A DNA stretch of 64,000 bases from NCBI GenBank assembly GCA_965220775.1, contig OZ244845.1, positions 2,066,568-2,130,567 on the forward strand, read 5' to 3'. The DNA comes from Chloroflexota bacterium. Its GTDB lineage: Bacteria; Chloroflexota; UBA6077; FW602-bin22; JBCLEL01. The position numbers were made by a program, and so were the translations under genes. A model generated the notes under the pieces. That model searched no databases, was not told the origin of the DNA, and worked only from the letters and a program-made list of their open reading frames with translations. Positions 1 to 64,000 of the stretch are shown piece by piece. How positions within the stretch are numbered: position 1 is the stretch's first letter; the number at the start of each line of letters is the position of its first letter.

Positions 1-1
1 T

Positions 2-649
2 CAGGCCAACCTGATGGACGCCAACACGCCGTTCATTACCTCGCTCAACGATGACCCCCGGTTCTGGGAGACCGCCGAGCGGTTGCTCGGCAAAGAGGTA
101 TTGGGTGTAGGGGGAGACAGCAACTACTACGTCGGCGACACGGCCTGGCATCCCGATAACAACGGACTGCGACAAGATTCCGTCAAATTCACAATCTACC
201 TCGAACCGCTCAATGCGACCAACGGTGCGCTCCGCGTGATTCCCGGCTCGCATCGTGAGCCATTGCATAGCGCAATACGCGGAGGCACGCGCCAGGAACA
301 CTCCAGTGCCGTCGGACCGAATTTCGGAATCCGGCCCAATCAGGTGCCGGCCTATGCCTTTACCTCAGAACCGGGTGATGTCCTCGCTTTCCATACCGGA
401 ACTTGGCACGGGGCGTTCGGCGGAAACACAAAGCGGCGCATGGGCACAATCCAATACTACGAGAATCCGCAAACGGTGGAGTCATTCGAAGAGATACGCC
501 GAGTTCTGCGCCACACTCACAAGACAGAGATTGACAGGATTGGTCGCCCGTGGTTTCCGGAATATTGGCGATCGTTAGACAACCCTCGCCACAAGGCGTG
601 GGTCCGGCGTGTGGATGAGATCATGGCGCTCGATGAAGTCCACGACTAG
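2..649 (+). CDS. PhyH-like Fe(II)/2-oxoglutarate dioxygenase, 5'-partial (copy 1 of tandem array)
   Basis: Frame is open to the window edge. The protein aligns residue-for-residue with the C-terminal ~210 aa of the two downstream paralogs (NLMDxNTPFITSLNDDPRFWE, WHPD, RVIPGSHREPLH, AFHTGxWHxAFGG). The HxD (HPD) plus distal His are consistent with a 2-His-1-carboxylate site. Confidence 0.75.
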   Translation, partial: QANLMDANTPFITSLNDDPRFWETAERLLGKEVLGVGGDSNYYVGDTAWHPDNNGLRQDSVKFTIYLEPLNATNGALRVIPGSHREPLHSAIRGGTRQEHSSAVGPNFGIRPNQVPAYAFTSEPGDVLAFHTGTWHGAFGGNTKRRMGTIQYYENPQTVESFEEIRRVLRHTHKTEIDRIGRPWFPEYWRSLDNPRHKAWVRRVDEIMALDEVHD

Positions 650-907
650 CCCGATCGGAGTTGCGCCGACGAGATGTAGCTGATGGGTTCTTTGGTTACT
701 CGAAGTACCGGCTTGATCACGTCACCCCGGCGCTCCGATTCGCCGACTGATTCGAGTGCTGGGAGGGAATCCGATTCCTGGGCTGCAAGCACCCTATAGC
801 GTTGTCAGGTCGCGTTGAAGAGCTGCGTCAAGGCGCCGCGTCCCGGCGCCAAGCGGGGATAACATACTAAGTCGTGACATTCTCTTAGGATGATCAGGGA
901 GGGCCGA

Positions 908-1726
908 ATGAGACTCACCGAACAGCAGATCAACCACTTTCGCACCTTTGGATTCTTAGTCTTCCGACAGCTCTTCTCACCGGAGGAATGGAAGACCTAC
1001 TGTCACGAGTTCGACTTAGGGTTGGATGCATTGATCCCGGACCACAAGCACGGCGGCAAGGCCCGGTTTCAGGCTAACCTGATGGACGGCAACACGCCGT
1101 TCATTACCTCACTGAACGATGACCCCCGGTTTTGGGAGACGGCCGAGCAGTTGCTCGGCAAAGAGGTATTGGGTATTGGCGGAGACAGTAACTACTACGT
1201 CGGTGATACGGCTTGGCATCCCGACAATAGATCGCTGGTACAAGATTCCGTCAAATTCACGATCTACCTCGAACCGCTCAATGCGCGCAACGGAGCGCTC
1301 CGGGTCATTCCCGGCTCGCATCGAGAGCCGCTGCATAGCGCAATAGCTGGAGGGGTCCTACAGGAATACTCCAGTGCCCGGGGCACCGTCGGATCGAATT
1401 TCGGAGTCCGGCCTGATCAACTGCCGTCCTATGCCTTTGTGTCAGAACCACGTGATGTTCTGGCTTTCCATACCGGAATTTGGCACGCTGCGTTCGGTGG
1501 CAACAACCGGCGTCGCATGGGTACGATTCAGTACTACGAGAATCCGCAAACGGCGGACTCATTCGAGGAGATACGCCGGGTGTTGCGCCGGATTCACGAA
1601 AAAGAAATTGAAATGCATGGTCGCCCGTGGTTTCCAGAATTCTGGCGATCGTTAGACAACCCTCGTCACCAGGCGTGGGTCCGGCGCATGGATGAGATCG
1701 CGGCGCTCGATGAAGTCCACGACTAG
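908..1726 (+). CDS. PhyH-like Fe(II)/2-oxoglutarate dioxygenase (copy 2)
   Basis: ORF 890..1726. I prefer the ATG at 908 (MRLTEQQINHF) because AGGGAGGG lies 5 nt upstream and the paralog at 36722..37534 starts with MNLTQQQLNHF. Motifs are the same as in copy 1. Confidence 0.8.
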   Translation: MRLTEQQINHFRTFGFLVFRQLFSPEEWKTYCHEFDLGLDALIPDHKHGGKARFQANLMDGNTPFITSLNDDPRFWETAEQLLGKEVLGIGGDSNYYVGDTAWHPDNRSLVQDSVKFTIYLEPLNARNGALRVIPGSHREPLHSAIAGGVLQEYSSARGTVGSNFGVRPDQLPSYAFVSEPRDVLAFHTGIWHAAFGGNNRRRMGTIQYYENPQTADSFEEIRRVLRRIHEKEIEMHGRPWFPEFWRSLDNPRHQAWVRRMDEIAALDEVHD

Positions 1727-1984
1727 CCCGATCGGGGTTGCGCCGACGAGATGTAGCTGATGGGTTCTTCGGTTACTCGAAGTACCGGCTTGATCACGTC
1801 ACCCCGGCGCTCCGATTCGCCGACTGATCAGAGTCTTGGGCGCAATACCGATTCCCGGGCTACAAGCACCCTTTCGCGTTGTCAGGTCGCGTTGAAGAGT
1901 TGCGCCAAGGCGCCGTTTCCCGGCGCCAAGTGGGGATAACATACTAAGTTGTGACATTCTCTTAGGATGATCAGGGAGGACCGA

Positions 1985-2812
1985 ATGAGACTCACCGAAC
2001 AGCAGATCAACCACTTTCGCACCTTTGGATTCTTGGTCTTCCGGCAGCTCTTTACGCCGGAAGAGTGGAAGACCTATTGTCACGAGTTCGACTTAGGGTT
2101 GGATGCATTGATCCCGGGGCACAAGCACGATGGCAGGACCCGGTTTCAGGCTAACCTGATGGACGCCACCACTCCGTTCATTACGTCGTTGAACGATGAC
2201 CCCCGGTTCTGGGAGACGGCCGAGCAGTTGCTTGGCAAAGAGGTATTGGGTGTTGGCGGAGACAGCAACTACTACGTCGGCGACACGGACTGGCATCCCG
2301 ATAATCAGTGGCTGCGTCAGGATTCCGTCAAATTCACGATCTACCTCGAACCGCTCGATGCGCGCAACGGTGCGCTCCGCGTGATTCCCGGTTCCCATCG
2401 AGAGCCATTACATAGCGAAATAGCGGGAGGCTCAATGCGGGATTACGTCGATGCCCCGCACGACGTCGGGTCAAATTTCGGAGTCCGGCCCGATCAAGTT
2501 CCGTGCTATGTATTTGATTCAGAACCGGGTGATGTCCTCGCTTTCCATACCGGAATCTGGCACGGCGCGTTCGGCGGCAGCACAAAGCGTCGCATGGGCA
2601 CAATCCAATACTACGAGGATCCGCAAACAGAGGTCCCGCTCCAGGCGGTCCGGAGCGTGTTGCATGGGATTGACCGGCGAGAGATTGAAGTGCATGGTCG
2701 CCCGTGGTTTCCGGACTATTGGCGGACGATAGACAATCCTCGGCACCAGGCGTGGGTCCGGCGCATGGATGAGATCGCGGCGCTTGATGAACCGGCCGGC
2801 GGGCTCACTTAG
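1985..2812 (+). CDS. PhyH-like Fe(II)/2-oxoglutarate dioxygenase (copy 3, divergent C-terminus)
   Basis: ORF 1967..2812. The ATG at 1985 is homologous to the 908 start. The C-terminal tail (DEPAGGLT) differs from copies 1 and 2 (DEVHD), which marks the end of the repeat. Confidence 0.8.
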   Translation: MRLTEQQINHFRTFGFLVFRQLFTPEEWKTYCHEFDLGLDALIPGHKHDGRTRFQANLMDATTPFITSLNDDPRFWETAEQLLGKEVLGVGGDSNYYVGDTDWHPDNQWLRQDSVKFTIYLEPLDARNGALRVIPGSHREPLHSEIAGGSMRDYVDAPHDVGSNFGVRPDQVPCYVFDSEPGDVLAFHTGIWHGAFGGSTKRRMGTIQYYEDPQTEVPLQAVRSVLHGIDRREIEVHGRPWFPDYWRTIDNPRHQAWVRRMDEIAALDEPAGGLT

Positions 2813-2901
2813 GGTTGCGTCAGGGCGTTTGCCCCGACAAATAATCCGTTAACGCCACCACCATCAAGGGACGTTAGGACAACCCGCCAGAGTATTGGGT
2901 G

Positions 2902-3101
2902 TCACCACCGTCCCAACGGCTCCGCCGCAAAGCGCGTGACCGTCTTCATCTGCGCCGGCCCAGCCCGCTTCAGATGATTCCGCAGATACAACGGGTAGTT
3001 GGTTGGAGAGTCGTCCCGAGGCGAGATATCAACGAACGTATTGCCCCGGAACGTGCGTTTGTAGATCGTCTCCAAGCGCCACGCTCGCGCCAAGGTAGCT
3101 G
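2902..3101 (-). pseudogene. Orphan 3'-terminal fragment of a paralog of the 4095..5960 gene
   Basis: About 200 nt align with 4095-4300, starting at the stop codon. The encoded tail LARAWRLETIYKRTFRGNTFVDISPRDDSPTNYPLYLRNHLKR...W corresponds to the last ~66 aa of the 621-aa protein. Upstream of 3101 the homology stops. Confidence 0.6.
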
Positions 3102-3251
3102 CCGGCGCGTATTGAGAACGCTCGTTAGATCGCCTGCCGCTTACGAACGCGCCGGCGTACAATTGATCTCATCAAACTTGCGAGTGGGTCTGTGCGAGTC
3201 GTGAAGATCTAACTGTCGCAACGAGTAGCAAAGGCGAGGAGGTACGACCCA

Positions 3252-4004
3252 TTGAAGGCGATCCATAACCTACGTGCCGGGCTTTGCGGCGTCCTTGCGC
3301 TGATCCTTATCGTGTCCGCGGCTTGCAGCGAAGCGCCGGCCGCCATCCGAATGGGCACCGAAGGCGCTTACCCTCCGTACAGCTTCATCAACGAGAGCGG
3401 TGAAGTCGACGGTTTCGAGCGCGAGCTGGGCGATGAGCTGTGCCGGCGAGCCGAGCTCGAATGCACTTGGGTGACCAACGAATGGGACACCATCATCCCC
3501 AATCTCGTAAAAGGAGACTACGACACTATCCTCGCCGGCATGAGTATCACCGACGAACGGGACAAGGTAATCGATTTCACTCAAGCCTATTTCCCGCCAA
3601 GCCCCTCGCTCTACGTTGCAAGGGCCGGCGCCAGCGTCGATGTCGTCAAGGGCGTCGTAGCCACCCAGGTGAACACCGTCCAGGCCGATCATCTTGCCGG
3701 AACCGAAGCGACGCTGGTCGAGTTCGCCACAATCGGCGAGGCCATCGACGCCGTCTTGAAAGGCGATGCTGACGCGGCACTGGCCGACAACTCCTACCTA
3801 AAAGACGTCGTGGCCGAGAGCGACGGAAAGCTGGTCTTTGTAGGACCGGAAGTGGTATTGGATGGCGGAGTAGGGATGGGTGTGCGCGAATCAGACGGCG
3901 AGTTGAAAACCAAGATGAATGAGGCCATCGACTCGATGAAATCCGATGGCTCGCTGAATGCTCTGATCAAGAAGTGGTTCGGCGAGGACGCCCAAACCTT
4001 CTGA
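3252..4004 (+). CDS. Polar amino-acid ABC transporter substrate-binding lipoprotein (SBP family 3)
   Basis: TTG start. Signal peptide with lipobox (LIVSAAC). Typical family-3 core: YPPYSF..GE..GFE.EL..ELC.R...ECTWV..EWD.IIP.L..G.YD.I.AGMSIT.ER....DF. Confidence 0.8.
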   Translation: MKAIHNLRAGLCGVLALILIVSAACSEAPAAIRMGTEGAYPPYSFINESGEVDGFERELGDELCRRAELECTWVTNEWDTIIPNLVKGDYDTILAGMSITDERDKVIDFTQAYFPPSPSLYVARAGASVDVVKGVVATQVNTVQADHLAGTEATLVEFATIGEAIDAVLKGDADAALADNSYLKDVVAESDGKLVFVGPEVVLDGGVGMGVRESDGELKTKMNEAIDSMKSDGSLNALIKKWFGEDAQTF

Positions 4005-4094
4005 CGCCCCGGCAATCTGCCTCTTCGCCGGCGGCGCTCGACGCCGGTCCTGGCTTTCCTAATGAAGCCCCTCCCGCGCTTAGAGAGCCGGGAA

Positions 4095-5960
4095 TCACCA
4101 TTGAACCAATGGTTTGGCGGCGAAGCGCTTGACCGTTTTCATCGGCGCCGGCCCGGGCCGCTTCAGATGGTCCCGCAAATAGAGCGGGTAGTTGGTGGGG
4201 GACTCATCCCTAGGAGAGATATCAACTAGGGTATTGCCCCGGAAAGTGCATTTGTAGATCGTCTCCAAGCGCCACGCTCGCGCCAAGGCTGTGTAGCTGA
4301 TGGTCTCCTCGATCACCGGGAATTTCAACGTGATAACGTCGCCCGGCTTTAGGAGGTCAAATACCGCGTAATTACCCACCCAGTACGGCTGACGGGGTTG
4401 ACCTCCGACATCGAATCGCAGCTTGCGGCGATCTATCCAAGACGAAACCCGGACGGATATGCGCCGGGCCGATTTGTTTTTGATCTGCACCTTTCCTTCG
4501 TAGGGCAGGTGGCTGTCGACGTCCAACCAAGGGGATGCTCGATTGAGGAGCAGATTCACCTGGGCGTTCTTCCCGTCTGGGCAGCGAACGATTCCCTCCC
4601 AGGCATAGTACAAACCCTGGGTCCCGTTTCCCGTACAGCAGCTCATCACCCACGGGCGCTCGACTGCGGTAATGCCGGCCCACCCGGCAAACGTTCCCAG
4701 AGTTCGCTCAATTACGTTTTCATTGCTTACTTGCCCGGGATGAGTTGGCACGAATCCCTGCCCCTGGATGTCCCAAGGGCGAGGAGGACTCGCCTCGGAC
4801 ACCCTGTGCAGCAGTTCGGCGTTGCTGAACTGGGCTTCCACCAGGTGGTTGCGGACTACGCAGTCCACGTCATCCCAGTAGTCGCCGATGCCGGCGTCGC
4901 TCAGCCGGATTCCTAGCGCTACCCAATCGCCCAGGTAACACCCCTCGCACCCGCCGATGTTTCCGGCGAAGTGCTTCGGCCCGCCCGTGGGCGCCCAGCC
5001 GATCCGCGGAATCGCGAACATGCGCGAATACTCGTAGCTACGACGGACGAATTCCTTGACCCTCTCGTTGTTCACAACCATGGCGTACTCGAGAATTCCG
5101 CGCAGGGGTATGGCACGAGCGTGGAAATGGGAATCGAAGTGACCCTGCTCGCCTCCGGCGACCAGAACTGGATCCGGGTCTCCCTGCCAGAATCGAGGCT
5201 TCATGATGAAATTCGTCAGCTTGCCAGCCAGTTCCATCGCCCGTTCGTCCCCGCTCACCGCATACCAGCGGGCCAATCCCTGGGTCTGATGCCCCTGGTA
5301 GGTTGTCACCGCGCCCTCGCCGCCTTCGTGCTCGTCTAGCGGCTCTCTCGTGTCTCGCCATCCGGACTTAGGATAGTTGAACGCCTCGCCGGCTCCGCCA
5401 TCCGGGTAGTAGGCATAGTCGTCCTTGTGTATCGCTATCTTGTCCAATCCACGGACGAGGGCCCTTATCCTATCGTCCCAGGCCGGATCGCCGTCGCGCT
5501 CGCGCCAGGTCACCATCGCCCTCAACATCCGGCCATTGCCGGCGACGTTCGCCATGTCCTCGGTTGACTGCTCGTATCCGTGGTGTCCCTGCGTGTGCCA
5601 GGGCCGCTTGTCGCTGTGCGAAGCGTAGTACAGACCATCGTCCGGGGACAGCCGGCCGGCCAGCATGGTCATCAGCCCGTGCTCGGTTTCTAGATGCAAG
5701 TCGCTGCCGCAGGCTGCGCGCATCAACGGAAACGATTCGGCGAACTTTGGCTCGTTCGTGGGACCGAATGCCCAGTGATACATGTAGGCTGGATTCGCAC
5801 TGTAGCGGATCCAGAAGTAGTTCTCGTAGTCCAACTCGGGATTGAGCGAGCCGCCCAACCCATTCAGAGCTAGTTCGGTGCGATCCGCCAAATCCAAGGT
5901 GTCGGGAATAGTTGCCTGGTAGCGTTCACCTTCAATCCTCGGCTTACCTACTAGTGCCAT
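4095..5960 (-). CDS. Large cytoplasmic protein, GH127/DUF1680-like (beta-L-arabinofuranosidase-like fold) candidate
   Basis: 621-aa ORF. It carries C-E-G-C at residues 338-341 and C-C at 441-442. From memory, this resembles the Glu/Cys...Cys-Cys zinc and nucleophile arrangement of GH127. There is no signal peptide. Confidence 0.45.
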   Translation of the reverse strand: MALVGKPRIEGERYQATIPDTLDLADRTELALNGLGGSLNPELDYENYFWIRYSANPAYMYHWAFGPTNEPKFAESFPLMRAACGSDLHLETEHGLMTMLAGRLSPDDGLYYASHSDKRPWHTQGHHGYEQSTEDMANVAGNGRMLRAMVTWRERDGDPAWDDRIRALVRGLDKIAIHKDDYAYYPDGGAGEAFNYPKSGWRDTREPLDEHEGGEGAVTTYQGHQTQGLARWYAVSGDERAMELAGKLTNFIMKPRFWQGDPDPVLVAGGEQGHFDSHFHARAIPLRGILEYAMVVNNERVKEFVRRSYEYSRMFAIPRIGWAPTGGPKHFAGNIGGCEGCYLGDWVALGIRLSDAGIGDYWDDVDCVVRNHLVEAQFSNAELLHRVSEASPPRPWDIQGQGFVPTHPGQVSNENVIERTLGTFAGWAGITAVERPWVMSCCTGNGTQGLYYAWEGIVRCPDGKNAQVNLLLNRASPWLDVDSHLPYEGKVQIKNKSARRISVRVSSWIDRRKLRFDVGGQPRQPYWVGNYAVFDLLKPGDVITLKFPVIEETISYTALARAWRLETIYKCTFRGNTLVDISPRDESPTNYPLYLRDHLKRPGPAPMKTVKRFAAKPLVQW

Positions 5961-6115
5961 TCGTACGCTCCTTCCGGCTAACCCCTGAGGCGAAACTCGG
6001 TGGCCGCAATTATATAGAAGTTGCCGGCGCGCCTGCGTACCGGACCTTCAGCGGGTGTAGTAGTCCGGCGATGGCAGTTGGCCGGCATGGATGCTTGCGA
6101 TAGGTCTGCCGACTG

Positions 6116-7117
6116 CTAGTGGAACGACACTACCGCTGCGCCCGGCGGCGCTACCTCATCGACCGCCGCGCGGTCCTCGGCGGTGATGGTTACTTCCGTT
6201 GCGCCCAGATTCTCTTCAAGTTGACTCATAGTGCGCGGCCCGATGATCGGGCTGGTGATACCCGGCTGCCGCATGCACCAGGCCAACGCGACTTGACTCG
6301 GCGTGCATCCTTTTTCCTCTGCTAGTCCAATAAGGACGTCCACAACTGCGAAACTGGCGTCGGTAAAGAAACGTGCGGCCCATTCGTTTTTCAGAGAGAG
6401 TCTGGAGCCTTCCGGCGAACGCGAACCGCGCCGATATTTTCCACTTAGGAACCCACTCGCCAATGGCGACCAAGGCAGCAGCGCCAATCCGTATGTTTGG
6501 GCCATCGGCACCAGTTCCCGCTCCCGGCTTCGATCCAGCAGGTGGTACGGCGGTTGCTCGCTGACGAATCGGTTCAGACCCAGCTCTTTCCCCACCCAGA
6601 GCGACTCCACCACCTGCCAGGCGGCGAAGTTGCTGCTGCCGATATAGCGCACCTTTCCGGCCCGGATGAGGTCGTCGAGTGCCCGCAGCGTCTCGTCGAT
6701 CGGAACGTCCGATTGCGGGTCGTGGACTTGGTACAGATCGATCCAGTCGGTCCGCAGCCTTCTCAACGATGCGTCGCATTGCTCGATGATGTGCCGGCGA
6801 CTGCCTCCGCGCGCGTTCGGATCGTCTGAGACGCTCGCGGTGAACTTCGTCGCCAGTATCATTCTGGCTCTATGACCATTCCGCTTGAGTGCTTTGCCGA
6901 CAATCTCCTCGCTCGTCCCCCGGCGATACGCGTTAGCGGTATCGAGAAAATTGATGCCGGCGTCGATAGCTCGATCGATAATTCTCATCGATTCCGCCTC
7001 GCCGATTTCGTCTCCGAATATCGATTCCATTGCTCTCGCTCGGGTCCCGAACATCAGGCAGCCAAGGCAGAGCGCGCTCACCTTCACGCCTGTCCGGCCC
7101 AGACTTCGGTACTCCAT
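6116..7117 (-). CDS. Aldo/keto reductase
   Basis: MEYRSLGRTGVKVSALCLGCLMFG, GINFLDTANAY and IGSSNF are classic AKR family signatures. Confidence 0.85.
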   Translation of the reverse strand: MEYRSLGRTGVKVSALCLGCLMFGTRARAMESIFGDEIGEAESMRIIDRAIDAGINFLDTANAYRRGTSEEIVGKALKRNGHRARMILATKFTASVSDDPNARGGSRRHIIEQCDASLRRLRTDWIDLYQVHDPQSDVPIDETLRALDDLIRAGKVRYIGSSNFAAWQVVESLWVGKELGLNRFVSEQPPYHLLDRSRERELVPMAQTYGLALLPWSPLASGFLSGKYRRGSRSPEGSRLSLKNEWAARFFTDASFAVVDVLIGLAEEKGCTPSQVALAWCMRQPGITSPIIGPRTMSQLEENLGATEVTITAEDRAAVDEVAPPGAAVVSFH

Positions 7118-7137
7118 CGTTCAGGACTCAGGTGGTT

Positions 7138-8706
7138 TCAATCAATCGGCTCGAAGAAGGTCAGGTCGGCGCCGAAGTTATCCATTGCTATGACCTGATC
7201 CCCACGGAGTTGTACGCGGATCTGCCTGGTGCGGTGAGCGAGGGTTATTTCCTGCTCCGGCAGAGGAAACTCGAAGTAGAGTGTCCGATTCACCGGAGGC
7301 CGGGCGATGAATAGATGTCCGTTGGTGTACCGTGGGGCCTCGGCTGCTCCGCGTATCGCCGTGCTTTTGTGGTTCACCCAGGTCGGCACTCGTACGAAGA
7401 GCGGTCCCGGTCGTTTTATCCTGATCCCCAGGTTCGGATGAGTGTATGGAGACTCAACCTCTATCGCGGCAGTCTCGTGGTCGAAGAGCAGATTTACCCA
7501 GTGGCCCGCTTGGTCAAAGCGCGTCGCTTCCCGGTAGACCTCGCATAGCGATCCCACCGCACCGCCGACGATGTCCATATTGAAGGAGACCCGGTCGGCC
7601 CCGATTGGTTCGTGTCCGTAGGGCGCTGGAAAGCCGAACGCTCCCAGGTGCCGGCCGGCGATATCGCGCTTGCTATCCTCAATGTCCGGATTTGAGGGAT
7701 TTGCGATGAACGAGACGTCGCGCAGTTGGGACGGCAGGAGGTGGCTCCGCACGATTCGCTCGGCGTCCTGGTAGTACTCAGGAAATCCCCAGCGTCCCAA
7801 AATGAGCGCAGTCTCAACGATGTCGCCGGTGTTATTCACTTCGCCCCGATCGGGGTCGGCATCTGGGCCGGAGCTCTCAATGACCCATCCCAACTCGTCT
7901 CGGATATCCCAAAGCCCTCTGTCGTAGAATGCCTTCACTCGTAGTATGAGGCCGGCGTCAGACGTCAGGTCGGCCAGTTGGGCCAGAGACGACATAACAC
8001 AGGTGGTCGAGTGGGTATGATGGCCGAATGTCTCTCTGTCGTAGGACCCGTCCTCGGTGAAGAACATGTCCACCGCCTTGTTCCTTAGTACGACTGCCAA
8101 CTCCAGGGCCGGGCCGTATCCTGTAGCGCGGTAGTATTTGACCAGTGGGCCTATTGCCCTGCCCAATCCGATGACAAAAGTCGGAGACTCCTGGAAACTA
8201 ATCCCGTGTACTCGTTCGAGCCGTTCGCGATCCCAGTCCCGGTCGGGATCCCAAAGCTCGAAGATCGCCGCGATGCTCGCTTCTGCCAGCCGGCGGGCCT
8301 TCGTTGAGTCACGGTATTTGGCCAAAGCAAATAGCGCGTGAAACCCTTCGCGAACATTGTGTGGAACGAAGTTCACCAACGGGCCGGCGACATCAGAGCG
8401 ATTGAGCGGCAAGGGCGCCGGGCCGCTATAGGAGAGAAATGCGGCGTGGGCGTGACTATCGACCGCGTCCTCGTCGATGTGGATGCCGGCCGCATCTTCG
8501 GCGTTTAGCAGGGCATTCAGGTGGCGTCCGGGGACGTGTGCTTCCGAATGGACTGGGCTGAAGCTGAGACCCGGGTCCGGGCGCACCAATGAACCGAAAA
8601 ATGGTATGTCGTTATCATCTGCGTTGAATACGGACGACATCGTTCGGCAGCCCAGTCGAATCGCTTCGCGAATATCGTTTGTATTGACGTGTCTAAGCTT
8701 GACCAT
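7138..8706 (-). CDS. Hypothetical protein (522 aa, soluble)
   Basis: Long ORF with good coding character, 20 nt downstream of the AKR gene on the same strand. No motif that I can assign with confidence. Confidence 0.5.
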   Translation of the reverse strand: MVKLRHVNTNDIREAIRLGCRTMSSVFNADDNDIPFFGSLVRPDPGLSFSPVHSEAHVPGRHLNALLNAEDAAGIHIDEDAVDSHAHAAFLSYSGPAPLPLNRSDVAGPLVNFVPHNVREGFHALFALAKYRDSTKARRLAEASIAAIFELWDPDRDWDRERLERVHGISFQESPTFVIGLGRAIGPLVKYYRATGYGPALELAVVLRNKAVDMFFTEDGSYDRETFGHHTHSTTCVMSSLAQLADLTSDAGLILRVKAFYDRGLWDIRDELGWVIESSGPDADPDRGEVNNTGDIVETALILGRWGFPEYYQDAERIVRSHLLPSQLRDVSFIANPSNPDIEDSKRDIAGRHLGAFGFPAPYGHEPIGADRVSFNMDIVGGAVGSLCEVYREATRFDQAGHWVNLLFDHETAAIEVESPYTHPNLGIRIKRPGPLFVRVPTWVNHKSTAIRGAAEAPRYTNGHLFIARPPVNRTLYFEFPLPEQEITLAHRTRQIRVQLRGDQVIAMDNFGADLTFFEPID

Positions 8707-8839
8707 AGAATCCTGAGCGATGTCGTCGAATTGACGGAAATTCGGCCACTGCTACCCATTGACACCGTCTTAATGTTAGCAGGTGTGCCTCGGCAATATG
8801 CTCCAGGTGTATACTCCGGTAGAGGGCTAGGCGTTTACG

Positions 8840-9232
8840 ATGGCTGAACCTACGTTGAGCAACGCGAATCAGACGATCCCGGCCGGCTCACGCATCCTGA
8901 TGGTGACCGGCGATCTGATATTTAGCTCTAAAGTTGATGCCCTTGCGCGGCAAGCCGGCGTTTCCTTCGAGGTTGTACGTGCTGGTCGATTGGCAAATGC
9001 CGGGACGGCGCAAGACGCCTTTGCTCTGGTAGACATGGCGAACATGGATGCAACTCACGTTGAGTCTGCGGTCGGACAGTTGAAAGAGTTAGGGGCGGAT
9101 CGCATCGCCGTCTTCGGCCGGCACGACCGAGCGGACCTCCGCAACGCCGCGCTCGAAGCCGGCGCGGCCGATTGGTGGCCGAACTCTAAGATGTCGGCCC
9201 GAATGCGGACTCTTCTGGGTTTGACTCTCTAA
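8840..9232 (+). CDS. Hypothetical protein, possibly CheY-like receiver fold
   Basis: 130 aa. The pattern RILMVTGDL...ALVDMAN...AVFGRH...AGAADW loosely follows a receiver-domain beta/alpha layout. Weak call. Confidence 0.35.
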   Translation: MAEPTLSNANQTIPAGSRILMVTGDLIFSSKVDALARQAGVSFEVVRAGRLANAGTAQDAFALVDMANMDATHVESAVGQLKELGADRIAVFGRHDRADLRNAALEAGAADWWPNSKMSARMRTLLGLTL

Positions 9233-9279
9233 CCACCCGATACGGCGAATTCGCCGAGCAGTCCAATCTTATCTAACGC

Positions 9280-10056
9280 TCAACGAATGCCGGCTACTAC
9301 GTTAACTCCGTTAAGCGCCATATGGTGGAGGAAAACATAGTGCAAGAGGTCGCCGTCGTGGGGCATTGCGCCTATCGAAGCTGCTTCTTTCACTCCCAAA
9401 TGATAGGTGTCTACGCAGTCTATCGGTACCGTGACGCTGCAGCCCAACCCCGACGCGTTCGAGCGCAGTTTTAGAGACATCGCCAGCTGATAGAGGCATA
9501 GGTCGGTGCAGTCCCCCACCGCGATGAATTCGGTAACCTCAGGATGGGTAGACAGCCAATCGGCCAGCTTCGTGTCGATCAATGAGTTGATGCTGTTCTT
9601 GGGGATGACGTCGAATCCGTTGAAAAAGGACAGATCCTTGAATTCACGTACGGTTGCCGATTCGACGGTCCCGGCGATGCAGTGCGGTGGAAACTCATTA
9701 AACTCCTCGGCGTCGGAGGAGTGTGTGTCCTGCGTAAGAATGAAGTGTGAGACTCCGGCTTCGTGGGCACGGTTGAAGAGACGGCTGATCGGCTCGATGA
9801 TCGTCGCGACTCGTGGACTCGCTAGCGGGCCTTCCCGGCAGAATCCCTCGATCACGTCTACCGAGATTACTGCCGCCTGTTTGACAGATGTTCCCCGGTC
9901 TCGAAGCAGACCCTCCAATGTAACCGTTGGCCGCTCATCGACCCATTGCTCGACGCTGTCGACGAATTCGGCGCTGCGTGTAGATAACGACTCGGCTCTC
10001 GTGGTGGATTCAACGCTCAAGGTGGACTCTCCTTTCCCATCGGCTGGACAATGCAA
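9280..10056 (-). CDS. Isochorismatase-family cysteine hydrolase (nicotinamidase-like)
   Basis: AVISVDVIEGF, ILTQDTH, PPHC and the nucleophile context VGDCTDLCLYQ are typical of the isochorismatase/PncA family. Confidence 0.7.
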   Translation of the reverse strand: MHCPADGKGESTLSVESTTRAESLSTRSAEFVDSVEQWVDERPTVTLEGLLRDRGTSVKQAAVISVDVIEGFCREGPLASPRVATIIEPISRLFNRAHEAGVSHFILTQDTHSSDAEEFNEFPPHCIAGTVESATVREFKDLSFFNGFDVIPKNSINSLIDTKLADWLSTHPEVTEFIAVGDCTDLCLYQLAMSLKLRSNASGLGCSVTVPIDCVDTYHLGVKEAASIGAMPHDGDLLHYVFLHHMALNGVNVVAGIR

Positions 10057-10235
10057 GTAGTTGCGGAATCCAGCAGGGTGTGTGGGATAAGCTCTGCTAT
10101 CCTAATTATATTGTCGTCTAGTAGTGGGATGGGCGGATGGCGTGAAGACTCGCCTTGGAAACACGATGCGGCCCTTCCAGCCGGATCTTTGTGTTTGTAC
10201 CGCCGTTAACAAGAATTGATGGGTTCGAGAGGATA

Positions 10236-12548
10236 ATGAGGCCGCAAATTAAGCGTGCAGCGCGCAGGCTGATGATGCGTCGTAGATTGCCGCTGTTCGT
10301 CCTGCTAGCTGTCTTGGTGGGGGTAGTGGGCAGTTGCGCTCCGGTCCTTCCAACTTTCGATGACCTACCCACCTCGATACGAGAGCCGGCCGTCCCCTCT
10401 CAGTCCGGGACGACCGCGTCGACCTCCGCCGAGGCGGGCACACCGGTGCCGACTGTTTCGAGCGGCGATCCAGACTTGATACCCACGCCGGAGATAGGGA
10501 CGATTGGATCGTCTGACGAGCCGCGCCTGGCTCCACACAGTACCCGAAGCGAGCCCCAGTCGTCCGACCTCAGCGCCGAGTTAGACCAAGCTCGCCGGCA
10601 TTGGCGCAACGGTGAGTTGGGTCCTGCCTTGCTCACCTACCGCCGGCTAGCGGCCGAAGCCTCGCCGTCCCCCGAGGCATTGGTCGAGTTGGCCGTCGTA
10701 GAGTTGGCCACCAGGGAGCTTACCGAAGCGCGGGATACATTGCAGCGCGCGCTTAGCTTGAACCCGCCCGATGGGATGCGGGCGCGCATTTTGTATCTGC
10801 TGGCAACCGTCGAGGTGAAGCTGGGAAACTGGCAAGAAGCAATGCGCCTCATAGACGTCCCGGCGGCGCCGGATGGTCTTGGCGACTTGGTGGTCCTGCG
10901 GCGCGCTGAGGCGGCGGCCGCCGGCGGAGACGTCGACGCCGTCCGTATCGAGTTGCAACGCCCGGAAATGCGGGCCTCTACCAATAGGATTCTCTTGGCT
11001 CAGGCCGGAAACTTCGCCGAGCTAATAAGTGAGTCCGGCCTCGCCGGAGAGCTCTATGCTCGGGCGTCCGAATATCCCGGATGGTCCGCCGAACGTAGCC
11101 TGCTGATCCAAGCGGCCGCGTCGGCTTTTGCCGATGCCGGCCGTAACGCCGACGCCATCACGCAGAATCGACGCTTGGTCGAGCTATATTCTTGGACCAA
11201 ACTTGGGAAGCAGGCCGGCATCGAGCTCAACCGTCTGGGCGGGATGACGCCCTATCACAGAGGCCGGCTCGCCATTATTGACGGTGGCCTGGAGGCCGCG
11301 CGAGGGTCTCTCGAAGAGGCGGCCAAGGGAGGAGAGTACGCGATTCCCGCACAGGAGTTGCTCGACCAGGTCGAGGAGATCTTAGGCTGGCACAAGGCCG
11401 CCAACGCCGGAACCCCGGAAGCGTTCCAGGCTTTCCGGTCCCAGTTTCCCGCCGGGGACTTCGCCGAGGACGCTTGGTTCCAAGAGGGATACCTTCACTA
11501 TGAGAAAGGCGAGCTATCCGCGGCGTTGAGCGTCTGGCGGGAGGGATTGGACCTGGCGGATGGCGACGAATTGGCGCGTTTGCACCTCTGGATAAGCAAG
11601 ACTCTAGGCCGGTTGGGCCAAGACGCAGAGGCGACATCGAGCTTGCGCTTAGCTGCTCAGGTTGGCCCCGCCGATTACTACGCGATGCGCGCACGTGATC
11701 TCCTTGTAGGTGGTGATGCCTGGCCAATCGCGAAAGGCGACTTGTTGACAATGGAAACGACCGCTGGCGTGGCGCCCATTTCGGAGGACGAGCGGCAGAA
11801 GGCCGAGGAGTGGCTGTCGAAGTGGGTCGTATCGAACTCCACGCCCAATGTGATGACACAACCTCGAGTCCGTCGGGGTCTCGGCCTGTTGGCGCTTGGT
11901 CTGACCGCGGAAGCGAATGCCGAACTGAACGGCTTGATCAAAGAGACCGCCGATGCTCGCTTCCTATTCCAACTTGCCCAAGTTCTAGCCGAAAGTCAGG
12001 TGTGGGGTTCCTCCAGTCGCGCCGCTTGGCGCATCGTCGACCTCTCGCCGGCCGAGAGTGTTGTCGGTACTCCAGTCGCCATTCAAAGACTCGCCTATCC
12101 CTTGGCGTTTCCCGATCTGCTCGCGTTCGAGTCCGAGCGTCACGGACTAGACCCGCTTCTCCTGCTCACAATGATCCATCAAGAGAGTCTCTACGATCCC
12201 TTCGCCCTATCGATATCGGAAGCCAGAGGGTTGACGCAGGTCATTCCGTCGACCGGTGAGCTAATCGCGAATGCTATCGACTGGCCGGACTTTTCGCCTG
12301 ACGATCTCTATCGGCCGGTCGTGGCGCTCGAGTTCGGCGCGTGGTATCTCGCCAATCAACTCAAGACCTTTGACGACGACCCATTCCGAGCGCTGGCTGC
12401 CTACAACGCCGGCTCAGGTTCCATCTCGCGCTGGTGGAATGGCGATGTCGACCTGTTCATTGAGCAGATCGACTACGCGGAAACCAGGAAGTACATGCGA
12501 AAGCTGTATTTCCACCACGCGGTATATCGCAGTCTAGCCGGCAGGTAA
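10236..12548 (+). CDS. Lytic murein transglycosylase (SLT domain) lipoprotein with long TPR-like N-terminal region
   Basis: C-terminal HQESLYDP..S.SEARGLTQV...AYNAG is the SLT catalytic motif. I prefer the ATG at 10236 (GAGAGG upstream) because it gives the signal plus lipobox MRPQIKR...VVGSC. Confidence 0.75.
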   Translation: MRPQIKRAARRLMMRRRLPLFVLLAVLVGVVGSCAPVLPTFDDLPTSIREPAVPSQSGTTASTSAEAGTPVPTVSSGDPDLIPTPEIGTIGSSDEPRLAPHSTRSEPQSSDLSAELDQARRHWRNGELGPALLTYRRLAAEASPSPEALVELAVVELATRELTEARDTLQRALSLNPPDGMRARILYLLATVEVKLGNWQEAMRLIDVPAAPDGLGDLVVLRRAEAAAAGGDVDAVRIELQRPEMRASTNRILLAQAGNFAELISESGLAGELYARASEYPGWSAERSLLIQAAASAFADAGRNADAITQNRRLVELYSWTKLGKQAGIELNRLGGMTPYHRGRLAIIDGGLEAARGSLEEAAKGGEYAIPAQELLDQVEEILGWHKAANAGTPEAFQAFRSQFPAGDFAEDAWFQEGYLHYEKGELSAALSVWREGLDLADGDELARLHLWISKTLGRLGQDAEATSSLRLAAQVGPADYYAMRARDLLVGGDAWPIAKGDLLTMETTAGVAPISEDERQKAEEWLSKWVVSNSTPNVMTQPRVRRGLGLLALGLTAEANAELNGLIKETADARFLFQLAQVLAESQVWGSSSRAAWRIVDLSPAESVVGTPVAIQRLAYPLAFPDLLAFESERHGLDPLLLLTMIHQESLYDPFALSISEARGLTQVIPSTGELIANAIDWPDFSPDDLYRPVVALEFGAWYLANQLKTFDDDPFRALAAYNAGSGSISRWWNGDVDLFIEQIDYAETRKYMRKLYFHHAVYRSLAGR

Positions 12549-12697
12549 TCGTTGCTCTCCCAATGCGCCGTTTAGATGCCCCATATTGCTCGGCAACCCG
12601 TCGTCAAATCATTGCCTGACAATCCGACGGTTGATAGACTTCGCGGTAAATCAGTGAGTTTCACAGCCGGCACAAACACATTCCGAGGAGATTGCTA

Positions 12698-13312
12698 ATG
12701 GCACACGAGCTACCGCCACTGCCCTACGCCTATGACGCATTGGAGCCCCACATCGACGAACAGACGATGCGGATCCACCACGACCGGCACCACCAGACCT
12801 ACATCACTAACCTGAACGCGGCGTTGGAGGGTCATTCCAGCCTGGAAGGCAAGAGCGCCGAGGAGCTTGTGAGCGATCTGGATTCAGTGCCAGAGGGTAT
12901 TCGTACCGCTGTTCGAAATAATGGAGGCGGTCACGCGAACCACACCTTCTTCTGGGAGATCATGGGGCCGGACGGTGGAGGCGCACCCAGCGGCGCATTG
13001 GGCGAGGCAATCGACTCGACCTTTGGCAGCTTCGACGACTTCAAGGGACAGGTCGCCGCCGCCGCGGCCGCCCGATTCGGCAGCGGATGGGCTTGGCTGA
13101 CCGTCGATTCGAGCGGTGCCTTGCAGGTCGAGAGCACGGCCAACCAGGACTCCCCGCTGTCCGACGGTCGCACTCCAATCCTTGGGGTTGACGTCTGGGA
13201 ACACGCTTACTATTTGAAGTACCAGAATTTGCGCCCTAAGTACGTCGAGGCTTGGTGGAACGCGGTGGACTGGAGCGCCGTCGCCAGCCGGTACGAGGCC
13301 GCTGTCGGCTAG
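12698..13312 (+). CDS. sodA: Superoxide dismutase, Fe/Mn family (Mn-type residues)
   Basis: [41 protein letters not shown] and DVWEHAYYL. Gly at the Fe-type Gln position and Gln in NQD suggest the Mn type. GAGGAG lies upstream of the ATG at 12698. Confidence 0.9.
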
Positions 13313-13340
13313 CGCTTACCCTCCTTTTGTGAGAATGGTA

Positions 13341-13375
13341 TCTAGGGGCGATGCTGTTTCGCCCCTAGAATTTTC
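13341..13375 (+). terminator. Intrinsic terminator after sodA
   Basis: 11-bp stem tctaggggcga / tcgcccctaga with a 7-nt loop, followed by ATTTTC. Confidence 0.6.
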
Positions 13376-13488
13376 ACCCCTCTCTCCGCGCCCGGTACAC
13401 GATTTCGACCTCACTTCGCGCGTCTCGAGAGCAAGTCGGAGACCCTTCGGATCCCCTGTTACGCGTGTCTTCTTTACGGAATAGCTGA

Positions 13489-14820
13489 ATGGCCGAGATT
13501 AGACCTTTTCGCGGAGTACGCTTCGCTGGCGGCCAGCCCACCGACCTGAGCCGGCTGGTCACCGCGCCGTACGACGTGATATCCCAACAAGCTCAGGCCG
13601 AGTACTACGCCCGCGATCAGTTCAACGCGATCCGCTTAGAGCTGGGCCGGCAATCTGCCGCTGATGGCGATGAGGACAATCGCTACACCCGCGCCGCCGC
13701 TACTTACCGGCAATGGCGTACTCTCGGCACCCTGCAAGCGGACGCCGAGCCGGCGTTGTACGTTGCGCGGGAATCTTTCCAGATGAACGGTCAAGAAAAA
13801 TCACGTACAATCCTCTTCACACTCGTCCGGCTCTACGATTGGGATGAGCGGCAGGTGCTTCCTCACGAGCGGACCATGCCCAAACCCAAGGCCGATCGGC
13901 TCAATCTCTTGCGATCGACACAGGTCCAATTCAGTCCGATCTTCAGCCTCTACGACGACCTCGACCACTCGGTGGCGAAGCTACTGGTCGGAGTAGTCGA
14001 ACAGCATCCGATTGCCGTCGTCGATCTCGACCCGCCGGCAGTCGCTGCCGCGCCCACTCATACTCGTGTCTGGAGGATCGTCGATCCGGCGACGATTCAC
14101 GCCATAACGAGGGCATTCTCCCATCGACTGATCTATATAGCCGACGGCCATCATCGCTACGAGACCGCGTTGGCCTACCGCGATGAGGTCGGCTCATCCG
14201 CTCCCGATCGAGGACAACCGCAGCCAAGCAACTATCTGATGATGTCCCTTTCCGCGAGCAACGATCCGGGAGTCGACGTAATGGCCACTCATCGACTGCT
14301 GCGGTCTTCCGGCCCGAGCGGCTACTCCGTCCTCGCGAGGCTACTAGAACCCACGTTTAACGCCCTCCACCTCGGCGAAGCGGACGTAGACGCTTTCTTG
14401 CAGGAGCCGGATGAGACTGGCTTGCGAGTGGTTGTAGTCTCCGCCAACGAAACGGAGTTGCTAGGACTCCGGCTGAACGCCGATCCCACTCGCATGTCTG
14501 GAATGCCGGCCGGCCGGCATCCTTCTTGGAAGATGCTCGATGTGGCTTGCCTCCACGAATTGATCCTTAAGCCACATTTTGGACTTGATGACGCGGACTT
14601 GGCCGGTGGGGCCGCCGTTGAATATACCCGTGACCCGAAAGACGTCATCCTGCAAGTGCGCTTCGGGGAGTTCGACTGGGGCTTCATTATGCGGCCAACT
14701 CGGTTGAGCCAAGTGCTGGACGTTGCACGTGCCAACGAGACGATGCCACCGAAGTCGACTTACTTCTACCCGAAGGCAGTGACAGGCCTGGCATTCTTCG
14801 ACCATCGGGAAGCGCTGTAA
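13489..14820 (+). CDS. DUF1015-family protein
   Basis: N-terminus MAEIRPFRGVRF......L..APYDVI, and later the IADGHHRYETA motif characteristic of DUF1015. Confidence 0.7.
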   Translation: MAEIRPFRGVRFAGGQPTDLSRLVTAPYDVISQQAQAEYYARDQFNAIRLELGRQSAADGDEDNRYTRAAATYRQWRTLGTLQADAEPALYVARESFQMNGQEKSRTILFTLVRLYDWDERQVLPHERTMPKPKADRLNLLRSTQVQFSPIFSLYDDLDHSVAKLLVGVVEQHPIAVVDLDPPAVAAAPTHTRVWRIVDPATIHAITRAFSHRLIYIADGHHRYETALAYRDEVGSSAPDRGQPQPSNYLMMSLSASNDPGVDVMATHRLLRSSGPSGYSVLARLLEPTFNALHLGEADVDAFLQEPDETGLRVVVVSANETELLGLRLNADPTRMSGMPAGRHPSWKMLDVACLHELILKPHFGLDDADLAGGAAVEYTRDPKDVILQVRFGEFDWGFIMRPTRLSQVLDVARANETMPPKSTYFYPKAVTGLAFFDHREAL

Positions 14821-14922
14821 GAAACTCCGCGTGTTAGACCGTGACATTAGCCATTCTCGTTTAGTCCAGTTCGTGGGTTTGAAGCGGTAGCCGTGCCAAG
14901 TCGAATACTGTGGAGAGAATAC

Positions 14923-14958
14923 AAAAAAGGCCGAGGGGCGGATTATCCGCCCCTCGGC
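14923..14958 (-). terminator. Intrinsic terminator after the 14993..15571 gene
   Basis: On the minus strand, a 13-bp stem gccgaggggcgga / tccgcccctcggc is followed by CTTTTTTG. Confidence 0.6.
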
Positions 14959-14992
14959 GAGGGAGGAGGAGAGAGGATAGTTAGGTACTGTC

Positions 14993-15571
14993 CTAGTGGA
15001 GAACGCCTCCGTAGTTCGAAAGCTCGCGATGACCATTCGTATCGTTGGGATTGGTCCGTCGCGTTACCCTCACCGGCAACTTGTGGTCGGTCCAACGATT
15101 GATGAGTTGTATCACTCTGTCTAGCTCACGTCCGGCCCGGTCATGGGTCAGCAGTCCTGCCGCTTCCAGCCGGCCGAAGTTCTCGCTCGCCTTCTCTGCC
15201 AACGCACCAACCAACCCTTCCCGGCTCTTGCCTTCACTCTCGGCGATTGCACCAGCCGACTCCCCCTTGCGAAGTCGTTCGACGAACGTAATCGTGTCCA
15301 GCCCAATGTGCCGTGAGGCCCCGCTGATGAAACTTCTGATGATGCTTAGGCCTTCTCTCGGTTTACCGCGCTGAGCCTCTTCATCTGGACCCAAATCCAG
15401 CAACGTTGCCTTCAACGCCGCTTTAAGCCTCGATTGATTGATGCCTAGCTCGCCGGCCAAGGTCTCGATGAAATGGTCGGCAAGAAGTGACCAGGGCTTC
15501 GGGTTGCCAGCCGCCCCCTGGAGGAATACTCCAGGGGATGCTGCCATAGGGGCGGTCCTTGTCCTAGCCAT
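14993..15571 (-). CDS. Hypothetical protein
   Basis: 192-aa ORF, 57 nt downstream of the HtrA-like gene on the same strand, and followed by a strong terminator. No recognisable motif. Confidence 0.5.
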   Translation of the reverse strand: MARTRTAPMAASPGVFLQGAAGNPKPWSLLADHFIETLAGELGINQSRLKAALKATLLDLGPDEEAQRGKPREGLSIIRSFISGASRHIGLDTITFVERLRKGESAGAIAESEGKSREGLVGALAEKASENFGRLEAAGLLTHDRAGRELDRVIQLINRWTDHKLPVRVTRRTNPNDTNGHRELSNYGGVLH

Positions 15572-15628
15572 AGTTATTGCCCTCCTCGTGCTACTCTCCA
15601 GCTGCGATAGGCTGCATGGACCATTAGC

Positions 15629-16870
15629 TTAGCTCGTAGGTAGCTCCGGCCATTCGCCTAGCACGACGGTCAAGGTCATCTCTGTGCCGTCGCGAACAAT
15701 CGTCAGCGTAACTTCGTCGCCGACTTCGAGACGATCGATATAGCTGCCGATCTCGTTTATCGAGGCAATCGCATCGCCATCGATCTCGGCAATTATGTCA
15801 CCGTCCTTGGCCGGTTCGGTGGCGCTGCCAGGGGCGGAGTCGCCGCGCAGGCCGGCCTGGTCGGCTGGGCCACCGTCAACCACGCGCATCACATAGATTC
15901 CTTCCTCAATGTCCAGCCCCAGCTCTTTCGCAATTCGGTTGTTCAAAGGCAGACCTGAGATGCCAAGCCACGGATACTTGATTTCTACGCCGGTTTCTAG
16001 TTTGCTCATGACTCGCTTGGCCGAGTTTATTGGTACCGAGAATCCAATGCCCACCGAGCCACGCACCGGACTCTGTATCACCGTGTTGATGCCTATCACC
16101 TCTCCGCGGCTGTTCATAAGAGGTCCGCCGCTGTTGCCTGGATTGATATCGGCGTCGGTCTGGATCATGTCGCGCATCGGCCGGCTGGTTGCGCCGATCC
16201 GCGTGCGACCAAGCGAACTGACTATGCCGGTGGTCAGGCTGCCCTGTAGGCCGAACGGACTGCCGATGGCGATGGCAATCTGGCCAACGCGGATAGCATC
16301 GGAGTCCCCCAAAACCGCTGTCATCAGGCCGGCTGGGGGATCATCAATTGCCAGTAGCGCCAGATCGTTGCTAACGTCGCGGCCAGTAACGGTAGCATCA
16401 TATTCGCTGCCATCGTAGAGTCGGACCACCGCGGACGTCACCCGACTGACAACATGATTATTGGTTAGCACCAGACCACTTTCGTCCACGATGATGCCGG
16501 AGCCGGAGCTTCCGCCCGGAATCGTCGAGCCGTCGGTATCTTCACGTGCTAGCACTCCCACGACCGAAGGAAGCACGCGTTCATACAGTTCGATCAGCGT
16601 GTTTTCGAGTACGAGCACATGTTCCTGGGCGGTTGCTCCGGGCTCCTCGTCCAAGGCCGGAACAGCCGATGGCACTGCGAGGCTTGCTGCCGGCGCACTA
16701 GACAGAATGACAGTTGGTGCGGATGACAGCATAGATATCAACGAACCGCTAGACGCAAGTGTTTTTGTGGCGTTACCTCCGCTGTAGGCAAACAACGCTC
16801 CGGCAATCAGCGCGGTGCCGATTAATACGCCGAGTGCTACTCCCACGGAGATTCTTGCTACTTGTGTCAT
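15629..16870 (-). CDS. HtrA/DegP-family trypsin-like serine protease with C-terminal PDZ
   Basis: N-terminal TM helix, TNNHVV (His), GNSGGPL (Ser), and a C-terminal PDZ-like GDIIAEIDGDAIASI. Confidence 0.85.
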   Translation of the reverse strand: MTQVARISVGVALGVLIGTALIAGALFAYSGGNATKTLASSGSLISMLSSAPTVILSSAPAASLAVPSAVPALDEEPGATAQEHVLVLENTLIELYERVLPSVVGVLAREDTDGSTIPGGSSGSGIIVDESGLVLTNNHVVSRVTSAVVRLYDGSEYDATVTGRDVSNDLALLAIDDPPAGLMTAVLGDSDAIRVGQIAIAIGSPFGLQGSLTTGIVSSLGRTRIGATSRPMRDMIQTDADINPGNSGGPLMNSRGEVIGINTVIQSPVRGSVGIGFSVPINSAKRVMSKLETGVEIKYPWLGISGLPLNNRIAKELGLDIEEGIYVMRVVDGGPADQAGLRGDSAPGSATEPAKDGDIIAEIDGDAIASINEIGSYIDRLEVGDEVTLTIVRDGTEMTLTVVLGEWPELPTS

Positions 16871-17280
16871 CTTCCATCCTCCAACTACTCCGTTTGGCAG
16901 AATCCTTCAAGACAACGCTGCCTTTACTCTTGAAATTTAAGCTTGTCTGGTTAAACGCCGATTGGCGAAATGTAAAATCGAAGTAAATTGTAAACGTTAT
17001 CGAAGTCGGTCATCGAGCGCGCGTAGTCGTTTCTCTGATATCCCCCAAGCACGGTTCACGGCGTATAGTCTGAACTCGCCTGGGTAGGACAGATTTATGG
17101 GGGAGGTGTTACTTCTTGGAACTAACCCCGTTGAGGACGCCCGTGTTTCGTCTAAATCTTGCTCGGGAGTAAAGTTCGGATCAACCGACATGCGTTGCCC
17201 ACGCGATGATTCCAACGCGCCCAGGCCATCGAGCAAGGTCAGCGGTTACCCTTGCATACTTGCGTACTTGGTTGCCCCCG

Positions 17281-18123
17281 TCATTCGCGCATAGCCCCGA
17301 GCGTCATTCCCTGTATGAAGGTGCGCTGTAGCAAGACGAAGACAACCAATGGCACAGTCATGATAATTGCCAACCCGGCGAAGAGCATTATCTGATCGCT
17401 GTAATAGAATGTGCGAAAGTTTCCCAAGGCCAACTGAACGGTGAACAACGCCGGCTTCTGGATGACGATCAGCGGCAGGAAGTAGTCGTTCCAGACGAAT
17501 ACCGCCTCAAATACCGTCACCGCCATGATCCCCGGCACCGACAGAGGCAAAACAACAAACCGAAGGACTTGGAATCGGCCCCCGCCGTCGAGCTTACAGG
17601 CGTCTTCCAATTCCCTGGGCACTGCCTGAAAGAACGAGGTGAGTATTACCGTCGCGAACGCTACGCCGCCGGAAGTCGTTGCGATTACTAGCCCCTGCAA
17701 TGAGTTCAACAGGCCAAGCGTGCGAAGCAGGACGAAAATCGGAATCAGTGTCACTTCAGCAGGAATCATCAGCGGAATAAGCACCGCTAGGAAGACCACC
17801 GACCGCATCGGTAATTCCAGCCGGGCGAAAGCGTAGGCGGCCGGCGCGGCGATCAGCAGGATGAGCAATACCGTTGCCGAGGTCACCAGCGTGGAGTTGC
17901 GGAAAGCGACGCCGAGTTGACCCAAGGTCCAAGCCTTGGTGATGTTGTCGAAGTGCGGCGGGTTCGGTATTGCCCAGGGCAGCGCGTAGAGTTCGCCACT
18001 TGTCTTCAAGCTGCTCATTAGTGTCCATAAAACCGGGTATGCCCACAGGATGAGCAAGATCCCCAACACCACGTGGAGTATGAGCTGCGCCCGAATTCGC
18101 GGATGAAATACCTTCGCGATCAT
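17281..18123 (-). CDS. CUT1 sugar ABC transporter permease, MalG/UgpE type (orphan)
   Basis: ORF 17281..18237. I prefer the ATG at 18123 (MIAKVFHPRIRAQLILHVV...). It has a multi-TM layout and the EAA-like loop region CKLDGGGRFQVLRFVVLP. No partner permease, SBP or ATPase is adjacent. Confidence 0.8.
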   Translation of the reverse strand: MIAKVFHPRIRAQLILHVVLGILLILWAYPVLWTLMSSLKTSGELYALPWAIPNPPHFDNITKAWTLGQLGVAFRNSTLVTSATVLLILLIAAPAAYAFARLELPMRSVVFLAVLIPLMIPAEVTLIPIFVLLRTLGLLNSLQGLVIATTSGGVAFATVILTSFFQAVPRELEDACKLDGGGRFQVLRFVVLPLSVPGIMAVTVFEAVFVWNDYFLPLIVIQKPALFTVQLALGNFRTFYYSDQIMLFAGLAIIMTVPLVVFVLLQRTFIQGMTLGAMRE

Positions 18124-18231
18124 CGAGTGTGCTCGTCGACTCGCCGGCGCAATACCCGGACTTCCAACAGCGTCACGATCAATACCACGGCGAATAGAGA
18201 GATCTACGACCGCGAAGGGGATGTCCAGTCC

Positions 18232-18897
18232 GCCCACGAACCTGGTACCAAGAGGAGTTTCAATCTAACGGCGAGAGCGGCCATTTTCCGGGAGATTATC
18301 CAGGCTCCTAAGCTAGTTGCGTGCATGGAGTACCTGCTCGGACCAGATTACATTCTCTCGGACATGGGTGGCCGTTCGCCGATGCCGGGCGTTCCCTCGC
18401 AGCAACTCCATCGCGATGGCGGATTTTTCGTTCCCAACCCGCCGTACAACGTGCACACTGTTCTACCTACATCGGCTCAATCCATGATCGCCCTCTGCGA
18501 TTTCACCCCTGAAAAGGGCGCCACCCGGTTTGTTCCCCGATCACATGTGAGAGACGTAGACCCTGGGACCATACCCGCGGAGGAGGAGAGTCTCTTTATC
18601 TGTTCGGCCGGGTCAGTGCTAGTCTATGACAATCGACTGATCCATGGCGGCAGTCTAAACACCACCAACGAGATTCGCTATTCGGCGCAAGGATTCTGCT
18701 GCCGGAAGACAACCAAGCCGTTCTGCGATCACACCAGGTCTATTCCGGCGGACGTCCTAGCATCGGCCACGCCGCTGATGCGCCGGCTCTGGGGATTTGA
18801 GTATCAATCCGCCTGGGAGGAGTCGCCGCGAGACTTCTCCATCGTCGAGGCTCCCGGCGCAAAGCCGGTGTTCGACTTCAACCGCGGCATAGAATAA
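18232..18897 (+). pseudogene. PhyH-like dioxygenase lacking its N-terminal ~60-70 aa (5'-truncated, possibly a pseudogene)
   Basis: It retains LHRDGGF (HxD), TRFVPRSH and RLIHGGS. The sequence upstream of about 18232 is non-PhyH-like and overlaps the permease gene on the other strand. There is no credible start with an SD; the first in-frame ATG is at 18322. Confidence 0.4.
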
Positions 18898-18972
18898 AGT
18901 CTAAACTCAACAGTACCCCAGTGCGTTCTTCGGATTGGTGAAAATCTAGCCTCGGTCGGGCGGAGGCCCCAC

Positions 18973-19656
18973 ATGAGCCGTTTTGAAAAGCTTGAGATCA
19001 TTGACCTGACGCAAGTCTTCGAGCCCGGATTGCCGGTGATGCCTGCACTCCCTCCTCCGGCAATCTGGCCGGTTCTGAGACAGGACGAGGGCGATTACGT
19101 GAACGCCAACGTGATCCAGTATTGCGAGCACTCCGGCACTCATCTCGACTCCCCGGCCCACTTCGTCAAAGGAGGAACAACGTTGGAGTCCCTCCCGCTT
19201 GACAAGCTCATAGGGCCGGCGGTTGTGCTTGATCTCACTGGCAAGCGAGGTGATGTTCCGATAGACGTATCGGACCTGGAAGCCGCCCAGCGCAGCGCCT
19301 CTTCGATTGAACCCGGCGACGTTGTCCTGCTCCGGTCCGACCACTCGTTACTCTGGGACGTAAAGCCGCGCAACCGTGCCTTTATTGAGGACGGTTGGCC
19401 GTATCTGACTTCCGAGGCTGCGCGGTACCTCCTGCAAGCGGGGATTCGAGCCCTAGGCGTAGAGACGCCGGATCCCGACCGGCACGGGGCTACGGAGTTT
19501 CCCACGCACTACACTCTTCTGCCAGCCGGCGTCCCAATTATCGAAAATCTATGCAACCTAAATCGGATAGGTCTTTTTCGTTGCGAATTCATGGCGTTGC
19601 CATTGAAAGTCCGTGGCGGAACAGGCGGCCCGTGTCGCGCTCTGGCGTTCGTGTGA
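18973..19656 (+). CDS. Cyclase-family protein (kynurenine formamidase-like)
   Basis: IIDLTQ....P.......HSGTHLDSPAHF is the putative cyclase (HxGTHxDxPxH) signature. Confidence 0.75.
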   Translation: MSRFEKLEIIDLTQVFEPGLPVMPALPPPAIWPVLRQDEGDYVNANVIQYCEHSGTHLDSPAHFVKGGTTLESLPLDKLIGPAVVLDLTGKRGDVPIDVSDLEAAQRSASSIEPGDVVLLRSDHSLLWDVKPRNRAFIEDGWPYLTSEAARYLLQAGIRALGVETPDPDRHGATEFPTHYTLLPAGVPIIENLCNLNRIGLFRCEFMALPLKVRGGTGGPCRALAFV

Positions 19657-20290
19657 TTGTCGATAACGTCAGTCGTCATTGATACGAAAGCATGTCCCGG
19701 ACTCCGATCCGGGATACATGGATCCCGCCGCGCCCGCGGGTCCTGTCATTGGTACCCCAATAGATTTCGGTACGGGCGCGCGACGCCAACAACTACCTGC
19801 CCAACATGGACAGCCGATTGTCAACACAGAGAAATGTAGGGCTGGGGCTTGTCCCCAGCCGAGGGCGGGGTGGTCGTTCGGCCGTGGTTGTACCGTCCGG
19901 CGTCTCGCCATTCTCATCCTCTCAAGTAGTCTTCGCAAGGCCTTGGAGATTCCAGAGAATACGGGAATCCAGGAAGAGGCGCGGGCGCCCCAAGTTTCGT
20001 ACCTGGAGTGTGCCGGCGGCAGCCGGCCTGAGCGATCGGTACGAGAATGAATGGATCCCGTCACGCCGGCGGGTCCCTGCATTCCGGCGATCGAAGGCAG
20101 GCCCCGTACCCCGATACGGGGCCGGAATCCAGGGGAAGGGCAAGACCGCCATACAATATGCAAGAACTCGGCGATCCACTATTTTCATCACCCAATGCGG
20201 TCTTCGCAGGGCCATGTCGTTCCTCGACCAGCCCCTATCGCCTAAGCGCATTTACCGAATGTCAGAAGCGCCGTGGAAGATGAACGATCG
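19657..20290. repeat. Cluster A of mosaic hairpin repeats (non-coding, between convergent genes)
   Basis: Contains module M1 (atgtagggctggggcttgtccccagcc, 19834-19860), M3 (gtgtgccggcggcagccggc, 20008-20027) and M2 (gccccgtaccccgatacggggccggaatcc, 20101-20130). Also two copies of ggatcccg..N..gcgggtcc (about 19720 and about 20053) and further hairpins. The only ORFs are low-complexity read-throughs. Confidence 0.7.
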
Positions 20291-21721
20291 CTAGGTTGCC
20301 CAAGCCGGCAGGCTTACGGTGAAAACAGTGCCAGTCTTTTCGTCGCTTTTCGCTTCGATAGAGCCATTGTGTAATTGCACAAGCTCTTTCACGATTGAGA
20401 GGCCGAGTCCGCTGCCTTCGCTACCTGCACGCATGCGTGATCGGTCTATCTGATAGAAGCGCTCGAAAATGCGGCTCAGGTGCTCGGGCGGAATATAGGA
20501 ACCGCTGTTGGTTACTGAAAGTTGTGCTTGACTCCCACTGCTACTCGCCTTGACTTGGATCTCTCCACCGGTCGGCGTATGCTTCACAGCGTTGTCGATC
20601 ATATTCGTCAGGACCTGCTCTAGCCTGTGGGGATCCGCCGGGATCACCAGTCCCTGCTCCACGTCCGCCGAGAGTTTCAAGTCTCGTTCCGCCGACTGTC
20701 GCTCAAAGGCCCGCGTACACCCCTCAGCGATCTCGCCCACGCTCACCGGCTCGACGTTTAGGCTTACCTGGCCGGACTCGATTTTCGATAGGTAGAGCAG
20801 ATCATCTACCAAACGGTGCATCCGGCTAGACTCTTCCTGCACGACCTGACCTGCCGTCTTGTAATCCTCAGGTTTATTTAAAGTGCCGTCGATCATCGCC
20901 TGCGCGAATCCTTGGATCGAGGTGAGCGGCGTGCGCAGCTCATGTGATACGTTCGCCAGAAAATCGCGCATAGATTGCTGTGATTGTGATACTTCCCTGG
21001 CCATTCTGTTGAACGCCTGCGCTAGGGAGTCGATCTCGACGATGTCTTGTCTTGGTACTTGGTGGTCGTATCTGCTGCGGGCTATCTCCTCGCTTGCCGA
21101 CGTCAGGGTCCCAATCGGACGCGTGATCGAGCGCGATAAAAAGACGGCCGCGCCAATCGAAACGATCAGAGACACCAGCGCCGCGATGGATAAGCCGGGC
21201 GCCAGCTCGAGCCAAGCCGTAGAGAGGCTCTCATGCGGTACCGTCAAAGCGACCTGTAATCCTGGATCTGAATTGTGGGATCCCTTCAGTGTCGAACGCA
21301 CAGAGCGCGGTACCGAGGTTATGACGAAAAGGTTGCCATGTTCGCCTTCTTTGTAGTCCGCCCAATATGACGTTACGCCGGCCCGGAACGGGCGCTCGGT
21401 CATGCCCATCTGATGCCCTTCAAGTTTGTTACCGGTGTCCACCAGGACGCGGCGCTCACTGTCCATCAACAAGATGCGCACGTCGAGCTCGTTGGCTTGA
21501 TACTCTAGAAAGCGGATTATCTCGTCGGACGGTGCGTTCGCCCACTCCAGGATCGCTACTTGGTAGGACAGGGGTAGGGCCATGTCGGCAAGTTGGTTGG
21601 CGCGGAGCTGACTGTGATACCCACGTAAGATATACACGAAAGTCAGGCCGGCCAAGAACAGCGCCAAGAAATTGACGACGACAAACGCCAGAATGAGCCG
21701 AGTCCGCAGAATCCTAAGCAT
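20291..21721 (-). CDS. Sensor histidine kinase (2 TM, HAMP, HisKA, HATPase_c)
   Basis: H-box SHELRTPLTSIQGF, N-box NAVKHTP and G-box GSGLGLSIVKELV. Two hydrophobic segments flank a periplasmic-type domain. Confidence 0.85.
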   Translation of the reverse strand: MLRILRTRLILAFVVVNFLALFLAGLTFVYILRGYHSQLRANQLADMALPLSYQVAILEWANAPSDEIIRFLEYQANELDVRILLMDSERRVLVDTGNKLEGHQMGMTERPFRAGVTSYWADYKEGEHGNLFVITSVPRSVRSTLKGSHNSDPGLQVALTVPHESLSTAWLELAPGLSIAALVSLIVSIGAAVFLSRSITRPIGTLTSASEEIARSRYDHQVPRQDIVEIDSLAQAFNRMAREVSQSQQSMRDFLANVSHELRTPLTSIQGFAQAMIDGTLNKPEDYKTAGQVVQEESSRMHRLVDDLLYLSKIESGQVSLNVEPVSVGEIAEGCTRAFERQSAERDLKLSADVEQGLVIPADPHRLEQVLTNMIDNAVKHTPTGGEIQVKASSSGSQAQLSVTNSGSYIPPEHLSRIFERFYQIDRSRMRAGSEGSGLGLSIVKELVQLHNGSIEAKSDEKTGTVFTVSLPAWAT

Positions 21722-21725
21722 CGCT

Positions 21726-22409
21726 CTATTCGGTTTCAGATTCCACTATCATCTTGTACCCTATTCCCCAAACCGTCTTGATTTTGGCGTCGCTCTTGGA
21801 TAGCTTGTCCCGAAGCCAGGTCACGTGCACGTCGATTGTTCGGGAATCTCCCAAGAAATCGTATCCCCATACAGTGCTTATCAGCCGCTCGCGGTCTAGG
21901 ACGACCTCAGGATGTTTAGCAAAGGCCACCAACAGATCGAACTCCTTTGCCCGCAGCTCTACGACTTGATCATCCACCCTGACCTCGCGCTTGTCTATGT
22001 CGATCTGCAGATTTGCGAGAGCGATCCGGTCGCCGGAAAGAGGCTCGCTCTTTGACCGGCGCAATACTGCCTTTACTCGGGCCACTAGCTCGCGCGGGTT
22101 GAACGGCTTGGTTACATAATCATCCGCACCGATCTCGAGTCCAACGATCTTATCGACATCCTCGGTGCGGGCTGTCAGCATTATGATCGGCACGTTCGAA
22201 GTCTTGCGGAGCTGCCGGCATGCTTCCCAGCCGTCTATATCCGGCATCATTAGATCGAGTATGATCAGGTCCGGCTTGACGCGGCCGGCCCGTTCGATCG
22301 CCTCTCGGCCGGTGCTGGCCGACTCAACTCCAAATCCCTCGTTGCGAAGATACAACGAGACTAGCTGAACGATATTTCTCTCGTCATCGGCCACCAGAAC
22401 TGTCGACAT
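21726..22409 (-). CDS. OmpR-family response regulator
   Basis: Receiver VLVADDE...DLIILDLMMPDIDG...K, and a winged-helix C-terminus VW.......RTIDVHV..LR.KL. There is a 4-nt gap to the kinase gene. Confidence 0.9.
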   Translation of the reverse strand: MSTVLVADDERNIVQLVSLYLRNEGFGVESASTGREAIERAGRVKPDLIILDLMMPDIDGWEACRQLRKTSNVPIIMLTARTEDVDKIVGLEIGADDYVTKPFNPRELVARVKAVLRRSKSEPLSGDRIALANLQIDIDKREVRVDDQVVELRAKEFDLLVAFAKHPEVVLDRERLISTVWGYDFLGDSRTIDVHVTWLRDKLSKSDAKIKTVWGIGYKMIVESETE

Positions 22410-22828
22410 AATTGCTTCCTCTATAGCTAGGTTGCTTACTTAGACTAATTATCGGAGGCAATCCTTCGAACCGAATTAAGTGATTGTTAAATATCAGTTA
22501 TATCAGCCGGCGATTCCCATGGGCGGAATCCCTTATGTTTGCTGGCGAATTTGGCGGCATTCATTCTTGCTCGTAGTTACATTCTAACGCCAATTCGAAG
22601 TAGATGCCTGGCAATTTGCTAGTACTTTTGTGGACGAAAGCCAGTTGACATAGTGACTCGGTCAAGTTGATTACGAATCACCACGAGCATTAGGTATGGC
22701 ATCTGCAATTTCATCCATCCCAGATACGCCGGCTGTTACTTGATTGCAGTTAACCGAACTCGGATTGGGCCTCGAGACTATGCGGCTGTATGACTCAGGA
22801 AGGAGTTCCTGGTCGGGCGATTCCGAAT

Positions 22829-24196
22829 CTACAGTCCTTTCGTCGCTTCCTCGATGGCCTGTCCGACGGTACTAACCAGCGTGTCGACCTGCTCGTCAGT
22901 GATTATCAGAGGAGGCGCCAAGAGAATGCTATCGCCGCGATTTCGAACTATCGCGCCGAGCTTGGCGGCCGCACCGGCTACCTGCGGGCCAACCCGCCTG
23001 CCGGGCGGGAAACCGGTTTTGGTCGCCTTATCCTCAACCAGTTCTATCGCCGCCATGAGTCCATATCCGCCTCGAATGTTGCCCACAAACCGATGTGAAT
23101 CAAGCTCAGAAAGACCCTGGTGGAGCCGCTTTCCCTGCCGCGCGGCGTTCGCCGGCAGGTCCTCCCGCTCCATGATGTCGAGGTTGACTTGGGCTACCGC
23201 GCAACAGGCGGGATGTCCCGAGTAGGTATAAGCGTGCATCCAGCGTTGTTCGGCTGTATTCATCAAATCGAAAATTTCTTCGGAGACCATCATCCCGCCC
23301 AGCGGCAAATAGCCGCTCGTAATGCCTTTGGAGAACGACATGATGTCCGGACCGACGTCCCAATTTTGGACGCCGAACCACTTGCCAGTGCGGCCAAAGC
23401 CGGTGATGATCTCGTCGGCGATCAGCAGGACGTTGTGGCGGTCGCAGATCTGGCGGAGACGCGGAAGGTAGTCCGGATCCGGAGGGTATATTCCCCCGGC
23501 TCCCTGGATAGGCTCCGCAATCACCGCCGCCACGGTATCCTGTCCCTCTCGTTCGATCGCTTGGTCGACTTCGTCGGCGCAGGCAAGCGTGCACTTCGCC
23601 TGATCGGCGCAATGAGAACAACGGTAGCGATAGGGAGGGTTGACCGCGATGAACCCCGGTAACGGGGGGCCGAACCCCTGTTGGAAATCGGGAATGTTGG
23701 TCGTCCACATTGCGGTTGCCGTAAGACCGTGATAGGCCCTCCGCCGGCTGATAATCTTGAGCTTTTCGCTCTTGCCTTGTGCTAGCCAGAAATAACGGGC
23801 CGTCTTTATGGCGGAGTCGTTGGCCTCGGCGCCACCACATGTGAAGTACGTCGCTTTCAAGGGCGCCGGTGCCAAGTCCGCCAAGCGGCCCGCCAACTCG
23901 ATGGCTGGCCTATGGGTGAATCCAACGTAGTTGGACGAGTAAGCATGGACGCTCATCTGTCTTGCGGCCGCGTCAGCCAACTCGCGGCGGCCGTGCCCTA
24001 TGTTCACGTTGGCCAGACAAGAGAAGCTATCGATGTACCGATTGCCCTCCGTATCGAATAGGTAGATGCCGTCGCCGCCGGCGATTATGAATGGGCCGGT
24101 GTAGCGGTGCTCGTAACGGCTGTGAAGCGGATGGATGAGATGCGCTTCATCGGCCGCCAGTAGCGCCTCTCTGTCGGTGGAGATTATTGCGCTCAT
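22829..24196 (-). CDS. Class III (omega-type) pyridoxal-phosphate aminotransferase
   Basis: LIADEIITGFGRTG and FSKGITSGYLPLGG (PLP lysine) are typical class III aminotransferase signatures. Confidence 0.85.
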   Translation of the reverse strand: MSAIISTDREALLAADEAHLIHPLHSRYEHRYTGPFIIAGGDGIYLFDTEGNRYIDSFSCLANVNIGHGRRELADAAARQMSVHAYSSNYVGFTHRPAIELAGRLADLAPAPLKATYFTCGGAEANDSAIKTARYFWLAQGKSEKLKIISRRRAYHGLTATAMWTTNIPDFQQGFGPPLPGFIAVNPPYRYRCSHCADQAKCTLACADEVDQAIEREGQDTVAAVIAEPIQGAGGIYPPDPDYLPRLRQICDRHNVLLIADEIITGFGRTGKWFGVQNWDVGPDIMSFSKGITSGYLPLGGMMVSEEIFDLMNTAEQRWMHAYTYSGHPACCAVAQVNLDIMEREDLPANAARQGKRLHQGLSELDSHRFVGNIRGGYGLMAAIELVEDKATKTGFPPGRRVGPQVAGAAAKLGAIVRNRGDSILLAPPLIITDEQVDTLVSTVGQAIEEATKGL

Positions 24197-24357
24197 CTTG
24201 ACATTACCCCCATTAGGCCGGCTGATCTCGCTCGGACCGAAAGACTAGCCCAGGCCATCGTTTTCCATGAATTCTACTACCGACTCGGCTCCCTAAGTGT
24301 TTGTTGGACGCCATCGCGATATAATCCAGCCTAATCCTACCAACGGAGAGGTGCGAA

Positions 24358-25230
24358 TTGAGTGCGGTTCACCTGGACGATCGAGGGCGGCGTAGTCGGA
24401 TTGGAGCCCATGTGTCTGTGGCCGGCGGGTTGACCAAGGGCGTCGATAGAGCTTTGGACATAGGCGCTGAGTGTATCCAGATATTCGTCGGCGCACCCCA
24501 ACGTTGGAGCACCGCCAAGTATACGGATGACGAGGCGCGGGAGTTCAAACAGGCGGTCGACGAGAACGACCTCAACCCAGTCTTCATACACGGGCCTTAT
24601 TTGGTGAACCTCGCCTCCAAGCGTGGTGACGTGCGGGCAATCTCTCGCCGAGTGCTGGTCAGCCAGTTGGAATGGGCCGAGAAACTGGGCGCCGAAGGCG
24701 TGATAGTCCATGTCGGCAGTGGCGGCGACAACGCGTTGGATCTGGCCGAAGCCGGCCTGCGCGAAGTTCTCGGCAATTACCGAGGTCCCGCCAAGTTCTT
24801 GCTGGAAAACGACGCCGGCGCTGGCCAGCGCATTGGCAAGCGTTTTAGCGAGATCGGCCGGCTGATCAAAGCGGCTGACAACGACGAGCGGCTCGGTGTC
24901 TGCTTCGACACCTGCCACGCCTTGGTCTCCGGCTACGAGATTCGCGACCGCGATAGTCTAAGTGCTGCTATGGAGGAGTTCGACGCTGAAATAGGGCAGG
25001 ATAGACTGGTGGTCGTCCACGCCAACGACTCAAAGGGCGACTTGGGTTCGAATAAGGACCGTCACGAGAACATCGGCAAGGGTGAAATCGGCGAGGATAG
25101 CTTTGAGATAATCCTCTCTGATAAGAACCTGCGGGGGCTGCCGTTCGTGCTCGAAGTGCCGGGCTACGAGAAGGGTGGGCCAGATGCCCGCAACATCAAG
25201 GACTTGATCCGGCTGGCTGGGGGAAGTTAG
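24358..25230 (+). CDS. nfo: Endonuclease IV (deoxyribonuclease IV)
   Basis: RIGAHVSVAGG, LLEN.AG and HANDSKGDLGSNKDRHENIGKGEIG. TTG start with GGAGAGG upstream. Confidence 0.85.
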   Translation: MSAVHLDDRGRRSRIGAHVSVAGGLTKGVDRALDIGAECIQIFVGAPQRWSTAKYTDDEAREFKQAVDENDLNPVFIHGPYLVNLASKRGDVRAISRRVLVSQLEWAEKLGAEGVIVHVGSGGDNALDLAEAGLREVLGNYRGPAKFLLENDAGAGQRIGKRFSEIGRLIKAADNDERLGVCFDTCHALVSGYEIRDRDSLSAAMEEFDAEIGQDRLVVVHANDSKGDLGSNKDRHENIGKGEIGEDSFEIILSDKNLRGLPFVLEVPGYEKGGPDARNIKDLIRLAGGS

Positions 25231-26456
25231 GGTTCTTGGTTATCGCTTTCCGGTTCCTGTCCTTCGAAATGATCGTAGACCAGTAGGGATAGCTCTGCGA
25301 TCTGCTTGACTTCCCAGGCTTTGTCGGACATGACGACAAGCACGTAAGGCGCAGTTGGCGCATAGACGATTCCGACGTCGTGAGTGGCGCTTGGCCAGTT
25401 TCCGGTCTTATGAGCTACTCGAATGCCGGCCGGCAATAGGGCCGGAAGCCGGTCGTTGACTCTCTGGCGTGTCATCAGATCTACCATGTCCTGACTCGCC
25501 CGTTCATTGATGGCTCCGCCTAGCGCCAACATCTCCAACAGCAGCGCCGTGTCTTCAGCCGTGGTGGGTAGGTCTCCACGAACCAGGGCCGAATTCTCCA
25601 TGCCTATGGCCTCGATGTCTTGGTTGATATTCCATCCGCCAACTTTGTCGTGCAACATAATCGCGGCTACGTTGTCGCTGACAGTTATCATCGCCTCCAT
25701 CAAATTGCCAATTGGCACTTCGGTCCATAGCGGCCAAGCCAACTCACCGAGCTGGTAATCGAGATGGAACGGCACTAGTGTCACCGTCTCGTCGAATGCC
25801 AATAGGCCTAGCTCCCGCTGCCTGAATACTTCGTACATCACCCATAGCTTGAATACGCTTGCCGCGTAGAATTCTTTGTCTGGGTTGATCGCCACTCCCC
25901 GACCATCGGTTACCCGTTTCACCACTATCCCGTACCTGGGAATGTCCTCCCCTAGATGTTGCGTAATTTTCGCCTCCAGCGCGGCGTCATGTTGCAGCGG
26001 TATCGGTTCGTAGCGTGGCGACGGCGTCAGCCCGTATGGCCCCCGAATCCGGGTGACGGTTATCGTGACAGTGACCGTCGTCTCTGGTTGAGCTGTCGGT
26101 GTTCTGTACGCGATGAGGGCCGGCGTGGCGCCGCTCGGATAAACGATGATTGTTCCAGTCGCCGTGGCTTCCGGCGAAACTGAAACTGTAGGTTCACTCG
26201 CGGTAATGGTACTGATCGGCGTAGGCGAGCTTTCTGGTGTAGGACTTGGAGGCGGCGAGGCCGTCGCCGCTCTCGTGGCGGTAGGGATGGGCTCTGGAGT
26301 AGCCGGAGTTGCCGAAGGAGTAGCCGCCGCACTAACGGCCGTCTGCCTGATCGCCCAAACGGCGTCAAATGGTCCGCTACAGCCGAGAATTATCAGCAGC
26401 GAAACAATCACGGGAACTATTCCGATTAAGGCGCGCTGCCTCAGGGCCATTCTCAT
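25227..26456 (-). CDS. Membrane-anchored class A beta-lactamase-like serine hydrolase with Pro/Thr/Ser-rich linker
   Basis: SxxK (ASVFK), SDN (VSDNVAA) and KTG (HKTGNW). I prefer the ATG at 26456 (MRMALRQRALIGIVPVIVSLLIILGCSGP), which gives a signal anchor. Confidence 0.65.
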   Translation of the reverse strand: MRMALRQRALIGIVPVIVSLLIILGCSGPFDAVWAIRQTAVSAAATPSATPATPEPIPTATRAATASPPPSPTPESSPTPISTITASEPTVSVSPEATATGTIIVYPSGATPALIAYRTPTAQPETTVTVTITVTRIRGPYGLTPSPRYEPIPLQHDAALEAKITQHLGEDIPRYGIVVKRVTDGRGVAINPDKEFYAASVFKLWVMYEVFRQRELGLLAFDETVTLVPFHLDYQLGELAWPLWTEVPIGNLMEAMITVSDNVAAIMLHDKVGGWNINQDIEAIGMENSALVRGDLPTTAEDTALLLEMLALGGAINERASQDMVDLMTRQRVNDRLPALLPAGIRVAHKTGNWPSATHDVGIVYAPTAPYVLVVMSDKAWEVKQIAELSLLVYDHFEGQEPESDNQEP

Positions 26457-26724
26457 GTGTAACCTCGCCGGCCGACTGCCTGAACTTGAGGCTAAGCGGA
26501 TATGAGTTGTCGCCCGCCGGCTTGTGACTGCCGGCGCGTCGCTTCGTTCTCTATTGATCTGTACAACTGTACCCTGTCTTGGCAAGCGTTGGTGGACCAG
26601 TGACCGACTAAGGCAACAACAGAGGTGGAGCCTCACATGCGGAGTTGAGATTCAAGGTGAACGCCAGCCCTCGTCCTCCGGCATCATGCGCTCTGCCACC
26701 GATCCTCGCGTTGGGAGAATCGTG

Positions 26725-27690
26725 TCACTCTGGACTGGCGCTGTTGCCGCGTGATTCTTCAAGTCTCTCCTCATCGTCCGCGTCCCTAGAACTACTCTTG
26801 GAACCCCATCCTCCGAGCCTCCAAATTAGGAGGCCGATAAGCCCTATCACGATAACGTAGCCGACGATCTGTGCTATTTCATCCACGATTGATTGGCCGG
26901 GTAGCAGGTCCTCAAGCACTAACGCGGCTATTCCGGTCAATATGCTCACTATCACTATGGTTATCACTAACCACATTGAGTTGAGAAAGCGATCGAGAAC
27001 GAGGCGAGCCGTTCGTCGCAACCGCGCGAGCTGGGGTGCTGCCTCGGCCGGCTTGGGTTTTTCGGGTGTGCTGCTCTTGCCTGTAACAATCACTTCGACG
27101 ACGCGGGCTAATCCATCTCGGAACAGTGGCGCTAGCTGGTCACCATTGTCGAAGCCGTAGTAGAAAGTGCTAGACGCACCTGGGCTCTGGCCTCGTACCC
27201 ATGCTAATAGGCGCCGCCATATTGTCGGGTTTCCCAAGCTCGCACGAAAATCGTCGACTTTGGCCTGCGCCTCAAGGTTCTGCAACGGCGGCCCTTCCGC
27301 ATCCTTGAAGAAGAACAAGCATTCACATGTGTGCTTGTAGTAGAAGCTCTCGTACGCACGCTCGAACTCTTTTACTGTCCCAGCACCCACCCAGGAAGGA
27401 GGCGGCGCATGGAAATGCCCCCATAGCAACCCTACGAAAATGTTGTAGTCGTTCGCCGATGGCTTCTCTCTACTAGGGTCCGAGTCTACGTGTACGCCGG
27501 GCCCGAAAGGCTTGCTCTCCCATTTCACCAAATCCAGATAAATGTTGAACGTTTTCATCCATACCTGGTTCAGATCGCGAATGACATTCTCTATCAGTTC
27601 GCGCTCCGGCCGAACCTCTTCCGGCGATGCGATGAGCACCGTTAACGCTCTTGGTGTAATTGACTTGTCCGCGCCAGGCTCGGTCGCCAT
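26725..27690 (-). CDS. DUF4062/TIR-like N-terminal domain protein with two C-terminal TM helices
   Basis: N-terminus VLIASPEEVRPERELIENVIRDL...YNIFVGLLWGHF...GTVKEFERA...FFFKD resembles the DUF4062/TIR-like Rossmannoid pattern (from memory). The C-terminus has two clear hydrophobic helices (WLVITIVIVSILTGIAALVL and IVGYVIVIGLIGLLIW) and an acidic tail. Confidence 0.4.
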   Translation of the reverse strand: MATEPGADKSITPRALTVLIASPEEVRPERELIENVIRDLNQVWMKTFNIYLDLVKWESKPFGPGVHVDSDPSREKPSANDYNIFVGLLWGHFHAPPPSWVGAGTVKEFERAYESFYYKHTCECLFFFKDAEGPPLQNLEAQAKVDDFRASLGNPTIWRRLLAWVRGQSPGASSTFYYGFDNGDQLAPLFRDGLARVVEVIVTGKSSTPEKPKPAEAAPQLARLRRTARLVLDRFLNSMWLVITIVIVSILTGIAALVLEDLLPGQSIVDEIAQIVGYVIVIGLIGLLIWRLGGWGSKSSSRDADDEERLEESRGNSASPE

Positions 27691-28113
27691 GATTGAGTTC
27701 TAACCTCTCAATTGCTCGGCAATCCAACGTCCAACGAAACTTATCGCCAAGACCCTCCGAAACGAGGAGACTCCATCCCTATCTCGGGTTTGTAGACCGC
27801 TCTGACCCATGCTGCTTCAGATGCAACGAAGCACCGTAGGCCTTCCAGCGTGGTCCCATAATCTAGTCCCAATTGCGGAGTCCAAAGCAATTCTCGATCC
27901 GGGCGAAAGTGTCCGTCAATTTGAATGCAGAAAAGCTAAGGCCGCACCAATTTGCTTAATGATTGCGCGTTAATGCAAGTATAGTTCAGCGATTTTGCAA
28001 AACAAGCTGGCCTTTGGACCTGCGTGGACACCGGTGCCAATTTACCCCGGAATGGAGCCGTGTTTAGGCATCTGTCTGAAAAGCGAGTACAAGCCGGTCC
28101 CTGAAACGCCGGC

Positions 28114-31100
28114 CTAGGGCATAATACGGCGGATAGAAATCTCTACCTCGGCACCGCCGAGATTAAGCGGTTCCGAGTGGAATCCGGCCCCAGCCGATCC
28201 CCGCATCGTCTTGGTGGCTAGAGTTTCTCGGCCGATATAGTCGTTGAAGTCCTCGAAGACTTTCTCCATTGCCGGACCGCCGGAGTAGCGCAACTCGATC
28301 CTATCGGCGATGTCGAAGCCGGCGGTTTTGCGCATGGTCTGAATTCGGTGAGCTAGCTCGCGGGCAATGCCTTCGTTGAGCAACTCCTCGGTCAGATCCG
28401 TATCTATCGCAATCGTCAAGCCGTGATCCGAGGCGACGGCAAGTCCCGGCCTATCGACCTTCTGCACGTCCACCTCCTCTGGCAGAAGCGTAAAGCCATC
28501 CAATGGTATCTGCTTACCGTCCTGCACCATGTTGCCGATTACCTTTGGATCGGCGGCCTCGAGTAGCGCCGTGATTCTTCGTAGGTCGCGGCCATATTTT
28601 GGTCCGAGCAGTGGCGTTTTCGGCCGGATAGAGTAAGAAGTGAGTGCGCCGGCATCGTCCGTCACCCTAAGAGCCTTCGCGTTCAGCTCCTCGAGACATT
28701 GATTGGCTAATCGCTGCATTATTTCCGCCTCGGCCTCGTTGCGCGCCGCCACCACCAGTTCGCCGACCGGCTGACGCACCTTGATGCCGGCCTTATTTCG
28801 CGCGGATCTGCCCAAATTCACCACCTGTTGTACTATGCCCATTTCGACCAACAGGCGTTCATCGATCGCTTCGGCGGCGACAGTTGGATAGCCGTTGTGG
28901 TGTACGCTATCCGGCGCCTTACGATCCACCTTACGCACCAAGTTCTGGTAGATCGACTCTGACAGGAAAGGCGTAATTGGGGCCATCAGCTTGGCCAAGG
29001 CAACCAACGTCTCGTATAGCGTCAGATAGGCGGCCAACTTGTCGCTATCGGCTTCCGACTTCCAGAAGCGGCGCCGGCTCCGGCGAACGTACCAATTCGA
29101 CAGATCTTCTAGAAACCCCTCGATCGCTCGCGTCGCGGCAGCCGGCTGGTAGTCGCCTATGCTCTGGTCGACCGACTCGGTTAGCCGATTCAGCTTGGCG
29201 ATAATCCAGCGGTCGAGCTCGGACCGCTGTGGCAGCGGTAGATCATGCTCCGTCGGGTCGAACTGATCTATGTTCGCGTATGTGATCCAGAACGAGTAGA
29301 CGTTCCACAGCGTCAAGATGCGACGTCTCGTCTCGTTGGCCAGACCATAGCCGAAGTTGAGATTCAGGGATGGGTTCTGGCTGGTGTAGATCCAGCGCAT
29401 CACGTCGGCGCCCATCTCTTCGGCCGCATCGTCAAACCAGATCGCGTTCCCGAGACTCTTGTGCATCGCGCGGCCTTGCTCGTCTTGTAGCTTCTCAAAG
29501 ACGAATACGGTCTTGTAAGGGGCCCGGTCCTCCAGTGTTACGCTCATGAAGAGCAAGGAGTAAAACCAGAGCCGGATCTGCTCGCGCATCTCCAGCACCA
29601 GGTCCGCCGGAAACCATTTCTCCCAATACTCGCGGTCGGTCAGATAGCGCAAAGTCGAGAACGGGACAATGCCGGCGTCAAGCCAGCAGTCTCCCACCGC
29701 CGTGATGCGTGATGCCTCCCCGCCGCAACCGGGACAGCGGATCTTGATCGTGTCGATCCAAGGACGATGCAGCTCCGGCACGTTGGTCAGATCCTCGGTC
29801 GCAAGGCTAGCTAGCTCATCGCGCGACCCGACTATCGTTAGCTCGCCACAGTCGCAGTCATAGAACGGCAGCGGCAATCCCCAGAACCGCTTGCGCGAAA
29901 TGCACCAGTCGCCCATATTGTTGAGCCAGTCCTCCATTCGCTTGCCCGCATAGTCCGGGACCCATCGGACCGTGCGCGACGCTTCGATCATTCGCGGCCG
30001 GATCTCGCCGGCGCTGATGAACCACTCATCTACAAGCTTGAACACGAGTTCGGTTTGACACCGCCAACAGACCGGATAGCGATGGGATATGGACTCTCGT
30101 TTGTAAAGGAAGTCGCGCTGGTTTAGATCTGTCGCCACCGGGTCCGGCGCGTCGTGCGCGTGGATGCCAGTAAGTTCACCGAAACCAGCCACGAAATTGC
30201 CGTCGTCGTCAATCGGCACGATTGCAGGCAGCTCTTCAACCTTCGATAGCTCGTAGTCCTCCGCGCCGCAGCCAGGTGCGATATGGACGATTCCGGTGCC
30301 CTCTAGCTCGTTGACTTCATCCCAACCGACGATACGGTGCTCAATGCCGCCGACCGCCGGCAGGTGGTCGAAGGGGCCTTCGTATCGCCATCCGATCAGT
30401 TCTTGGCCTTTCATAGTCGCCAAGACCTCGTAGTCGCCGGCGAGCATGTCGATGGTACCCTTGCTCAGGTAGTAAGTGCGGTCTCCTTGGCGTACTTTGA
30501 CGTAGTCCAGCTCTGGATGGACGGCGCAGGCCACGTTCGCCGGCAGGGTCCAGGGAGTCGTGGTCCACACCACCAGATACTCGCCCGGCCGGTCCTTTAT
30601 CGGCAATCGAAGATAGATGGACGGATGGGTCACGTCGCGATAGCTGTCTATCAGCTCGTGTTGGGAGAGTGATGTGCCGCACCGGGTGCACCAGGGCATC
30701 GAGGTATGACCCTTGTAGAGCCAGCCGTTTTCGGCGCACTTCTTCAGGAAGTGCCAGATGTATTCGACGTTTGTGTCTGACATCGTGTAGTACGAGTCGT
30801 CCCAGTGCATCCACTGGCCCAGCCGAATCGATTGCTCGGTTTGTACACCGCTGAACTTATCTACGCGGGCGCGGCATTGAGCCGAGAACCTGTCGAGACC
30901 GAAGCGCTCGATTTCGCGTTTGGAGTCCAGACCAAGATCCTTCTCAACCTCCACCTCGACCCAAAGCCCCTGGCAGTCGAAACCGTTCTGGTAGCGTTGA
31001 TCCTTGCCGTGCATGGCCTGGTAGCGTTGAAAGATGTCCTTGTAGGTGCGTCCCCACGCGTGGTGCGCGCCCATCGGATTGTTGGCCGTAATAGGACCAT

Positions 31101-31269
31101 CGATGAAGGAGAAAGTGTCCTTGTCTCGGTTATTCTTGACTAACGTCTCGAAGCTGCCAATGCGCTTCCAAAAGTCTAGTATCTCGCGCTCCAATGCCGG
31201 AAAATCCGGCTTCGAACTGACCGGGTCGAATAACAATTTTGTACCCCCTAAGAAAACTCCAAGTGTCAT
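28114..31269 (-). CDS. ileS: Isoleucine--tRNA ligase
   Basis: 1051 aa with class I signatures (ANNPMGAHHAWGRT HIGH-like, MHKSLGN KMSKS-like), editing-domain length, and a zinc-knuckle region CPGCGG. It is preceded by an Ile-specific T-box. Confidence 0.95.
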   Translation of the reverse strand: MTLGVFLGGTKLLFDPVSSKPDFPALEREILDFWKRIGSFETLVKNNRDKDTFSFIDGPITANNPMGAHHAWGRTYKDIFQRYQAMHGKDQRYQNGFDCQGLWVEVEVEKDLGLDSKREIERFGLDRFSAQCRARVDKFSGVQTEQSIRLGQWMHWDDSYYTMSDTNVEYIWHFLKKCAENGWLYKGHTSMPWCTRCGTSLSQHELIDSYRDVTHPSIYLRLPIKDRPGEYLVVWTTTPWTLPANVACAVHPELDYVKVRQGDRTYYLSKGTIDMLAGDYEVLATMKGQELIGWRYEGPFDHLPAVGGIEHRIVGWDEVNELEGTGIVHIAPGCGAEDYELSKVEELPAIVPIDDDGNFVAGFGELTGIHAHDAPDPVATDLNQRDFLYKRESISHRYPVCWRCQTELVFKLVDEWFISAGEIRPRMIEASRTVRWVPDYAGKRMEDWLNNMGDWCISRKRFWGLPLPFYDCDCGELTIVGSRDELASLATEDLTNVPELHRPWIDTIKIRCPGCGGEASRITAVGDCWLDAGIVPFSTLRYLTDREYWEKWFPADLVLEMREQIRLWFYSLLFMSVTLEDRAPYKTVFVFEKLQDEQGRAMHKSLGNAIWFDDAAEEMGADVMRWIYTSQNPSLNLNFGYGLANETRRRILTLWNVYSFWITYANIDQFDPTEHDLPLPQRSELDRWIIAKLNRLTESVDQSIGDYQPAAATRAIEGFLEDLSNWYVRRSRRRFWKSEADSDKLAAYLTLYETLVALAKLMAPITPFLSESIYQNLVRKVDRKAPDSVHHNGYPTVAAEAIDERLLVEMGIVQQVVNLGRSARNKAGIKVRQPVGELVVAARNEAEAEIMQRLANQCLEELNAKALRVTDDAGALTSYSIRPKTPLLGPKYGRDLRRITALLEAADPKVIGNMVQDGKQIPLDGFTLLPEEVDVQKVDRPGLAVASDHGLTIAIDTDLTEELLNEGIARELAHRIQTMRKTAGFDIADRIELRYSGGPAMEKVFEDFNDYIGRETLATKTMRGSAGAGFHSEPLNLGGAEVEISIRRIMP

Positions 31270-31289
31270 CCCTTGGTCCGATAGCAGCC

Positions 31290-31322
31290 AAAAAATAAGC
31301 TCTCGTCCATAGGGACGAGAGC
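31290..31322 (-). terminator. T-box attenuator terminator
   Basis: On the minus strand, gctctcgtcc-ctat-ggacgagagc is followed by TTATTTTTT. Its 5' arm (ctctcg) can alternatively pair with cgagag of the T-box to form the antiterminator. Confidence 0.75.
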
Positions 31323-31545
31323 CAATACTCTCGCGGTACCACCCTAACTAGCAGGTAGCTCGCTCATCAAGGGCGCGCAACCCTACGGTTGTAGGCCCCC
31401 GCCGGCGTTAACGATCGGCGACTCCGTCCGCGTCTACTCGGCTCTACGCGTTTCGGGCGGATGCTCAGGAATGATTTTCAGCCGGATAGCCGGCCCGCTT
31501 TCACCATCCGCGGGCTCTCTGATCGGTCTTCTCGCAGCTTACTCG
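31290..31545 (-). promoter_or_regulatory. T-box riboswitch leader, Ile specifier (AUC)
   Basis: The minus strand contains the canonical T-box AGUUAGGGUGGUACCGCGAGAG (31331-31350), an AGAGAG bulge, a GGUGAAAG distal loop, and the specifier context GAAA-AUC-A (codon at 31473-31475). It lies directly upstream of ileS. Confidence 0.8.
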
Positions 31546-31583
31546 TTTCCCTCGTAGCAGCTTCGATATTGACTTGTCGCCTG

Positions 31584-31613
31584 ATTCTAGGGCCTCGTGC
31601 CGCATTAAGTCAA
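31584..31613 (-). promoter_or_regulatory. Putative sigma-70 promoter of the ileS leader
   Basis: Minus strand TTGACT (31608-31613), 18-nt spacer, TAGAAT (31584-31589). Confidence 0.5.
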
Positions 31614-31824
31614 TCGCCCCGCCGCCGATTCAGGGGGTTTCAATTCTTTAATATTTAGGACTTCTAGAGTATTTTCCTAGGCCGACAAGCAGTTGGTCGA
31701 AACAGTCAACCAACCAAGGCCATTTCGATAGTCCGCAAACCGCATGTCGTCATTCCTGCGAAGGCAGGAATCCAGAGGAGAGGGGGGAGGCACGACCACC
31801 GCCAACCTTTGGTGACAACGAAAG

Positions 31825-32070
31825 TTAGAGAATCAAAAACCCCTGCGCCGATTGCATAATTGACCAACGACTAACGTATTTTGCAGCCATCCGCTCTAAC
31901 TTGACCCAATCCCTCCACCCAACAATGTCCAACTCATATGCTGAAAATATCTTGCCTGTTGTACCATATGCGTGCGATATTTTCATAAATACTGCAACTG
32001 AGTTGCAAAGGCCTATCTTGAGAATCTTGGCGATTAGTGATGGTCGATGAGAATCATCCAGTTGATTCAC
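31825..32070 (-). CDS. Small hypothetical protein (81 aa) in an AT-rich patch
   Basis: The only ORF in a visibly low-GC stretch. It is divergent from the XRE/ImmA gene. No motif; coding status is uncertain. Confidence 0.3.
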   Translation of the reverse strand: MNQLDDSHRPSLIAKILKIGLCNSVAVFMKISHAYGTTGKIFSAYELDIVGWRDWVKLERMAAKYVSRWSIMQSAQGFLIL

Positions 32071-32163
32071 TTGGCCCGATGATCGAATGAGTGGTGATTA
32101 CCGCCAGCTAGGATTCTCCAGTGCCGCAGATCCGTGTGAGCTCGCGGCGATGAGGAATATGTC

Positions 32164-33303
32164 GTGAGTCTTGACAACGCTACTATTGGGTCCCGCCTTC
32201 GAGCCGCCCGCCGGACTCTGGTTCTCACGCAGACCGACGCCGGCAGCCATATGGGAATGGTCACTTCTACGGTTTCGGCCATAGAGGCCGGCAAACGCAG
32301 CGCAACTGGTTCTGAACTGTACGAGTTCTCCCAGCTATACCAACGACCAGTCGCCTACTTCCTTCAAACGGAAGACTTGTCGTCCTCCCCCGGGTTCCAG
32401 TACCTTTTCCGGCGAGTGGACGACACAGTACTCGACCGCTCCCCAATCGTCGAGCTCGAGAGCCTTGCGTCCGACTACGATCTTCTCGAGGACCTTGTTG
32501 GCGTATCTCCCCCTCCATTGCCGCCCGACTACTCTAGCTTTGAGTTTAGAGGAGAGAAGGACGCGGAAGCGCTAGCTGAAATGGAGCGCGTCCGGCTTGG
32601 TCTCGGTGACGCTCCGGTCAAAGACCTCGTCGACCTCTTGGACGGTAATGTCGGCATCCGGGTTTTTATGTTGCCAGTTGGTCAAAAAAGCTTGTCCGGC
32701 CTAGTTGTCCAAAGTCGTAGCGGTCGCCCTTGTGTCTTGGTCAACTCCACCGAAATCCACTATCGACGCAACTTTACCTTGGCCCACGAATACGCTCACG
32801 CATTGGTTCATCTCTCGGAACCATCTGCACCCAAGGCCTGGATCGACTTCTCTTCGAAGAGCAACAGGAAGGATCCGGAGGAGCGCTTCGCTGACTCGTT
32901 CGCCGCCGCGTTCTTGATGCCGAGACGCGCTGTCTTCTCCCAACTTAATCTCATGGCGCGCGGTAGAGCAAAGGAGTTTAAGGATAGTGATTGGGCGCAT
33001 CTGGCTATGCACTTTGGCGTAAGCGGGCAGGCCATGTCCCTACGACTTGTGACCCTTCGCAAACTTTCCAGGCAAGCCCAAAGAGACTACTGGGAGCAAA
33101 GATCCTTTAAGCCAATCGCCGAGGCCTTGGGATACGAAGTCGAGGATGAAGATTGGACAGAGCATGCCATTTTGCCCCCTCGCTACCGCTATCTCGCTAT
33201 GAGAGCTTACGAAGAGGACACCATCTCTCTTTCAAAGCTGGCGGAGTTGCTCAGAGAGGATTTCTACGAATTGCGCGATAGGCTGCATAACATTGCAGAA
33301 TGA
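32164..33303 (+). CDS. XRE-family HTH fused to ImmA/IrrE (M78, DUF955) zinc metallopeptidase
   Basis: N-terminal HTH (IGSRLRAARRTLVLTQTDAGSHMGMVTSTVSAIEAGKR), central HExxH (LAHEYAHALVH), and downstream ERFADSFAAAFLMP, typical of ImmA/IrrE. GTG start. Confidence 0.8.
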   Translation: MSLDNATIGSRLRAARRTLVLTQTDAGSHMGMVTSTVSAIEAGKRSATGSELYEFSQLYQRPVAYFLQTEDLSSSPGFQYLFRRVDDTVLDRSPIVELESLASDYDLLEDLVGVSPPPLPPDYSSFEFRGEKDAEALAEMERVRLGLGDAPVKDLVDLLDGNVGIRVFMLPVGQKSLSGLVVQSRSGRPCVLVNSTEIHYRRNFTLAHEYAHALVHLSEPSAPKAWIDFSSKSNRKDPEERFADSFAAAFLMPRRAVFSQLNLMARGRAKEFKDSDWAHLAMHFGVSGQAMSLRLVTLRKLSRQAQRDYWEQRSFKPIAEALGYEVEDEDWTEHAILPPRYRYLAMRAYEEDTISLSKLAELLREDFYELRDRLHNIAE

Positions 33304-33370
33304 GTCGCCAAGCCCGGACCCACCTCCTCGTTCGCTGGCGTCAATTCATACTTCATTTCGAACATAAATC

Positions 33371-33871
33371 GTGCCGGCTGCACTCCCTACCCGCATAGTC
33401 CTCGACAATTCCGTGATCTCCGCGCTCCGCGAAGCGGAATCGTTGTCGAGAGTGTTGGGGTTCTGGCCGGCACGATGGATAGTTCCCTTACAGGCCAGAG
33501 ATGAGGCAGCGGCGTGGAAGCTTCAAGGAGCGAAAGTCGTTGCCATTCTCGACTCGCTAGGGCGGGAGTCGGTCGTCGAGTTGGCATCGGTTGAACCGAG
33601 AATCGAGGGCCCCCTACTTGTCCGCTTGCAGCGTACGCTAGGGCAGGGAGAGTCGGGGTCAATCGCAATCGCGTTTCACCGCGCGGCTTGGGTTGCTACC
33701 GACGACCGGCGGGCTCGCCGGGCGTGCGACGAACTATCGCCAAGGGTGCGGTGGGTCTCCACCGAGAGGCTGCTCGGCCTGGCGGTAACTGATGGATTCC
33801 TCACACAGACCCAAGCGGAGGAGGTTTGGTCCGCAACCAAGATCCGAGACCCAAAGAGACGCATCCCGTAA
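33371..33871 (+). CDS. PIN-like (DUF3368-type) predicted nuclease
   Basis: IVLDNSVI (Asp on the first strand), GESGSIAIA, and ATDDRRARRAC..L...V..TE.LL match the layout of PIN/DUF3368 proteins. It begins 67 nt after the XRE/ImmA gene. Confidence 0.55.
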   Translation: MPAALPTRIVLDNSVISALREAESLSRVLGFWPARWIVPLQARDEAAAWKLQGAKVVAILDSLGRESVVELASVEPRIEGPLLVRLQRTLGQGESGSIAIAFHRAAWVATDDRRARRACDELSPRVRWVSTERLLGLAVTDGFLTQTQAEEVWSATKIRDPKRRIP

Positions 33872-33879
33872 ATCACCCC

Positions 33880-34479
33880 TCAGCCGGCCCAGGTCTCCCA
33901 ACGCCGGCCCACCTCGGCAACGTCCTCCGGCGTAGTCGCCTTCACCCATTCTCCATCCACCCTTCTAGAGCCTGTCCATTCCTCTAGCAGTGATTGAATC
34001 TCCCAGAGCACCGGACTATGACCTTCGATCAGCCGGCGGTCCCCATCAAACTCCATGTAACGATAGTTTCCGTGCCGCTCGAAGTGTGCACGCACCTCTT
34101 GCCATCCCTGGATGCCACAAACGTCATGGCGACCGTTCAGCACCGCGGGAATGCCAGTGATAGGCACCGGCAGCAAGTGGAGATGGGCGTGGTACACTGA
34201 TTGGCCGGAAACACCGTTCTCCCAGGCCGACGCTTCCGTCTGATAGGTGTCTCGCAGAAACCGTCGGACCGTCTCGACGCATTCGTCCAACTCGGTCAAA
34301 CCCTCGGCCGGCGCTTCCCCGTAACAGCGCAGATGCTCCTTACTGATAATCAAGATTTGACCGCGGACCATCGGATACTTGTCCGCCCTCACGTAAAGCG
34401 ATTCCGTCTCGAAAAGGCTCGCCGGCTGGTCTCTGCGGGAGCAAAAAACGCATTCGGTAGTTTCCCTAGTCCGGCTCAA
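33880..34479 (-). CDS. HIT-family (histidine triad) protein with C-terminal extension
   Basis: CVFC..., the HAHLHLLP histidine triad, and a 14-nt overlap with the 3' end of aspS suggesting co-transcription. Confidence 0.7.
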   Translation of the reverse strand: MSRTRETTECVFCSRRDQPASLFETESLYVRADKYPMVRGQILIISKEHLRCYGEAPAEGLTELDECVETVRRFLRDTYQTEASAWENGVSGQSVYHAHLHLLPVPITGIPAVLNGRHDVCGIQGWQEVRAHFERHGNYRYMEFDGDRRLIEGHSPVLWEIQSLLEEWTGSRRVDGEWVKATTPEDVAEVGRRWETWAG

Positions 34480-36238
34480 TTTCAGTCACTTTGATGTGCA
34501 GCGGCTCCAGCTCCGCCTCCGACACAACGTCTGGCGATCCCGTCATCGGCTCCGCGCCGGCCTGCGACTTTGGGAACGCGGTCATCTCGCGCAGGTTTTC
34601 TTCGCCGGCCAGAATCATCGACAGCCGGTCGATTCCGACTGCGATGCCACCGTGCGGCGGCGTCCCGTACTCGAATGCCTCCAACATGTGGCCGAACAGG
34701 TATTTTGTCCGCTCGTCGCTCATTCCCAGAATGCGAAAGATCTTCGATTGAAGCTCACGCTCATGGATTCGAATGCTTCCGCCGCCAAGTTCGTACCCGT
34801 TCAGAACCACGTCATACTGATTCGCCCGTGCCTTTATCGGATCGGTGTCTAGCAGCGGTATGTCCTCCGGCAGGATCGACGTGAATTGATGGTGTTTGGC
34901 TTGGATCGTTCCGCGCTCCTCGCTCCACTCGAACGCCGGCATCTCGGTTATCCAACAGAAAGCCAGTACGTTCGGGTCCGCCATCTCATGCTTGTCGCCG
35001 ACCGCCAGCCGGACCGCGCCCAGCGCCTCGCAAGCCGCGTATTTCTCGTCGGCCACCAAGAGCAGCAGATCGCCGGCCTTGCAGCCGGCCGCTGACGCAA
35101 GCCGATTCAAATCGCCTTCGGAGAAAAACCGCGTAAGAGGAGACTTGATTCCGTCCGGGTTGAACGCGCACGTAACCAGGCCGCCGGCGCCGGCCCTGCG
35201 TGCGATAGTGTTGAGTTCATCCAACTCGCGGCGGGTGGAGCCAGCAGCGTCCGGTACCACCAACGCCTTGATCACCCCGCCGGCGTCTAACGCCCGGTCG
35301 AAAACTCGAAAGGCACCGCGTTTCACCGCCGAAGTCACGTCGCACAGCTCCAGTCCGAAGCGGATATCTGGCTTGTCGCTTCCGAAACGGCTCATTGCCT
35401 CCTCATAAGTCATTCTCGGGAAAGGACTGGCCAGTAACTGTTTGTTGCCTATCGCCGGGCAAACTTCGGTTAGAAGTGCCTCGGTCAGGTTGAGGATGTC
35501 TTCCTGCTCGATAAACGACATCTCCACGTCAAGCTGCGTGAACTCCAATACGCGGTCGGCGCGCAGGTCCTCGTCGCGGAAGCAGCGCGCGATCTGGAAG
35601 TAGCGGTCGATCCCGCCTACCATTAGCATCTGTTTGTACTGCTGCGGTGACTGAGGTAGGGCGTAGAAATGGCCGGCGTGTAGTCGGCTCGGCACCAGGA
35701 ACTCCCGCGCGCCGCCGGGTGTTTCTTTGACCAAGATAGGCGTCTCTACGTCGATAAAGTCCCGATCCCACATCCATTCTCGAATCCGGCGCACCAACTC
35801 GTGGCGGATCCTTAAATTGTTCAACGGACGCGTCCGCCTCAGGTCCAAGTAGCGGTGCTGCAATCTCAAAGATTCGTCGATGTCGACATCTTCGTTGATG
35901 TAGAAGGGCGGGTTCTTTGCCGGATTCAGAATATTCGCTGTCTGGACCATCAACTCGATTTCGCCGGTCGATAACGAGGCATTTACGGTGCCGGCTGGTC
36001 TCTGCTCGATTATCCCGGTGACTTGGATGACGTACTCCGGCCGAGTCTGGACGGCGATATCGTGCGCCTCCGGCGAGACCTCCGGATTGAACACGACTTG
36101 GGTGAGACCCCAGCGGTCCCGCATGTCGATGAATATAAGACCGCCATGTGAGCGCCGGCGGTGTACCCATCCGGCCAGCGTGACAGTTTGGCCGGCGTTG
36201 GCCGGCCTCAGTTCACCGCAATTGTGTGTCCTTAACAA
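34466..36238 (-). CDS. aspS: Aspartate--tRNA ligase
   Basis: [36 protein letters not shown] and [10 protein letters not shown]. 590 aa, bacterial type. TTG start with GGAGG 9 nt upstream. Confidence 0.95.
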
Positions 36239-36362
36239 TTTCTATTCGCCTCCGGTGCGGCTTCAGCGTCGCCGCGCAGTTACTTCGTCTTTCTAGGATG
36301 CCAATTATATATAGGGGTATGACTCTCCCGATCGTCCCGACCGTTTACGACCTGTTACCTAT

Positions 36363-36720
36363 GTGCCCAGTCTAAGTGTTACCCATCTCCCCGGTCGTAC
36401 AATGAGGGTGAACCCGGTAGCGCTGGGGCTCTTCCCCAGACCTCGCCAATCCGGCCAGCCATTTGATCGATTCGCCCTGCAGAATCGCGCCTCCGGCGAA
36501 AGCGTGCCCCGTACTTCTATGCGTGGGCCGGAACCCAGAGCGCGGTGTCAGGCGTGTAATCCAACCAAGCCAGAGCCGGTATCCAGAGGAGGCAAACTCA
36601 TACCTCCTCTCCCTCGATGGGAGAGGATTGAGGTGAGGATGTATACACCCCGGCACCTGGCACAGACTCCACCAACCCGCCTCGCCAACCCCTGCGAGGA
36701 GACAACCTCCATCGGCGAGA
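36363..36720. repeat. Cluster D of mosaic hairpin repeats
   Basis: M1 variant gtagcgctggggctcttccccaga (36417-36440), M2 variant gtgccccgtacttctatgcgtgggccggaaccc (36506-36536), and a further hairpin cctcctctccctcgatgggagaggattgagg. Confidence 0.55.
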
Positions 36721-36721
36721 C

Positions 36722-37534
36722 CTACGAACTCCGTCGCTCCATGGTTGGGGTATCGAGCAACTCCTGGTCCGCCATCCAGCGAATCCAGCGCTGGTGAGTC
36801 TCGTCGTCGATCGAACGCCAGAAATCAGGGTACAGCTGGTGCCCGGGATGCGTTGCCCTGGTTTGAGCGAACATTCGCTGGTTTGACTCCATCTGGTCGC
36901 GAACCGCAAGTAGGGCCTGATCGCTGGTCGGCTCCTCGTAGAACCCAATCTCGCACATCCGCCGGCGGGCCCCTCCGTGGAATGCCCCGTGCCAGATCGG
37001 CATGTTGAACGCAAGGACGTCTCCCGGCTCTGTCTCGAACACGTAGGCCGGCAGCTCATCGGGGTTGACGCCAAATGTAGATTGCGTGTCCCTATTGATC
37101 GTGCTCCACAACGGCTCGCGGTGGGAGCCCGGTATCACGCGCAAGGCCCCATTCGTCGCATCCAGCCGGTCGAAATATGTCGTGAACTTAACCGCCTTGT
37201 AGTCCAAGTTTTTCGCGTCCGCATGCCAGGAAGTGTCGCCTACGTGGTAGCTTCCGCCTATTGCGACGCCAAGCACCCTCGTACCCAGCAACTGCTCAGC
37301 CACGCCGGCTATGCGTGGATCGTGCATCAAAGATGAGGAGAAAGGAGTATTCGAGTCCATCAGTGATGCGAAGTGCCTCGCCTTCCCTTCGTGGACGCCG
37401 TTCGGGAGCCAGGAATCGAGTTCGCTATCGAACTCCTGGCCGAACTTCTGCATTTCATCTGGGGAAAAGAGCTGGCGCAGGGCCACGAAACCGAAGGTGT
37501 TGAAGTGGTTCAGCTGCTGCTGAGTCAGATTCAT
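36722..37534 (-). CDS. PhyH-like Fe(II)/2-oxoglutarate dioxygenase (paralog of the tandem array)
   Basis: MNLTQQQLNHFNTFGFVALRQLFSPDEM, WHAD, RVIPGSHREPLW and FNMPIWHGAFHGG show the same architecture as genes 908..1726 and 1985..2812. Confidence 0.8.
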   Translation of the reverse strand: MNLTQQQLNHFNTFGFVALRQLFSPDEMQKFGQEFDSELDSWLPNGVHEGKARHFASLMDSNTPFSSSLMHDPRIAGVAEQLLGTRVLGVAIGGSYHVGDTSWHADAKNLDYKAVKFTTYFDRLDATNGALRVIPGSHREPLWSTINRDTQSTFGVNPDELPAYVFETEPGDVLAFNMPIWHGAFHGGARRRMCEIGFYEEPTSDQALLAVRDQMESNQRMFAQTRATHPGHQLYPDFWRSIDDETHQRWIRWMADQELLDTPTMERRSS

Positions 37535-37550
37535 TGGATGCTCTCCTTGT

Positions 37551-38951
37551 TCACTCCAAGATAGTGGACAGCGCCCTGTAGACGCTTCCCATGGCCCTCA
37601 CGTCGTCATTGGGAAGAATCGTCCGCAAGTCGATCAATACGCGGTCGTGTTCGATCCGTCCGATGACCGGCGGCTCGGCTGCGCGCAGCGCACGAGCGAT
37701 TATATCGCAATCCAAGCCATCCCCACGGCCGGCCCGCCCTATGTGCACGGCCCAAGATTCCAACTCTTGCGCCGGCGTCGACCCTCCGCCAACGGTCGCG
37801 CTGCTGTGAATCAGGCCGACCTCCGCTGGCAAAGGCGCTAGGTTGTCTAGCCAACACTGTCCCCTTGATTCGAGCTCGGTAGTTGAGGCGGAGATCATGC
37901 GCCAGACCGGTATCTTCTCGGTCGCTTCTCCACGTTGGTAATGCCGCAAAGTCGCCTCGAGGGCTGCCAGACTCATTTTGTCGATTCGTAACGCTCGAGC
38001 CAATGGGTGGCTGGCGCAGCGCTGTACTGCATCGGACCTTCCTACAATCAAGCCGGCCTGGGGGCCTCCCAGCAACTTGTCGCCGGAAAAGCAAACCAGG
38101 TCGGCGCCCGCCTCGACGCTGTCTCGCACTATCGGTTCGTCGCGCAGACCAAACTGCTCGGGATCTATGAGGCAACCGCTGCCCAGGTCATCGACAACGC
38201 TGAGTCCGTGCCGGCCGGCCAGTTCCACCAACTCTTCCAAAGGTGGCTCGTGGGTGAAGCCTATGATCCGGAAATTACTCTGATGCACCCGGAGGAAAAC
38301 CGCGGTGTCCGGCCCAACCGCTCGCTCGTAGTCGGCGAGGTAGGTGCGATTGGTAGTGCCAACCTCCACCAGCTGGCCGCCGCTCTGCTCCATCACCTCA
38401 GGTATGCGGAAACCGCCTCCGATCTCTATCGCCTGGCTTCGCGAAACGACGATCTCGCGACAAGTCGCCAGCGATGCCAACGCAAGAAGTACGGCGCCGG
38501 CATTGTTGTTCGCCACCAATGCGTCTTCAGCGCCAGTCAGCTCGGCGAGCCAACTTCGAACGTGGCTGTGGCGCGATCCGCGGTTTCCTTCGTCGAGATC
38601 GAATTCGAGGTTTGAGTAGCTGGTTGCGGCGTTCATCGCTGCTGCCGCCGCGTCGTCGGACAGCGTAGCTCGACCCAGGTTCGTGTGAATGATGACGCCG
38701 GTGCCGTTGATTACCGGCCGCAGGTTGAGTTGCTGTGACCTCTCGACGCTACGCTCCAGTCGAGCTACCAATGCCGCTGGCCCGGCTGCTGACTCGCCGG
38801 CGATCCGGCTGTTGCGCTCGTCGGCCAGTACCGCTCGGACCTGGTCCGCTACGACGGCACGCCCATTCAATTCAATTAGCTTGGCCACTTCCGGCATCGA
38901 TAACATACGATCCACGCTCGGAATGTCGCGGAGATTGGCGTGCACGATCAT
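37551..38951 (-). CDS. selA: L-seryl-tRNA(Sec) selenium transferase
   Basis: LRDIPSVDRML, VINGTGVIIHTNLGRA and FSGDKLLGGPQAGLIVG (PLP lysine context) are SelA signatures. Confidence 0.85.
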   Translation of the reverse strand: MIVHANLRDIPSVDRMLSMPEVAKLIELNGRAVVADQVRAVLADERNSRIAGESAAGPAALVARLERSVERSQQLNLRPVINGTGVIIHTNLGRATLSDDAAAAAMNAATSYSNLEFDLDEGNRGSRHSHVRSWLAELTGAEDALVANNNAGAVLLALASLATCREIVVSRSQAIEIGGGFRIPEVMEQSGGQLVEVGTTNRTYLADYERAVGPDTAVFLRVHQSNFRIIGFTHEPPLEELVELAGRHGLSVVDDLGSGCLIDPEQFGLRDEPIVRDSVEAGADLVCFSGDKLLGGPQAGLIVGRSDAVQRCASHPLARALRIDKMSLAALEATLRHYQRGEATEKIPVWRMISASTTELESRGQCWLDNLAPLPAEVGLIHSSATVGGGSTPAQELESWAVHIGRAGRGDGLDCDIIARALRAAEPPVIGRIEHDRVLIDLRTILPNDDVRAMGSVYRALSTILE

Positions 38952-39877
38952 CGATCCATGTCAGCTGCTAAGTCTAGTGGGTCGTGCGTCGTCCGTAGCG
39001 CCTGCGTCGCTTCCTCGCCCAGATCGCGTAGGAATTCGTCATCAGAACCGGCCAGTTGGCGCAGCGCCAAGCCGGCTTCTTCGGTCGCTATCGAAGCCAG
39101 GGCGAATGCCGCGCTCGTGGCCACCTCCCGATCCTCATCGTTAGCTAGCTCGGTCAATCGCGAGACCGCCTGAGTGAGTTCGATCTCGCCGGCCGCCCGC
39201 GCCGCCTCGAAACAGACCTCCCCGTCCGTGCTAGACAATGCCTGCATTACCTCCGGCAGCCAAAAATCGTCCGCGCTGCGTCCCATAGCGTAAACGGCAC
39301 TGATCTTGACCTCTCGATCGTGGTGGGCGAAGCCCCACTTGATAAGCTCGCGCACTGGCTGCTTGTTGAACACGCCGATGGCCTCCAAGGACCGCCGGCG
39401 AACAAGGAGCGGTTCCCCTTCGTCTGAAACCATGGCCTGTAGCGCCGCCTTCAACTCTTCCCCCAAAGTCGCGCGCAGCTTGCCGACCTCATAGGCCAGA
39501 GTATAGTTCGCCAACGATATTAGGGCTGCCTCTCGCACCTCGAGGTTCCGATCACTTTGCGCCAACCTCAGCACAAGCCTGACCGTGTTGGCGCTGACGC
39601 TCTCCCAGAGAGAGGAGGCGGCTAGCCGGCGCACCTCGCTCGACTCGTCGCCGGATAGCGCGACCATCGCCGGCTCGAGGTCTAGGTCCGCTTGGTCTTC
39701 GGAAAGTTCGTTCAGCCGTCGCGCCAACTCGATTCTTCTTCCCTCGTCAACCTGCCCGATTCTCTCTTCGAACTGCCTTGCCTCCTCCGCGTTCAATGAC
39801 GAGAGTGCTATCAATTCGGATTGCTTGGGCATTGGCCCCTCGCCGGATATAGCGTTCAGAAGGGAGTTTAAGTCCAC
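38948..39877 (-). CDS. HEAT-repeat protein
   Basis: Repeated ..EVRR.AA.SL / LEVREAALISL / REVATSAAFAL units. Its stop overlaps the selA start (ATGA). Confidence 0.65.
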   Translation of the reverse strand: MDLNSLLNAISGEGPMPKQSELIALSSLNAEEARQFEERIGQVDEGRRIELARRLNELSEDQADLDLEPAMVALSGDESSEVRRLAASSLWESVSANTVRLVLRLAQSDRNLEVREAALISLANYTLAYEVGKLRATLGEELKAALQAMVSDEGEPLLVRRRSLEAIGVFNKQPVRELIKWGFAHHDREVKISAVYAMGRSADDFWLPEVMQALSSTDGEVCFEAARAAGEIELTQAVSRLTELANDEDREVATSAAFALASIATEEAGLALRQLAGSDDEFLRDLGEEATQALRTTHDPLDLAADMDR

Positions 39878-40121
39878 GGCGACCCTTTAACCTTTTTCGG
39901 CAACGGTCATTAGGAGTTTGTTTCGACAGGTGCTGTCATGTGCCATATCTGCGAATTATAGATGCATTCTCGGTTGTAGCGCGAAAGGACGATTCGACAA
40001 TCTGCCCGTCCAATCGACGAGTTTGTCTCGCCAAGAGTCCACGGCCAAGTCTTTACTTGCCTATGTTGAGTCGAGCGAAAATCGCCCCGGCCTTGTGCAA
40101 GTCGCGAGCTTCAAAGAGTCA

Positions 40122-40151
40122 TTGACGAGTGTAAGTCTTGTTCATTACAAT
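40122..40151 (+). promoter_or_regulatory. Putative promoter of the cox-like operon
   Basis: TTGACG (40122-40127), 18-nt spacer, TACAAT (40146-40151). Confidence 0.35.
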
Positions 40152-40224
40152 GACTGCCACACCGAGTATCGACAATGGCGGCGTTTCCCTAGCATTTCGC
40201 GGTGTTGCGGAAGGACCTTCAGGC

Positions 40225-40665
40225 ATGCGAGTGGATGGCGAGTATGTGCTTCACGCGGAGCCTGAGCAAGTCTGGCAGTTGCTTCTTGATCCTGATGCAT
40301 TAGCTAGCTGCATTCCAGGAGGGCAGGAGTTGCGCTTAGTCGCTCCGGACGAGTACGAGGCGACCGTGAAGATCGGGGTCCCTGCGGTCCAAGGTGTCTA
40401 CTCTGGAAAGGTTCGAATCATAGACAAGAACCCTCCAAAGAGCTTTCGAATGGAAGTCGAAGGCCGTGGCAGATTAGGTTCCATCAATGCCACCGGCCAT
40501 CTCGAATTGGCCGGCACCGACGATAGGACAGTCATAACCTATTCCGGCGACTATCGAGTAGCAGGACTTATCGCCGCTGTCGGGCAGCGGCTATTCGAGC
40601 CAATGGCGCAAATGTTAACGAGCCAGTTCTTCGGCTGTATGGAATCCAAACTGGCGCAGTCTTGA
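40225..40665 (+). CDS. coxG: CoxG-like SRPBCC protein
   Basis: MRVDGEYVLHAEPEQVWQLLLDPDALASCIPG is the typical CoxG/SRPBCC N-terminus. I prefer the ATG at 40225 (GGAAGGA upstream) over the TTG at 40138. Confidence 0.7.
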   Translation: MRVDGEYVLHAEPEQVWQLLLDPDALASCIPGGQELRLVAPDEYEATVKIGVPAVQGVYSGKVRIIDKNPPKSFRMEVEGRGRLGSINATGHLELAGTDDRTVITYSGDYRVAGLIAAVGQRLFEPMAQMLTSQFFGCMESKLAQS

Positions 40666-40732
40666 AGATTTGGATCTTGGAACTGCTTGCCGGCGAATTG
40701 AACGGTCAACGATTTAGGTAGGAGGATTGTAT

Positions 40733-41203
40733 ATGGCGTCACATAAGATCGAGCTTACCGTCAACGGCGAGAGCCATTCGTGTCAAGTCGATTCGAGGTT
40801 GCTGCTTGTGCACTTCCTGAGAGAGAATCTCAGGCTGACCGGCACGCACATAGGCTGCGATACAAGTCAATGCGGCTCCTGCACCATTCTTGTTGATGGG
40901 GTTGCCATGAAATCCTGCACATTGTTCGCCGTCCAGGCGGATGGGCGGGAAGTGACCACGATCGAAGGACTGGCGCAAAACGGCGAGTTGCATCCATTAC
41001 AGACCGCGTTCTGGGACTCCCACGGACTGCAATGTGGTTTCTGTACTCCTGGGATGATTATGGCGGCAGTTGACCTTCTTGAGCGGCACCCCAATCCAGA
41101 CGAGGCTACGATTAGGCACGGTCTCGAAGGGAACTTGTGCCGCTGCACCGGCTACCAGAACATCGTCAAGGCAGTCCAACAAGCGTCCGCCGCTAGCGAG
41201 TGA
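40733..41203 (+). CDS. coxS: (2Fe-2S)-binding small subunit of a xanthine dehydrogenase/CODH-family molybdoenzyme
   Basis: [15 protein letters not shown] and [10 protein letters not shown]...LCRCTGY. AGGAGG lies upstream of the ATG at 40733. Confidence 0.9.
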
Positions 41204-41259
41204 TTGGCTGTGAAAAGCGGGAAAGCAATCGTTGGACCCAATCAGGAGGGTGATTCGAG

Positions 41260-43611
41260 ATGGCAGTAACGCAGATATTTGGCTCGTCCGTCCGCCGGCG
41301 CGAGGATCCGCGGCTCATTACCGGCAGGGCTACCTACACCGATGATGTGAAATTGCCTGGGATGCTCCACGCCGCGATCCTGCGGAGCCCCCACGCCCAC
41401 GCACGTATTAAATCGATCCAAGTCGACGACGCCAGAGCACACGAAGGCGTTCACGCCGTGCTTACCGGTGCCGACCTCCAAGGAAAGGTGGGCGACGTCG
41501 CCTGCGCTTGGCTACTACCTGATTCCGACTTGAAACTACCCGGACATCCGCCGTTGGCGGTGGACAAGGTGCGTTATGTAGGCGACGGCGTCGCAGTTGT
41601 CGTAGCGGACGATATCTACACGGCCAGGGACGCGCTCGAGCTGATCGAGGTCGATTACGAGGTGTTGCCCTCGGTAGCAAACGTAGAGAAAGCCATCGAG
41701 CCTGGCGCTCCTCAGCTACACGACGATGCTGAAGGAAACGTAGCCTTCGACTGGAAGACATCTGGAGGTGACGTCGATGCCGCCTTCAGCGACGCCGAGG
41801 TCACGGTCGAGGAGCGGATCGTACATCAGATATTGATTCCAAACGCGATTGAGACGCGAGGATGCGTCGCCAGCTGGAATGCCGGTTCAGAGGACATGAC
41901 GGTTTGGGTTACGTCTCAGAACCCGCACATATGCAGGGTCCTGATGTCAGGCGATATTGGCATCCCAGAGCACAAACTGCGCGTTATCGCGCCTGAAGTT
42001 GGCGGAGGATTCGGCAGCAAGATCCCCCACTACGCCGACGAGTCGATTGTTGCCTTTTGCTCGATGCAGTTGGGCAGGCCGGTAAAGTGGACCGAGTCTC
42101 GTAGCGAGAACTACCTTGTAACCACTCACGGCCGTGATCACGTCCAGAGGGTTGAGATCGCCGGCAATCGCGATGGCACTATCACGGCGATACGAGCCCA
42201 TATACTCGCCGGCATGGGCGCTTATCTGTCGACCGCGGCGCCAGGCGTTCCGACCATTCTTTGTGGCCTGATGATGTCCGGGTCATACAAGATCGATAAC
42301 ACTGCCTGCCAGACCGTTGGCGTTCTAACTAATACAACCCCAGTCGATGCGTACCGAGGCGCCGGCCGCCCCGAAATGACGTATCTTGTGGAACGGTTGG
42401 TTGATCTATTTGCGGCCGAGATCGATATGGACCCGGTCGAGGTGCGCAGGAAGAACCTAATCTCGGCTGATTCTTTCCCATTCACAGCTTCTACCGGACT
42501 GGAATACGACAGCGGGGACTACGAAACCACGCTGGACATGGCTCTGGATATGGTGGACTACGGCTCGTTCAGGACCGAGCAGGAGGCTGCTCGTGCCGAG
42601 GGTCGCTACCTTGGAGTGGGACTCTGTACTTACGTCGAGATTTGCGGACTAGGACCTTCTGCTGTCGCCGGCGCGGTCGGATTTCAGGGCGGACTTTGGG
42701 AGAGCGCCATTATCCGAGTCCATCCCACTGGAAAGACGACGGTGTTAACCGGGGTGTCGCCTCACGGTCAGGGTGAAGAAACAACGTTCGCCCAGATCGT
42801 CAGCAGTGAGCTCGGAATTCCGATCGAGGATATCGAGGTTGTCCACGGAGATACAGATCGCATTCCGATGGGATGGGGCACTTATGGCAGCCGCGCTACT
42901 GCTGTTGGCGGCAGCGCACTAGCGCTTGCGGCTCGCAAGATTCGCGACAAGGCAAAGAAGATTGCGGCCCACATGCTCGAAGTCGCGGAAGGCGACGTAG
43001 AGTTCGACCAGGGCACATTCTTCGTCCGCGGTGCCCGTGATCGCGCCAAGACCATCCAGGAGGTCACGCTGGCAGCGTATCTCGCCTGGGATATGCCGGA
43101 AGGCGTTGATCCCGGGTTGGAAGAGAGCGCCTTTTACGATCCGCCTAACTTTACCTATCCCTTCGGTACCCACGTTGCCGTCGTTGAAGTCGATTCCGAG
43201 ACTGGCCGCGTGGATCTGAAGCGGTATATCGCCGTTGACGACTGCGGAAGAGTCATTAACCCGATGATTGTCGATGGTCAAGTCCACGGCGGTATCGCGC
43301 AAGGAATCGGACAGGCACTGCTCGAAGAAGCCGTCTATTCCGACGATGGCCAGCTACTTACCGGCTCGATGATGGACTACACCGTGCCGCGCGCCGATGA
43401 TTTCCCAAATTTCGAGCTTGACCGTACTGAAACCCCTTCGCCGCATAATCCAATCGGTGCGAAGGGTGTGGGCGAGACCGGCACCATCGCCGCCGGCGCC
43501 GCTGTCATCAATGCCGTCTGTGACGCGTTGGCGCCGATTGGGGTCAAGAACGTTCAGATGCCGGCCACGCCGGAAAAGGTCTGGCGGCTGATTCAGCAAG
43601 CGAATAAATAA
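41260..43611 (+). CDS. coxL: Molybdopterin-binding large subunit, form-II CoxL-like (AYRGAGR active-site loop)
   Basis: 783 aa in the aldehyde oxidase/xanthine dehydrogenase family. The active-site loop VDAYRGAGRPE is encoded at 42349-42369, not the AYxCSFR of bona fide CO dehydrogenases. Confidence 0.9.
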   Translation: MAVTQIFGSSVRRREDPRLITGRATYTDDVKLPGMLHAAILRSPHAHARIKSIQVDDARAHEGVHAVLTGADLQGKVGDVACAWLLPDSDLKLPGHPPLAVDKVRYVGDGVAVVVADDIYTARDALELIEVDYEVLPSVANVEKAIEPGAPQLHDDAEGNVAFDWKTSGGDVDAAFSDAEVTVEERIVHQILIPNAIETRGCVASWNAGSEDMTVWVTSQNPHICRVLMSGDIGIPEHKLRVIAPEVGGGFGSKIPHYADESIVAFCSMQLGRPVKWTESRSENYLVTTHGRDHVQRVEIAGNRDGTITAIRAHILAGMGAYLSTAAPGVPTILCGLMMSGSYKIDNTACQTVGVLTNTTPVDAYRGAGRPEMTYLVERLVDLFAAEIDMDPVEVRRKNLISADSFPFTASTGLEYDSGDYETTLDMALDMVDYGSFRTEQEAARAEGRYLGVGLCTYVEICGLGPSAVAGAVGFQGGLWESAIIRVHPTGKTTVLTGVSPHGQGEETTFAQIVSSELGIPIEDIEVVHGDTDRIPMGWGTYGSRATAVGGSALALAARKIRDKAKKIAAHMLEVAEGDVEFDQGTFFVRGARDRAKTIQEVTLAAYLAWDMPEGVDPGLEESAFYDPPNFTYPFGTHVAVVEVDSETGRVDLKRYIAVDDCGRVINPMIVDGQVHGGIAQGIGQALLEEAVYSDDGQLLTGSMMDYTVPRADDFPNFELDRTETPSPHNPIGAKGVGETGTIAAGAAVINAVCDALAPIGVKNVQMPATPEKVWRLIQQANK

Positions 43612-43623
43612 GGGGGTAACGTC

Positions 43624-44484
43624 GTGATTCCCGAAAGTTTCGATTACTATGCGCCCACTTCCTTAGAGGAAGCGATCGGACTACTTCAGCAGCATGGCGA
43701 TGACGCCAAGATTCTAGCCGGCGGACATAGCCTGATTCCCCTGATGAAGCTCCGGCTTGCGGCCCCGCAGGTCGTGGTCGACATAACAAGGGTATCCGGC
43801 CTGAACGAGATTGCCGAAGAGGACGGGACTATCGTTATCGGCGCTCTCTGCACCCATGCCCAGATTGCCGATTCCCCGATCGTGCAGAGTGGAGCTCCGG
43901 CGCTTAGCGCCGCGGCCGGGCAGATCGGCGATCAGCAGGTGCGAAACGTCGGCACCATCGGCGGAAACTTGGCCCACGCCGACCCGGCATCGGATCTGCC
44001 GGCGGTTGTGCTCGCGTTCGATGCCGAGTTGGTGGCAACCAGCCCGGCCGGTCAGCGTTCGATTCCGGCGAGTTCGTTCTTCCAGGGACTCATGATGACT
44101 TCACTCGCAGCTGATGAGATCCTCACCAGCGTGAGGATTCCTAGCGCCGGAGCCGGCTCCGGCAGCTCGTACGCCAAGTGCGAGAATCCCGCCTCGCGTT
44201 ACGCGATCGTCGGCGTATCGGCAGTCGTCAATGTGAGTGATGGGGTTTGCTCCTCCGCTAGGATCGGAGTCACCGGCGCCGGATCGGCTGCGGTGCGTGC
44301 TACCGCCGCCGAAGGCGTCTTGGCTGGTAGTAGCCTCGACGATGCGACGATCGCTGCCGCTGCTGAGGCGGTACCCGGCGCCGTCGATATTCTGGGCGAC
44401 ATTCACGCATCAGCCGAGTATAGGGCCGAACTGCTGAAGGTTTACAGCCGGAGAGCAATCGCCGCCGCGGTAGAATCTGCTTAG
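43624..44484 (+). CDS. coxM: FAD-binding medium subunit
   Basis: FDYYAPTSLEEAIGLL....DAKILAGGHSLIPLMKLRLA and GTIGGNLAH. Confidence 0.85.
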   Translation: MIPESFDYYAPTSLEEAIGLLQQHGDDAKILAGGHSLIPLMKLRLAAPQVVVDITRVSGLNEIAEEDGTIVIGALCTHAQIADSPIVQSGAPALSAAAGQIGDQQVRNVGTIGGNLAHADPASDLPAVVLAFDAELVATSPAGQRSIPASSFFQGLMMTSLAADEILTSVRIPSAGAGSGSSYAKCENPASRYAIVGVSAVVNVSDGVCSSARIGVTGAGSAAVRATAAEGVLAGSSLDDATIAAAAEAVPGAVDILGDIHASAEYRAELLKVYSRRAIAAAVESA

Positions 44485-44670
44485 TGAGACAGTGGCCTCG
44501 ATAGTGATTCAGCGTTAAGCCGAAGGCACTGACTTGTGCGATTGCTCGCGAGGCCGCGTCCCGCACCCAGGGCGGAGTTTATGCGTAGCTGGTGTTTGTT
44601 TCCACCCAATCCCCATCCTTGAATCGCGACCAGGTATCCTAATGGCAAGACCCGTGATCGAACGTCTCAG

Positions 44671-45597
44671 ATGATTCAGCCGAGGCCAGCCTTCCAGGAT
44701 CATCCAGCAATAAGATCTCCCTCTTCTCTGGAATCCGCCCTCGAAAAGCTCGGCTATTTCCCGGATCCGGCGTTGCTCATGGCGCTCTATCTGTCTCTAA
44801 GGTTAAGCAAGCCTCTCCTGCTCGAAGGCGAGGCCGGCGTGGGCAAAACCGAAGTGGCCAAGGTCTTGAGCGATATATTGGGTGCCAGGCTCATCCGTCT
44901 GCAGTGCTACGAAGGTATAGACCTTGCGAACGCTGCCTACGAATGGAACTACCTCCGGCAGATATTGTTCCTAAGGGCTGCCGACGCCGGCAATGCCGAC
45001 CCGCGTTCCCATCTGGAGGATTTGTTTCAGCGCGAGTTTCTTACCGAGCGCCCGTTACTTCGAGCCATCAGCGATGGCGGCGGTGCCCCAACCGTTCTGT
45101 TGATTGATGAGATCGATCGAGCCGATGATGAGTTCGAGGCGTTTCTTCTAGAGCTCCTGTCGGACTTCCAGCTGTCGATCCCAGAGCTTGGCACTATAGT
45201 CGCAAACCAGATCCCCATAGTGATAATCACCTCCAACCGCACGCGCGAGATCCACGATGCCCTTAAACGGAGGTGTCTATACGCGTGGATCGAGTACCCT
45301 AGCTTTGAGAAAGAGTTGCGCATTGTAGAGGCCAAAGTGCCCAACGCCGGCGAGAAGCTTGCGTCTCAGGTGTGCCGCTTCTTGCAGACTCTCCGCCGTC
45401 GGGAGCTCTACAAGCTTCCCGGCATCTCCGAAACCCTAGACTGGACTAACGCCTTGGTAACGCTGGGGAAACGCGAGCTGGACGAACAATCGGTGACTGC
45501 GACAATAGGATGTCTTGTCAAGTACCAAGAGGACGTTCTATCCCTCAACCCCGAAACGATTTCCGGCCTTCTGAAGTCCTCACCTCCGGATGGATAG
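44671..45597 (+). CDS. coxD: MoxR-family AAA+ ATPase (CoxD-like)
   Basis: Walker A LLLEGEAGVGKT and Walker B VLLIDEIDRA, with MoxR-like length and context. Confidence 0.8.
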   Translation: MIQPRPAFQDHPAIRSPSSLESALEKLGYFPDPALLMALYLSLRLSKPLLLEGEAGVGKTEVAKVLSDILGARLIRLQCYEGIDLANAAYEWNYLRQILFLRAADAGNADPRSHLEDLFQREFLTERPLLRAISDGGGAPTVLLIDEIDRADDEFEAFLLELLSDFQLSIPELGTIVANQIPIVIITSNRTREIHDALKRRCLYAWIEYPSFEKELRIVEAKVPNAGEKLASQVCRFLQTLRRRELYKLPGISETLDWTNALVTLGKRELDEQSVTATIGCLVKYQEDVLSLNPETISGLLKSSPPDG

Positions 45598-46861
45598 TCT
45601 TTCGACAACCAGCACTAATCTCTCTCACAATTTAGTCATATTCACAAGGGCGCTGAGAGCGAGCGGAATCCCGGTGGACCCCGGTCAGGGAATCGACCTT
45701 CAGCGCGCGGTAGACCTCATCGACTGCTCCAATGCAATTGAGTTCTATCACGCCGCTCGCGCGATATTTGTACGTCGCTTGGAAGACATGGCAATTTTCG
45801 ATCGCGCATTTGCATTCTTCTGGCGAGACTTGGGCAGATCGAAGATTATTCCGAGCCCTAGCGTAGTTGAGCGTGATGAATCCGAAGATCCCCCTATGCT
45901 GCAACAAGACGACCAGTTCCTTAGCGAACTGGCGAGCTCTAGTCAAATAAGTGACCAGACGTCGACGGGACTGGACGCCGGCCCGATTGAACAACATGAG
46001 GGTGAGGATGGTGAAGAGGAATTTGTCCCCGAGAATTCTATTCCGATTCGGACCTACAGCCGAACTGAGGCGCTGCGCCAAAAATCGTTCGAGCAGTTCA
46101 CTCATTCCGAGTTAGAAGCGGCCAGAGAGATTCTCAGACGAATGCGTTGGCAGGTGGGCACGCGGGAGCTGCGCAGGATGCGAATTGGATCGAGTGGTCG
46201 CCACTTGGATCTGCGCTCGATGGTCCAACATAGTCTCCGTTCCGCCGGGGAAATCTTAACGCTGGCTTGGCGTATTCCGAAAACAAAGCCAAGACCGCTC
46301 GTCATACTTGGCGACATAAGCGGCTCCATGGAGCGCTACACCAGGCTCCTGATACAGTTCTTCTATGCCACTCGTCGAGGCCGCAAAGATGTCGAGGTAT
46401 TCACATTTGGTACGCGGTTGACTCGCATCACCCGAGACTTGGAGTACCGAAATATTGATGAGTCCCTGCGTCGGGTCGCGGCCCATGTCGTCGATTGGTC
46501 CGGCGGGACAAGAATAGGATCCGCACTGAAGACTTTCAATCGGACCTGGGCTCGCCGAGTCCTGGGACGAGGCTGCGTCACTATTATCGTCAGCGATGGT
46601 TGGGACCGCGGCGACATCGACCTGTTGCGCGCCGAGATGACCAAGTTACAGCGTCGAAGCTTCCGGCTGATCTGGGCGAACCCACTGCTAGGTTTCGAAG
46701 GCTATGAACCCTTGACCGCTGGCATGGAGGCCGCCCTTCCCTTTATTGACGACTTCGTCCCGGCCCACAACGTTGCCAGCCTGGCCGACCTTGCCAGCCG
46801 GCTCAGTCTGCTCGAAAATCGCCGGCCCGTGCGTCGCTATCAACCTGTAGTCACTCAATAA
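45590..46861 (+). CDS. coxE: VWA-domain protein (CoxE-like)
   Basis: C-terminal VWA domain with MIDAS-like ILGDISGSM...SDGWDRG. There is an 8-nt overlap with the MoxR gene. Confidence 0.75.
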   Translation: MDSLSTTSTNLSHNLVIFTRALRASGIPVDPGQGIDLQRAVDLIDCSNAIEFYHAARAIFVRRLEDMAIFDRAFAFFWRDLGRSKIIPSPSVVERDESEDPPMLQQDDQFLSELASSSQISDQTSTGLDAGPIEQHEGEDGEEEFVPENSIPIRTYSRTEALRQKSFEQFTHSELEAAREILRRMRWQVGTRELRRMRIGSSGRHLDLRSMVQHSLRSAGEILTLAWRIPKTKPRPLVILGDISGSMERYTRLLIQFFYATRRGRKDVEVFTFGTRLTRITRDLEYRNIDESLRRVAAHVVDWSGGTRIGSALKTFNRTWARRVLGRGCVTIIVSDGWDRGDIDLLRAEMTKLQRRSFRLIWANPLLGFEGYEPLTAGMEAALPFIDDFVPAHNVASLADLASRLSLLENRRPVRRYQPVVTQ

Positions 46862-46974
46862 AACTAGGTTTGAATCAAGTACCTTGGTACCAGAATCGGC
46901 TCTCCGATCAACTTTGCGGGTGCCTCTCCACAATCTACCCTTGCCAAACGTGATTTTGGCCGATACCGGAGGGG

Positions 46975-47085
46975 GAAATGTAGCGCTGGGGCTTGTCCCC
47001 AGCCCACGCCAACGACTACCACCCCGCACTGCCGGCCAACTTCATCCACTTTACCCACCCTAGTGCGCCGGCGGCAGCCGACAAC
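46975..47085. repeat. Cluster B of mosaic hairpin repeats
   Basis: M1 atgtagcgctggggcttgtccccagcc (46978-47004) and M3 gtgcgccggcggcagccgac (47063-47081), between convergent gene ends. Confidence 0.55.
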
Positions 47086-47086
47086 A

Positions 47087-48022
47087 TCAATGCTCTAGAA
47101 GGAAGGCCAGCAGTTCTCTGGTCGTCTCCTCCGGCGCCTCTTCCGGCAGGAAGTGCCCGCAGTCGATCGCATGATCGCGCACGTCCTCCGCTCGTTCCCG
47201 CCATGTCTTGAGCATCTCCAGCCGGCCACCGGTCTGCCATCCCGGCCGCTTGGGCATGTTGCCGGCCCATAAAACCAGCATCGGGCACCTCAGCTTGCGG
47301 TCTCGGTCCGCCTCATCGTGCTCCAGGTCGAGCTCAATAGCCCGGTAATCCATACAGGTGGCACGGATCGTCTCCGGATCGCTGAAGCAGCGCAGATACT
47401 CTCGATATGCCTCATCGGTGATCGCACCCTCCACAGCCGTCCACTGGTCCAACAGGAAGTCCAGGTAGACCTTGGCGTTGTTGCCGATCAATGTCTCCGG
47501 CAGCGGCGCCGGCTGTCGCATCAGGTGCCAGTGAAACCAGGAGTAGGCCAGGTCGCGGTCCATGGCGTCGAATGCGGCTTGCGAAGCCACGACGTCGAGC
47601 GAGGTGAATGTTAGGACACGGTGCGGATGATCCAATGCCACGCGATGTCCGACTCGCGCTCCCCGGTCGTGCCCTACCAAATGGAACGCGTCGAAGCCCA
47701 ACTCGGCCATCACTTCAACTTGGTCTTGCGCCGTAGTGCGCTTGCAGTAGACGCTTAGGTCGTCGTCCGAGGCCGGCTTGCCGCTGTCGCCGTACCCGCG
47801 CAGATCTGTAGCAACCACGGTGAAATGCTCCGCGAGCCGTGGCGCGATCTTGTGCCACATAACATGTGTCTGGGGATAGCCGTGGAGGAGCAATACCGCC
47901 GGCCCCTCTCCCCCGCGCACGAGATTGATCGTTGTACCCGACGTCTCGATCTGGGATCGGCTAAACCCTTCGAACAATTTGCCACGCTTTCCGGAACCAT
48001 TGGCGCCGGCCGAGCCGGTCAC
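47087..48022 (-). CDS. Alpha/beta hydrolase, haloacetate dehalogenase / epoxide hydrolase-like (Asp nucleophile)
   Basis: LLLHGYPQTHVMWHKIAP.L...FTVVATDLRGYGDS and nucleophile motif VGHDRGARVGHR. Confidence 0.8.
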   Translation of the reverse strand: MTGSAGANGSGKRGKLFEGFSRSQIETSGTTINLVRGGEGPAVLLLHGYPQTHVMWHKIAPRLAEHFTVVATDLRGYGDSGKPASDDDLSVYCKRTTAQDQVEVMAELGFDAFHLVGHDRGARVGHRVALDHPHRVLTFTSLDVVASQAAFDAMDRDLAYSWFHWHLMRQPAPLPETLIGNNAKVYLDFLLDQWTAVEGAITDEAYREYLRCFSDPETIRATCMDYRAIELDLEHDEADRDRKLRCPMLVLWAGNMPKRPGWQTGGRLEMLKTWRERAEDVRDHAIDCGHFLPEEAPEETTRELLAFLLEH

Positions 48023-48096
48023 GACAAAGGGCTGTTAGTTTGAAAAGGCCCCTGATCGATACCGGAAACTGTCCAGAAGAAGCTCAGGCCCCTCGG

Positions 48097-48885
48097 TTAC
48101 TTGAGCCCAATCTCCACTAGCTTCTGCACCATCGCCTTGATACGAGGCCGGTCACTATTTAGGAACGAGTCGTCGTACAGCCGGCCCTTGTTGGAGAATT
48201 GGTGATCGTCTTGGTACTCTAAGTTGCCCTGGTAGGCGTCCCGCATGTATTGGATTTGGCGCTCGGTGGTTGGCTTGGCTTTTACGTTTAGCGTGAACAT
48301 ACGGCGTCCGGTTTGCCCACCAAAAGCAGAATGCCAGGTATTGTGATTGAAGAACACCACGTCGCCCGGCTGTGACTCTAGCGGGAAACACGGAACGTTA
48401 CGAGGCTCGACCAGCGGCGAGGGGTTCGGTTCGTTGCGGTTAATCAGCGTCCTCAGTTGGTCATGCATCGGCGGGCGGTGCGAGCCAGGGATCACACGCA
48501 GGCACCCGGTGTCTTTCGTAACAGGGTCCAGATAGAACGCAACTTTGATCCCGTCATAGCGGAAATCTGGGGCGGCGTCTGGATGCCAATCCGTGTCACC
48601 GACGTACAGATTGCTGTCGGAGCCGATCCACACCAATCCAGGGCCAAGAATCTGCTCCAATGGCTCATAGATACGGTCGTCCTCGATTAGCCACGGGAAA
48701 GAGCTTTCCGGCACGGAGTAGACGCAGTGGCGCTGTTGCCCATCAAAGGGCTGCCCTTGTCGATCGTCACTGAGGGCCCGATCGAACTTGCCGCTGATCT
48801 CATTCGCTTCTGAAGGCGACAGGTAACTCCGCATAACTATGAAGCCGAAGATTTCGAAGTATTTCGTTTGCTCCTCGTTAAGCAT
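48097..48885 (-). CDS. PhyH-like Fe(II)/2-oxoglutarate dioxygenase (more distant paralog)
   Basis: MLNEEQTKYFEIFGFIVMRSYLSPSEA, WHPD, RVIPGSHRPPMH and FNHNTWHSAFGG. Confidence 0.75.
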   Translation of the reverse strand: MLNEEQTKYFEIFGFIVMRSYLSPSEANEISGKFDRALSDDRQGQPFDGQQRHCVYSVPESSFPWLIEDDRIYEPLEQILGPGLVWIGSDSNLYVGDTDWHPDAAPDFRYDGIKVAFYLDPVTKDTGCLRVIPGSHRPPMHDQLRTLINRNEPNPSPLVEPRNVPCFPLESQPGDVVFFNHNTWHSAFGGQTGRRMFTLNVKAKPTTERQIQYMRDAYQGNLEYQDDHQFSNKGRLYDDSFLNSDRPRIKAMVQKLVEIGLK

Positions 48886-48974
48886 TCTTTGACCTCCTTA
48901 GCGCGTCACAGGCGCGGATTCATCGCCCAACTCTGGCCCACTCCGCACCCGGGTGGCTGTATTTCGCATAACGA

Positions 48975-50063
48975 TTAGTTACTTATGTTGAACAATCTGG
49001 CGGCATTTCCGCCCAGGATCAGGTCCTTCTCCTCTTTGGAGAGAAGATCGGAGTTTCGCACGAAGCTCTGCGCCTGCTTGTAAGTGCACCAGCTCTGTAC
49101 TACGTATTGATCGGTTCCCCACATCATCCTATCCGGGCCCAACTCATCGCACAATTGCCTCAACATCTGTTGGGCGCCAAGGAAAGGATACTCTCGCCAA
49201 AAGGCGATGAATAGCATTTCGAAATACGTGTTGGGACGCTTCAGCAAAGTCATCAGTTCGGCTGGAATCTCGTACTGTTCGGGCTCACCGCGTCTGATGC
49301 CAAAGGTGTCTAGACCGTGGGTCAGAACCGAGGGTATATCTGGATGTCTTTCCGTCCAGCGGTCTAGCTCGGCTACGTGCTCCATGAACGCTGCGAATCG
49401 GTCGTGTCGTCGCGTGTGAATGTACCACCAGACCGGTATCTCCAGCTCCTGCACCTTCCGCCACAGCGGTTCGAACTTCGCGTCGTCCAGGTGGTCGGCG
49501 AAGTTACTTAGTGCAAAGGGTTCGGCGCTAAAGTAAAGGCCCTTGTTGCCGTGCTCCAGGACGGCCCGTTCCAATCGCTCGATTTGGGCCGGCTGGTCCG
49601 CTTCCCACTCCCGTATTTGGGCAAGTCCGATGAATCGATTAGGGAACTTTCGCATCGCTTCGCCGTAATATTCGTTGAGCGAGCCGTAAATATGGTCGTG
49701 CTGCAATACCCCCATATCGACTCCGGCATCATCCAACTCGGCGACCATTCGCTCCGGCGGAACTTCGTTATCTTTACCCAGGTGGGGTGCCAATGCCTGG
49801 TACACATAGTCGACTCCATTGACCGTGACCTCCGCCTGGCCGTATTGGGTCATCCGGAAGTTCACGTCCGGCATTTCTCTCATGTCATCGGACGGGAACT
49901 GAAACAGTTCCTCCTCTACCAACACGCCGTCCGACTTGCGCCGAAACTGCCTCGCGTGAGGTCGCATGTGGTACTGGAAGAACCGCATGTTTAGTCTTGG
50001 GTCCTCCCCACCCGACTCGGTGCCAAAGGGCGGAAATATGTGGAAGTGGGCGTCTATGATCAC
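48975..50063 (-). CDS. Amidohydrolase-2 family metal-dependent hydrolase
   Basis: N-terminal IIDAHFHIF, later THGLD and WGTD. GTG start with AGGAGA upstream. Confidence 0.75.
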   Translation of the reverse strand: MIIDAHFHIFPPFGTESGGEDPRLNMRFFQYHMRPHARQFRRKSDGVLVEEELFQFPSDDMREMPDVNFRMTQYGQAEVTVNGVDYVYQALAPHLGKDNEVPPERMVAELDDAGVDMGVLQHDHIYGSLNEYYGEAMRKFPNRFIGLAQIREWEADQPAQIERLERAVLEHGNKGLYFSAEPFALSNFADHLDDAKFEPLWRKVQELEIPVWWYIHTRRHDRFAAFMEHVAELDRWTERHPDIPSVLTHGLDTFGIRRGEPEQYEIPAELMTLLKRPNTYFEMLFIAFWREYPFLGAQQMLRQLCDELGPDRMMWGTDQYVVQSWCTYKQAQSFVRNSDLLSKEEKDLILGGNAARLFNISN

Positions 50064-50520
50064 GATTGTTTCTCCTACCGCCTTGTGCCGGGGATGGTAT
50101 CAACCAGCCGGCGATTACCCGGAGCCTTGGTCTCTGCCGGACGAATATGGCAACCGCAACCAGCTCCAGCATCGGAAGCGGCGCGGCGATTCGCCGGTAG
50201 ATTCCGAGAATCCCTCAGCCGTCAAAACGCGCTGATTCATTGTACTCCGGTGGAACGTTGGTGAAGAACTGGCGCAGAAGCAATATTTGGGAGGAGCCGT
50301 GGCGTTCAATGACAACGGCGGGTTAACCCAGGGCGATTCGCCGCAACCGCTCGTCGAATAGTTCGTGCCGGTCGCGAAGACTCGGTACAGCGTGACCGGA
50401 AAGAAGCACGCTTGAGCATTAAAAAAGTGGAGAAACGCCCATCATTATTGGTTGTGGTTACGGCTTGCGAGGATGCCGGCGGGCTGGTTGGTCTGACTCG
50501 CGCTTGGTCGCCTTTTCTGA

Positions 50521-50565
50521 CACAAAGAAATGGCGCATCTACCGCTATGCAGCGGTAGATGCGCC
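50521..50565 (-). terminator. Intrinsic terminator after the SBP gene
   Basis: Perfect 15-bp stem ggcgcatctaccgct / agcggtagatgcgcc (50532-50565) with a 4-nt loop, followed on the minus strand by ATTTCTTTGTG. Confidence 0.7.
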
Positions 50566-50595
50566 AAGCGCGGTACCTGGAGTCTAGGGGGCTGC

Positions 50596-52368
50596 TTACG
50601 CGGACCCCGGTTCGTAGTAACATGCCGGCCAAGCGTCCGACGGAGGATCGACCCACAAATCCACAAGATCGGGGTTGTTCCTCGCCCAGGTGTCGAGTAT
50701 TTCCTGGCTTTCCACCGCCGTATTCGCCAACTCCGTATCGACGTCAGCGCCCTGAAGTATCCGTCCGAACATCGGCACAAGGAGGTCATTGGCAATCTGA
50801 ATTGACCTCGGATGACCAACTGCGAAGTAACACGCCGCATTTGCAAGCGTATACTCCATCCAAGGACGAAGTACTGGATCGCTCATTGCCTTCGACTCAG
50901 GTCGGAGGGATGCGTAGGAAGGCAGCCAATTCTGGAAGTCACACTCGACTCCCAGCCGTTCCGGTGCCATCAGCCACTGAAGGAACTCGCCTACATTCTC
51001 CGTATGTGAATCGCCCTGGTACGGAGACTGCCTGAAAAAGCCGAGTCCGTTCGCACGGAGGATGTTGGTGGCGTCATGCCCTTCCAAGTATTGGATGGGC
51101 AATGGGGCCATTTCCCAGTCAATCCGCTTGCCGGTGACCTCGCCCTTATCAATCTTCACGTTCCAGTCCCTCATTGCAGCGGCCTGGCCGGCATAGCCGT
51201 GGGTGGCCGCCACGTCCTGGTTGTAGAACAACTCATGACCGGACGCTGTTTCCGGCAGACCCAGGACCAGTTGGGGGATTGACTCGTCTTCGATCATCAT
51301 ATCCTGGTACATCTTCAGCTTCGCGTTGAAGCCGGGCTCTTCCCAGCCAACTTTGTTGCCCCAGTACCAACCCCATGCGTGGCTGCAGAGGGGAACGCCG
51401 GCGCTGCCGAAGTTCTCGACGCAGTTGGCCATGAACCAGTGGAGAGCGTTGCCGAACATGAACTGGCCCTCAGGCTCGCTGACTACCTGGCCAATTTCAC
51501 GGAACTCCTCGTAGTTCCATCCATTCTTTTGGATCGCTCGCCAGTCTACGCCGGCTTCGTCAAAGATCCTCTGGTTGATGTTCACGCTCTCGCCCGTATC
51601 GAGCATCGTTGGCCACACGGTCTGCTTGCCGTAGACCACGCAACTCTCAATGCCCAGGGCGGCGTCCGCCTTCTGCTCGGGAGTCATGTAGGGAGCGACG
51701 TCTATGACCAGCGGTAGTTCACCGGCGCGGTTAGCATAGAGTCCGGATACCGACATGAAGAACAGGTCGGGCGGATTTCCCGACGCGAAGCGCGTACCCA
51801 GCCACTGAGTCCAACCTCCGGACGGCGAGCCGGTGATGGCCTTGACGAAGCTCTTCGATTGGGTAGCGTTCCACTCGTCAGCCTGGTCCTGCCACGGGTC
51901 GCCCTCGGCCCTCAATGCCAATGACCGCATTATGATTTGGTCTCGATCCTTTGGCAGAACCGGTGGGGCAGCTACTACCCTCTCGACCTCGACGATCGTC
52001 TCCTTCTCGACCTCGACGATCCTCTCAACCTCGACGATCTTCTCGACCTCTACCGGCCTCTCAACCTCTACCTGTACGGTGACTACCCTCTCGACCTCGA
52101 CCTGCACCGCCTTTTCTACCTGTACCGTGATTACCTTCTCGACTTCGACCGGCCTATCTACTTGGACGGTTACGACTTTCTCGACCTGTTCTCTGACGAC
52201 CTGGGTAACTACCCTCTCTACTGGTACCTCTTTCTCAACTACCTGAATCTTCTCAACTTCGACGATTTGTGGCTCGCAGGCAGCCAGAACAGGCAGCGCC
52301 GCTGCAGCGCCAAGGCCGGCCAGGAACGAACGGCGACTGAATCGGTTCAACAAAAACTTAACTCCCAT
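50596..52368 (-). CDS. Extracellular solute-binding lipoprotein (family 1, CUT1-like) with Tat signal and Glu/Val-rich stalk; orphan
   Basis: MGVKFLLNRFSRRSFLAGLGAAAALPVLAAC (twin-Arg plus lipobox), an approximately 100-aa VEVEK/VERVV repeat, then an SBP-like domain. I prefer the ATG at 52368 by homology with the paralog start. Confidence 0.8.
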   Translation of the reverse strand: MGVKFLLNRFSRRSFLAGLGAAAALPVLAACEPQIVEVEKIQVVEKEVPVERVVTQVVREQVEKVVTVQVDRPVEVEKVITVQVEKAVQVEVERVVTVQVEVERPVEVEKIVEVERIVEVEKETIVEVERVVAAPPVLPKDRDQIIMRSLALRAEGDPWQDQADEWNATQSKSFVKAITGSPSGGWTQWLGTRFASGNPPDLFFMSVSGLYANRAGELPLVIDVAPYMTPEQKADAALGIESCVVYGKQTVWPTMLDTGESVNINQRIFDEAGVDWRAIQKNGWNYEEFREIGQVVSEPEGQFMFGNALHWFMANCVENFGSAGVPLCSHAWGWYWGNKVGWEEPGFNAKLKMYQDMMIEDESIPQLVLGLPETASGHELFYNQDVAATHGYAGQAAAMRDWNVKIDKGEVTGKRIDWEMAPLPIQYLEGHDATNILRANGLGFFRQSPYQGDSHTENVGEFLQWLMAPERLGVECDFQNWLPSYASLRPESKAMSDPVLRPWMEYTLANAACYFAVGHPRSIQIANDLLVPMFGRILQGADVDTELANTAVESQEILDTWARNNPDLVDLWVDPPSDAWPACYYEPGSA

Positions 52369-52485
52369 CAAGATCATCTCCCATTTTTCATTTACACGAC
52401 TGAGCGGCAAATTGCCACTTGTGGGGGCACCAATCAAGTCAGTGCTACATTGATAGATGGATACCCTGCTATTGATTGGGGCAAT

Positions 52486-52512
52486 ACTATATTTTGCCTG
52501 CGAGGATTGCAA
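52486..52512 (-). promoter_or_regulatory. Putative promoter conserved between the two SBP paralogs
   Basis: Minus strand TTGCAA (52507-52512), 15-nt spacer, TATAGT (52486-52491). The same arrangement is found at 55918-55944. The spacer is shorter than optimal. Confidence 0.4.
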
Positions 52513-52639
52513 ATCTCTTCATCTCGTCCGAGCTCATGGCCATCGCACATCGTCGTTAGGTATGAAAATAGGCGTTCCAATTAACCTCGCCGGCACCTCT
52601 CCACACCCTAAGCTTGCCGAACCACGAATTTACAGCCAA

Positions 52640-53060
52640 TGAGTGGAGGGAGAAAATGTAGCGCTGGGGCTTGTCCCCAGCTAAGGACGCTCGGCCAGCC
52701 GGCCGGAAGTGGCGTCCCACCCGGAAGCCCTTTAACACACCTTATTATGCCGGCGATCAACGGTGCGCCCCGTACCCTGATACGGGGCCGGAATCTATGG
52801 GAGGCACGGGTGGTATCTAGTGAGATTCGAACACTTCCGCCAGCCGGCGCCCCTGGTTTTCATAACTTGGTGTGCCGGCGGCAGTCGGCACGGACAACTG
52901 GTACGGAGTCGGGTTATTCGTTACTAAGCCGCCGCAGAATTCAGCAACTTGGAAAAAGCCCTGCTCTTACTCATATGGTCAAACACAAGCGCTCGTCTCA
53001 CAAAAGACGGCGTCACCCGACTATGCGGTCCGGCGGGTTCGCCACATTCGGCGCCTCGGA
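52640..53060. repeat. Cluster C of mosaic hairpin repeats
   Basis: M1 atgtagcgctggggcttgtccccagc (52656-52681), M2 gccccgtaccctgatacggggccggaatc (52767-52795) and M3 gtgtgccggcggcagtcggca (52869-52889). It lies immediately downstream of the MalF-type permease. Confidence 0.6.
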
Positions 53061-53984
53061 TCAGTTCGCGAACTCGTAGTAGACCATCCGCTGTGATGCC
53101 CGCAGGCTCAATAGGGTCAATAACATGATGATCAGGAACAACACCCAAGCCAGCGATGCCGCGTACCCCATCTCGAAGTGTTGCCACCCGCTTCGGTATA
53201 AATACAGCACGTAGAACAGGGACGCGTTTGCCGGCCCGCCTCCGGTCACTATGTATCCCGCGGTGAACACCTGGAATGAGCCGATCATCCCGGTCAGGAA
53301 GACGAAGAACACGACCGGCGAGGTCAACGGCAACGTCACGTTCCAGAATTTCTGCCAGGCATTGGCTCCGTCGACCACCGCGGCGTCGTAGAGCGTCGTG
53401 GGAACCCCTTGCAGCGCCGCCAGGTAGAGGATCAGCCCTCCACCCGCCGCCCAGATGTGCATCAACATGAACGCCGGCAGCACCCACTCGCGAGACCCGA
53501 ACCACTGCGGTCCCTGGATCCCGATCATCCGCAGCGCACCGTTGATCAGGCCGATATCGCTATTGAACATCCAGGCGAACAGGTACGCCGCGGCCAGTCC
53601 CGGTACCACCGCCGGCATATAGAACGCCGTTCGCCACACCGAGAGTCCGATAACCTTTTGGTTTAGCAGCAGCGCCAACGCATAGCCGGCTACGACTCCC
53701 GTCGGCACCGCTCCCAATACGTAGATGGTCGTGACTTTCAACGACTGCCAGAACAGCTCGTCATTGACCATGTTGATGTAGTTGTCGATGCCGGCGAACT
53801 TCGGCGGGCTGAGGACGTCGTAATGGTTGAACGATACCCAAAGGGAGAACACGATCGGTCCGGCGGTGAAGCCCAGGAACCCTATGATCCAAGGCAGAAT
53901 GCAGATATAGCCGTCAATAATATTGCGAAGGGTCTGGGGAGACATTCTCCTTCGCTCTTGACCTGCGACTGTTATTGAACTCAT
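53061..53984 (-). CDS. CUT1 sugar ABC transporter permease, MalF/UgpA type
   Basis: GYICILPWIIGFLGFTAGPIVFSLWVSF...F.G.DNY, six TM segments, and EAA-like DAAVVDGANAWQKFWNVTLP. Confidence 0.85.
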   Translation of the reverse strand: MSSITVAGQERRRMSPQTLRNIIDGYICILPWIIGFLGFTAGPIVFSLWVSFNHYDVLSPPKFAGIDNYINMVNDELFWQSLKVTTIYVLGAVPTGVVAGYALALLLNQKVIGLSVWRTAFYMPAVVPGLAAAYLFAWMFNSDIGLINGALRMIGIQGPQWFGSREWVLPAFMLMHIWAAGGGLILYLAALQGVPTTLYDAAVVDGANAWQKFWNVTLPLTSPVVFFVFLTGMIGSFQVFTAGYIVTGGGPANASLFYVLYLYRSGWQHFEMGYAASLAWVLFLIIMLLTLLSLRASQRMVYYEFAN

Positions 53985-54140
53985 CCTGCCAACCTCCGAA
54001 GGCCAGCCACAGACCTGACAGCGCCTGACTTCAACTCAATGCCTGTCCCTGAGCACCGGCCGAGTATTTGGATGGGCCGACTTGGCGGAAAAGGCCGGCA
54101 ATTGCCGGCCTTTTCCACGCGTTCGGCGAGTTGTTTCTTC

Positions 54141-55799
54141 CTAGGAAGAGGCTTTCGCCAACTCCGCGTCGATCTTCTTCTTCGCGTCGTCCATCGCCGC
54201 TTGGACCGTGTTTTCGCCAATCAACACGCTCTGAACAGCCGCGTTCAAGAACTCGACCGTCTTGATTGGAGCCTTGCCTCCACGCCAGTCTGGGAACACT
54301 TCGATGTTCTCCAGTGACTGCGTCGAATGCGACACGCCCGGCGACTGGCATCGGGACGCCCATACTTCCGCCTGCTCCAGGAACCTCTCTCGCTCGGCTC
54401 CCTGCTCCCGGTAGGTCAGCGCGTCCATATGGAATCTTGCATCGTAGGACGGTACGCTAGCCACGAACGTGATCTCGCGCATCATATCCGTGTCCAGTGC
54501 GCTCTTTGCCACGTACTCCTCAGCCAGGTCTCGATTCTTCGATGCCTTGTTTGCCGCCCAGTGGTTGCCACCCAAGCTCACTGCCCGCTTCCTGTCCCAA
54601 GGCATATGGATCACGCCCTGGGGGAACTTCATGCTGTGCAGGTTGTGTCCACCGGCCCAGGCCACCACGCTCGTAGCTTTGCCGGCACGGTACATTCCTC
54701 CTTCGATCGCCTTGCTCGCCTCGATTGACGGAGCAACCTTGTGCGTCAATACCATATCGACGTGGTCCTGCACCGCCTGCACCACTTCGGGTGAGTTCAC
54801 CGTGCACTCGTTCTCTTCGTAGCTCCAAGGATCGTCGAAGAGCGCGCCGCCGTAGTCGGTTACCCGACCCATCGTCAGTGTGTAAAAATTGTTGAACGTG
54901 GTACCGATGCCGTAGTTCTCTACGGTCCCATCGTTCATTCTCTTTGTTCCCGCCGTGGCGAATTCGACGAGATTGTCCCAGTTCCAGGTATCGAACTCAG
55001 CGCTAGACGTGGACAAGTCCGAGCCCCACTCTGGAAGGTCCATCCCCACCTCGTCCGCCAGCGTCTTGTTGATGTTGATCACCAGCGGGTTGCGGAAGAA
55101 CACCGACACCGCCATGATCTGGCCCTTGTAGCCGTTCTCCCTCCGCGGATCTACCGTCCACTTCTCTGGATCGGCATTGTGCGCCTTGATCACGTCGTCC
55201 AGCGGCGCCAACAGATCCTTCGTGAAGAAGAATCCATTCCAATACACGTCCACCAACATCACGTCCGGCGCCACTCCGCCGGCGAACTGCGTCAACAGCT
55301 TGTCCAGATACCCGCCCCAAGGGGCCGGCTGGTCCTTCATCGTCACGCCATGCTTGTGTTCGTACAGTCCGAAGGTGTTGGTCTTGCTGGAGAATGTGTC
55401 TCCCCACCAGTGGGTGGCGACCAGCTCGCCCCGCGGGTCTGCCTTCGGCATCGCGGTCACGAACTTCTCTACTACTACTTCCTTCTCTACTACTACTTCC
55501 TTCTCTACCTCTACAATCTCTTTCTTTACTACCTCGACCGCCTTCTCCACCTCGACGGTCACTACCCTCTCCACCTCGACAGCCTTCTCGACTTCGACGG
55601 TGACTACCTTCTCTACCTGTTCCCTGATGACCTGAGTAACTACTCTCTCTATCGGGACCTCTTTCTCGACTACCTGTACTCTCTCGACTTCGACGATCTG
55701 CGGCTCACACGCGGCCAGAATCGGTAGCGCCGCCGCTGCTCCCAGGCCCGCTAGGAACGAACGTCGACTGAACTGGTTCGACAAAAACTTTACTCGCAT
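54141..55799 (-). CDS. Extracellular solute-binding lipoprotein (family 1, CUT1-like) with Tat signal and Glu/Val-rich stalk
   Basis: MRVKFLSNQFSRRSFLAGLGAAAALPILAAC, an approximately 80-aa VEVEK repeat, then an SBP-like domain. It is upstream of the MalF-type permease. I prefer the ATG at 55799. Confidence 0.8.
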   Translation of the reverse strand: MRVKFLSNQFSRRSFLAGLGAAAALPILAACEPQIVEVERVQVVEKEVPIERVVTQVIREQVEKVVTVEVEKAVEVERVVTVEVEKAVEVVKKEIVEVEKEVVVEKEVVVEKFVTAMPKADPRGELVATHWWGDTFSSKTNTFGLYEHKHGVTMKDQPAPWGGYLDKLLTQFAGGVAPDVMLVDVYWNGFFFTKDLLAPLDDVIKAHNADPEKWTVDPRRENGYKGQIMAVSVFFRNPLVININKTLADEVGMDLPEWGSDLSTSSAEFDTWNWDNLVEFATAGTKRMNDGTVENYGIGTTFNNFYTLTMGRVTDYGGALFDDPWSYEENECTVNSPEVVQAVQDHVDMVLTHKVAPSIEASKAIEGGMYRAGKATSVVAWAGGHNLHSMKFPQGVIHMPWDRKRAVSLGGNHWAANKASKNRDLAEEYVAKSALDTDMMREITFVASVPSYDARFHMDALTYREQGAERERFLEQAEVWASRCQSPGVSHSTQSLENIEVFPDWRGGKAPIKTVEFLNAAVQSVLIGENTVQAAMDDAKKKIDAELAKASS

Positions 55800-55917
55800 C
55801 GAAGGCATCTCCCAATACTTATTTAAACCATTGATCGGCAAACTGCCACCTGTTAGGGCCGCCCAGTCAATGTGTGCCGAATCGACATTTGGGCGCTCGT
55901 CTCCCAATGGGCAAAAT

Positions 55918-55944
55918 ATTATATTCTCGCTTTCAGGATTGCAA
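55918..55944 (-). promoter_or_regulatory. Putative promoter conserved between the two SBP paralogs
   Basis: Minus strand TTGCAA (55939-55944), 15-nt spacer, TATAAT (55918-55923). Confidence 0.4.
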
Positions 55945-56433
55945 GGCTCCCCACTTTCACGTTAGAGCCTCTTTTGTTCTCAACGCGAAGGCAGCCGTGT
56001 GGCCGATCGCAAATGCCTGTCTGGCGCGGGTTAACACCATTTCGCTATAGAAAAACCCGCTCCGCTGGACTTAGGGCGGGCTCTCGCGCCCGCCTCTCAC
56101 GGAGGTTCGAAAGACCTCTGCCGGCCTCTCTCAACGCGGGCGAGGTCCGTCCTACAACCGCATGAGCGTAATACAAATGTTCGCTCTTTCTATGTCACAC
56201 CAAACGACGGCACAAATACAACTTGGCCGGCCTCTATCAGTTCGCGAAGGATCGCTTCCACAGTGTAAAAAACGCAAAACAAACATCCAAGCAAGGGCGC
56301 CGACAGGATGACGACGCTGGTTCTGGATGCCGGCTCTGATCAACAAGAGACCCCGACTTTCTTCTTCTAAATTGCAGTAGAATTGCCATTGCTGCAAATG
56401 AGCTGGCTTCTCTCAAGTGGATAGGAACTGCAA

Positions 56434-56946
56434 TTGGGCTTCGAAGAGCACAAACAAATTGTTGGCGATGATCATCGACCGGCTCGATGTGCCATAGTCA
56501 CCGTTAGTGATTCGAGGGACGAACTCACCGATAAAAGCGGCGCGTTGATAAGGTCTCTCCTGGTCGAGAACGGGCACCTCGTTATCGATTACCGGATAGT
56601 GAAGGATGAAGCCGGCCCGATAAGGGCGGCGGCGGAGGAATTGGCCGCCCTTTCCAATTGTCAGGCGATTCTATTGAATGGTGGTACTGGCATCGCTCGA
56701 CGCGATGTGACCTACGAAGTAGTGAACGAGCTTATCGACAAGAGGTTGGATGGCTTTGGCGAGCTATTTCGCTACCTGAGCTACGAGGAAATCGGCTCCG
56801 CCGCGATGCTCTCTCGCGCCGTCGCCGGCCTGTACCGAGATCGTCTGATATTCGCCATGCCCGGTTCGACTGGTGGTTGCCGGCTGGCAATGCAAAAATT
56901 GATCCTGCCCGAGTTGACTCACTTGGTATGGGAAGCCGGCAAGTAG
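56434..56946 (+). CDS. moaB: MoaB/MogA-family molybdenum cofactor biosynthesis protein
   Basis: AIVTVSDSR....D.SG..I..LL...GH.V....IV.DE...I and LNGGTGIARRDVT. Confidence 0.8.
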   Translation: MGFEEHKQIVGDDHRPARCAIVTVSDSRDELTDKSGALIRSLLVENGHLVIDYRIVKDEAGPIRAAAEELAALSNCQAILLNGGTGIARRDVTYEVVNELIDKRLDGFGELFRYLSYEEIGSAAMLSRAVAGLYRDRLIFAMPGSTGGCRLAMQKLILPELTHLVWEAGK

Positions 56947-56947
56947 C

Positions 56948-57232
56948 TCATCGGGGACCACGGTTTCGCTTCTGCTCCTTGGCGTTCTGGATGTGATCGA
57001 GGACGCGGGCGCGAAGTATTTGCAAACGTCGGTCCTCGTCGGCGTTCCGCTCAGGCTGCTTGGCCTGCTCGACTGCCTCCGCCAGTGCGTCAGACAGGTC
57101 GACCAGAGACGAATCATCCAGCCGTATCACCACGCCGGTAGAAAGAAATTGCAGAAAATAGCCGGCACCGGAGTGTTCCTGCCATACCGCGATATCGCCC
57201 CGTCCCGCGAGACGGCGTCCCATGAACAGCAT
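56948..57232 (-). CDS. Hypothetical protein (94 aa)
   Basis: ORF with a plausible composition, convergent with moaB. No motif. Confidence 0.35.
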   Translation of the reverse strand: MLFMGRRLAGRGDIAVWQEHSGAGYFLQFLSTGVVIRLDDSSLVDLSDALAEAVEQAKQPERNADEDRRLQILRARVLDHIQNAKEQKRNRGPR

Positions 57233-57556
57233 CGTTCAGCTCCTTGTTGTTAATCGGGTTGTATATCTATGGGCGTGAATCTATCTTTGCTACGAACTCT
57301 TCCTAGGTCGATGGGAACCCGGCAATCGGTCTTCCAAATTGGTGGGGATTACCTGTCTCGATGAGCTAGCTTGGAGTTGACAACTTGCGATGCCAGAATC
57401 CCTCCATTGTCCGTAAACCGCACGTCCTCGTTCCGGCGAGATCATGTCCTTTACCCCGATGCGGGACCGGATTCCAGACGAGGCGCGTCAGGCTCCAATG
57501 ACACTCTTAACGTTCCACCAACCAGCGCACCATGATCTCTGCGCCTTGCCGTGCCG

Positions 57557-57586
57557 TTGGCAACCGGCATGTGCGATTGTTATAAT
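57557..57586 (+). promoter_or_regulatory. Putative promoter of tRNA-Trp
   Basis: TTGGCA (57557-57562), 18-nt spacer ending in TGT, TATAAT (57581-57586). The tRNA begins 15 nt downstream. Confidence 0.5.
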
Positions 57587-57600
57587 ATTGTCCGCCGCCA

Positions 57601-57676
57601 AGGAGTGTAGCTCAGTTGGAAGAGCAGCTGTCTCCAAAACAGCCGGTCGGGGGTTCGAGTCCCTCCACTCCTGCCA
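57601..57676 (+). tRNA. trnW: tRNA-Trp (anticodon CCA)
   Basis: Folded by hand: acceptor AGGAGTG/CACTCCT, D-stem GCTC/GAGC, anticodon stem GCTGT/ACAGC with loop CTCCAAA, T-arm GGGGG-TTCGAGT-CCCTC, discriminator G, and an encoded CCA. Confidence 0.95.
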
Positions 57677-57889
57677 CGATAATCCCCTTATGAGCATCAG
57701 CCAAACAATCTGTTTGGCATCGCCGGAAACTAAGGGCCAAGTTCCCAATCGACTGTCTAAGTTCGCTTTATTGTGCCAAGAGGTCAAGGCTGAGCGTCCA
57801 AGGCCACGCGGAATTGCAGCGTCCACCTGTAGCTAAAACCCTTTGTCGGTCGACGCGCGCATTGGTCAAGGGGTAAACGGAGTGTCTCT

Positions 57890-58873
57890 TTGCCTCAAAT
57901 CCTAGTGGAAAACCTCGTCAAGACCTTTCATATCGCTGAGCGGAGTCCCGGCATCTTGGGCGCTCTGCGCGGACTTGCTCATCGTCGTTACCGCAGTATC
58001 AACGCCCTCGACAGGATCTCATTCGAGATTGAGGCCGGCGAGCTCGTCGGCTACATCGGCCCGAACGGAGCCGGCAAGTCGACCACTATCAAGGTCATAT
58101 CGGGCATTCTTGTACCCGACTCCGGCAGATGCGAAATCTTGGGGCGTGTGCCCTGGCGCGATCGCATCTCACACGTCGGCAACATTGGTGTCATATTCGG
58201 CCAGCGAACCCAGCTCTGGTGGGACCTGCCCGTCATCGAGTCGTTCGAGCTTCTGCGCGATATATACCGTGTTCCGACGCCCATTTACAGCTCAACGTTG
58301 GAGGACCTTGTTCAGGTCCTGGAATTGGATCCCCTACTCGACGTACCCGTACGCCAGCTCAGCTTGGGACAGCGTATGCGATGCGATCTCGTCGCTGCGC
58401 TCCTACACCAGCCCTCGATTCTGTTCCTCGACGAGCCAACTATAGGGCTGGATGCGGTGACAAAGTTGGCATTCCGTGACTTTATCAAGCGGTTCAATCG
58501 TGATCGCGGCGTCACCATCATCTTAACCACCCACGACATGGATGACATCGAGGCGCTCTGCGAGCGCGTCATCGTGATAGACGAGGGGCGGATAAGATCC
58601 GACGGTACACTTGAAGCCCTCCGGCAAAGCATAACGCCGGAACGCCGGCTCATCGTCGACCTCATGGAGCAGGACGTGTCAATCGCCGACCCCTACGCCA
58701 CCGTCACGCGTCGCGAGGGGCACCGCGTACACCTCAGCTTTGATCCTGAAATTTCTCCGCCGGCCGAGCTCATCGCCCGGATCGCGTCCCGGTATCCTGT
58801 GCGCGATCTCTTCGTCGAGAGTCCTCCGATCGAGGAAATCGTCGCTCGGATTTACGACCGGAAAAACCAGTGA
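57890..58873 (+). CDS. ABC transporter ATP-binding protein (ABC-2 type system)
   Basis: Walker A GPNGAGKST, signature LSLGQRMR and Walker B ILFLDEPT. TTG start. Confidence 0.9.
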   Translation: MPQILVENLVKTFHIAERSPGILGALRGLAHRRYRSINALDRISFEIEAGELVGYIGPNGAGKSTTIKVISGILVPDSGRCEILGRVPWRDRISHVGNIGVIFGQRTQLWWDLPVIESFELLRDIYRVPTPIYSSTLEDLVQVLELDPLLDVPVRQLSLGQRMRCDLVAALLHQPSILFLDEPTIGLDAVTKLAFRDFIKRFNRDRGVTIILTTHDMDDIEALCERVIVIDEGRIRSDGTLEALRQSITPERRLIVDLMEQDVSIADPYATVTRREGHRVHLSFDPEISPPAELIARIASRYPVRDLFVESPPIEEIVARIYDRKNQ

Positions 58874-59661
58874 GCTCGTACGCGGCAATCCTGAGCGCAA
58901 ATTTTCGGATTCTGCTCCAGTACCGGGCAGCGGCCATTGCCGGCTTGGCCACCCAGCTTTTCTGGGGACTGATCCGGGTGATGATCTTTGAGGCGTTTTA
59001 CCGTTCGACGACCGCCGATCAACCCATGAACCTCGACCAGGTAACCACCTACATCTGGCTCGGACAGGCATTCATCATGCTGCTGCCATGGAACCTGGAC
59101 CGCCAGATTCACGATCTCATCCGTTCCGGCTTGGTCGGGTACGAGTTGCTCCGCCCCGTGGATCTTTACAACCTTTGGTTCGCTCGCGCCCTGGCATTTC
59201 GCACCGCGCCGACCTTGCTCCGTGCGCTCCCAATCCTTACCCTAGCCCTGCTGTTCTTCGGGATGGGACCACCAGACTCCGTCGCGGCCGGCGTAGCCTT
59301 TTGCCTCTCCATGATCGGGGCGGTGCTCATCAGCTGCGCCTTCACGACCCTGCTCAGCATCACCCTGATGTGGACTGTCTCCGGCCAGGGTGTGGCCAGC
59401 GTGGGTGCCGTGTCCGTCACCATCTTGACCGGCATGATAGTACCAATACCCTTCTTCCCGGATTGGGCACAGACGATCATCAACGTGTTGCCGTTCCGCG
59501 GAATTGTCGATACTCCCTACCGTCTATACCTGGGCCACATTCCTGCCAGCGACGCGCTTTACCACCTAGGCCACCAACTGGTCTGGACGGTCGTCCTGAT
59601 CTTGATCGGCCGATGGCTTCTCGCCCGAGGCGTCCGCCGCCTTGTTATGCAGGGGGGATAA
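58870..59661 (+). CDS. ABC-2 family transporter permease
   Basis: Six predicted TM helices. A 4-nt overlap (ATGA) with the ATPase gene. Confidence 0.7.
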   Translation: MSSYAAILSANFRILLQYRAAAIAGLATQLFWGLIRVMIFEAFYRSTTADQPMNLDQVTTYIWLGQAFIMLLPWNLDRQIHDLIRSGLVGYELLRPVDLYNLWFARALAFRTAPTLLRALPILTLALLFFGMGPPDSVAAGVAFCLSMIGAVLISCAFTTLLSITLMWTVSGQGVASVGAVSVTILTGMIVPIPFFPDWAQTIINVLPFRGIVDTPYRLYLGHIPASDALYHLGHQLVWTVVLILIGRWLLARGVRRLVMQGG

Positions 59662-59662
59662 T

Positions 59663-60466
59663 GTGATCAACGACTTACGAATCTACATGCGCTACATAGC
59701 AATCTCGATACGCGGCCAGATGCAGTACCGGGCGTCCTTCATTATGGAAACGTTTGCGCAGTTCGTGAACCAAGCCATCATATTCATAGGTATCCTCGTA
59801 TTGTTTAGTAGATTCAATACTCTGGAAGGATGGAGCCTCGCTGAGGTCGCCTTCCTGTACGGGCTCGTTAACGTGGCATTCGCCTTCGCGGATGCTGCAT
59901 CCCTTGGATTCGACCACTTTGGGACAATGGTACGCTCCGGCGACTTCGACCGCCTGCTGCTCCGGCCTCGCTCGACTGCTTTGCAGCTTGCCGGACAGGA
60001 GTTGGTACTGAGGCGCATTGGCCGGCTATCTATGGGCTTGGCGGCCCTTCTGTGGGCCAGCGCCGTCCTTGATGTCGACTGGAACGCGGTGAAGGTGGTG
60101 CTGATTTTGTTCACGATTGCGTGTGGCGCATGCCTGTTTTTTGGCCTTGTAGTGCTCCAGGCCACCCTGGCATTTTGGACTACCGAAACCCTCGAGATCA
60201 TGAACACCGTGACCTACGGTGGAGTCGAGACAACCCAATTTCCCCTATCTATCTACCGACCTTGGTTCCGTCACTTCTTCACATTCGTCATTCCGCTGGC
60301 GACCGTTAGCTACTTCCCCGCTCTCGCCATTCTGGATAAGCCGGATACGCTTGGTTCACCACTCTGGTTCCAGTACGCGGCGCCGGTTATCGGCCTGGTG
60401 TTCCTGATCTTGTGCCTCCGCGTCTGGGAGTTCGGCGTCCGGCACTACCTGTCGACCGGAAGTTGA
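59663..60466 (+). CDS. ABC-2 family transporter permease (second subunit)
   Basis: Multi-TM protein. I prefer the GTG at 59663, directly after the upstream stop with AGGGGGG upstream, over the TTG at 59642. Confidence 0.7.
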   Translation: MINDLRIYMRYIAISIRGQMQYRASFIMETFAQFVNQAIIFIGILVLFSRFNTLEGWSLAEVAFLYGLVNVAFAFADAASLGFDHFGTMVRSGDFDRLLLRPRSTALQLAGQELVLRRIGRLSMGLAALLWASAVLDVDWNAVKVVLILFTIACGACLFFGLVVLQATLAFWTTETLEIMNTVTYGGVETTQFPLSIYRPWFRHFFTFVIPLATVSYFPALAILDKPDTLGSPLWFQYAAPVIGLVFLILCLRVWEFGVRHYLSTGS

Positions 60467-60747
60467 TCACGCTCCCACCGGCTGCGCACCTCCATATGCG
60501 ATCCATCATCAAGGAAGACGATATCGCCTTGTTGGCCGAGCGTTTCGCGGGTGCATAGACTTCGGTTGGACTCAATGCCGTAAGGGACCTTAGCGGATCG
60601 CTCGAGTGTCGCCCAAAAAGAAAAGAGAACTGTTGTCAGGCTCATGACGTGGGTTGGGTCGGCGCCCAACGAACGAAAAATGAATCCCTTTTTGGATGTT
60701 GTGATAGAGTGAAAACTAAACCAGTTTTTGCTGAGAGGTAGGATGCG

Positions 60748-61798
60748 ATGGCCGTCGACGTGAAAGAGTTGCAGGTTTCCAACGATGCACTAAACGATCC
60801 GGCGGAGCTACGCTCGCGAATCGGACGAACAGGGGTACCTGTTCTTCCGCAATCTCGTCGATAAGGATCTGCTGTGGGACTTGCGCCTTCAGCTGCTGGC
60901 GAAGTCTGCCAGCAAGGGGGTTGGATACAATCCGGGAACAGACCTTGCCGATGGCGTGGTCGACCTATCGCGCCGATGCGCCGAAGGTGACCTGGACTAC
61001 TCCCCCATCTATACAGGGGTTCAGAAGGTGGAGGCATTCCATCGAATTGCGCACGATCCCGAGTTCGTAATGACCATTCAGAAGATTGTCGATGGTGAAG
61101 TGCTGGTTCAACCTCAGAAGGTTGCCCGCCTCTGGTTTCCTCAATTTACCGATCACACGACGCCGCCGCACCAGGACTTCGTCCACTTCCAAGGGGACTT
61201 CGACACCTACACCTGCTGGACGCCGGTCGGCGACTGTCCGATTGAGCTCGGCGGGTTGGCCATACTAGTTGGGTCGCACAAACGCGACACCGTGCTTGAT
61301 CATCACTTCTCCTTGGGCGCCGGCGGATTGAGGGTCAACGAAGAAGATCAGCAGGGCGAGTGGGTCAGCACCGACTTTGAAATCGGCGACTGCCTGATTT
61401 TCCACAGCCTGACCGTACATCAGGCCCTGCCAAACCTCACGGAAGACAAGTTGCGGGTCTCGCTCGATAATCGCTATCAGGCCGTGGATGTGCCCATTTC
61501 TGAGAGCCAGATCAAACCGCATCTGAGCCGGCTCACCGAGCAAACCTGGGAGGACATCTACGCCGGCTGGCAAACAAGCGACCTCCGTTACTATTGGCGT
61601 GACTTGGATCTGGAGGTCTCCCCTTCGGACCTCAGCCGGCACGAGCGCGGGTTCGCCGAGGCGCTTGAACTGGCGAGGCAAGGTGTAGAGAGAGCCCGTC
61701 CGGCGTTGGAGCGGGCAATAGAACGCGATCCTTACTCACCTCAGGCCAAGGATGCCGTAGACGCCCTGCGAGAGTTGGATGCTGCAATCAAGAACTAG
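60748..61798 (+). pseudogene. PhyH-like dioxygenase interrupted by an apparent +1 frameshift near 60823
   Basis: ATG 60748 gives MAVDVKELQVSNDALNDPAELRSRI, then runs into TAA at 60862. The +1 frame continues DEQGYLFFRNLVDKDLLWDLRLQLL... into ORF 60881..61798, which contains PPHQDF (HxD) and LIFHSLTVHQA. Confidence 0.5.
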
Positions 61799-61837
61799 AT
61801 TGCAATGCCAGTGGAAGCAAGAGTGTTCGAATTCTCT

Positions 61838-62670
61838 CTACTGAGAAAGGAACCCGCGCAGTTGGTCTCGCAGCCTGATGGTCTCCGTCACACAGTCGAG
61901 TCTATCCTGGAACATCCACGGTGCGTGTACGTACTCCAGGCTAATCACCCCTGAGTAACCTTGGGCATTCAGGTCGGTCACGATGCGATCGAAACGAATC
62001 TCGCCGTCTTCAAATCTAGTCTGAGTCTCGCCGGGTCGCGCCTGTCTGGCGTGCCAGTGAGTCCCGTGTGGGTGCATCTGAGCTATATCCTCATAGAGGA
62101 TGCCGTGGAAGATGAAATGAGAGTGGTCGACGGTGAGGCTCAGCCCGGGCACTTCATTGCACATTCGCACGGCCAATTGCGGAGTCCAGGTGACACTTTC
62201 TACGTGAGGCTCGATCCGCAAGAGCAACTCGTGCCGGGCCGCCTCGCCTGCGATCCATCGTAGCTCTTCTGCTGCTCGCAGGAAGCCCGCCTCCGTAGAT
62301 TCGCCTGGCCAAAGCGGCCTGGCGAGAGCGTGACGCCGCTCAGACCAATTGCGGCCGCAAAAGGGAAGAATCCCTTCCAGGTCCGCCTGTAGAACTCTCG
62401 CACCTCGCCGCTTGGGTGATTGTTTCCGAACATGATGTCGCCGGGTTGAGGGAAACAGTCGACAAAGCGGACTCCAGTCTCGGACTTGATCCCATTGAAC
62501 CGCTCAGCCTCTTCAATCGGGTGCTCGGCGATGTAGCGCGGGTCAAGATCCGGACCATTGCCCAAGTCCAGGTAGTCGAGATCCAACGCGCGCACCAACC
62601 GGGCCGATTCGAGGCAGGTCGCCGCCGGAAACGTCCACTTGTGGCACCCCAGTTCGATCGTCATCGCCAC
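61838..62670 (-). pseudogene. Xylose-isomerase-like TIM-barrel (sugar phosphate isomerase/epimerase) gene split by a frameshift near 62315
   Basis: ORF 62200..62670 reads normally to ...GLSGVTLSPG and then becomes nonsense. The frame of ORF 61838..62227 is open upstream as ...LWPGESTEAGFLRAAEELRWIAGEAARHELLLRIEPH. The two halves together form one typical protein. Confidence 0.55.
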
Positions 62671-62675
62671 GCTCC

Positions 62676-63476
62676 CTATTGTAAATTTACGTACAAACCA
62701 CCATCAACCAAAAGGCTCGCGCCGTTGATGAAATCCGATTCCGGATAGCAGAAGAACGCGGCAGCATTCGCTACGTCCTCAGGCGTACCCAATCTGCGTA
62801 CTGGCGCACGCCCTTCAAAGTATGCTCGCTTTTCCGGGTCCTCGTGGTCGGCCCGGTTCATGTCTGTTGCAATGAATCCAGGCATAACCGAGTTGCAGGT
62901 AACGCCGTGTGGCCCGAGGCTGATTGCCAGTGACTGCATCAACGAGTGGATGCCGGCTTTCGTAGGGCAATAGTGCGCCTGAAGCTCTCCTCCCACCAGA
63001 GCGCTGATCGAGCTGATGGAGACTATGCGCCCGCCGTGCCCTTGGCGCACGAAATGGCGGGCCGCCCACTGCGAACAAAGAAAAGCACTCCTGAGATTGA
63101 CCGCGTGGACCCGGTCCCAGAGTGATGCCGGCACGTCTAGGAAACCACGGAATGGGCAGATTCCAGCGTTGTTTACCAGAATGTCGATCTGACCGTACTG
63201 CTGAATCGTGGCCGAGAACATGGAGTTCACCTCGCTCTCGTCACTCACGTCGGCTGCGAAAGAGAAAGCCTCGTTTCCCTGGGCTCGAATTGTTTCGATC
63301 GTCTCGTCAATTGAGACGGGCTTGCCCATCTCTACGTCGGCCGGCTCGAAATAGTTAGCACATACACGGGCTCCTTCCGCCGCCAGGCGAATGGCCGTCG
63401 CGCGACCGATGCCGCGTGATGCGCCGGTCACCACGGCCACCTTACTATCTAGTTTCACGAATTCTCCTCCTGGCAA
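62676..63476 (-). CDS. Short-chain dehydrogenase/reductase (FabG-like)
   Basis: VAVVTGASRGIGRA, NNAG and the catalytic Y-CPT-K (HYCPTKAG). Confidence 0.9.
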   Translation of the reverse strand: MPGGEFVKLDSKVAVVTGASRGIGRATAIRLAAEGARVCANYFEPADVEMGKPVSIDETIETIRAQGNEAFSFAADVSDESEVNSMFSATIQQYGQIDILVNNAGICPFRGFLDVPASLWDRVHAVNLRSAFLCSQWAARHFVRQGHGGRIVSISSISALVGGELQAHYCPTKAGIHSLMQSLAISLGPHGVTCNSVMPGFIATDMNRADHEDPEKRAYFEGRAPVRRLGTPEDVANAAAFFCYPESDFINGASLLVDGGLYVNLQ

Positions 63477-63788
63477 TCTAGGCGGTATGTCGAGATCTTG
63501 CGACCGTCTCTCATCCGGTCATACGCTCTGATTGAATTCAATGAAGGAAAATGAGATTCCGGTGCGGTGGTTTCGCATAGCAACGAAACCGTACCAATAT
63601 GAGCCTGATCCGTTCGTTTCTCAATCATCCAGTACACCCTGTCCTCGAACGAGGGTACGAGCACCGTTCGGAATGAGTCGACAACCGGCGGATTTATCAA
63701 AGGCCCCGGCCCTTTCACGTAGTTCAGTGACAGCGATCTAGAGCGCGGATTAATGGGCAAGACCAGACGAGCGCCTGGAATCACACCT

Positions 63789-64000
63789 TTAGACAACAGC
63801 GGTCTGAATTCCCAAATGTTCCGCTGTGCGCACAAGCTCCGGGATGATATCGCCGATCCCCAGTCCCAAATGATGAGTTGGACCTTCCCTGGTCCACTTA
63901 CGGAAGAACTCGGGCAGCGGCCCCTCTACCGCTATGCGGCTGTTCTGATCGCCAGTCCGCATAACCGGGCCTTCGATCGATTCTCCTCTTGTCAACAGCA
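63789..64000 (-). CDS. C-terminal part of a gene continuing beyond the window (function unknown, possibly sugar isomerase-like)
   Basis: Frame is open to the window edge. The tail ...GPTHHLGLGIGDIIPELVRTAEHLGIQTAVV loosely recalls C-termini of the fucose/arabinose isomerase family. Weak call. Confidence 0.3.
   Translation of the reverse strand, partial: LLTRGESIEGPVMRTGDQNSRIAVEGPLPEFFRKWTREGPTHHLGLGIGDIIPELVRTAEHLGIQTAVV

What the first reader, a model, noticed from the sequence alone, without database searches (positions are those of the whole stretch)
31660..33875. Low-GC insert between the ileS T-box leader and HIT-aspS: XRE-HTH/ImmA metallopeptidase fusion + PIN-like nuclease + small divergent ORF (candidate toxin-antitoxin / anti-phage module)
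**What the sequence shows.** Two housekeeping aminoacyl-tRNA synthetase loci are separated by about 2.2 kb that looks foreign.
- There is a visibly AT-rich patch at 31800-32100 containing an 81-aa orphan ORF on the minus strand.
- A divergently transcribed 379-aa protein joins an XRE helix-turn-helix to an ImmA/IrrE-type HExxH peptidase (LAHEYAHALVH).
- 67 nt downstream lies a 166-aa PIN/DUF3368-like protein with the acidic residues expected of a nuclease (VLDNS, GESGS, TDDRRA).

**Interpretation.** As far as I recall, an XRE + M78-peptidase regulator next to a variable toxin is the architecture reported for RosmerTA-type defence systems and for several prophage and ICE de-repression switches. 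A PIN-like partner plus an extra small ORF is not a combination I recognise as described. No integrase or att repeat is visible, so it would be a stand-alone module rather than a prophage remnant.
Basis: partly seen in the sequence, partly recalled or inferred. Interest (0 to 1): 0.75.

Follow-up and report, generated by a model that had tools for sequence, protein, structure and literature searches.

The report
XRE-peptidase plus PIN nuclease toxin-antitoxin pair
This is a two-gene toxin-antitoxin-like operon (a repressor fused to a zinc peptidase, followed by a PIN-type nuclease) of a kind predicted from genomes since 2009, sitting in an uncultured Chloroflexota genome, so it is a new example rather than a new kind of system.

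Summary
The two large ORFs are real and correctly described. The 379-aa protein (32164-33303, +) has an XRE helix-turn-helix plus an M78 (ImmA/IrrE) peptidase domain, with the HExxH motif and the third zinc ligand invariant. The 166-aa protein (33371-33871, +) has a confidently modelled PIN/VapC fold with four invariant acidic residues.

At least 12 distinct Chloroflexota/Planctomycetota loci keep the pair adjacent, in about 10 different neighbourhoods. The two orphan PIN copies I found are both N-terminally truncated. Both genes are under purifying selection (dN/dS about 0.2). Their synonymous divergence from the closest relatives is 5-7 times that of the flanking ileS and aspS, which points to old alleles swapped by recombination at a fixed site.

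- The 81-aa ORF is not a gene. It has an in-frame stop and a frameshift in relatives, no third-position bias, and its end lies in a window-specific 215-bp MITE-like insertion.
- Only the non-coding 31631-32163 stretch is low-GC.
- The combination is already described (Makarova 2009; Matelska 2017, which names COG2405/DUF3368; NetFlax 2023).

Verdict: a new member of a known, computationally predicted toxin-antitoxin/RosmerTA-like class. This effector type has not been tested experimentally, and interest is modest.

The parts
31846..32163 (.). AT-rich (GC 0.47) intergenic control region between the divergent ileS T-box promoter and the XRE-M78 gene. It contains a candidate operator, the inverted repeat CTGAAAATATC-24 nt-GATATTTTCAT at 31941-31986. 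A GAGGAA ribosome-binding site lies upstream of the GTG start.
   Evidence: GC. The region is 93-98% identical to L001/L012 while the genes downstream fall to 68-88%. Inverted repeats of similar geometry occur upstream of homologs in L011, L005 and L013 but not in L001/L012. The operator role is inferred, with low confidence.
32164..33303 (+). 379-aa XRE helix-turn-helix plus M78 (ImmA/IrrE/COG2856) zinc peptidase plus C-terminal helical domain. Predicted autorepressor and antitoxin (RmrA-like).
   Evidence: Pfam HTH_3/HTH_31 and Peptidase_M78. PADLOC RmrA E 1e-26 and capP E 3e-18. phrog_2439 E 5e-38. H208, E209, H212 and E240 are invariant in 41 homologs. AF2 pLDDT 81.8. Foldseek finds CapP 7t5t and IrrE/PprI 3dte/8sln for the peptidase domain, and P22 c2/ImmR for the HTH. 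dN/dS is about 0.2.
33304..33370 (+). 67-nt spacer between the two genes. No terminator was predicted, so co-transcription is inferred.
   Evidence: One search finds no terminator here. In homologous loci the spacing ranges from a 4-nt overlap to 64 nt.
33371..33871 (+). 166-aa PIN-like (COG2405/DUF3368-related) nuclease, the predicted toxin/effector. It converges on the HIT gene with an 8-nt gap.
   Evidence: AF2 pLDDT 94.2. All top Foldseek PDB hits are VapC/PIN (TM 0.60-0.66 normalised to target, probability 1.0), and they include SSO1118 2mdt. D12, E45, E94, D111 and E132 are invariant in 36 homologs. Weak PADLOC PDC-S70 match, E 8.5e-6. dN/dS is about 0.2.
31631..31845 (.). NOT part of the module. 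A window-specific 215-bp MITE-like insertion with terminal inverted repeats CAGGGGGTTTCAATTCTTTAA / TTAGAGAATCAAAAACCCCTG and an 8-bp target-site duplication CGCCGATT (31623-31630 and 31846-31853).
   Evidence: Clean empty site in L001, L012, L003 and L011. TIR and direct repeat. Folds with z = -4.2. No second copy in the window or in fetched loci.
31825..32070 (-). NOT a gene.
   Evidence: Its last 7 codons and stop lie inside the MITE. In L001/L012 the same frame has an in-frame stop and a 1-nt frameshift. Substitutions by codon position are 7/2/2 and 9/3/2 (30/31/28 against L003). It has no family hit anywhere.

Best explanation
This is a two-gene, type II toxin-antitoxin-like operon of the Xre-COG2856 (RmrA-like) class with a PIN-like nuclease as effector.

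Shown here:
- Gene 1 encodes an N-terminal XRE HTH, an M78 zinc peptidase with an intact HExxH...E site, and a C-terminal helical domain.
- Gene 2 encodes a PIN/VapC-fold protein with the canonical acidic residues.
- The two genes are always adjacent and co-diverge.
- Both are under purifying selection.
- Divergent alleles have been exchanged at a fixed chromosomal site.

Inferred by analogy with VapBC, RosmerTA, ImmR/ImmA, DdrO/IrrE and CapH/CapP:
- The HTH represses the operon from an operator in the AT-rich upstream region.
- The same protein binds and neutralises the PIN nuclease.
- A stress or phage-derived cue activates the peptidase. It then cleaves the repressor/antitoxin, in cis or between subunits.
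- Cleavage de-represses the operon and frees the PIN nuclease. The nuclease cuts RNA (tRNA, rRNA or mRNA) and arrests growth, which would give abortive infection if the cue is a phage.
For: Domains and catalytic residues.

Structures: PIN model pLDDT 94.2 with only VapC/PIN top hits. Peptidase domain resembles CapP/IrrE/PprI, and the HTH resembles P22 c2/ImmR.

Obligate pairing: every intact PIN homolog examined (about 12 distinct loci, PIN 28-82% identity) has the XRE-M78 gene directly upstream, in about 10 unrelated neighbourhoods. Several of these are TA islands carrying PemK, HicAB, DUF433-PIN_10 or AbiE-like genes. The identities of the two proteins fall together across loci.

Orphan copies: the only two PIN copies without the partner (L021, L017) are N-terminally truncated and lack the first catalytic Asp. 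That is expected if the intact nuclease is toxic without its partner.

Selection and exchange: dN/dS is about 0.2 for both genes. dS is 0.59-0.74 for the pair against 0.08-0.21 for ileS, aspS, selA and HIT relative to the nearest relatives. The M78 domain reaches dS 1.1-1.2, and the identity profile is mosaic.

Literature: this architecture is predicted as a TA system. RmrA-type Zn-peptidase proteins are validated antitoxins in RosmerTA, and delta-rmrA is not transformable. One representative of the PIN candidate class PDC-S70 protected E. coli from T4, T5 and T7.
Against: - No experiment exists for this pair or for any COG2405/DUF3368-type partner that I could find.
- The PIN protein matches no PADLOC RmrT model, and PDC-S70 only weakly (24 bits).
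- It matches no Pfam model directly.
- The pair sits at the same site in all five related genomes examined, so within this clade it behaves like a stable resident rather than an obviously mobile insert.
- No empty site (ileS next to HIT-aspS) was found.
- The candidate operator is not conserved in the closest relatives.
- No sigma-70-like promoter was detected for the operon.
- Direct antitoxin-toxin contact could not be modelled with the tools available.
Confidence: 0.7

Rival explanations
1. A lineage-resident stress regulator rather than a toxin-antitoxin pair. The XRE-M78 protein would act like IrrE/PprI or RamB, as a signal-activated protease/regulator. The PIN protein would be a regulated, non-toxic RNA-processing or repair nuclease that is part of the clade's core physiology.
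For: Same position between ileS and HIT-aspS in L001, L002, L003, L012 and (left side only) L011. Purifying selection on both genes. Host-like GC. Structural similarity of the peptidase domain to IrrE/PprI, including the ssDNA-bound form.
Against: Synonymous divergence is 5-7 times that of the flanking core genes and is mosaic. The pair occurs in about 10 unrelated neighbourhoods, often among TA genes. Orphan PIN copies are truncated. The distribution is patchy: only 9 loci came from species representatives in GTDB using narrow patterns.
Confidence: 0.12
2. A remnant of a prophage or ICE immunity switch (ImmR/ImmA-like fused repressor and anti-repressor) left behind after the element decayed, with the PIN gene as former cargo.
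For: Strong match to PHROG 2439, phage transcriptional regulators, E 5e-38. Makarova 2009 notes such operons are abundant in phages and prophages. The HTH resembles ImmR and P22 c2.
Against: No integrase, att-like repeats or phage structural genes lie within about 5 kb on either side here, or in the annotated relatives. The same bare two-gene unit recurs in many contexts. There are no tblastn hits for the PIN protein in 50,697 phage or 72,556 plasmid records. Both genes are intact and under purifying selection.
Confidence: 0.05
3. A three-component system in which the divergent 81-aa ORF is a third protein.
For: An 81-aa ORF is present at 31825-32070 (-).
Against: In the closest relatives it is broken by an in-frame stop and a frameshift. 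It has no third-codon-position substitution bias. It is absent or scrambled in L003/L011. Its 3' end is supplied by a window-specific MITE. It has no homolog or family hit.
Confidence: 0.01

Closest known systems
Xre-COG2856 (HTH-DUF955/M78) fusion with a PIN-like toxin: the predicted 'three-component' TA system of Makarova et al. 2009 (PMC2701414) and Matelska et al. 2017 (PMC5499597)
   Same: Same architecture: a fused XRE HTH and HExxH zinc peptidase, followed in the same operon by a PIN-like protein. Matelska et al. explicitly list COG2405/DUF3368 among the PIN-like partners and cite a Geobacillus example.
   Different: This is a Chloroflexota-specific subfamily. The PIN protein no longer scores against the Pfam DUF3368 model. 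The class remains a computational prediction, and I found no functional test of a COG2405-type member.
RosmerTA (RmrT toxin plus RmrA Zn-peptidase antitoxin; Millman et al. 2022; Ernits et al. 2023)
   Same: The gene 1 protein matches 16 PADLOC RmrA models (best E 1e-26) over HTH plus peptidase. It is a two-gene unit. NetFlax notes the ImmA/Rosmer antitoxin hub also pairs with PIN-like domains.
   Different: The partner matches no RmrT model. Validated RmrT toxins are of unknown function or membrane-depolarising, not nucleases. Gene order here is antitoxin first.
VapBC type II toxin-antitoxin systems
   Same: The effector has the VapC/PIN fold, with acidic residues at the canonical positions. 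It is the downstream gene of a bicistronic operon whose first product has a DNA-binding domain.
   Different: Sequence identity to VapC is only 11-19%. The partner is a 379-aa HTH-peptidase, not a small AbrB/RHH/Phd-type VapB.
Protease-repressor switches ImmR/ImmA (ICEBs1), DdrO/IrrE(PprI) and CapH/CapP (CBASS)
   Same: Homologous M78 peptidase fold and XRE HTH. A plausible shared logic is signal-activated cleavage of an XRE repressor.
   Different: There the repressor and protease are separate proteins that control an ICE, a DNA-damage regulon or a CBASS operon. Here they are fused, and the only controlled gene apparent is the PIN nuclease.
PADLOC candidate PDC-S70 (single-gene PIN nuclease defence candidate)
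   Same: Weak HMM similarity (E 8.5e-6). It is a PIN nuclease, and one representative gave 100-1000-fold protection against T4/T5/T7 in E. coli.
   Different: The match is weak (24 bits). PDC-S70 is defined as a single gene, is mostly archaeal, and has no XRE-M78 partner.

Membership tests
Xre-COG2856 + PIN predicted TA system (Makarova 2009; Matelska 2017) | XRE-type HTH fused to a COG2856/M78 peptidase with a conserved HExxH motif | tested here: met
   Pfam HTH_3/HTH_31 plus Peptidase_M78. H208, E209, H212 and E240 invariant in 41 homologs. Peptidase fold matches CapP/IrrE.
Xre-COG2856 + PIN predicted TA system (Makarova 2009; Matelska 2017) | PIN-like gene adjacent on the same strand in a putative operon | tested here: met
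   67-nt gap, same strand. Adjacency is kept in about 12 distinct loci. PIN fold.
Xre-COG2856 + PIN predicted TA system (Makarova 2009; Matelska 2017) | TA-like patchy or mobile distribution | tested here: met
   About 10 different neighbourhoods. dS is 5-7 times that of the flanks, with mosaic identity. However, the site is fixed within the closest clade.
Xre-COG2856 + PIN predicted TA system (Makarova 2009; Matelska 2017) | Toxicity of the PIN protein and its neutralisation by the partner | not testable with these tools
   Only indirect evidence: the two orphan PIN copies found are N-terminally truncated.
RosmerTA | RmrA: Zn-peptidase (M78) antitoxin, often with an N-terminal HTH | tested here: met
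   16 PADLOC RmrA HMMs match, best E 1.2e-26, covering residues 10-309. PADLOC models carry no curated cut-off.
RosmerTA | RmrT: partner recognised by a known RmrT model | tested here: not met
   A PADLOC scan of the 166-aa protein returns only PDC-S70 models and no RmrT.
RosmerTA | Anti-phage activity | not testable with these tools
   Needs a phage challenge experiment.
PIN-like superfamily, COG2405/DUF3368 group | PIN (VapC-like) alpha/beta/alpha fold | tested here: met
   AF2 pLDDT 94.2, pTM 0.89. Of the top 50 Foldseek PDB hits, nearly all are PIN domains, including 2mdt (SSO1118), the COG2405 structural representative named by Matelska.
PIN-like superfamily, COG2405/DUF3368 group | Conserved acidic active-site residues | tested here: met
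   D12, E45, D111 and E132 (plus E94 of GQGES) are invariant in 36 homologs. They sit after beta1, in the helix after beta2, after beta4 and after beta5 of the model.
PIN-like superfamily, COG2405/DUF3368 group | Match to Pfam PF11848 (DUF3368) above the gathering score | tested here: inconclusive
   Direct hmmscan gives no hit for the window protein or any of 36 homologs. The protein collection's precomputed annotation lists PF11848 for nearly all homologs. More distant relatives found with the family profile hit PF11848 at 15-30 bits; one is above the 27.3-bit cut-off. They also hit PF01850 PIN just below its cut-off.
ImmR/ImmA-type ICE or prophage switch | Separate repressor and anti-repressor genes next to an integrase or mobile-element genes | tested here: not met
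   The domains are fused. No integrase or phage genes occur in the window neighbourhood or in annotated relatives.
CapH/CapP regulator of CBASS | Adjacent CBASS (CD-NTase plus effector) operon | tested here: not met
   The neighbours are ileS, HIT and aspS. Similarity to capP is at the domain level only.

The most novel reading that the evidence does not exclude
The pair is a working anti-phage system: a RosmerTA-type module whose effector is a COG2405/DUF3368-like PIN nuclease, an effector class never validated for this family. Anciently diverged alleles, most diverged in the peptidase 'sensor' domain (dS about 1.2), would be kept and shuffled at one fixed chromosomal site by frequency-dependent selection from phage triggers or inhibitors. 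A more remote possibility is that its position, sharing a control region with the ileS T-box promoter, reflects a functional link between a tRNA-cleaving PIN toxin and tRNA-sensing regulation.
Probability: 0.25. Interest if true: 0.45.

Novelty: new member of a known kind. Interest (0 to 1): 0.25.

Why it matters
If the inferred mechanism holds, this would be an uncultured-Chloroflexota example of a protease-gated nuclease toxin. It would give the long-predicted Xre-COG2856 + PIN class (2009) a tractable test case. All catalytic residues are identified, high-confidence models exist for both proteins, and natural allelic series are available from related genomes. The pattern of old, mosaic alleles at a fixed site between two essential synthetase operons is a small but clean illustration of how TA/defence alleles are exchanged by homologous recombination using conserved flanks. 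Otherwise it is an ordinary accessory module.

Tried and rejected
- Looking up the contig of the identical protein P0001: not on record.
- Scanning JGI metagenome contigs with the HIT protein for an empty site: only one distant hit.
- HIT homolog contexts: a variable TA/defence-like island and a PIN remnant next to HIT in more distant relatives, but no clean ileS|HIT-aspS junction. The direction (insertion versus ancestral presence) stays unresolved.
- Direct Pfam and NCBIfam scans of the 166-aa protein: nothing.
- Sequence and profile searches of the 166-aa protein against PDB: nothing meaningful. Only the fold comparison worked.
- tblastn of the PIN protein against phage and plasmid collections: no match.
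- Search for further copies of the MITE in the window, the fetched loci and plasmids: none.
- Search for a conserved operator: long-spaced inverted repeats in some lineages but not in the closest relatives, so not convincing.
- Sigma-70 scan: found the ileS promoter but none for the operon.
- Paper search for PDB 9VZY, the closest solved sequence relative of gene 1: nothing relevant.
- Cluster look-up for source names: none.
- One mis-specified translation request failed.
- Rejected: the 81-aa ORF as a gene, the low-GC-island argument, and the prophage-remnant reading.
Full report
**1. What is at the coordinates**

- ileS lies at 28114-31269 (-). It is preceded by a T-box leader at 31308-31564 (-) (Rfam RF00230, 103 bits against a gathering score of 93) and a good promoter, TTGACT-18-TAGAAT, at 31613-31584.
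- A 379-aa ORF lies at 32164-33303 (+).
- A 166-aa ORF lies 67 nt downstream at 33371-33871 (+).
- A HIT-family gene (33880-34479, -) converges on the 166-aa ORF with an 8-nt gap and overlaps aspS (34466-36238, -).
- The quoted motifs LAHEYAHALVH, VLDNS, GESGS and TDDRRA are present.

The 'low-GC insert' label does not hold for the genes. The window averages GC 0.577 (sd 0.034 for 300-nt windows). The two genes are 0.554 and 0.621. Only the non-coding 31631-32163 stretch is low, at 0.47-0.49.

**2. Gene 1**

- Pfam finds HTH_3/HTH_31 at residues 8-66 and Peptidase_M78 at 163-295 (E 8e-17).
- Sixteen PADLOC RmrA (RosmerTA antitoxin) models match, the best at E 1.2e-26 over residues 10-309. capP matches at E 2.9e-18.
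- PHROG 2439 (phage transcriptional regulators) matches at E 5.5e-38.
- The NCBIfam spr1629 repressor/antitoxin model matches far below its cut-off.
- In an alignment of 41 homologs (40-82% identity), H208, E209 and H212 of HExxH and the third ligand E240 are invariant. The peptidase is therefore probably active.
- The AF2 model (pLDDT 81.8) superposes its peptidase domain on CapP (7t5t), IrrE (3dte) and ssDNA-bound PprI (8sln). Its HTH superposes on P22 c2, C.BclI and ImmR.
- By sequence, the closest solved chain is 9vzy_A, a 393-aa 'HTH cro/C1-type domain-containing protein' (E 5e-10). I found no paper for it.

**3. Gene 2**

My own hmmscan finds no Pfam or NCBIfam family for the 166-aa protein, even at E 10. 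It finds none for any of its 36 aligned homologs either. The protein collection's precomputed annotation, by contrast, lists PF11848 (DUF3368) for almost all of them.

Structure settles the question.
- The AF2 model has pLDDT 94.2 and pTM 0.89.
- Its best PDB matches are all PIN domains: VapC of Salmonella, Shigella, the F plasmid and M. tuberculosis, PAE2754 and Nob1. TM-scores normalised to the target are 0.6-0.66 and probability is 1.0. SSO1118 (2mdt) is among them. Matelska et al. list 2mdt as the structural representative of COG2405/DUF3368.
- D12, E45, D111 and E132 are invariant across the 36 homologs. They fall after beta1, in the helix after beta2, after beta4 and after beta5 of the model, which are the canonical PIN active-site positions. 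E94 of the GQGES motif is also invariant.

A profile of the family finds 1307 50%-identity clusters at E <= 0.001 among 1.84 billion representatives, but only 13 at E <= 1e-30. More distant members hit PF11848 at 15-30 bits (one is above the 27.3-bit cut-off) and hit PF01850 PIN just below its cut-off. The protein is thus a divergent, Chloroflexota-centred branch of the COG2405/DUF3368 PIN-like group. It also weakly matches PADLOC's PDC-S70 (E 8.5e-6). PDC-S70 is a PIN-nuclease defence candidate, and one representative protected E. coli against T4, T5 and T7.

**4. The 81-aa ORF is not a gene, and a MITE sits in the interval**

I aligned the ileS-to-gene-1 intergenic region with four related genomes. 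The window carries a 215-bp insertion (31631-31845) that all four lack. It has these features:
- 21-nt terminal inverted repeats, CAGGGGGTTTCAATTCTTTAA / TTAGAGAATCAAAAACCCCTG;
- an 8-bp direct duplication, CGCCGATT, on each side;
- a fold far more stable than shuffles, z = -4.2.

It therefore looks like a MITE. No second copy was found in the sequence available to me.

The last seven codons and the stop of the 81-aa ORF lie inside this insertion. The two closest relatives (ileS 98% identical) show an in-frame stop and a 1-nt frameshift in the same frame. Substitutions fall 7/2/2 and 9/3/2 on codon positions 1/2/3, and 30/31/28 in a more distant relative. This is a chance ORF across an AT-rich control region.

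**5. Comparative context**

All relatives found among GTDB species representatives are Chloroflexota MAGs, apart from one Planctomycetota at 28% identity.

In the closest relatives (ileS 88-98% identical) the pair sits at exactly the same place: ileS - T-box - pair - HIT - aspS (L001, L002, L003, L012). In L011 only the ileS side is kept.

Further away (PIN 48-67% identical) the same two-gene unit lies in unrelated neighbourhoods. Several are TA islands:
- PemK, DUF433-PIN_10 and DUF1016 in L005;
- HicAB and DUF433 in L007;
- other contexts in L008, L013, L014, L016, L018 and a JGI contig.

Every intact PIN homolog examined has the XRE-M78 gene directly upstream, with spacing from a 4-nt overlap to 67 nt. 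The identities of the two proteins fall together across loci.

The only two copies without the partner are truncated at the N terminus and lack the first catalytic Asp.
- L021 keeps residues 62-166 next to a HIT gene, with the same 8-nt convergent junction as in the window. It is otherwise surrounded by PIN/HTH/transposase genes.
- L017 sits next to AbiE-like genes.

In L025/L026 the corresponding place next to HIT holds HicB-like, SIR2-like and AAA ATPase genes. I did not find a genome with ileS directly abutting HIT-aspS, so insertion versus ancestral presence cannot be polarised.

**6. Evolutionary signal**

Against the two nearest genomes, DNA identity is 0.94-1.00 in the flanks. It falls to 0.68-0.88 from about 32200 to 33800, with a mosaic pattern that differs between the two relatives.

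Nei-Gojobori estimates against L012/L001:

| Gene | dS | dN/dS |
|---|---|---|
| ileS | 0.11 | - |
| aspS | 0.13 | - |
| selA | 0.08-0.13 | - |
| HIT | 0.19-0.21 | - |
| XRE-M78 | 0.59-0.62 | about 0.2 |
| PIN | 0.72-0.74 | about 0.2 |

Those pair values equal the ones against L003, where the flanks are also at 0.6-0.8.

By domain, dS is 0.3 (HTH), 0.6 (linker), 1.1-1.2 (M78) and 0.3-0.4 (C-terminal). The upstream control region is 93-98% identical.

The genes are therefore functional. Old, divergent alleles have been moved into a conserved site by homologous recombination. That behaviour is expected of TA or defence cargo and not of core genes. It supports the 'foreign' intuition by a different route than GC.

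**7. Mechanism**

Shown here:
- the domain identities, folds and intact catalytic sites;
- the operon-like arrangement and obligate pairing;
- truncation of orphan PIN copies;
- purifying selection together with allele exchange.

Inferred from the named families (VapBC; RosmerTA; ImmR/ImmA, DdrO/IrrE and CapH/CapP):
- The HTH autoregulates from the AT-rich region. A candidate operator is the inverted repeat CTGAAAATATC-24-GATATTTTCAT at 31941-31986. Similar long-spaced repeats occur in L011, L005 and L013 but not in L001/L012, so confidence is low.
- The 379-aa protein neutralises the PIN nuclease.
- A stress or phage cue activates the peptidase to cleave the repressor/antitoxin.
- The freed PIN nuclease degrades RNA and stops growth.

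I put about 0.7 on the TA-like antitoxin/regulator plus nuclease-toxin reading. Within that, I put roughly one in three on a demonstrable anti-phage role.

**8. Comparison with what is known**

It is described.
- Makarova et al. 2009 tabulated COG2856-Xre fusions linked to PIN and RelE toxins and proposed a three-component TA system.
- Matelska et al. 2017 list COG2405 (DUF3368), DUF4411, PIN_14, PIN_20 and PIN_26 as PIN-like partners co-transcribed with HTH-DUF955 fusions. They give a Geobacillus COG2405 example.
- Millman et al. 2022 named the validated Zn-peptidase-antitoxin systems RosmerTA and cited these predictions.
- Ernits et al. 2023 note the ImmA/Rosmer antitoxin hub paired with PIN-like domains.
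- About 30%-identical XRE-M78 proteins on Agrobacterium and Salinibacter plasmids are followed by roughly 190-200-aa hypothetical proteins. The Agrobacterium one matches the PIN family profile at hhalign probability 91%.

Strict RosmerTA membership fails on one tested feature: the partner matches no RmrT model. I file the pair as a new member of the Xre-COG2856 + PIN-like class that works like RosmerTA/VapBC. I found no experimental study of a COG2405/DUF3368-type partner.

**9. Verdict**

This is a real and correctly located two-gene module. The third ORF and the GC argument are wrong, and the novelty claim is wrong. It is ordinary for the field, with a tidy recombination signature and a side finding (the MITE). 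Interest is 0.25.

Noticed in passing
window 31631-31845: A 215-bp MITE-like insertion with 21-nt terminal inverted repeats and an 8-bp target-site duplication (CGCCGATT). It sits 17 nt upstream of the -35 box of the ileS T-box promoter. Four related genomes have a clean empty site. It contains the hairpin TCATTCCTGCGAAGGCAGGAATCC. No other copy was found in the window, the fetched loci or the plasmid collection.
   Followed up: yes
window 26725-27690 (-): A 321-aa protein downstream of ileS, conserved at this position in L001, L003, L011 and L012. It has no Pfam domain. Its N-terminal 140 residues match PADLOC defence candidate PDC-S60 (E 1e-20), and its C terminus looks membrane-spanning (weak SAVED_TM/CARF-TM hits). 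ileS may be flanked on both sides by defence-candidate genes.
   Followed up: partly
L008 5606-6805 and L014 4399-5451: In two lineages a 350-399-aa ORF lies directly upstream of, and overlaps, the XRE-M78 gene. The two ORFs are 47% identical to each other, have a Cys-rich N terminus, and give only a weak DUF4417 hit (E 0.004). This suggests a three-gene variant of the module. A JGI contig has a 264-aa ORF in the same position.
   Followed up: partly
L021 9519-9836; L017 2686-3210: Orphan remnants of the PIN gene that lack the N-terminal catalytic region and the XRE-M78 partner. The L021 remnant keeps the same 8-nt convergent junction with a HIT gene that is only 58% identical to the window's, while the remnant itself is 75% identical.
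   Followed up: yes
window 36600-37800 (PhyH gene 36722-37534): A second patch of raised divergence: dS 0.54 against L001 but 0.16 against L012. Recombination patches are therefore not unique to the TA module in this lineage.
   Followed up: partly
L002 6794-7761 and 9099-10873: In one 37-kb long-read contig both the XRE-M78 gene and aspS are split by frameshifts. Because an essential gene is also affected, these are probably assembly errors rather than pseudogenisation.
   Followed up: no
L025/L026 about 10100-15800 and L021 9500-15700: In more distant relatives the region beyond the 3' end of the HIT gene is a variable island. It holds HicB-like, SIR2_2, AAA_21/AAA_15, PIN (PF01850), HTH and Y1 transposase genes.
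   Followed up: no
window about 22351-22800: Another stretch of unusually low GC (0.44), the lowest in the window together with 31801-32100. Not examined.
   Followed up: no
PDB 9vzy_A versus window 32164-33303: A recently deposited 393-aa 'HTH cro/C1-type domain-containing protein' is the closest solved sequence relative of the XRE-M78 protein (E 5e-10 over residues 10-301). It is absent from the fold library, and no paper was found.
   Followed up: partly
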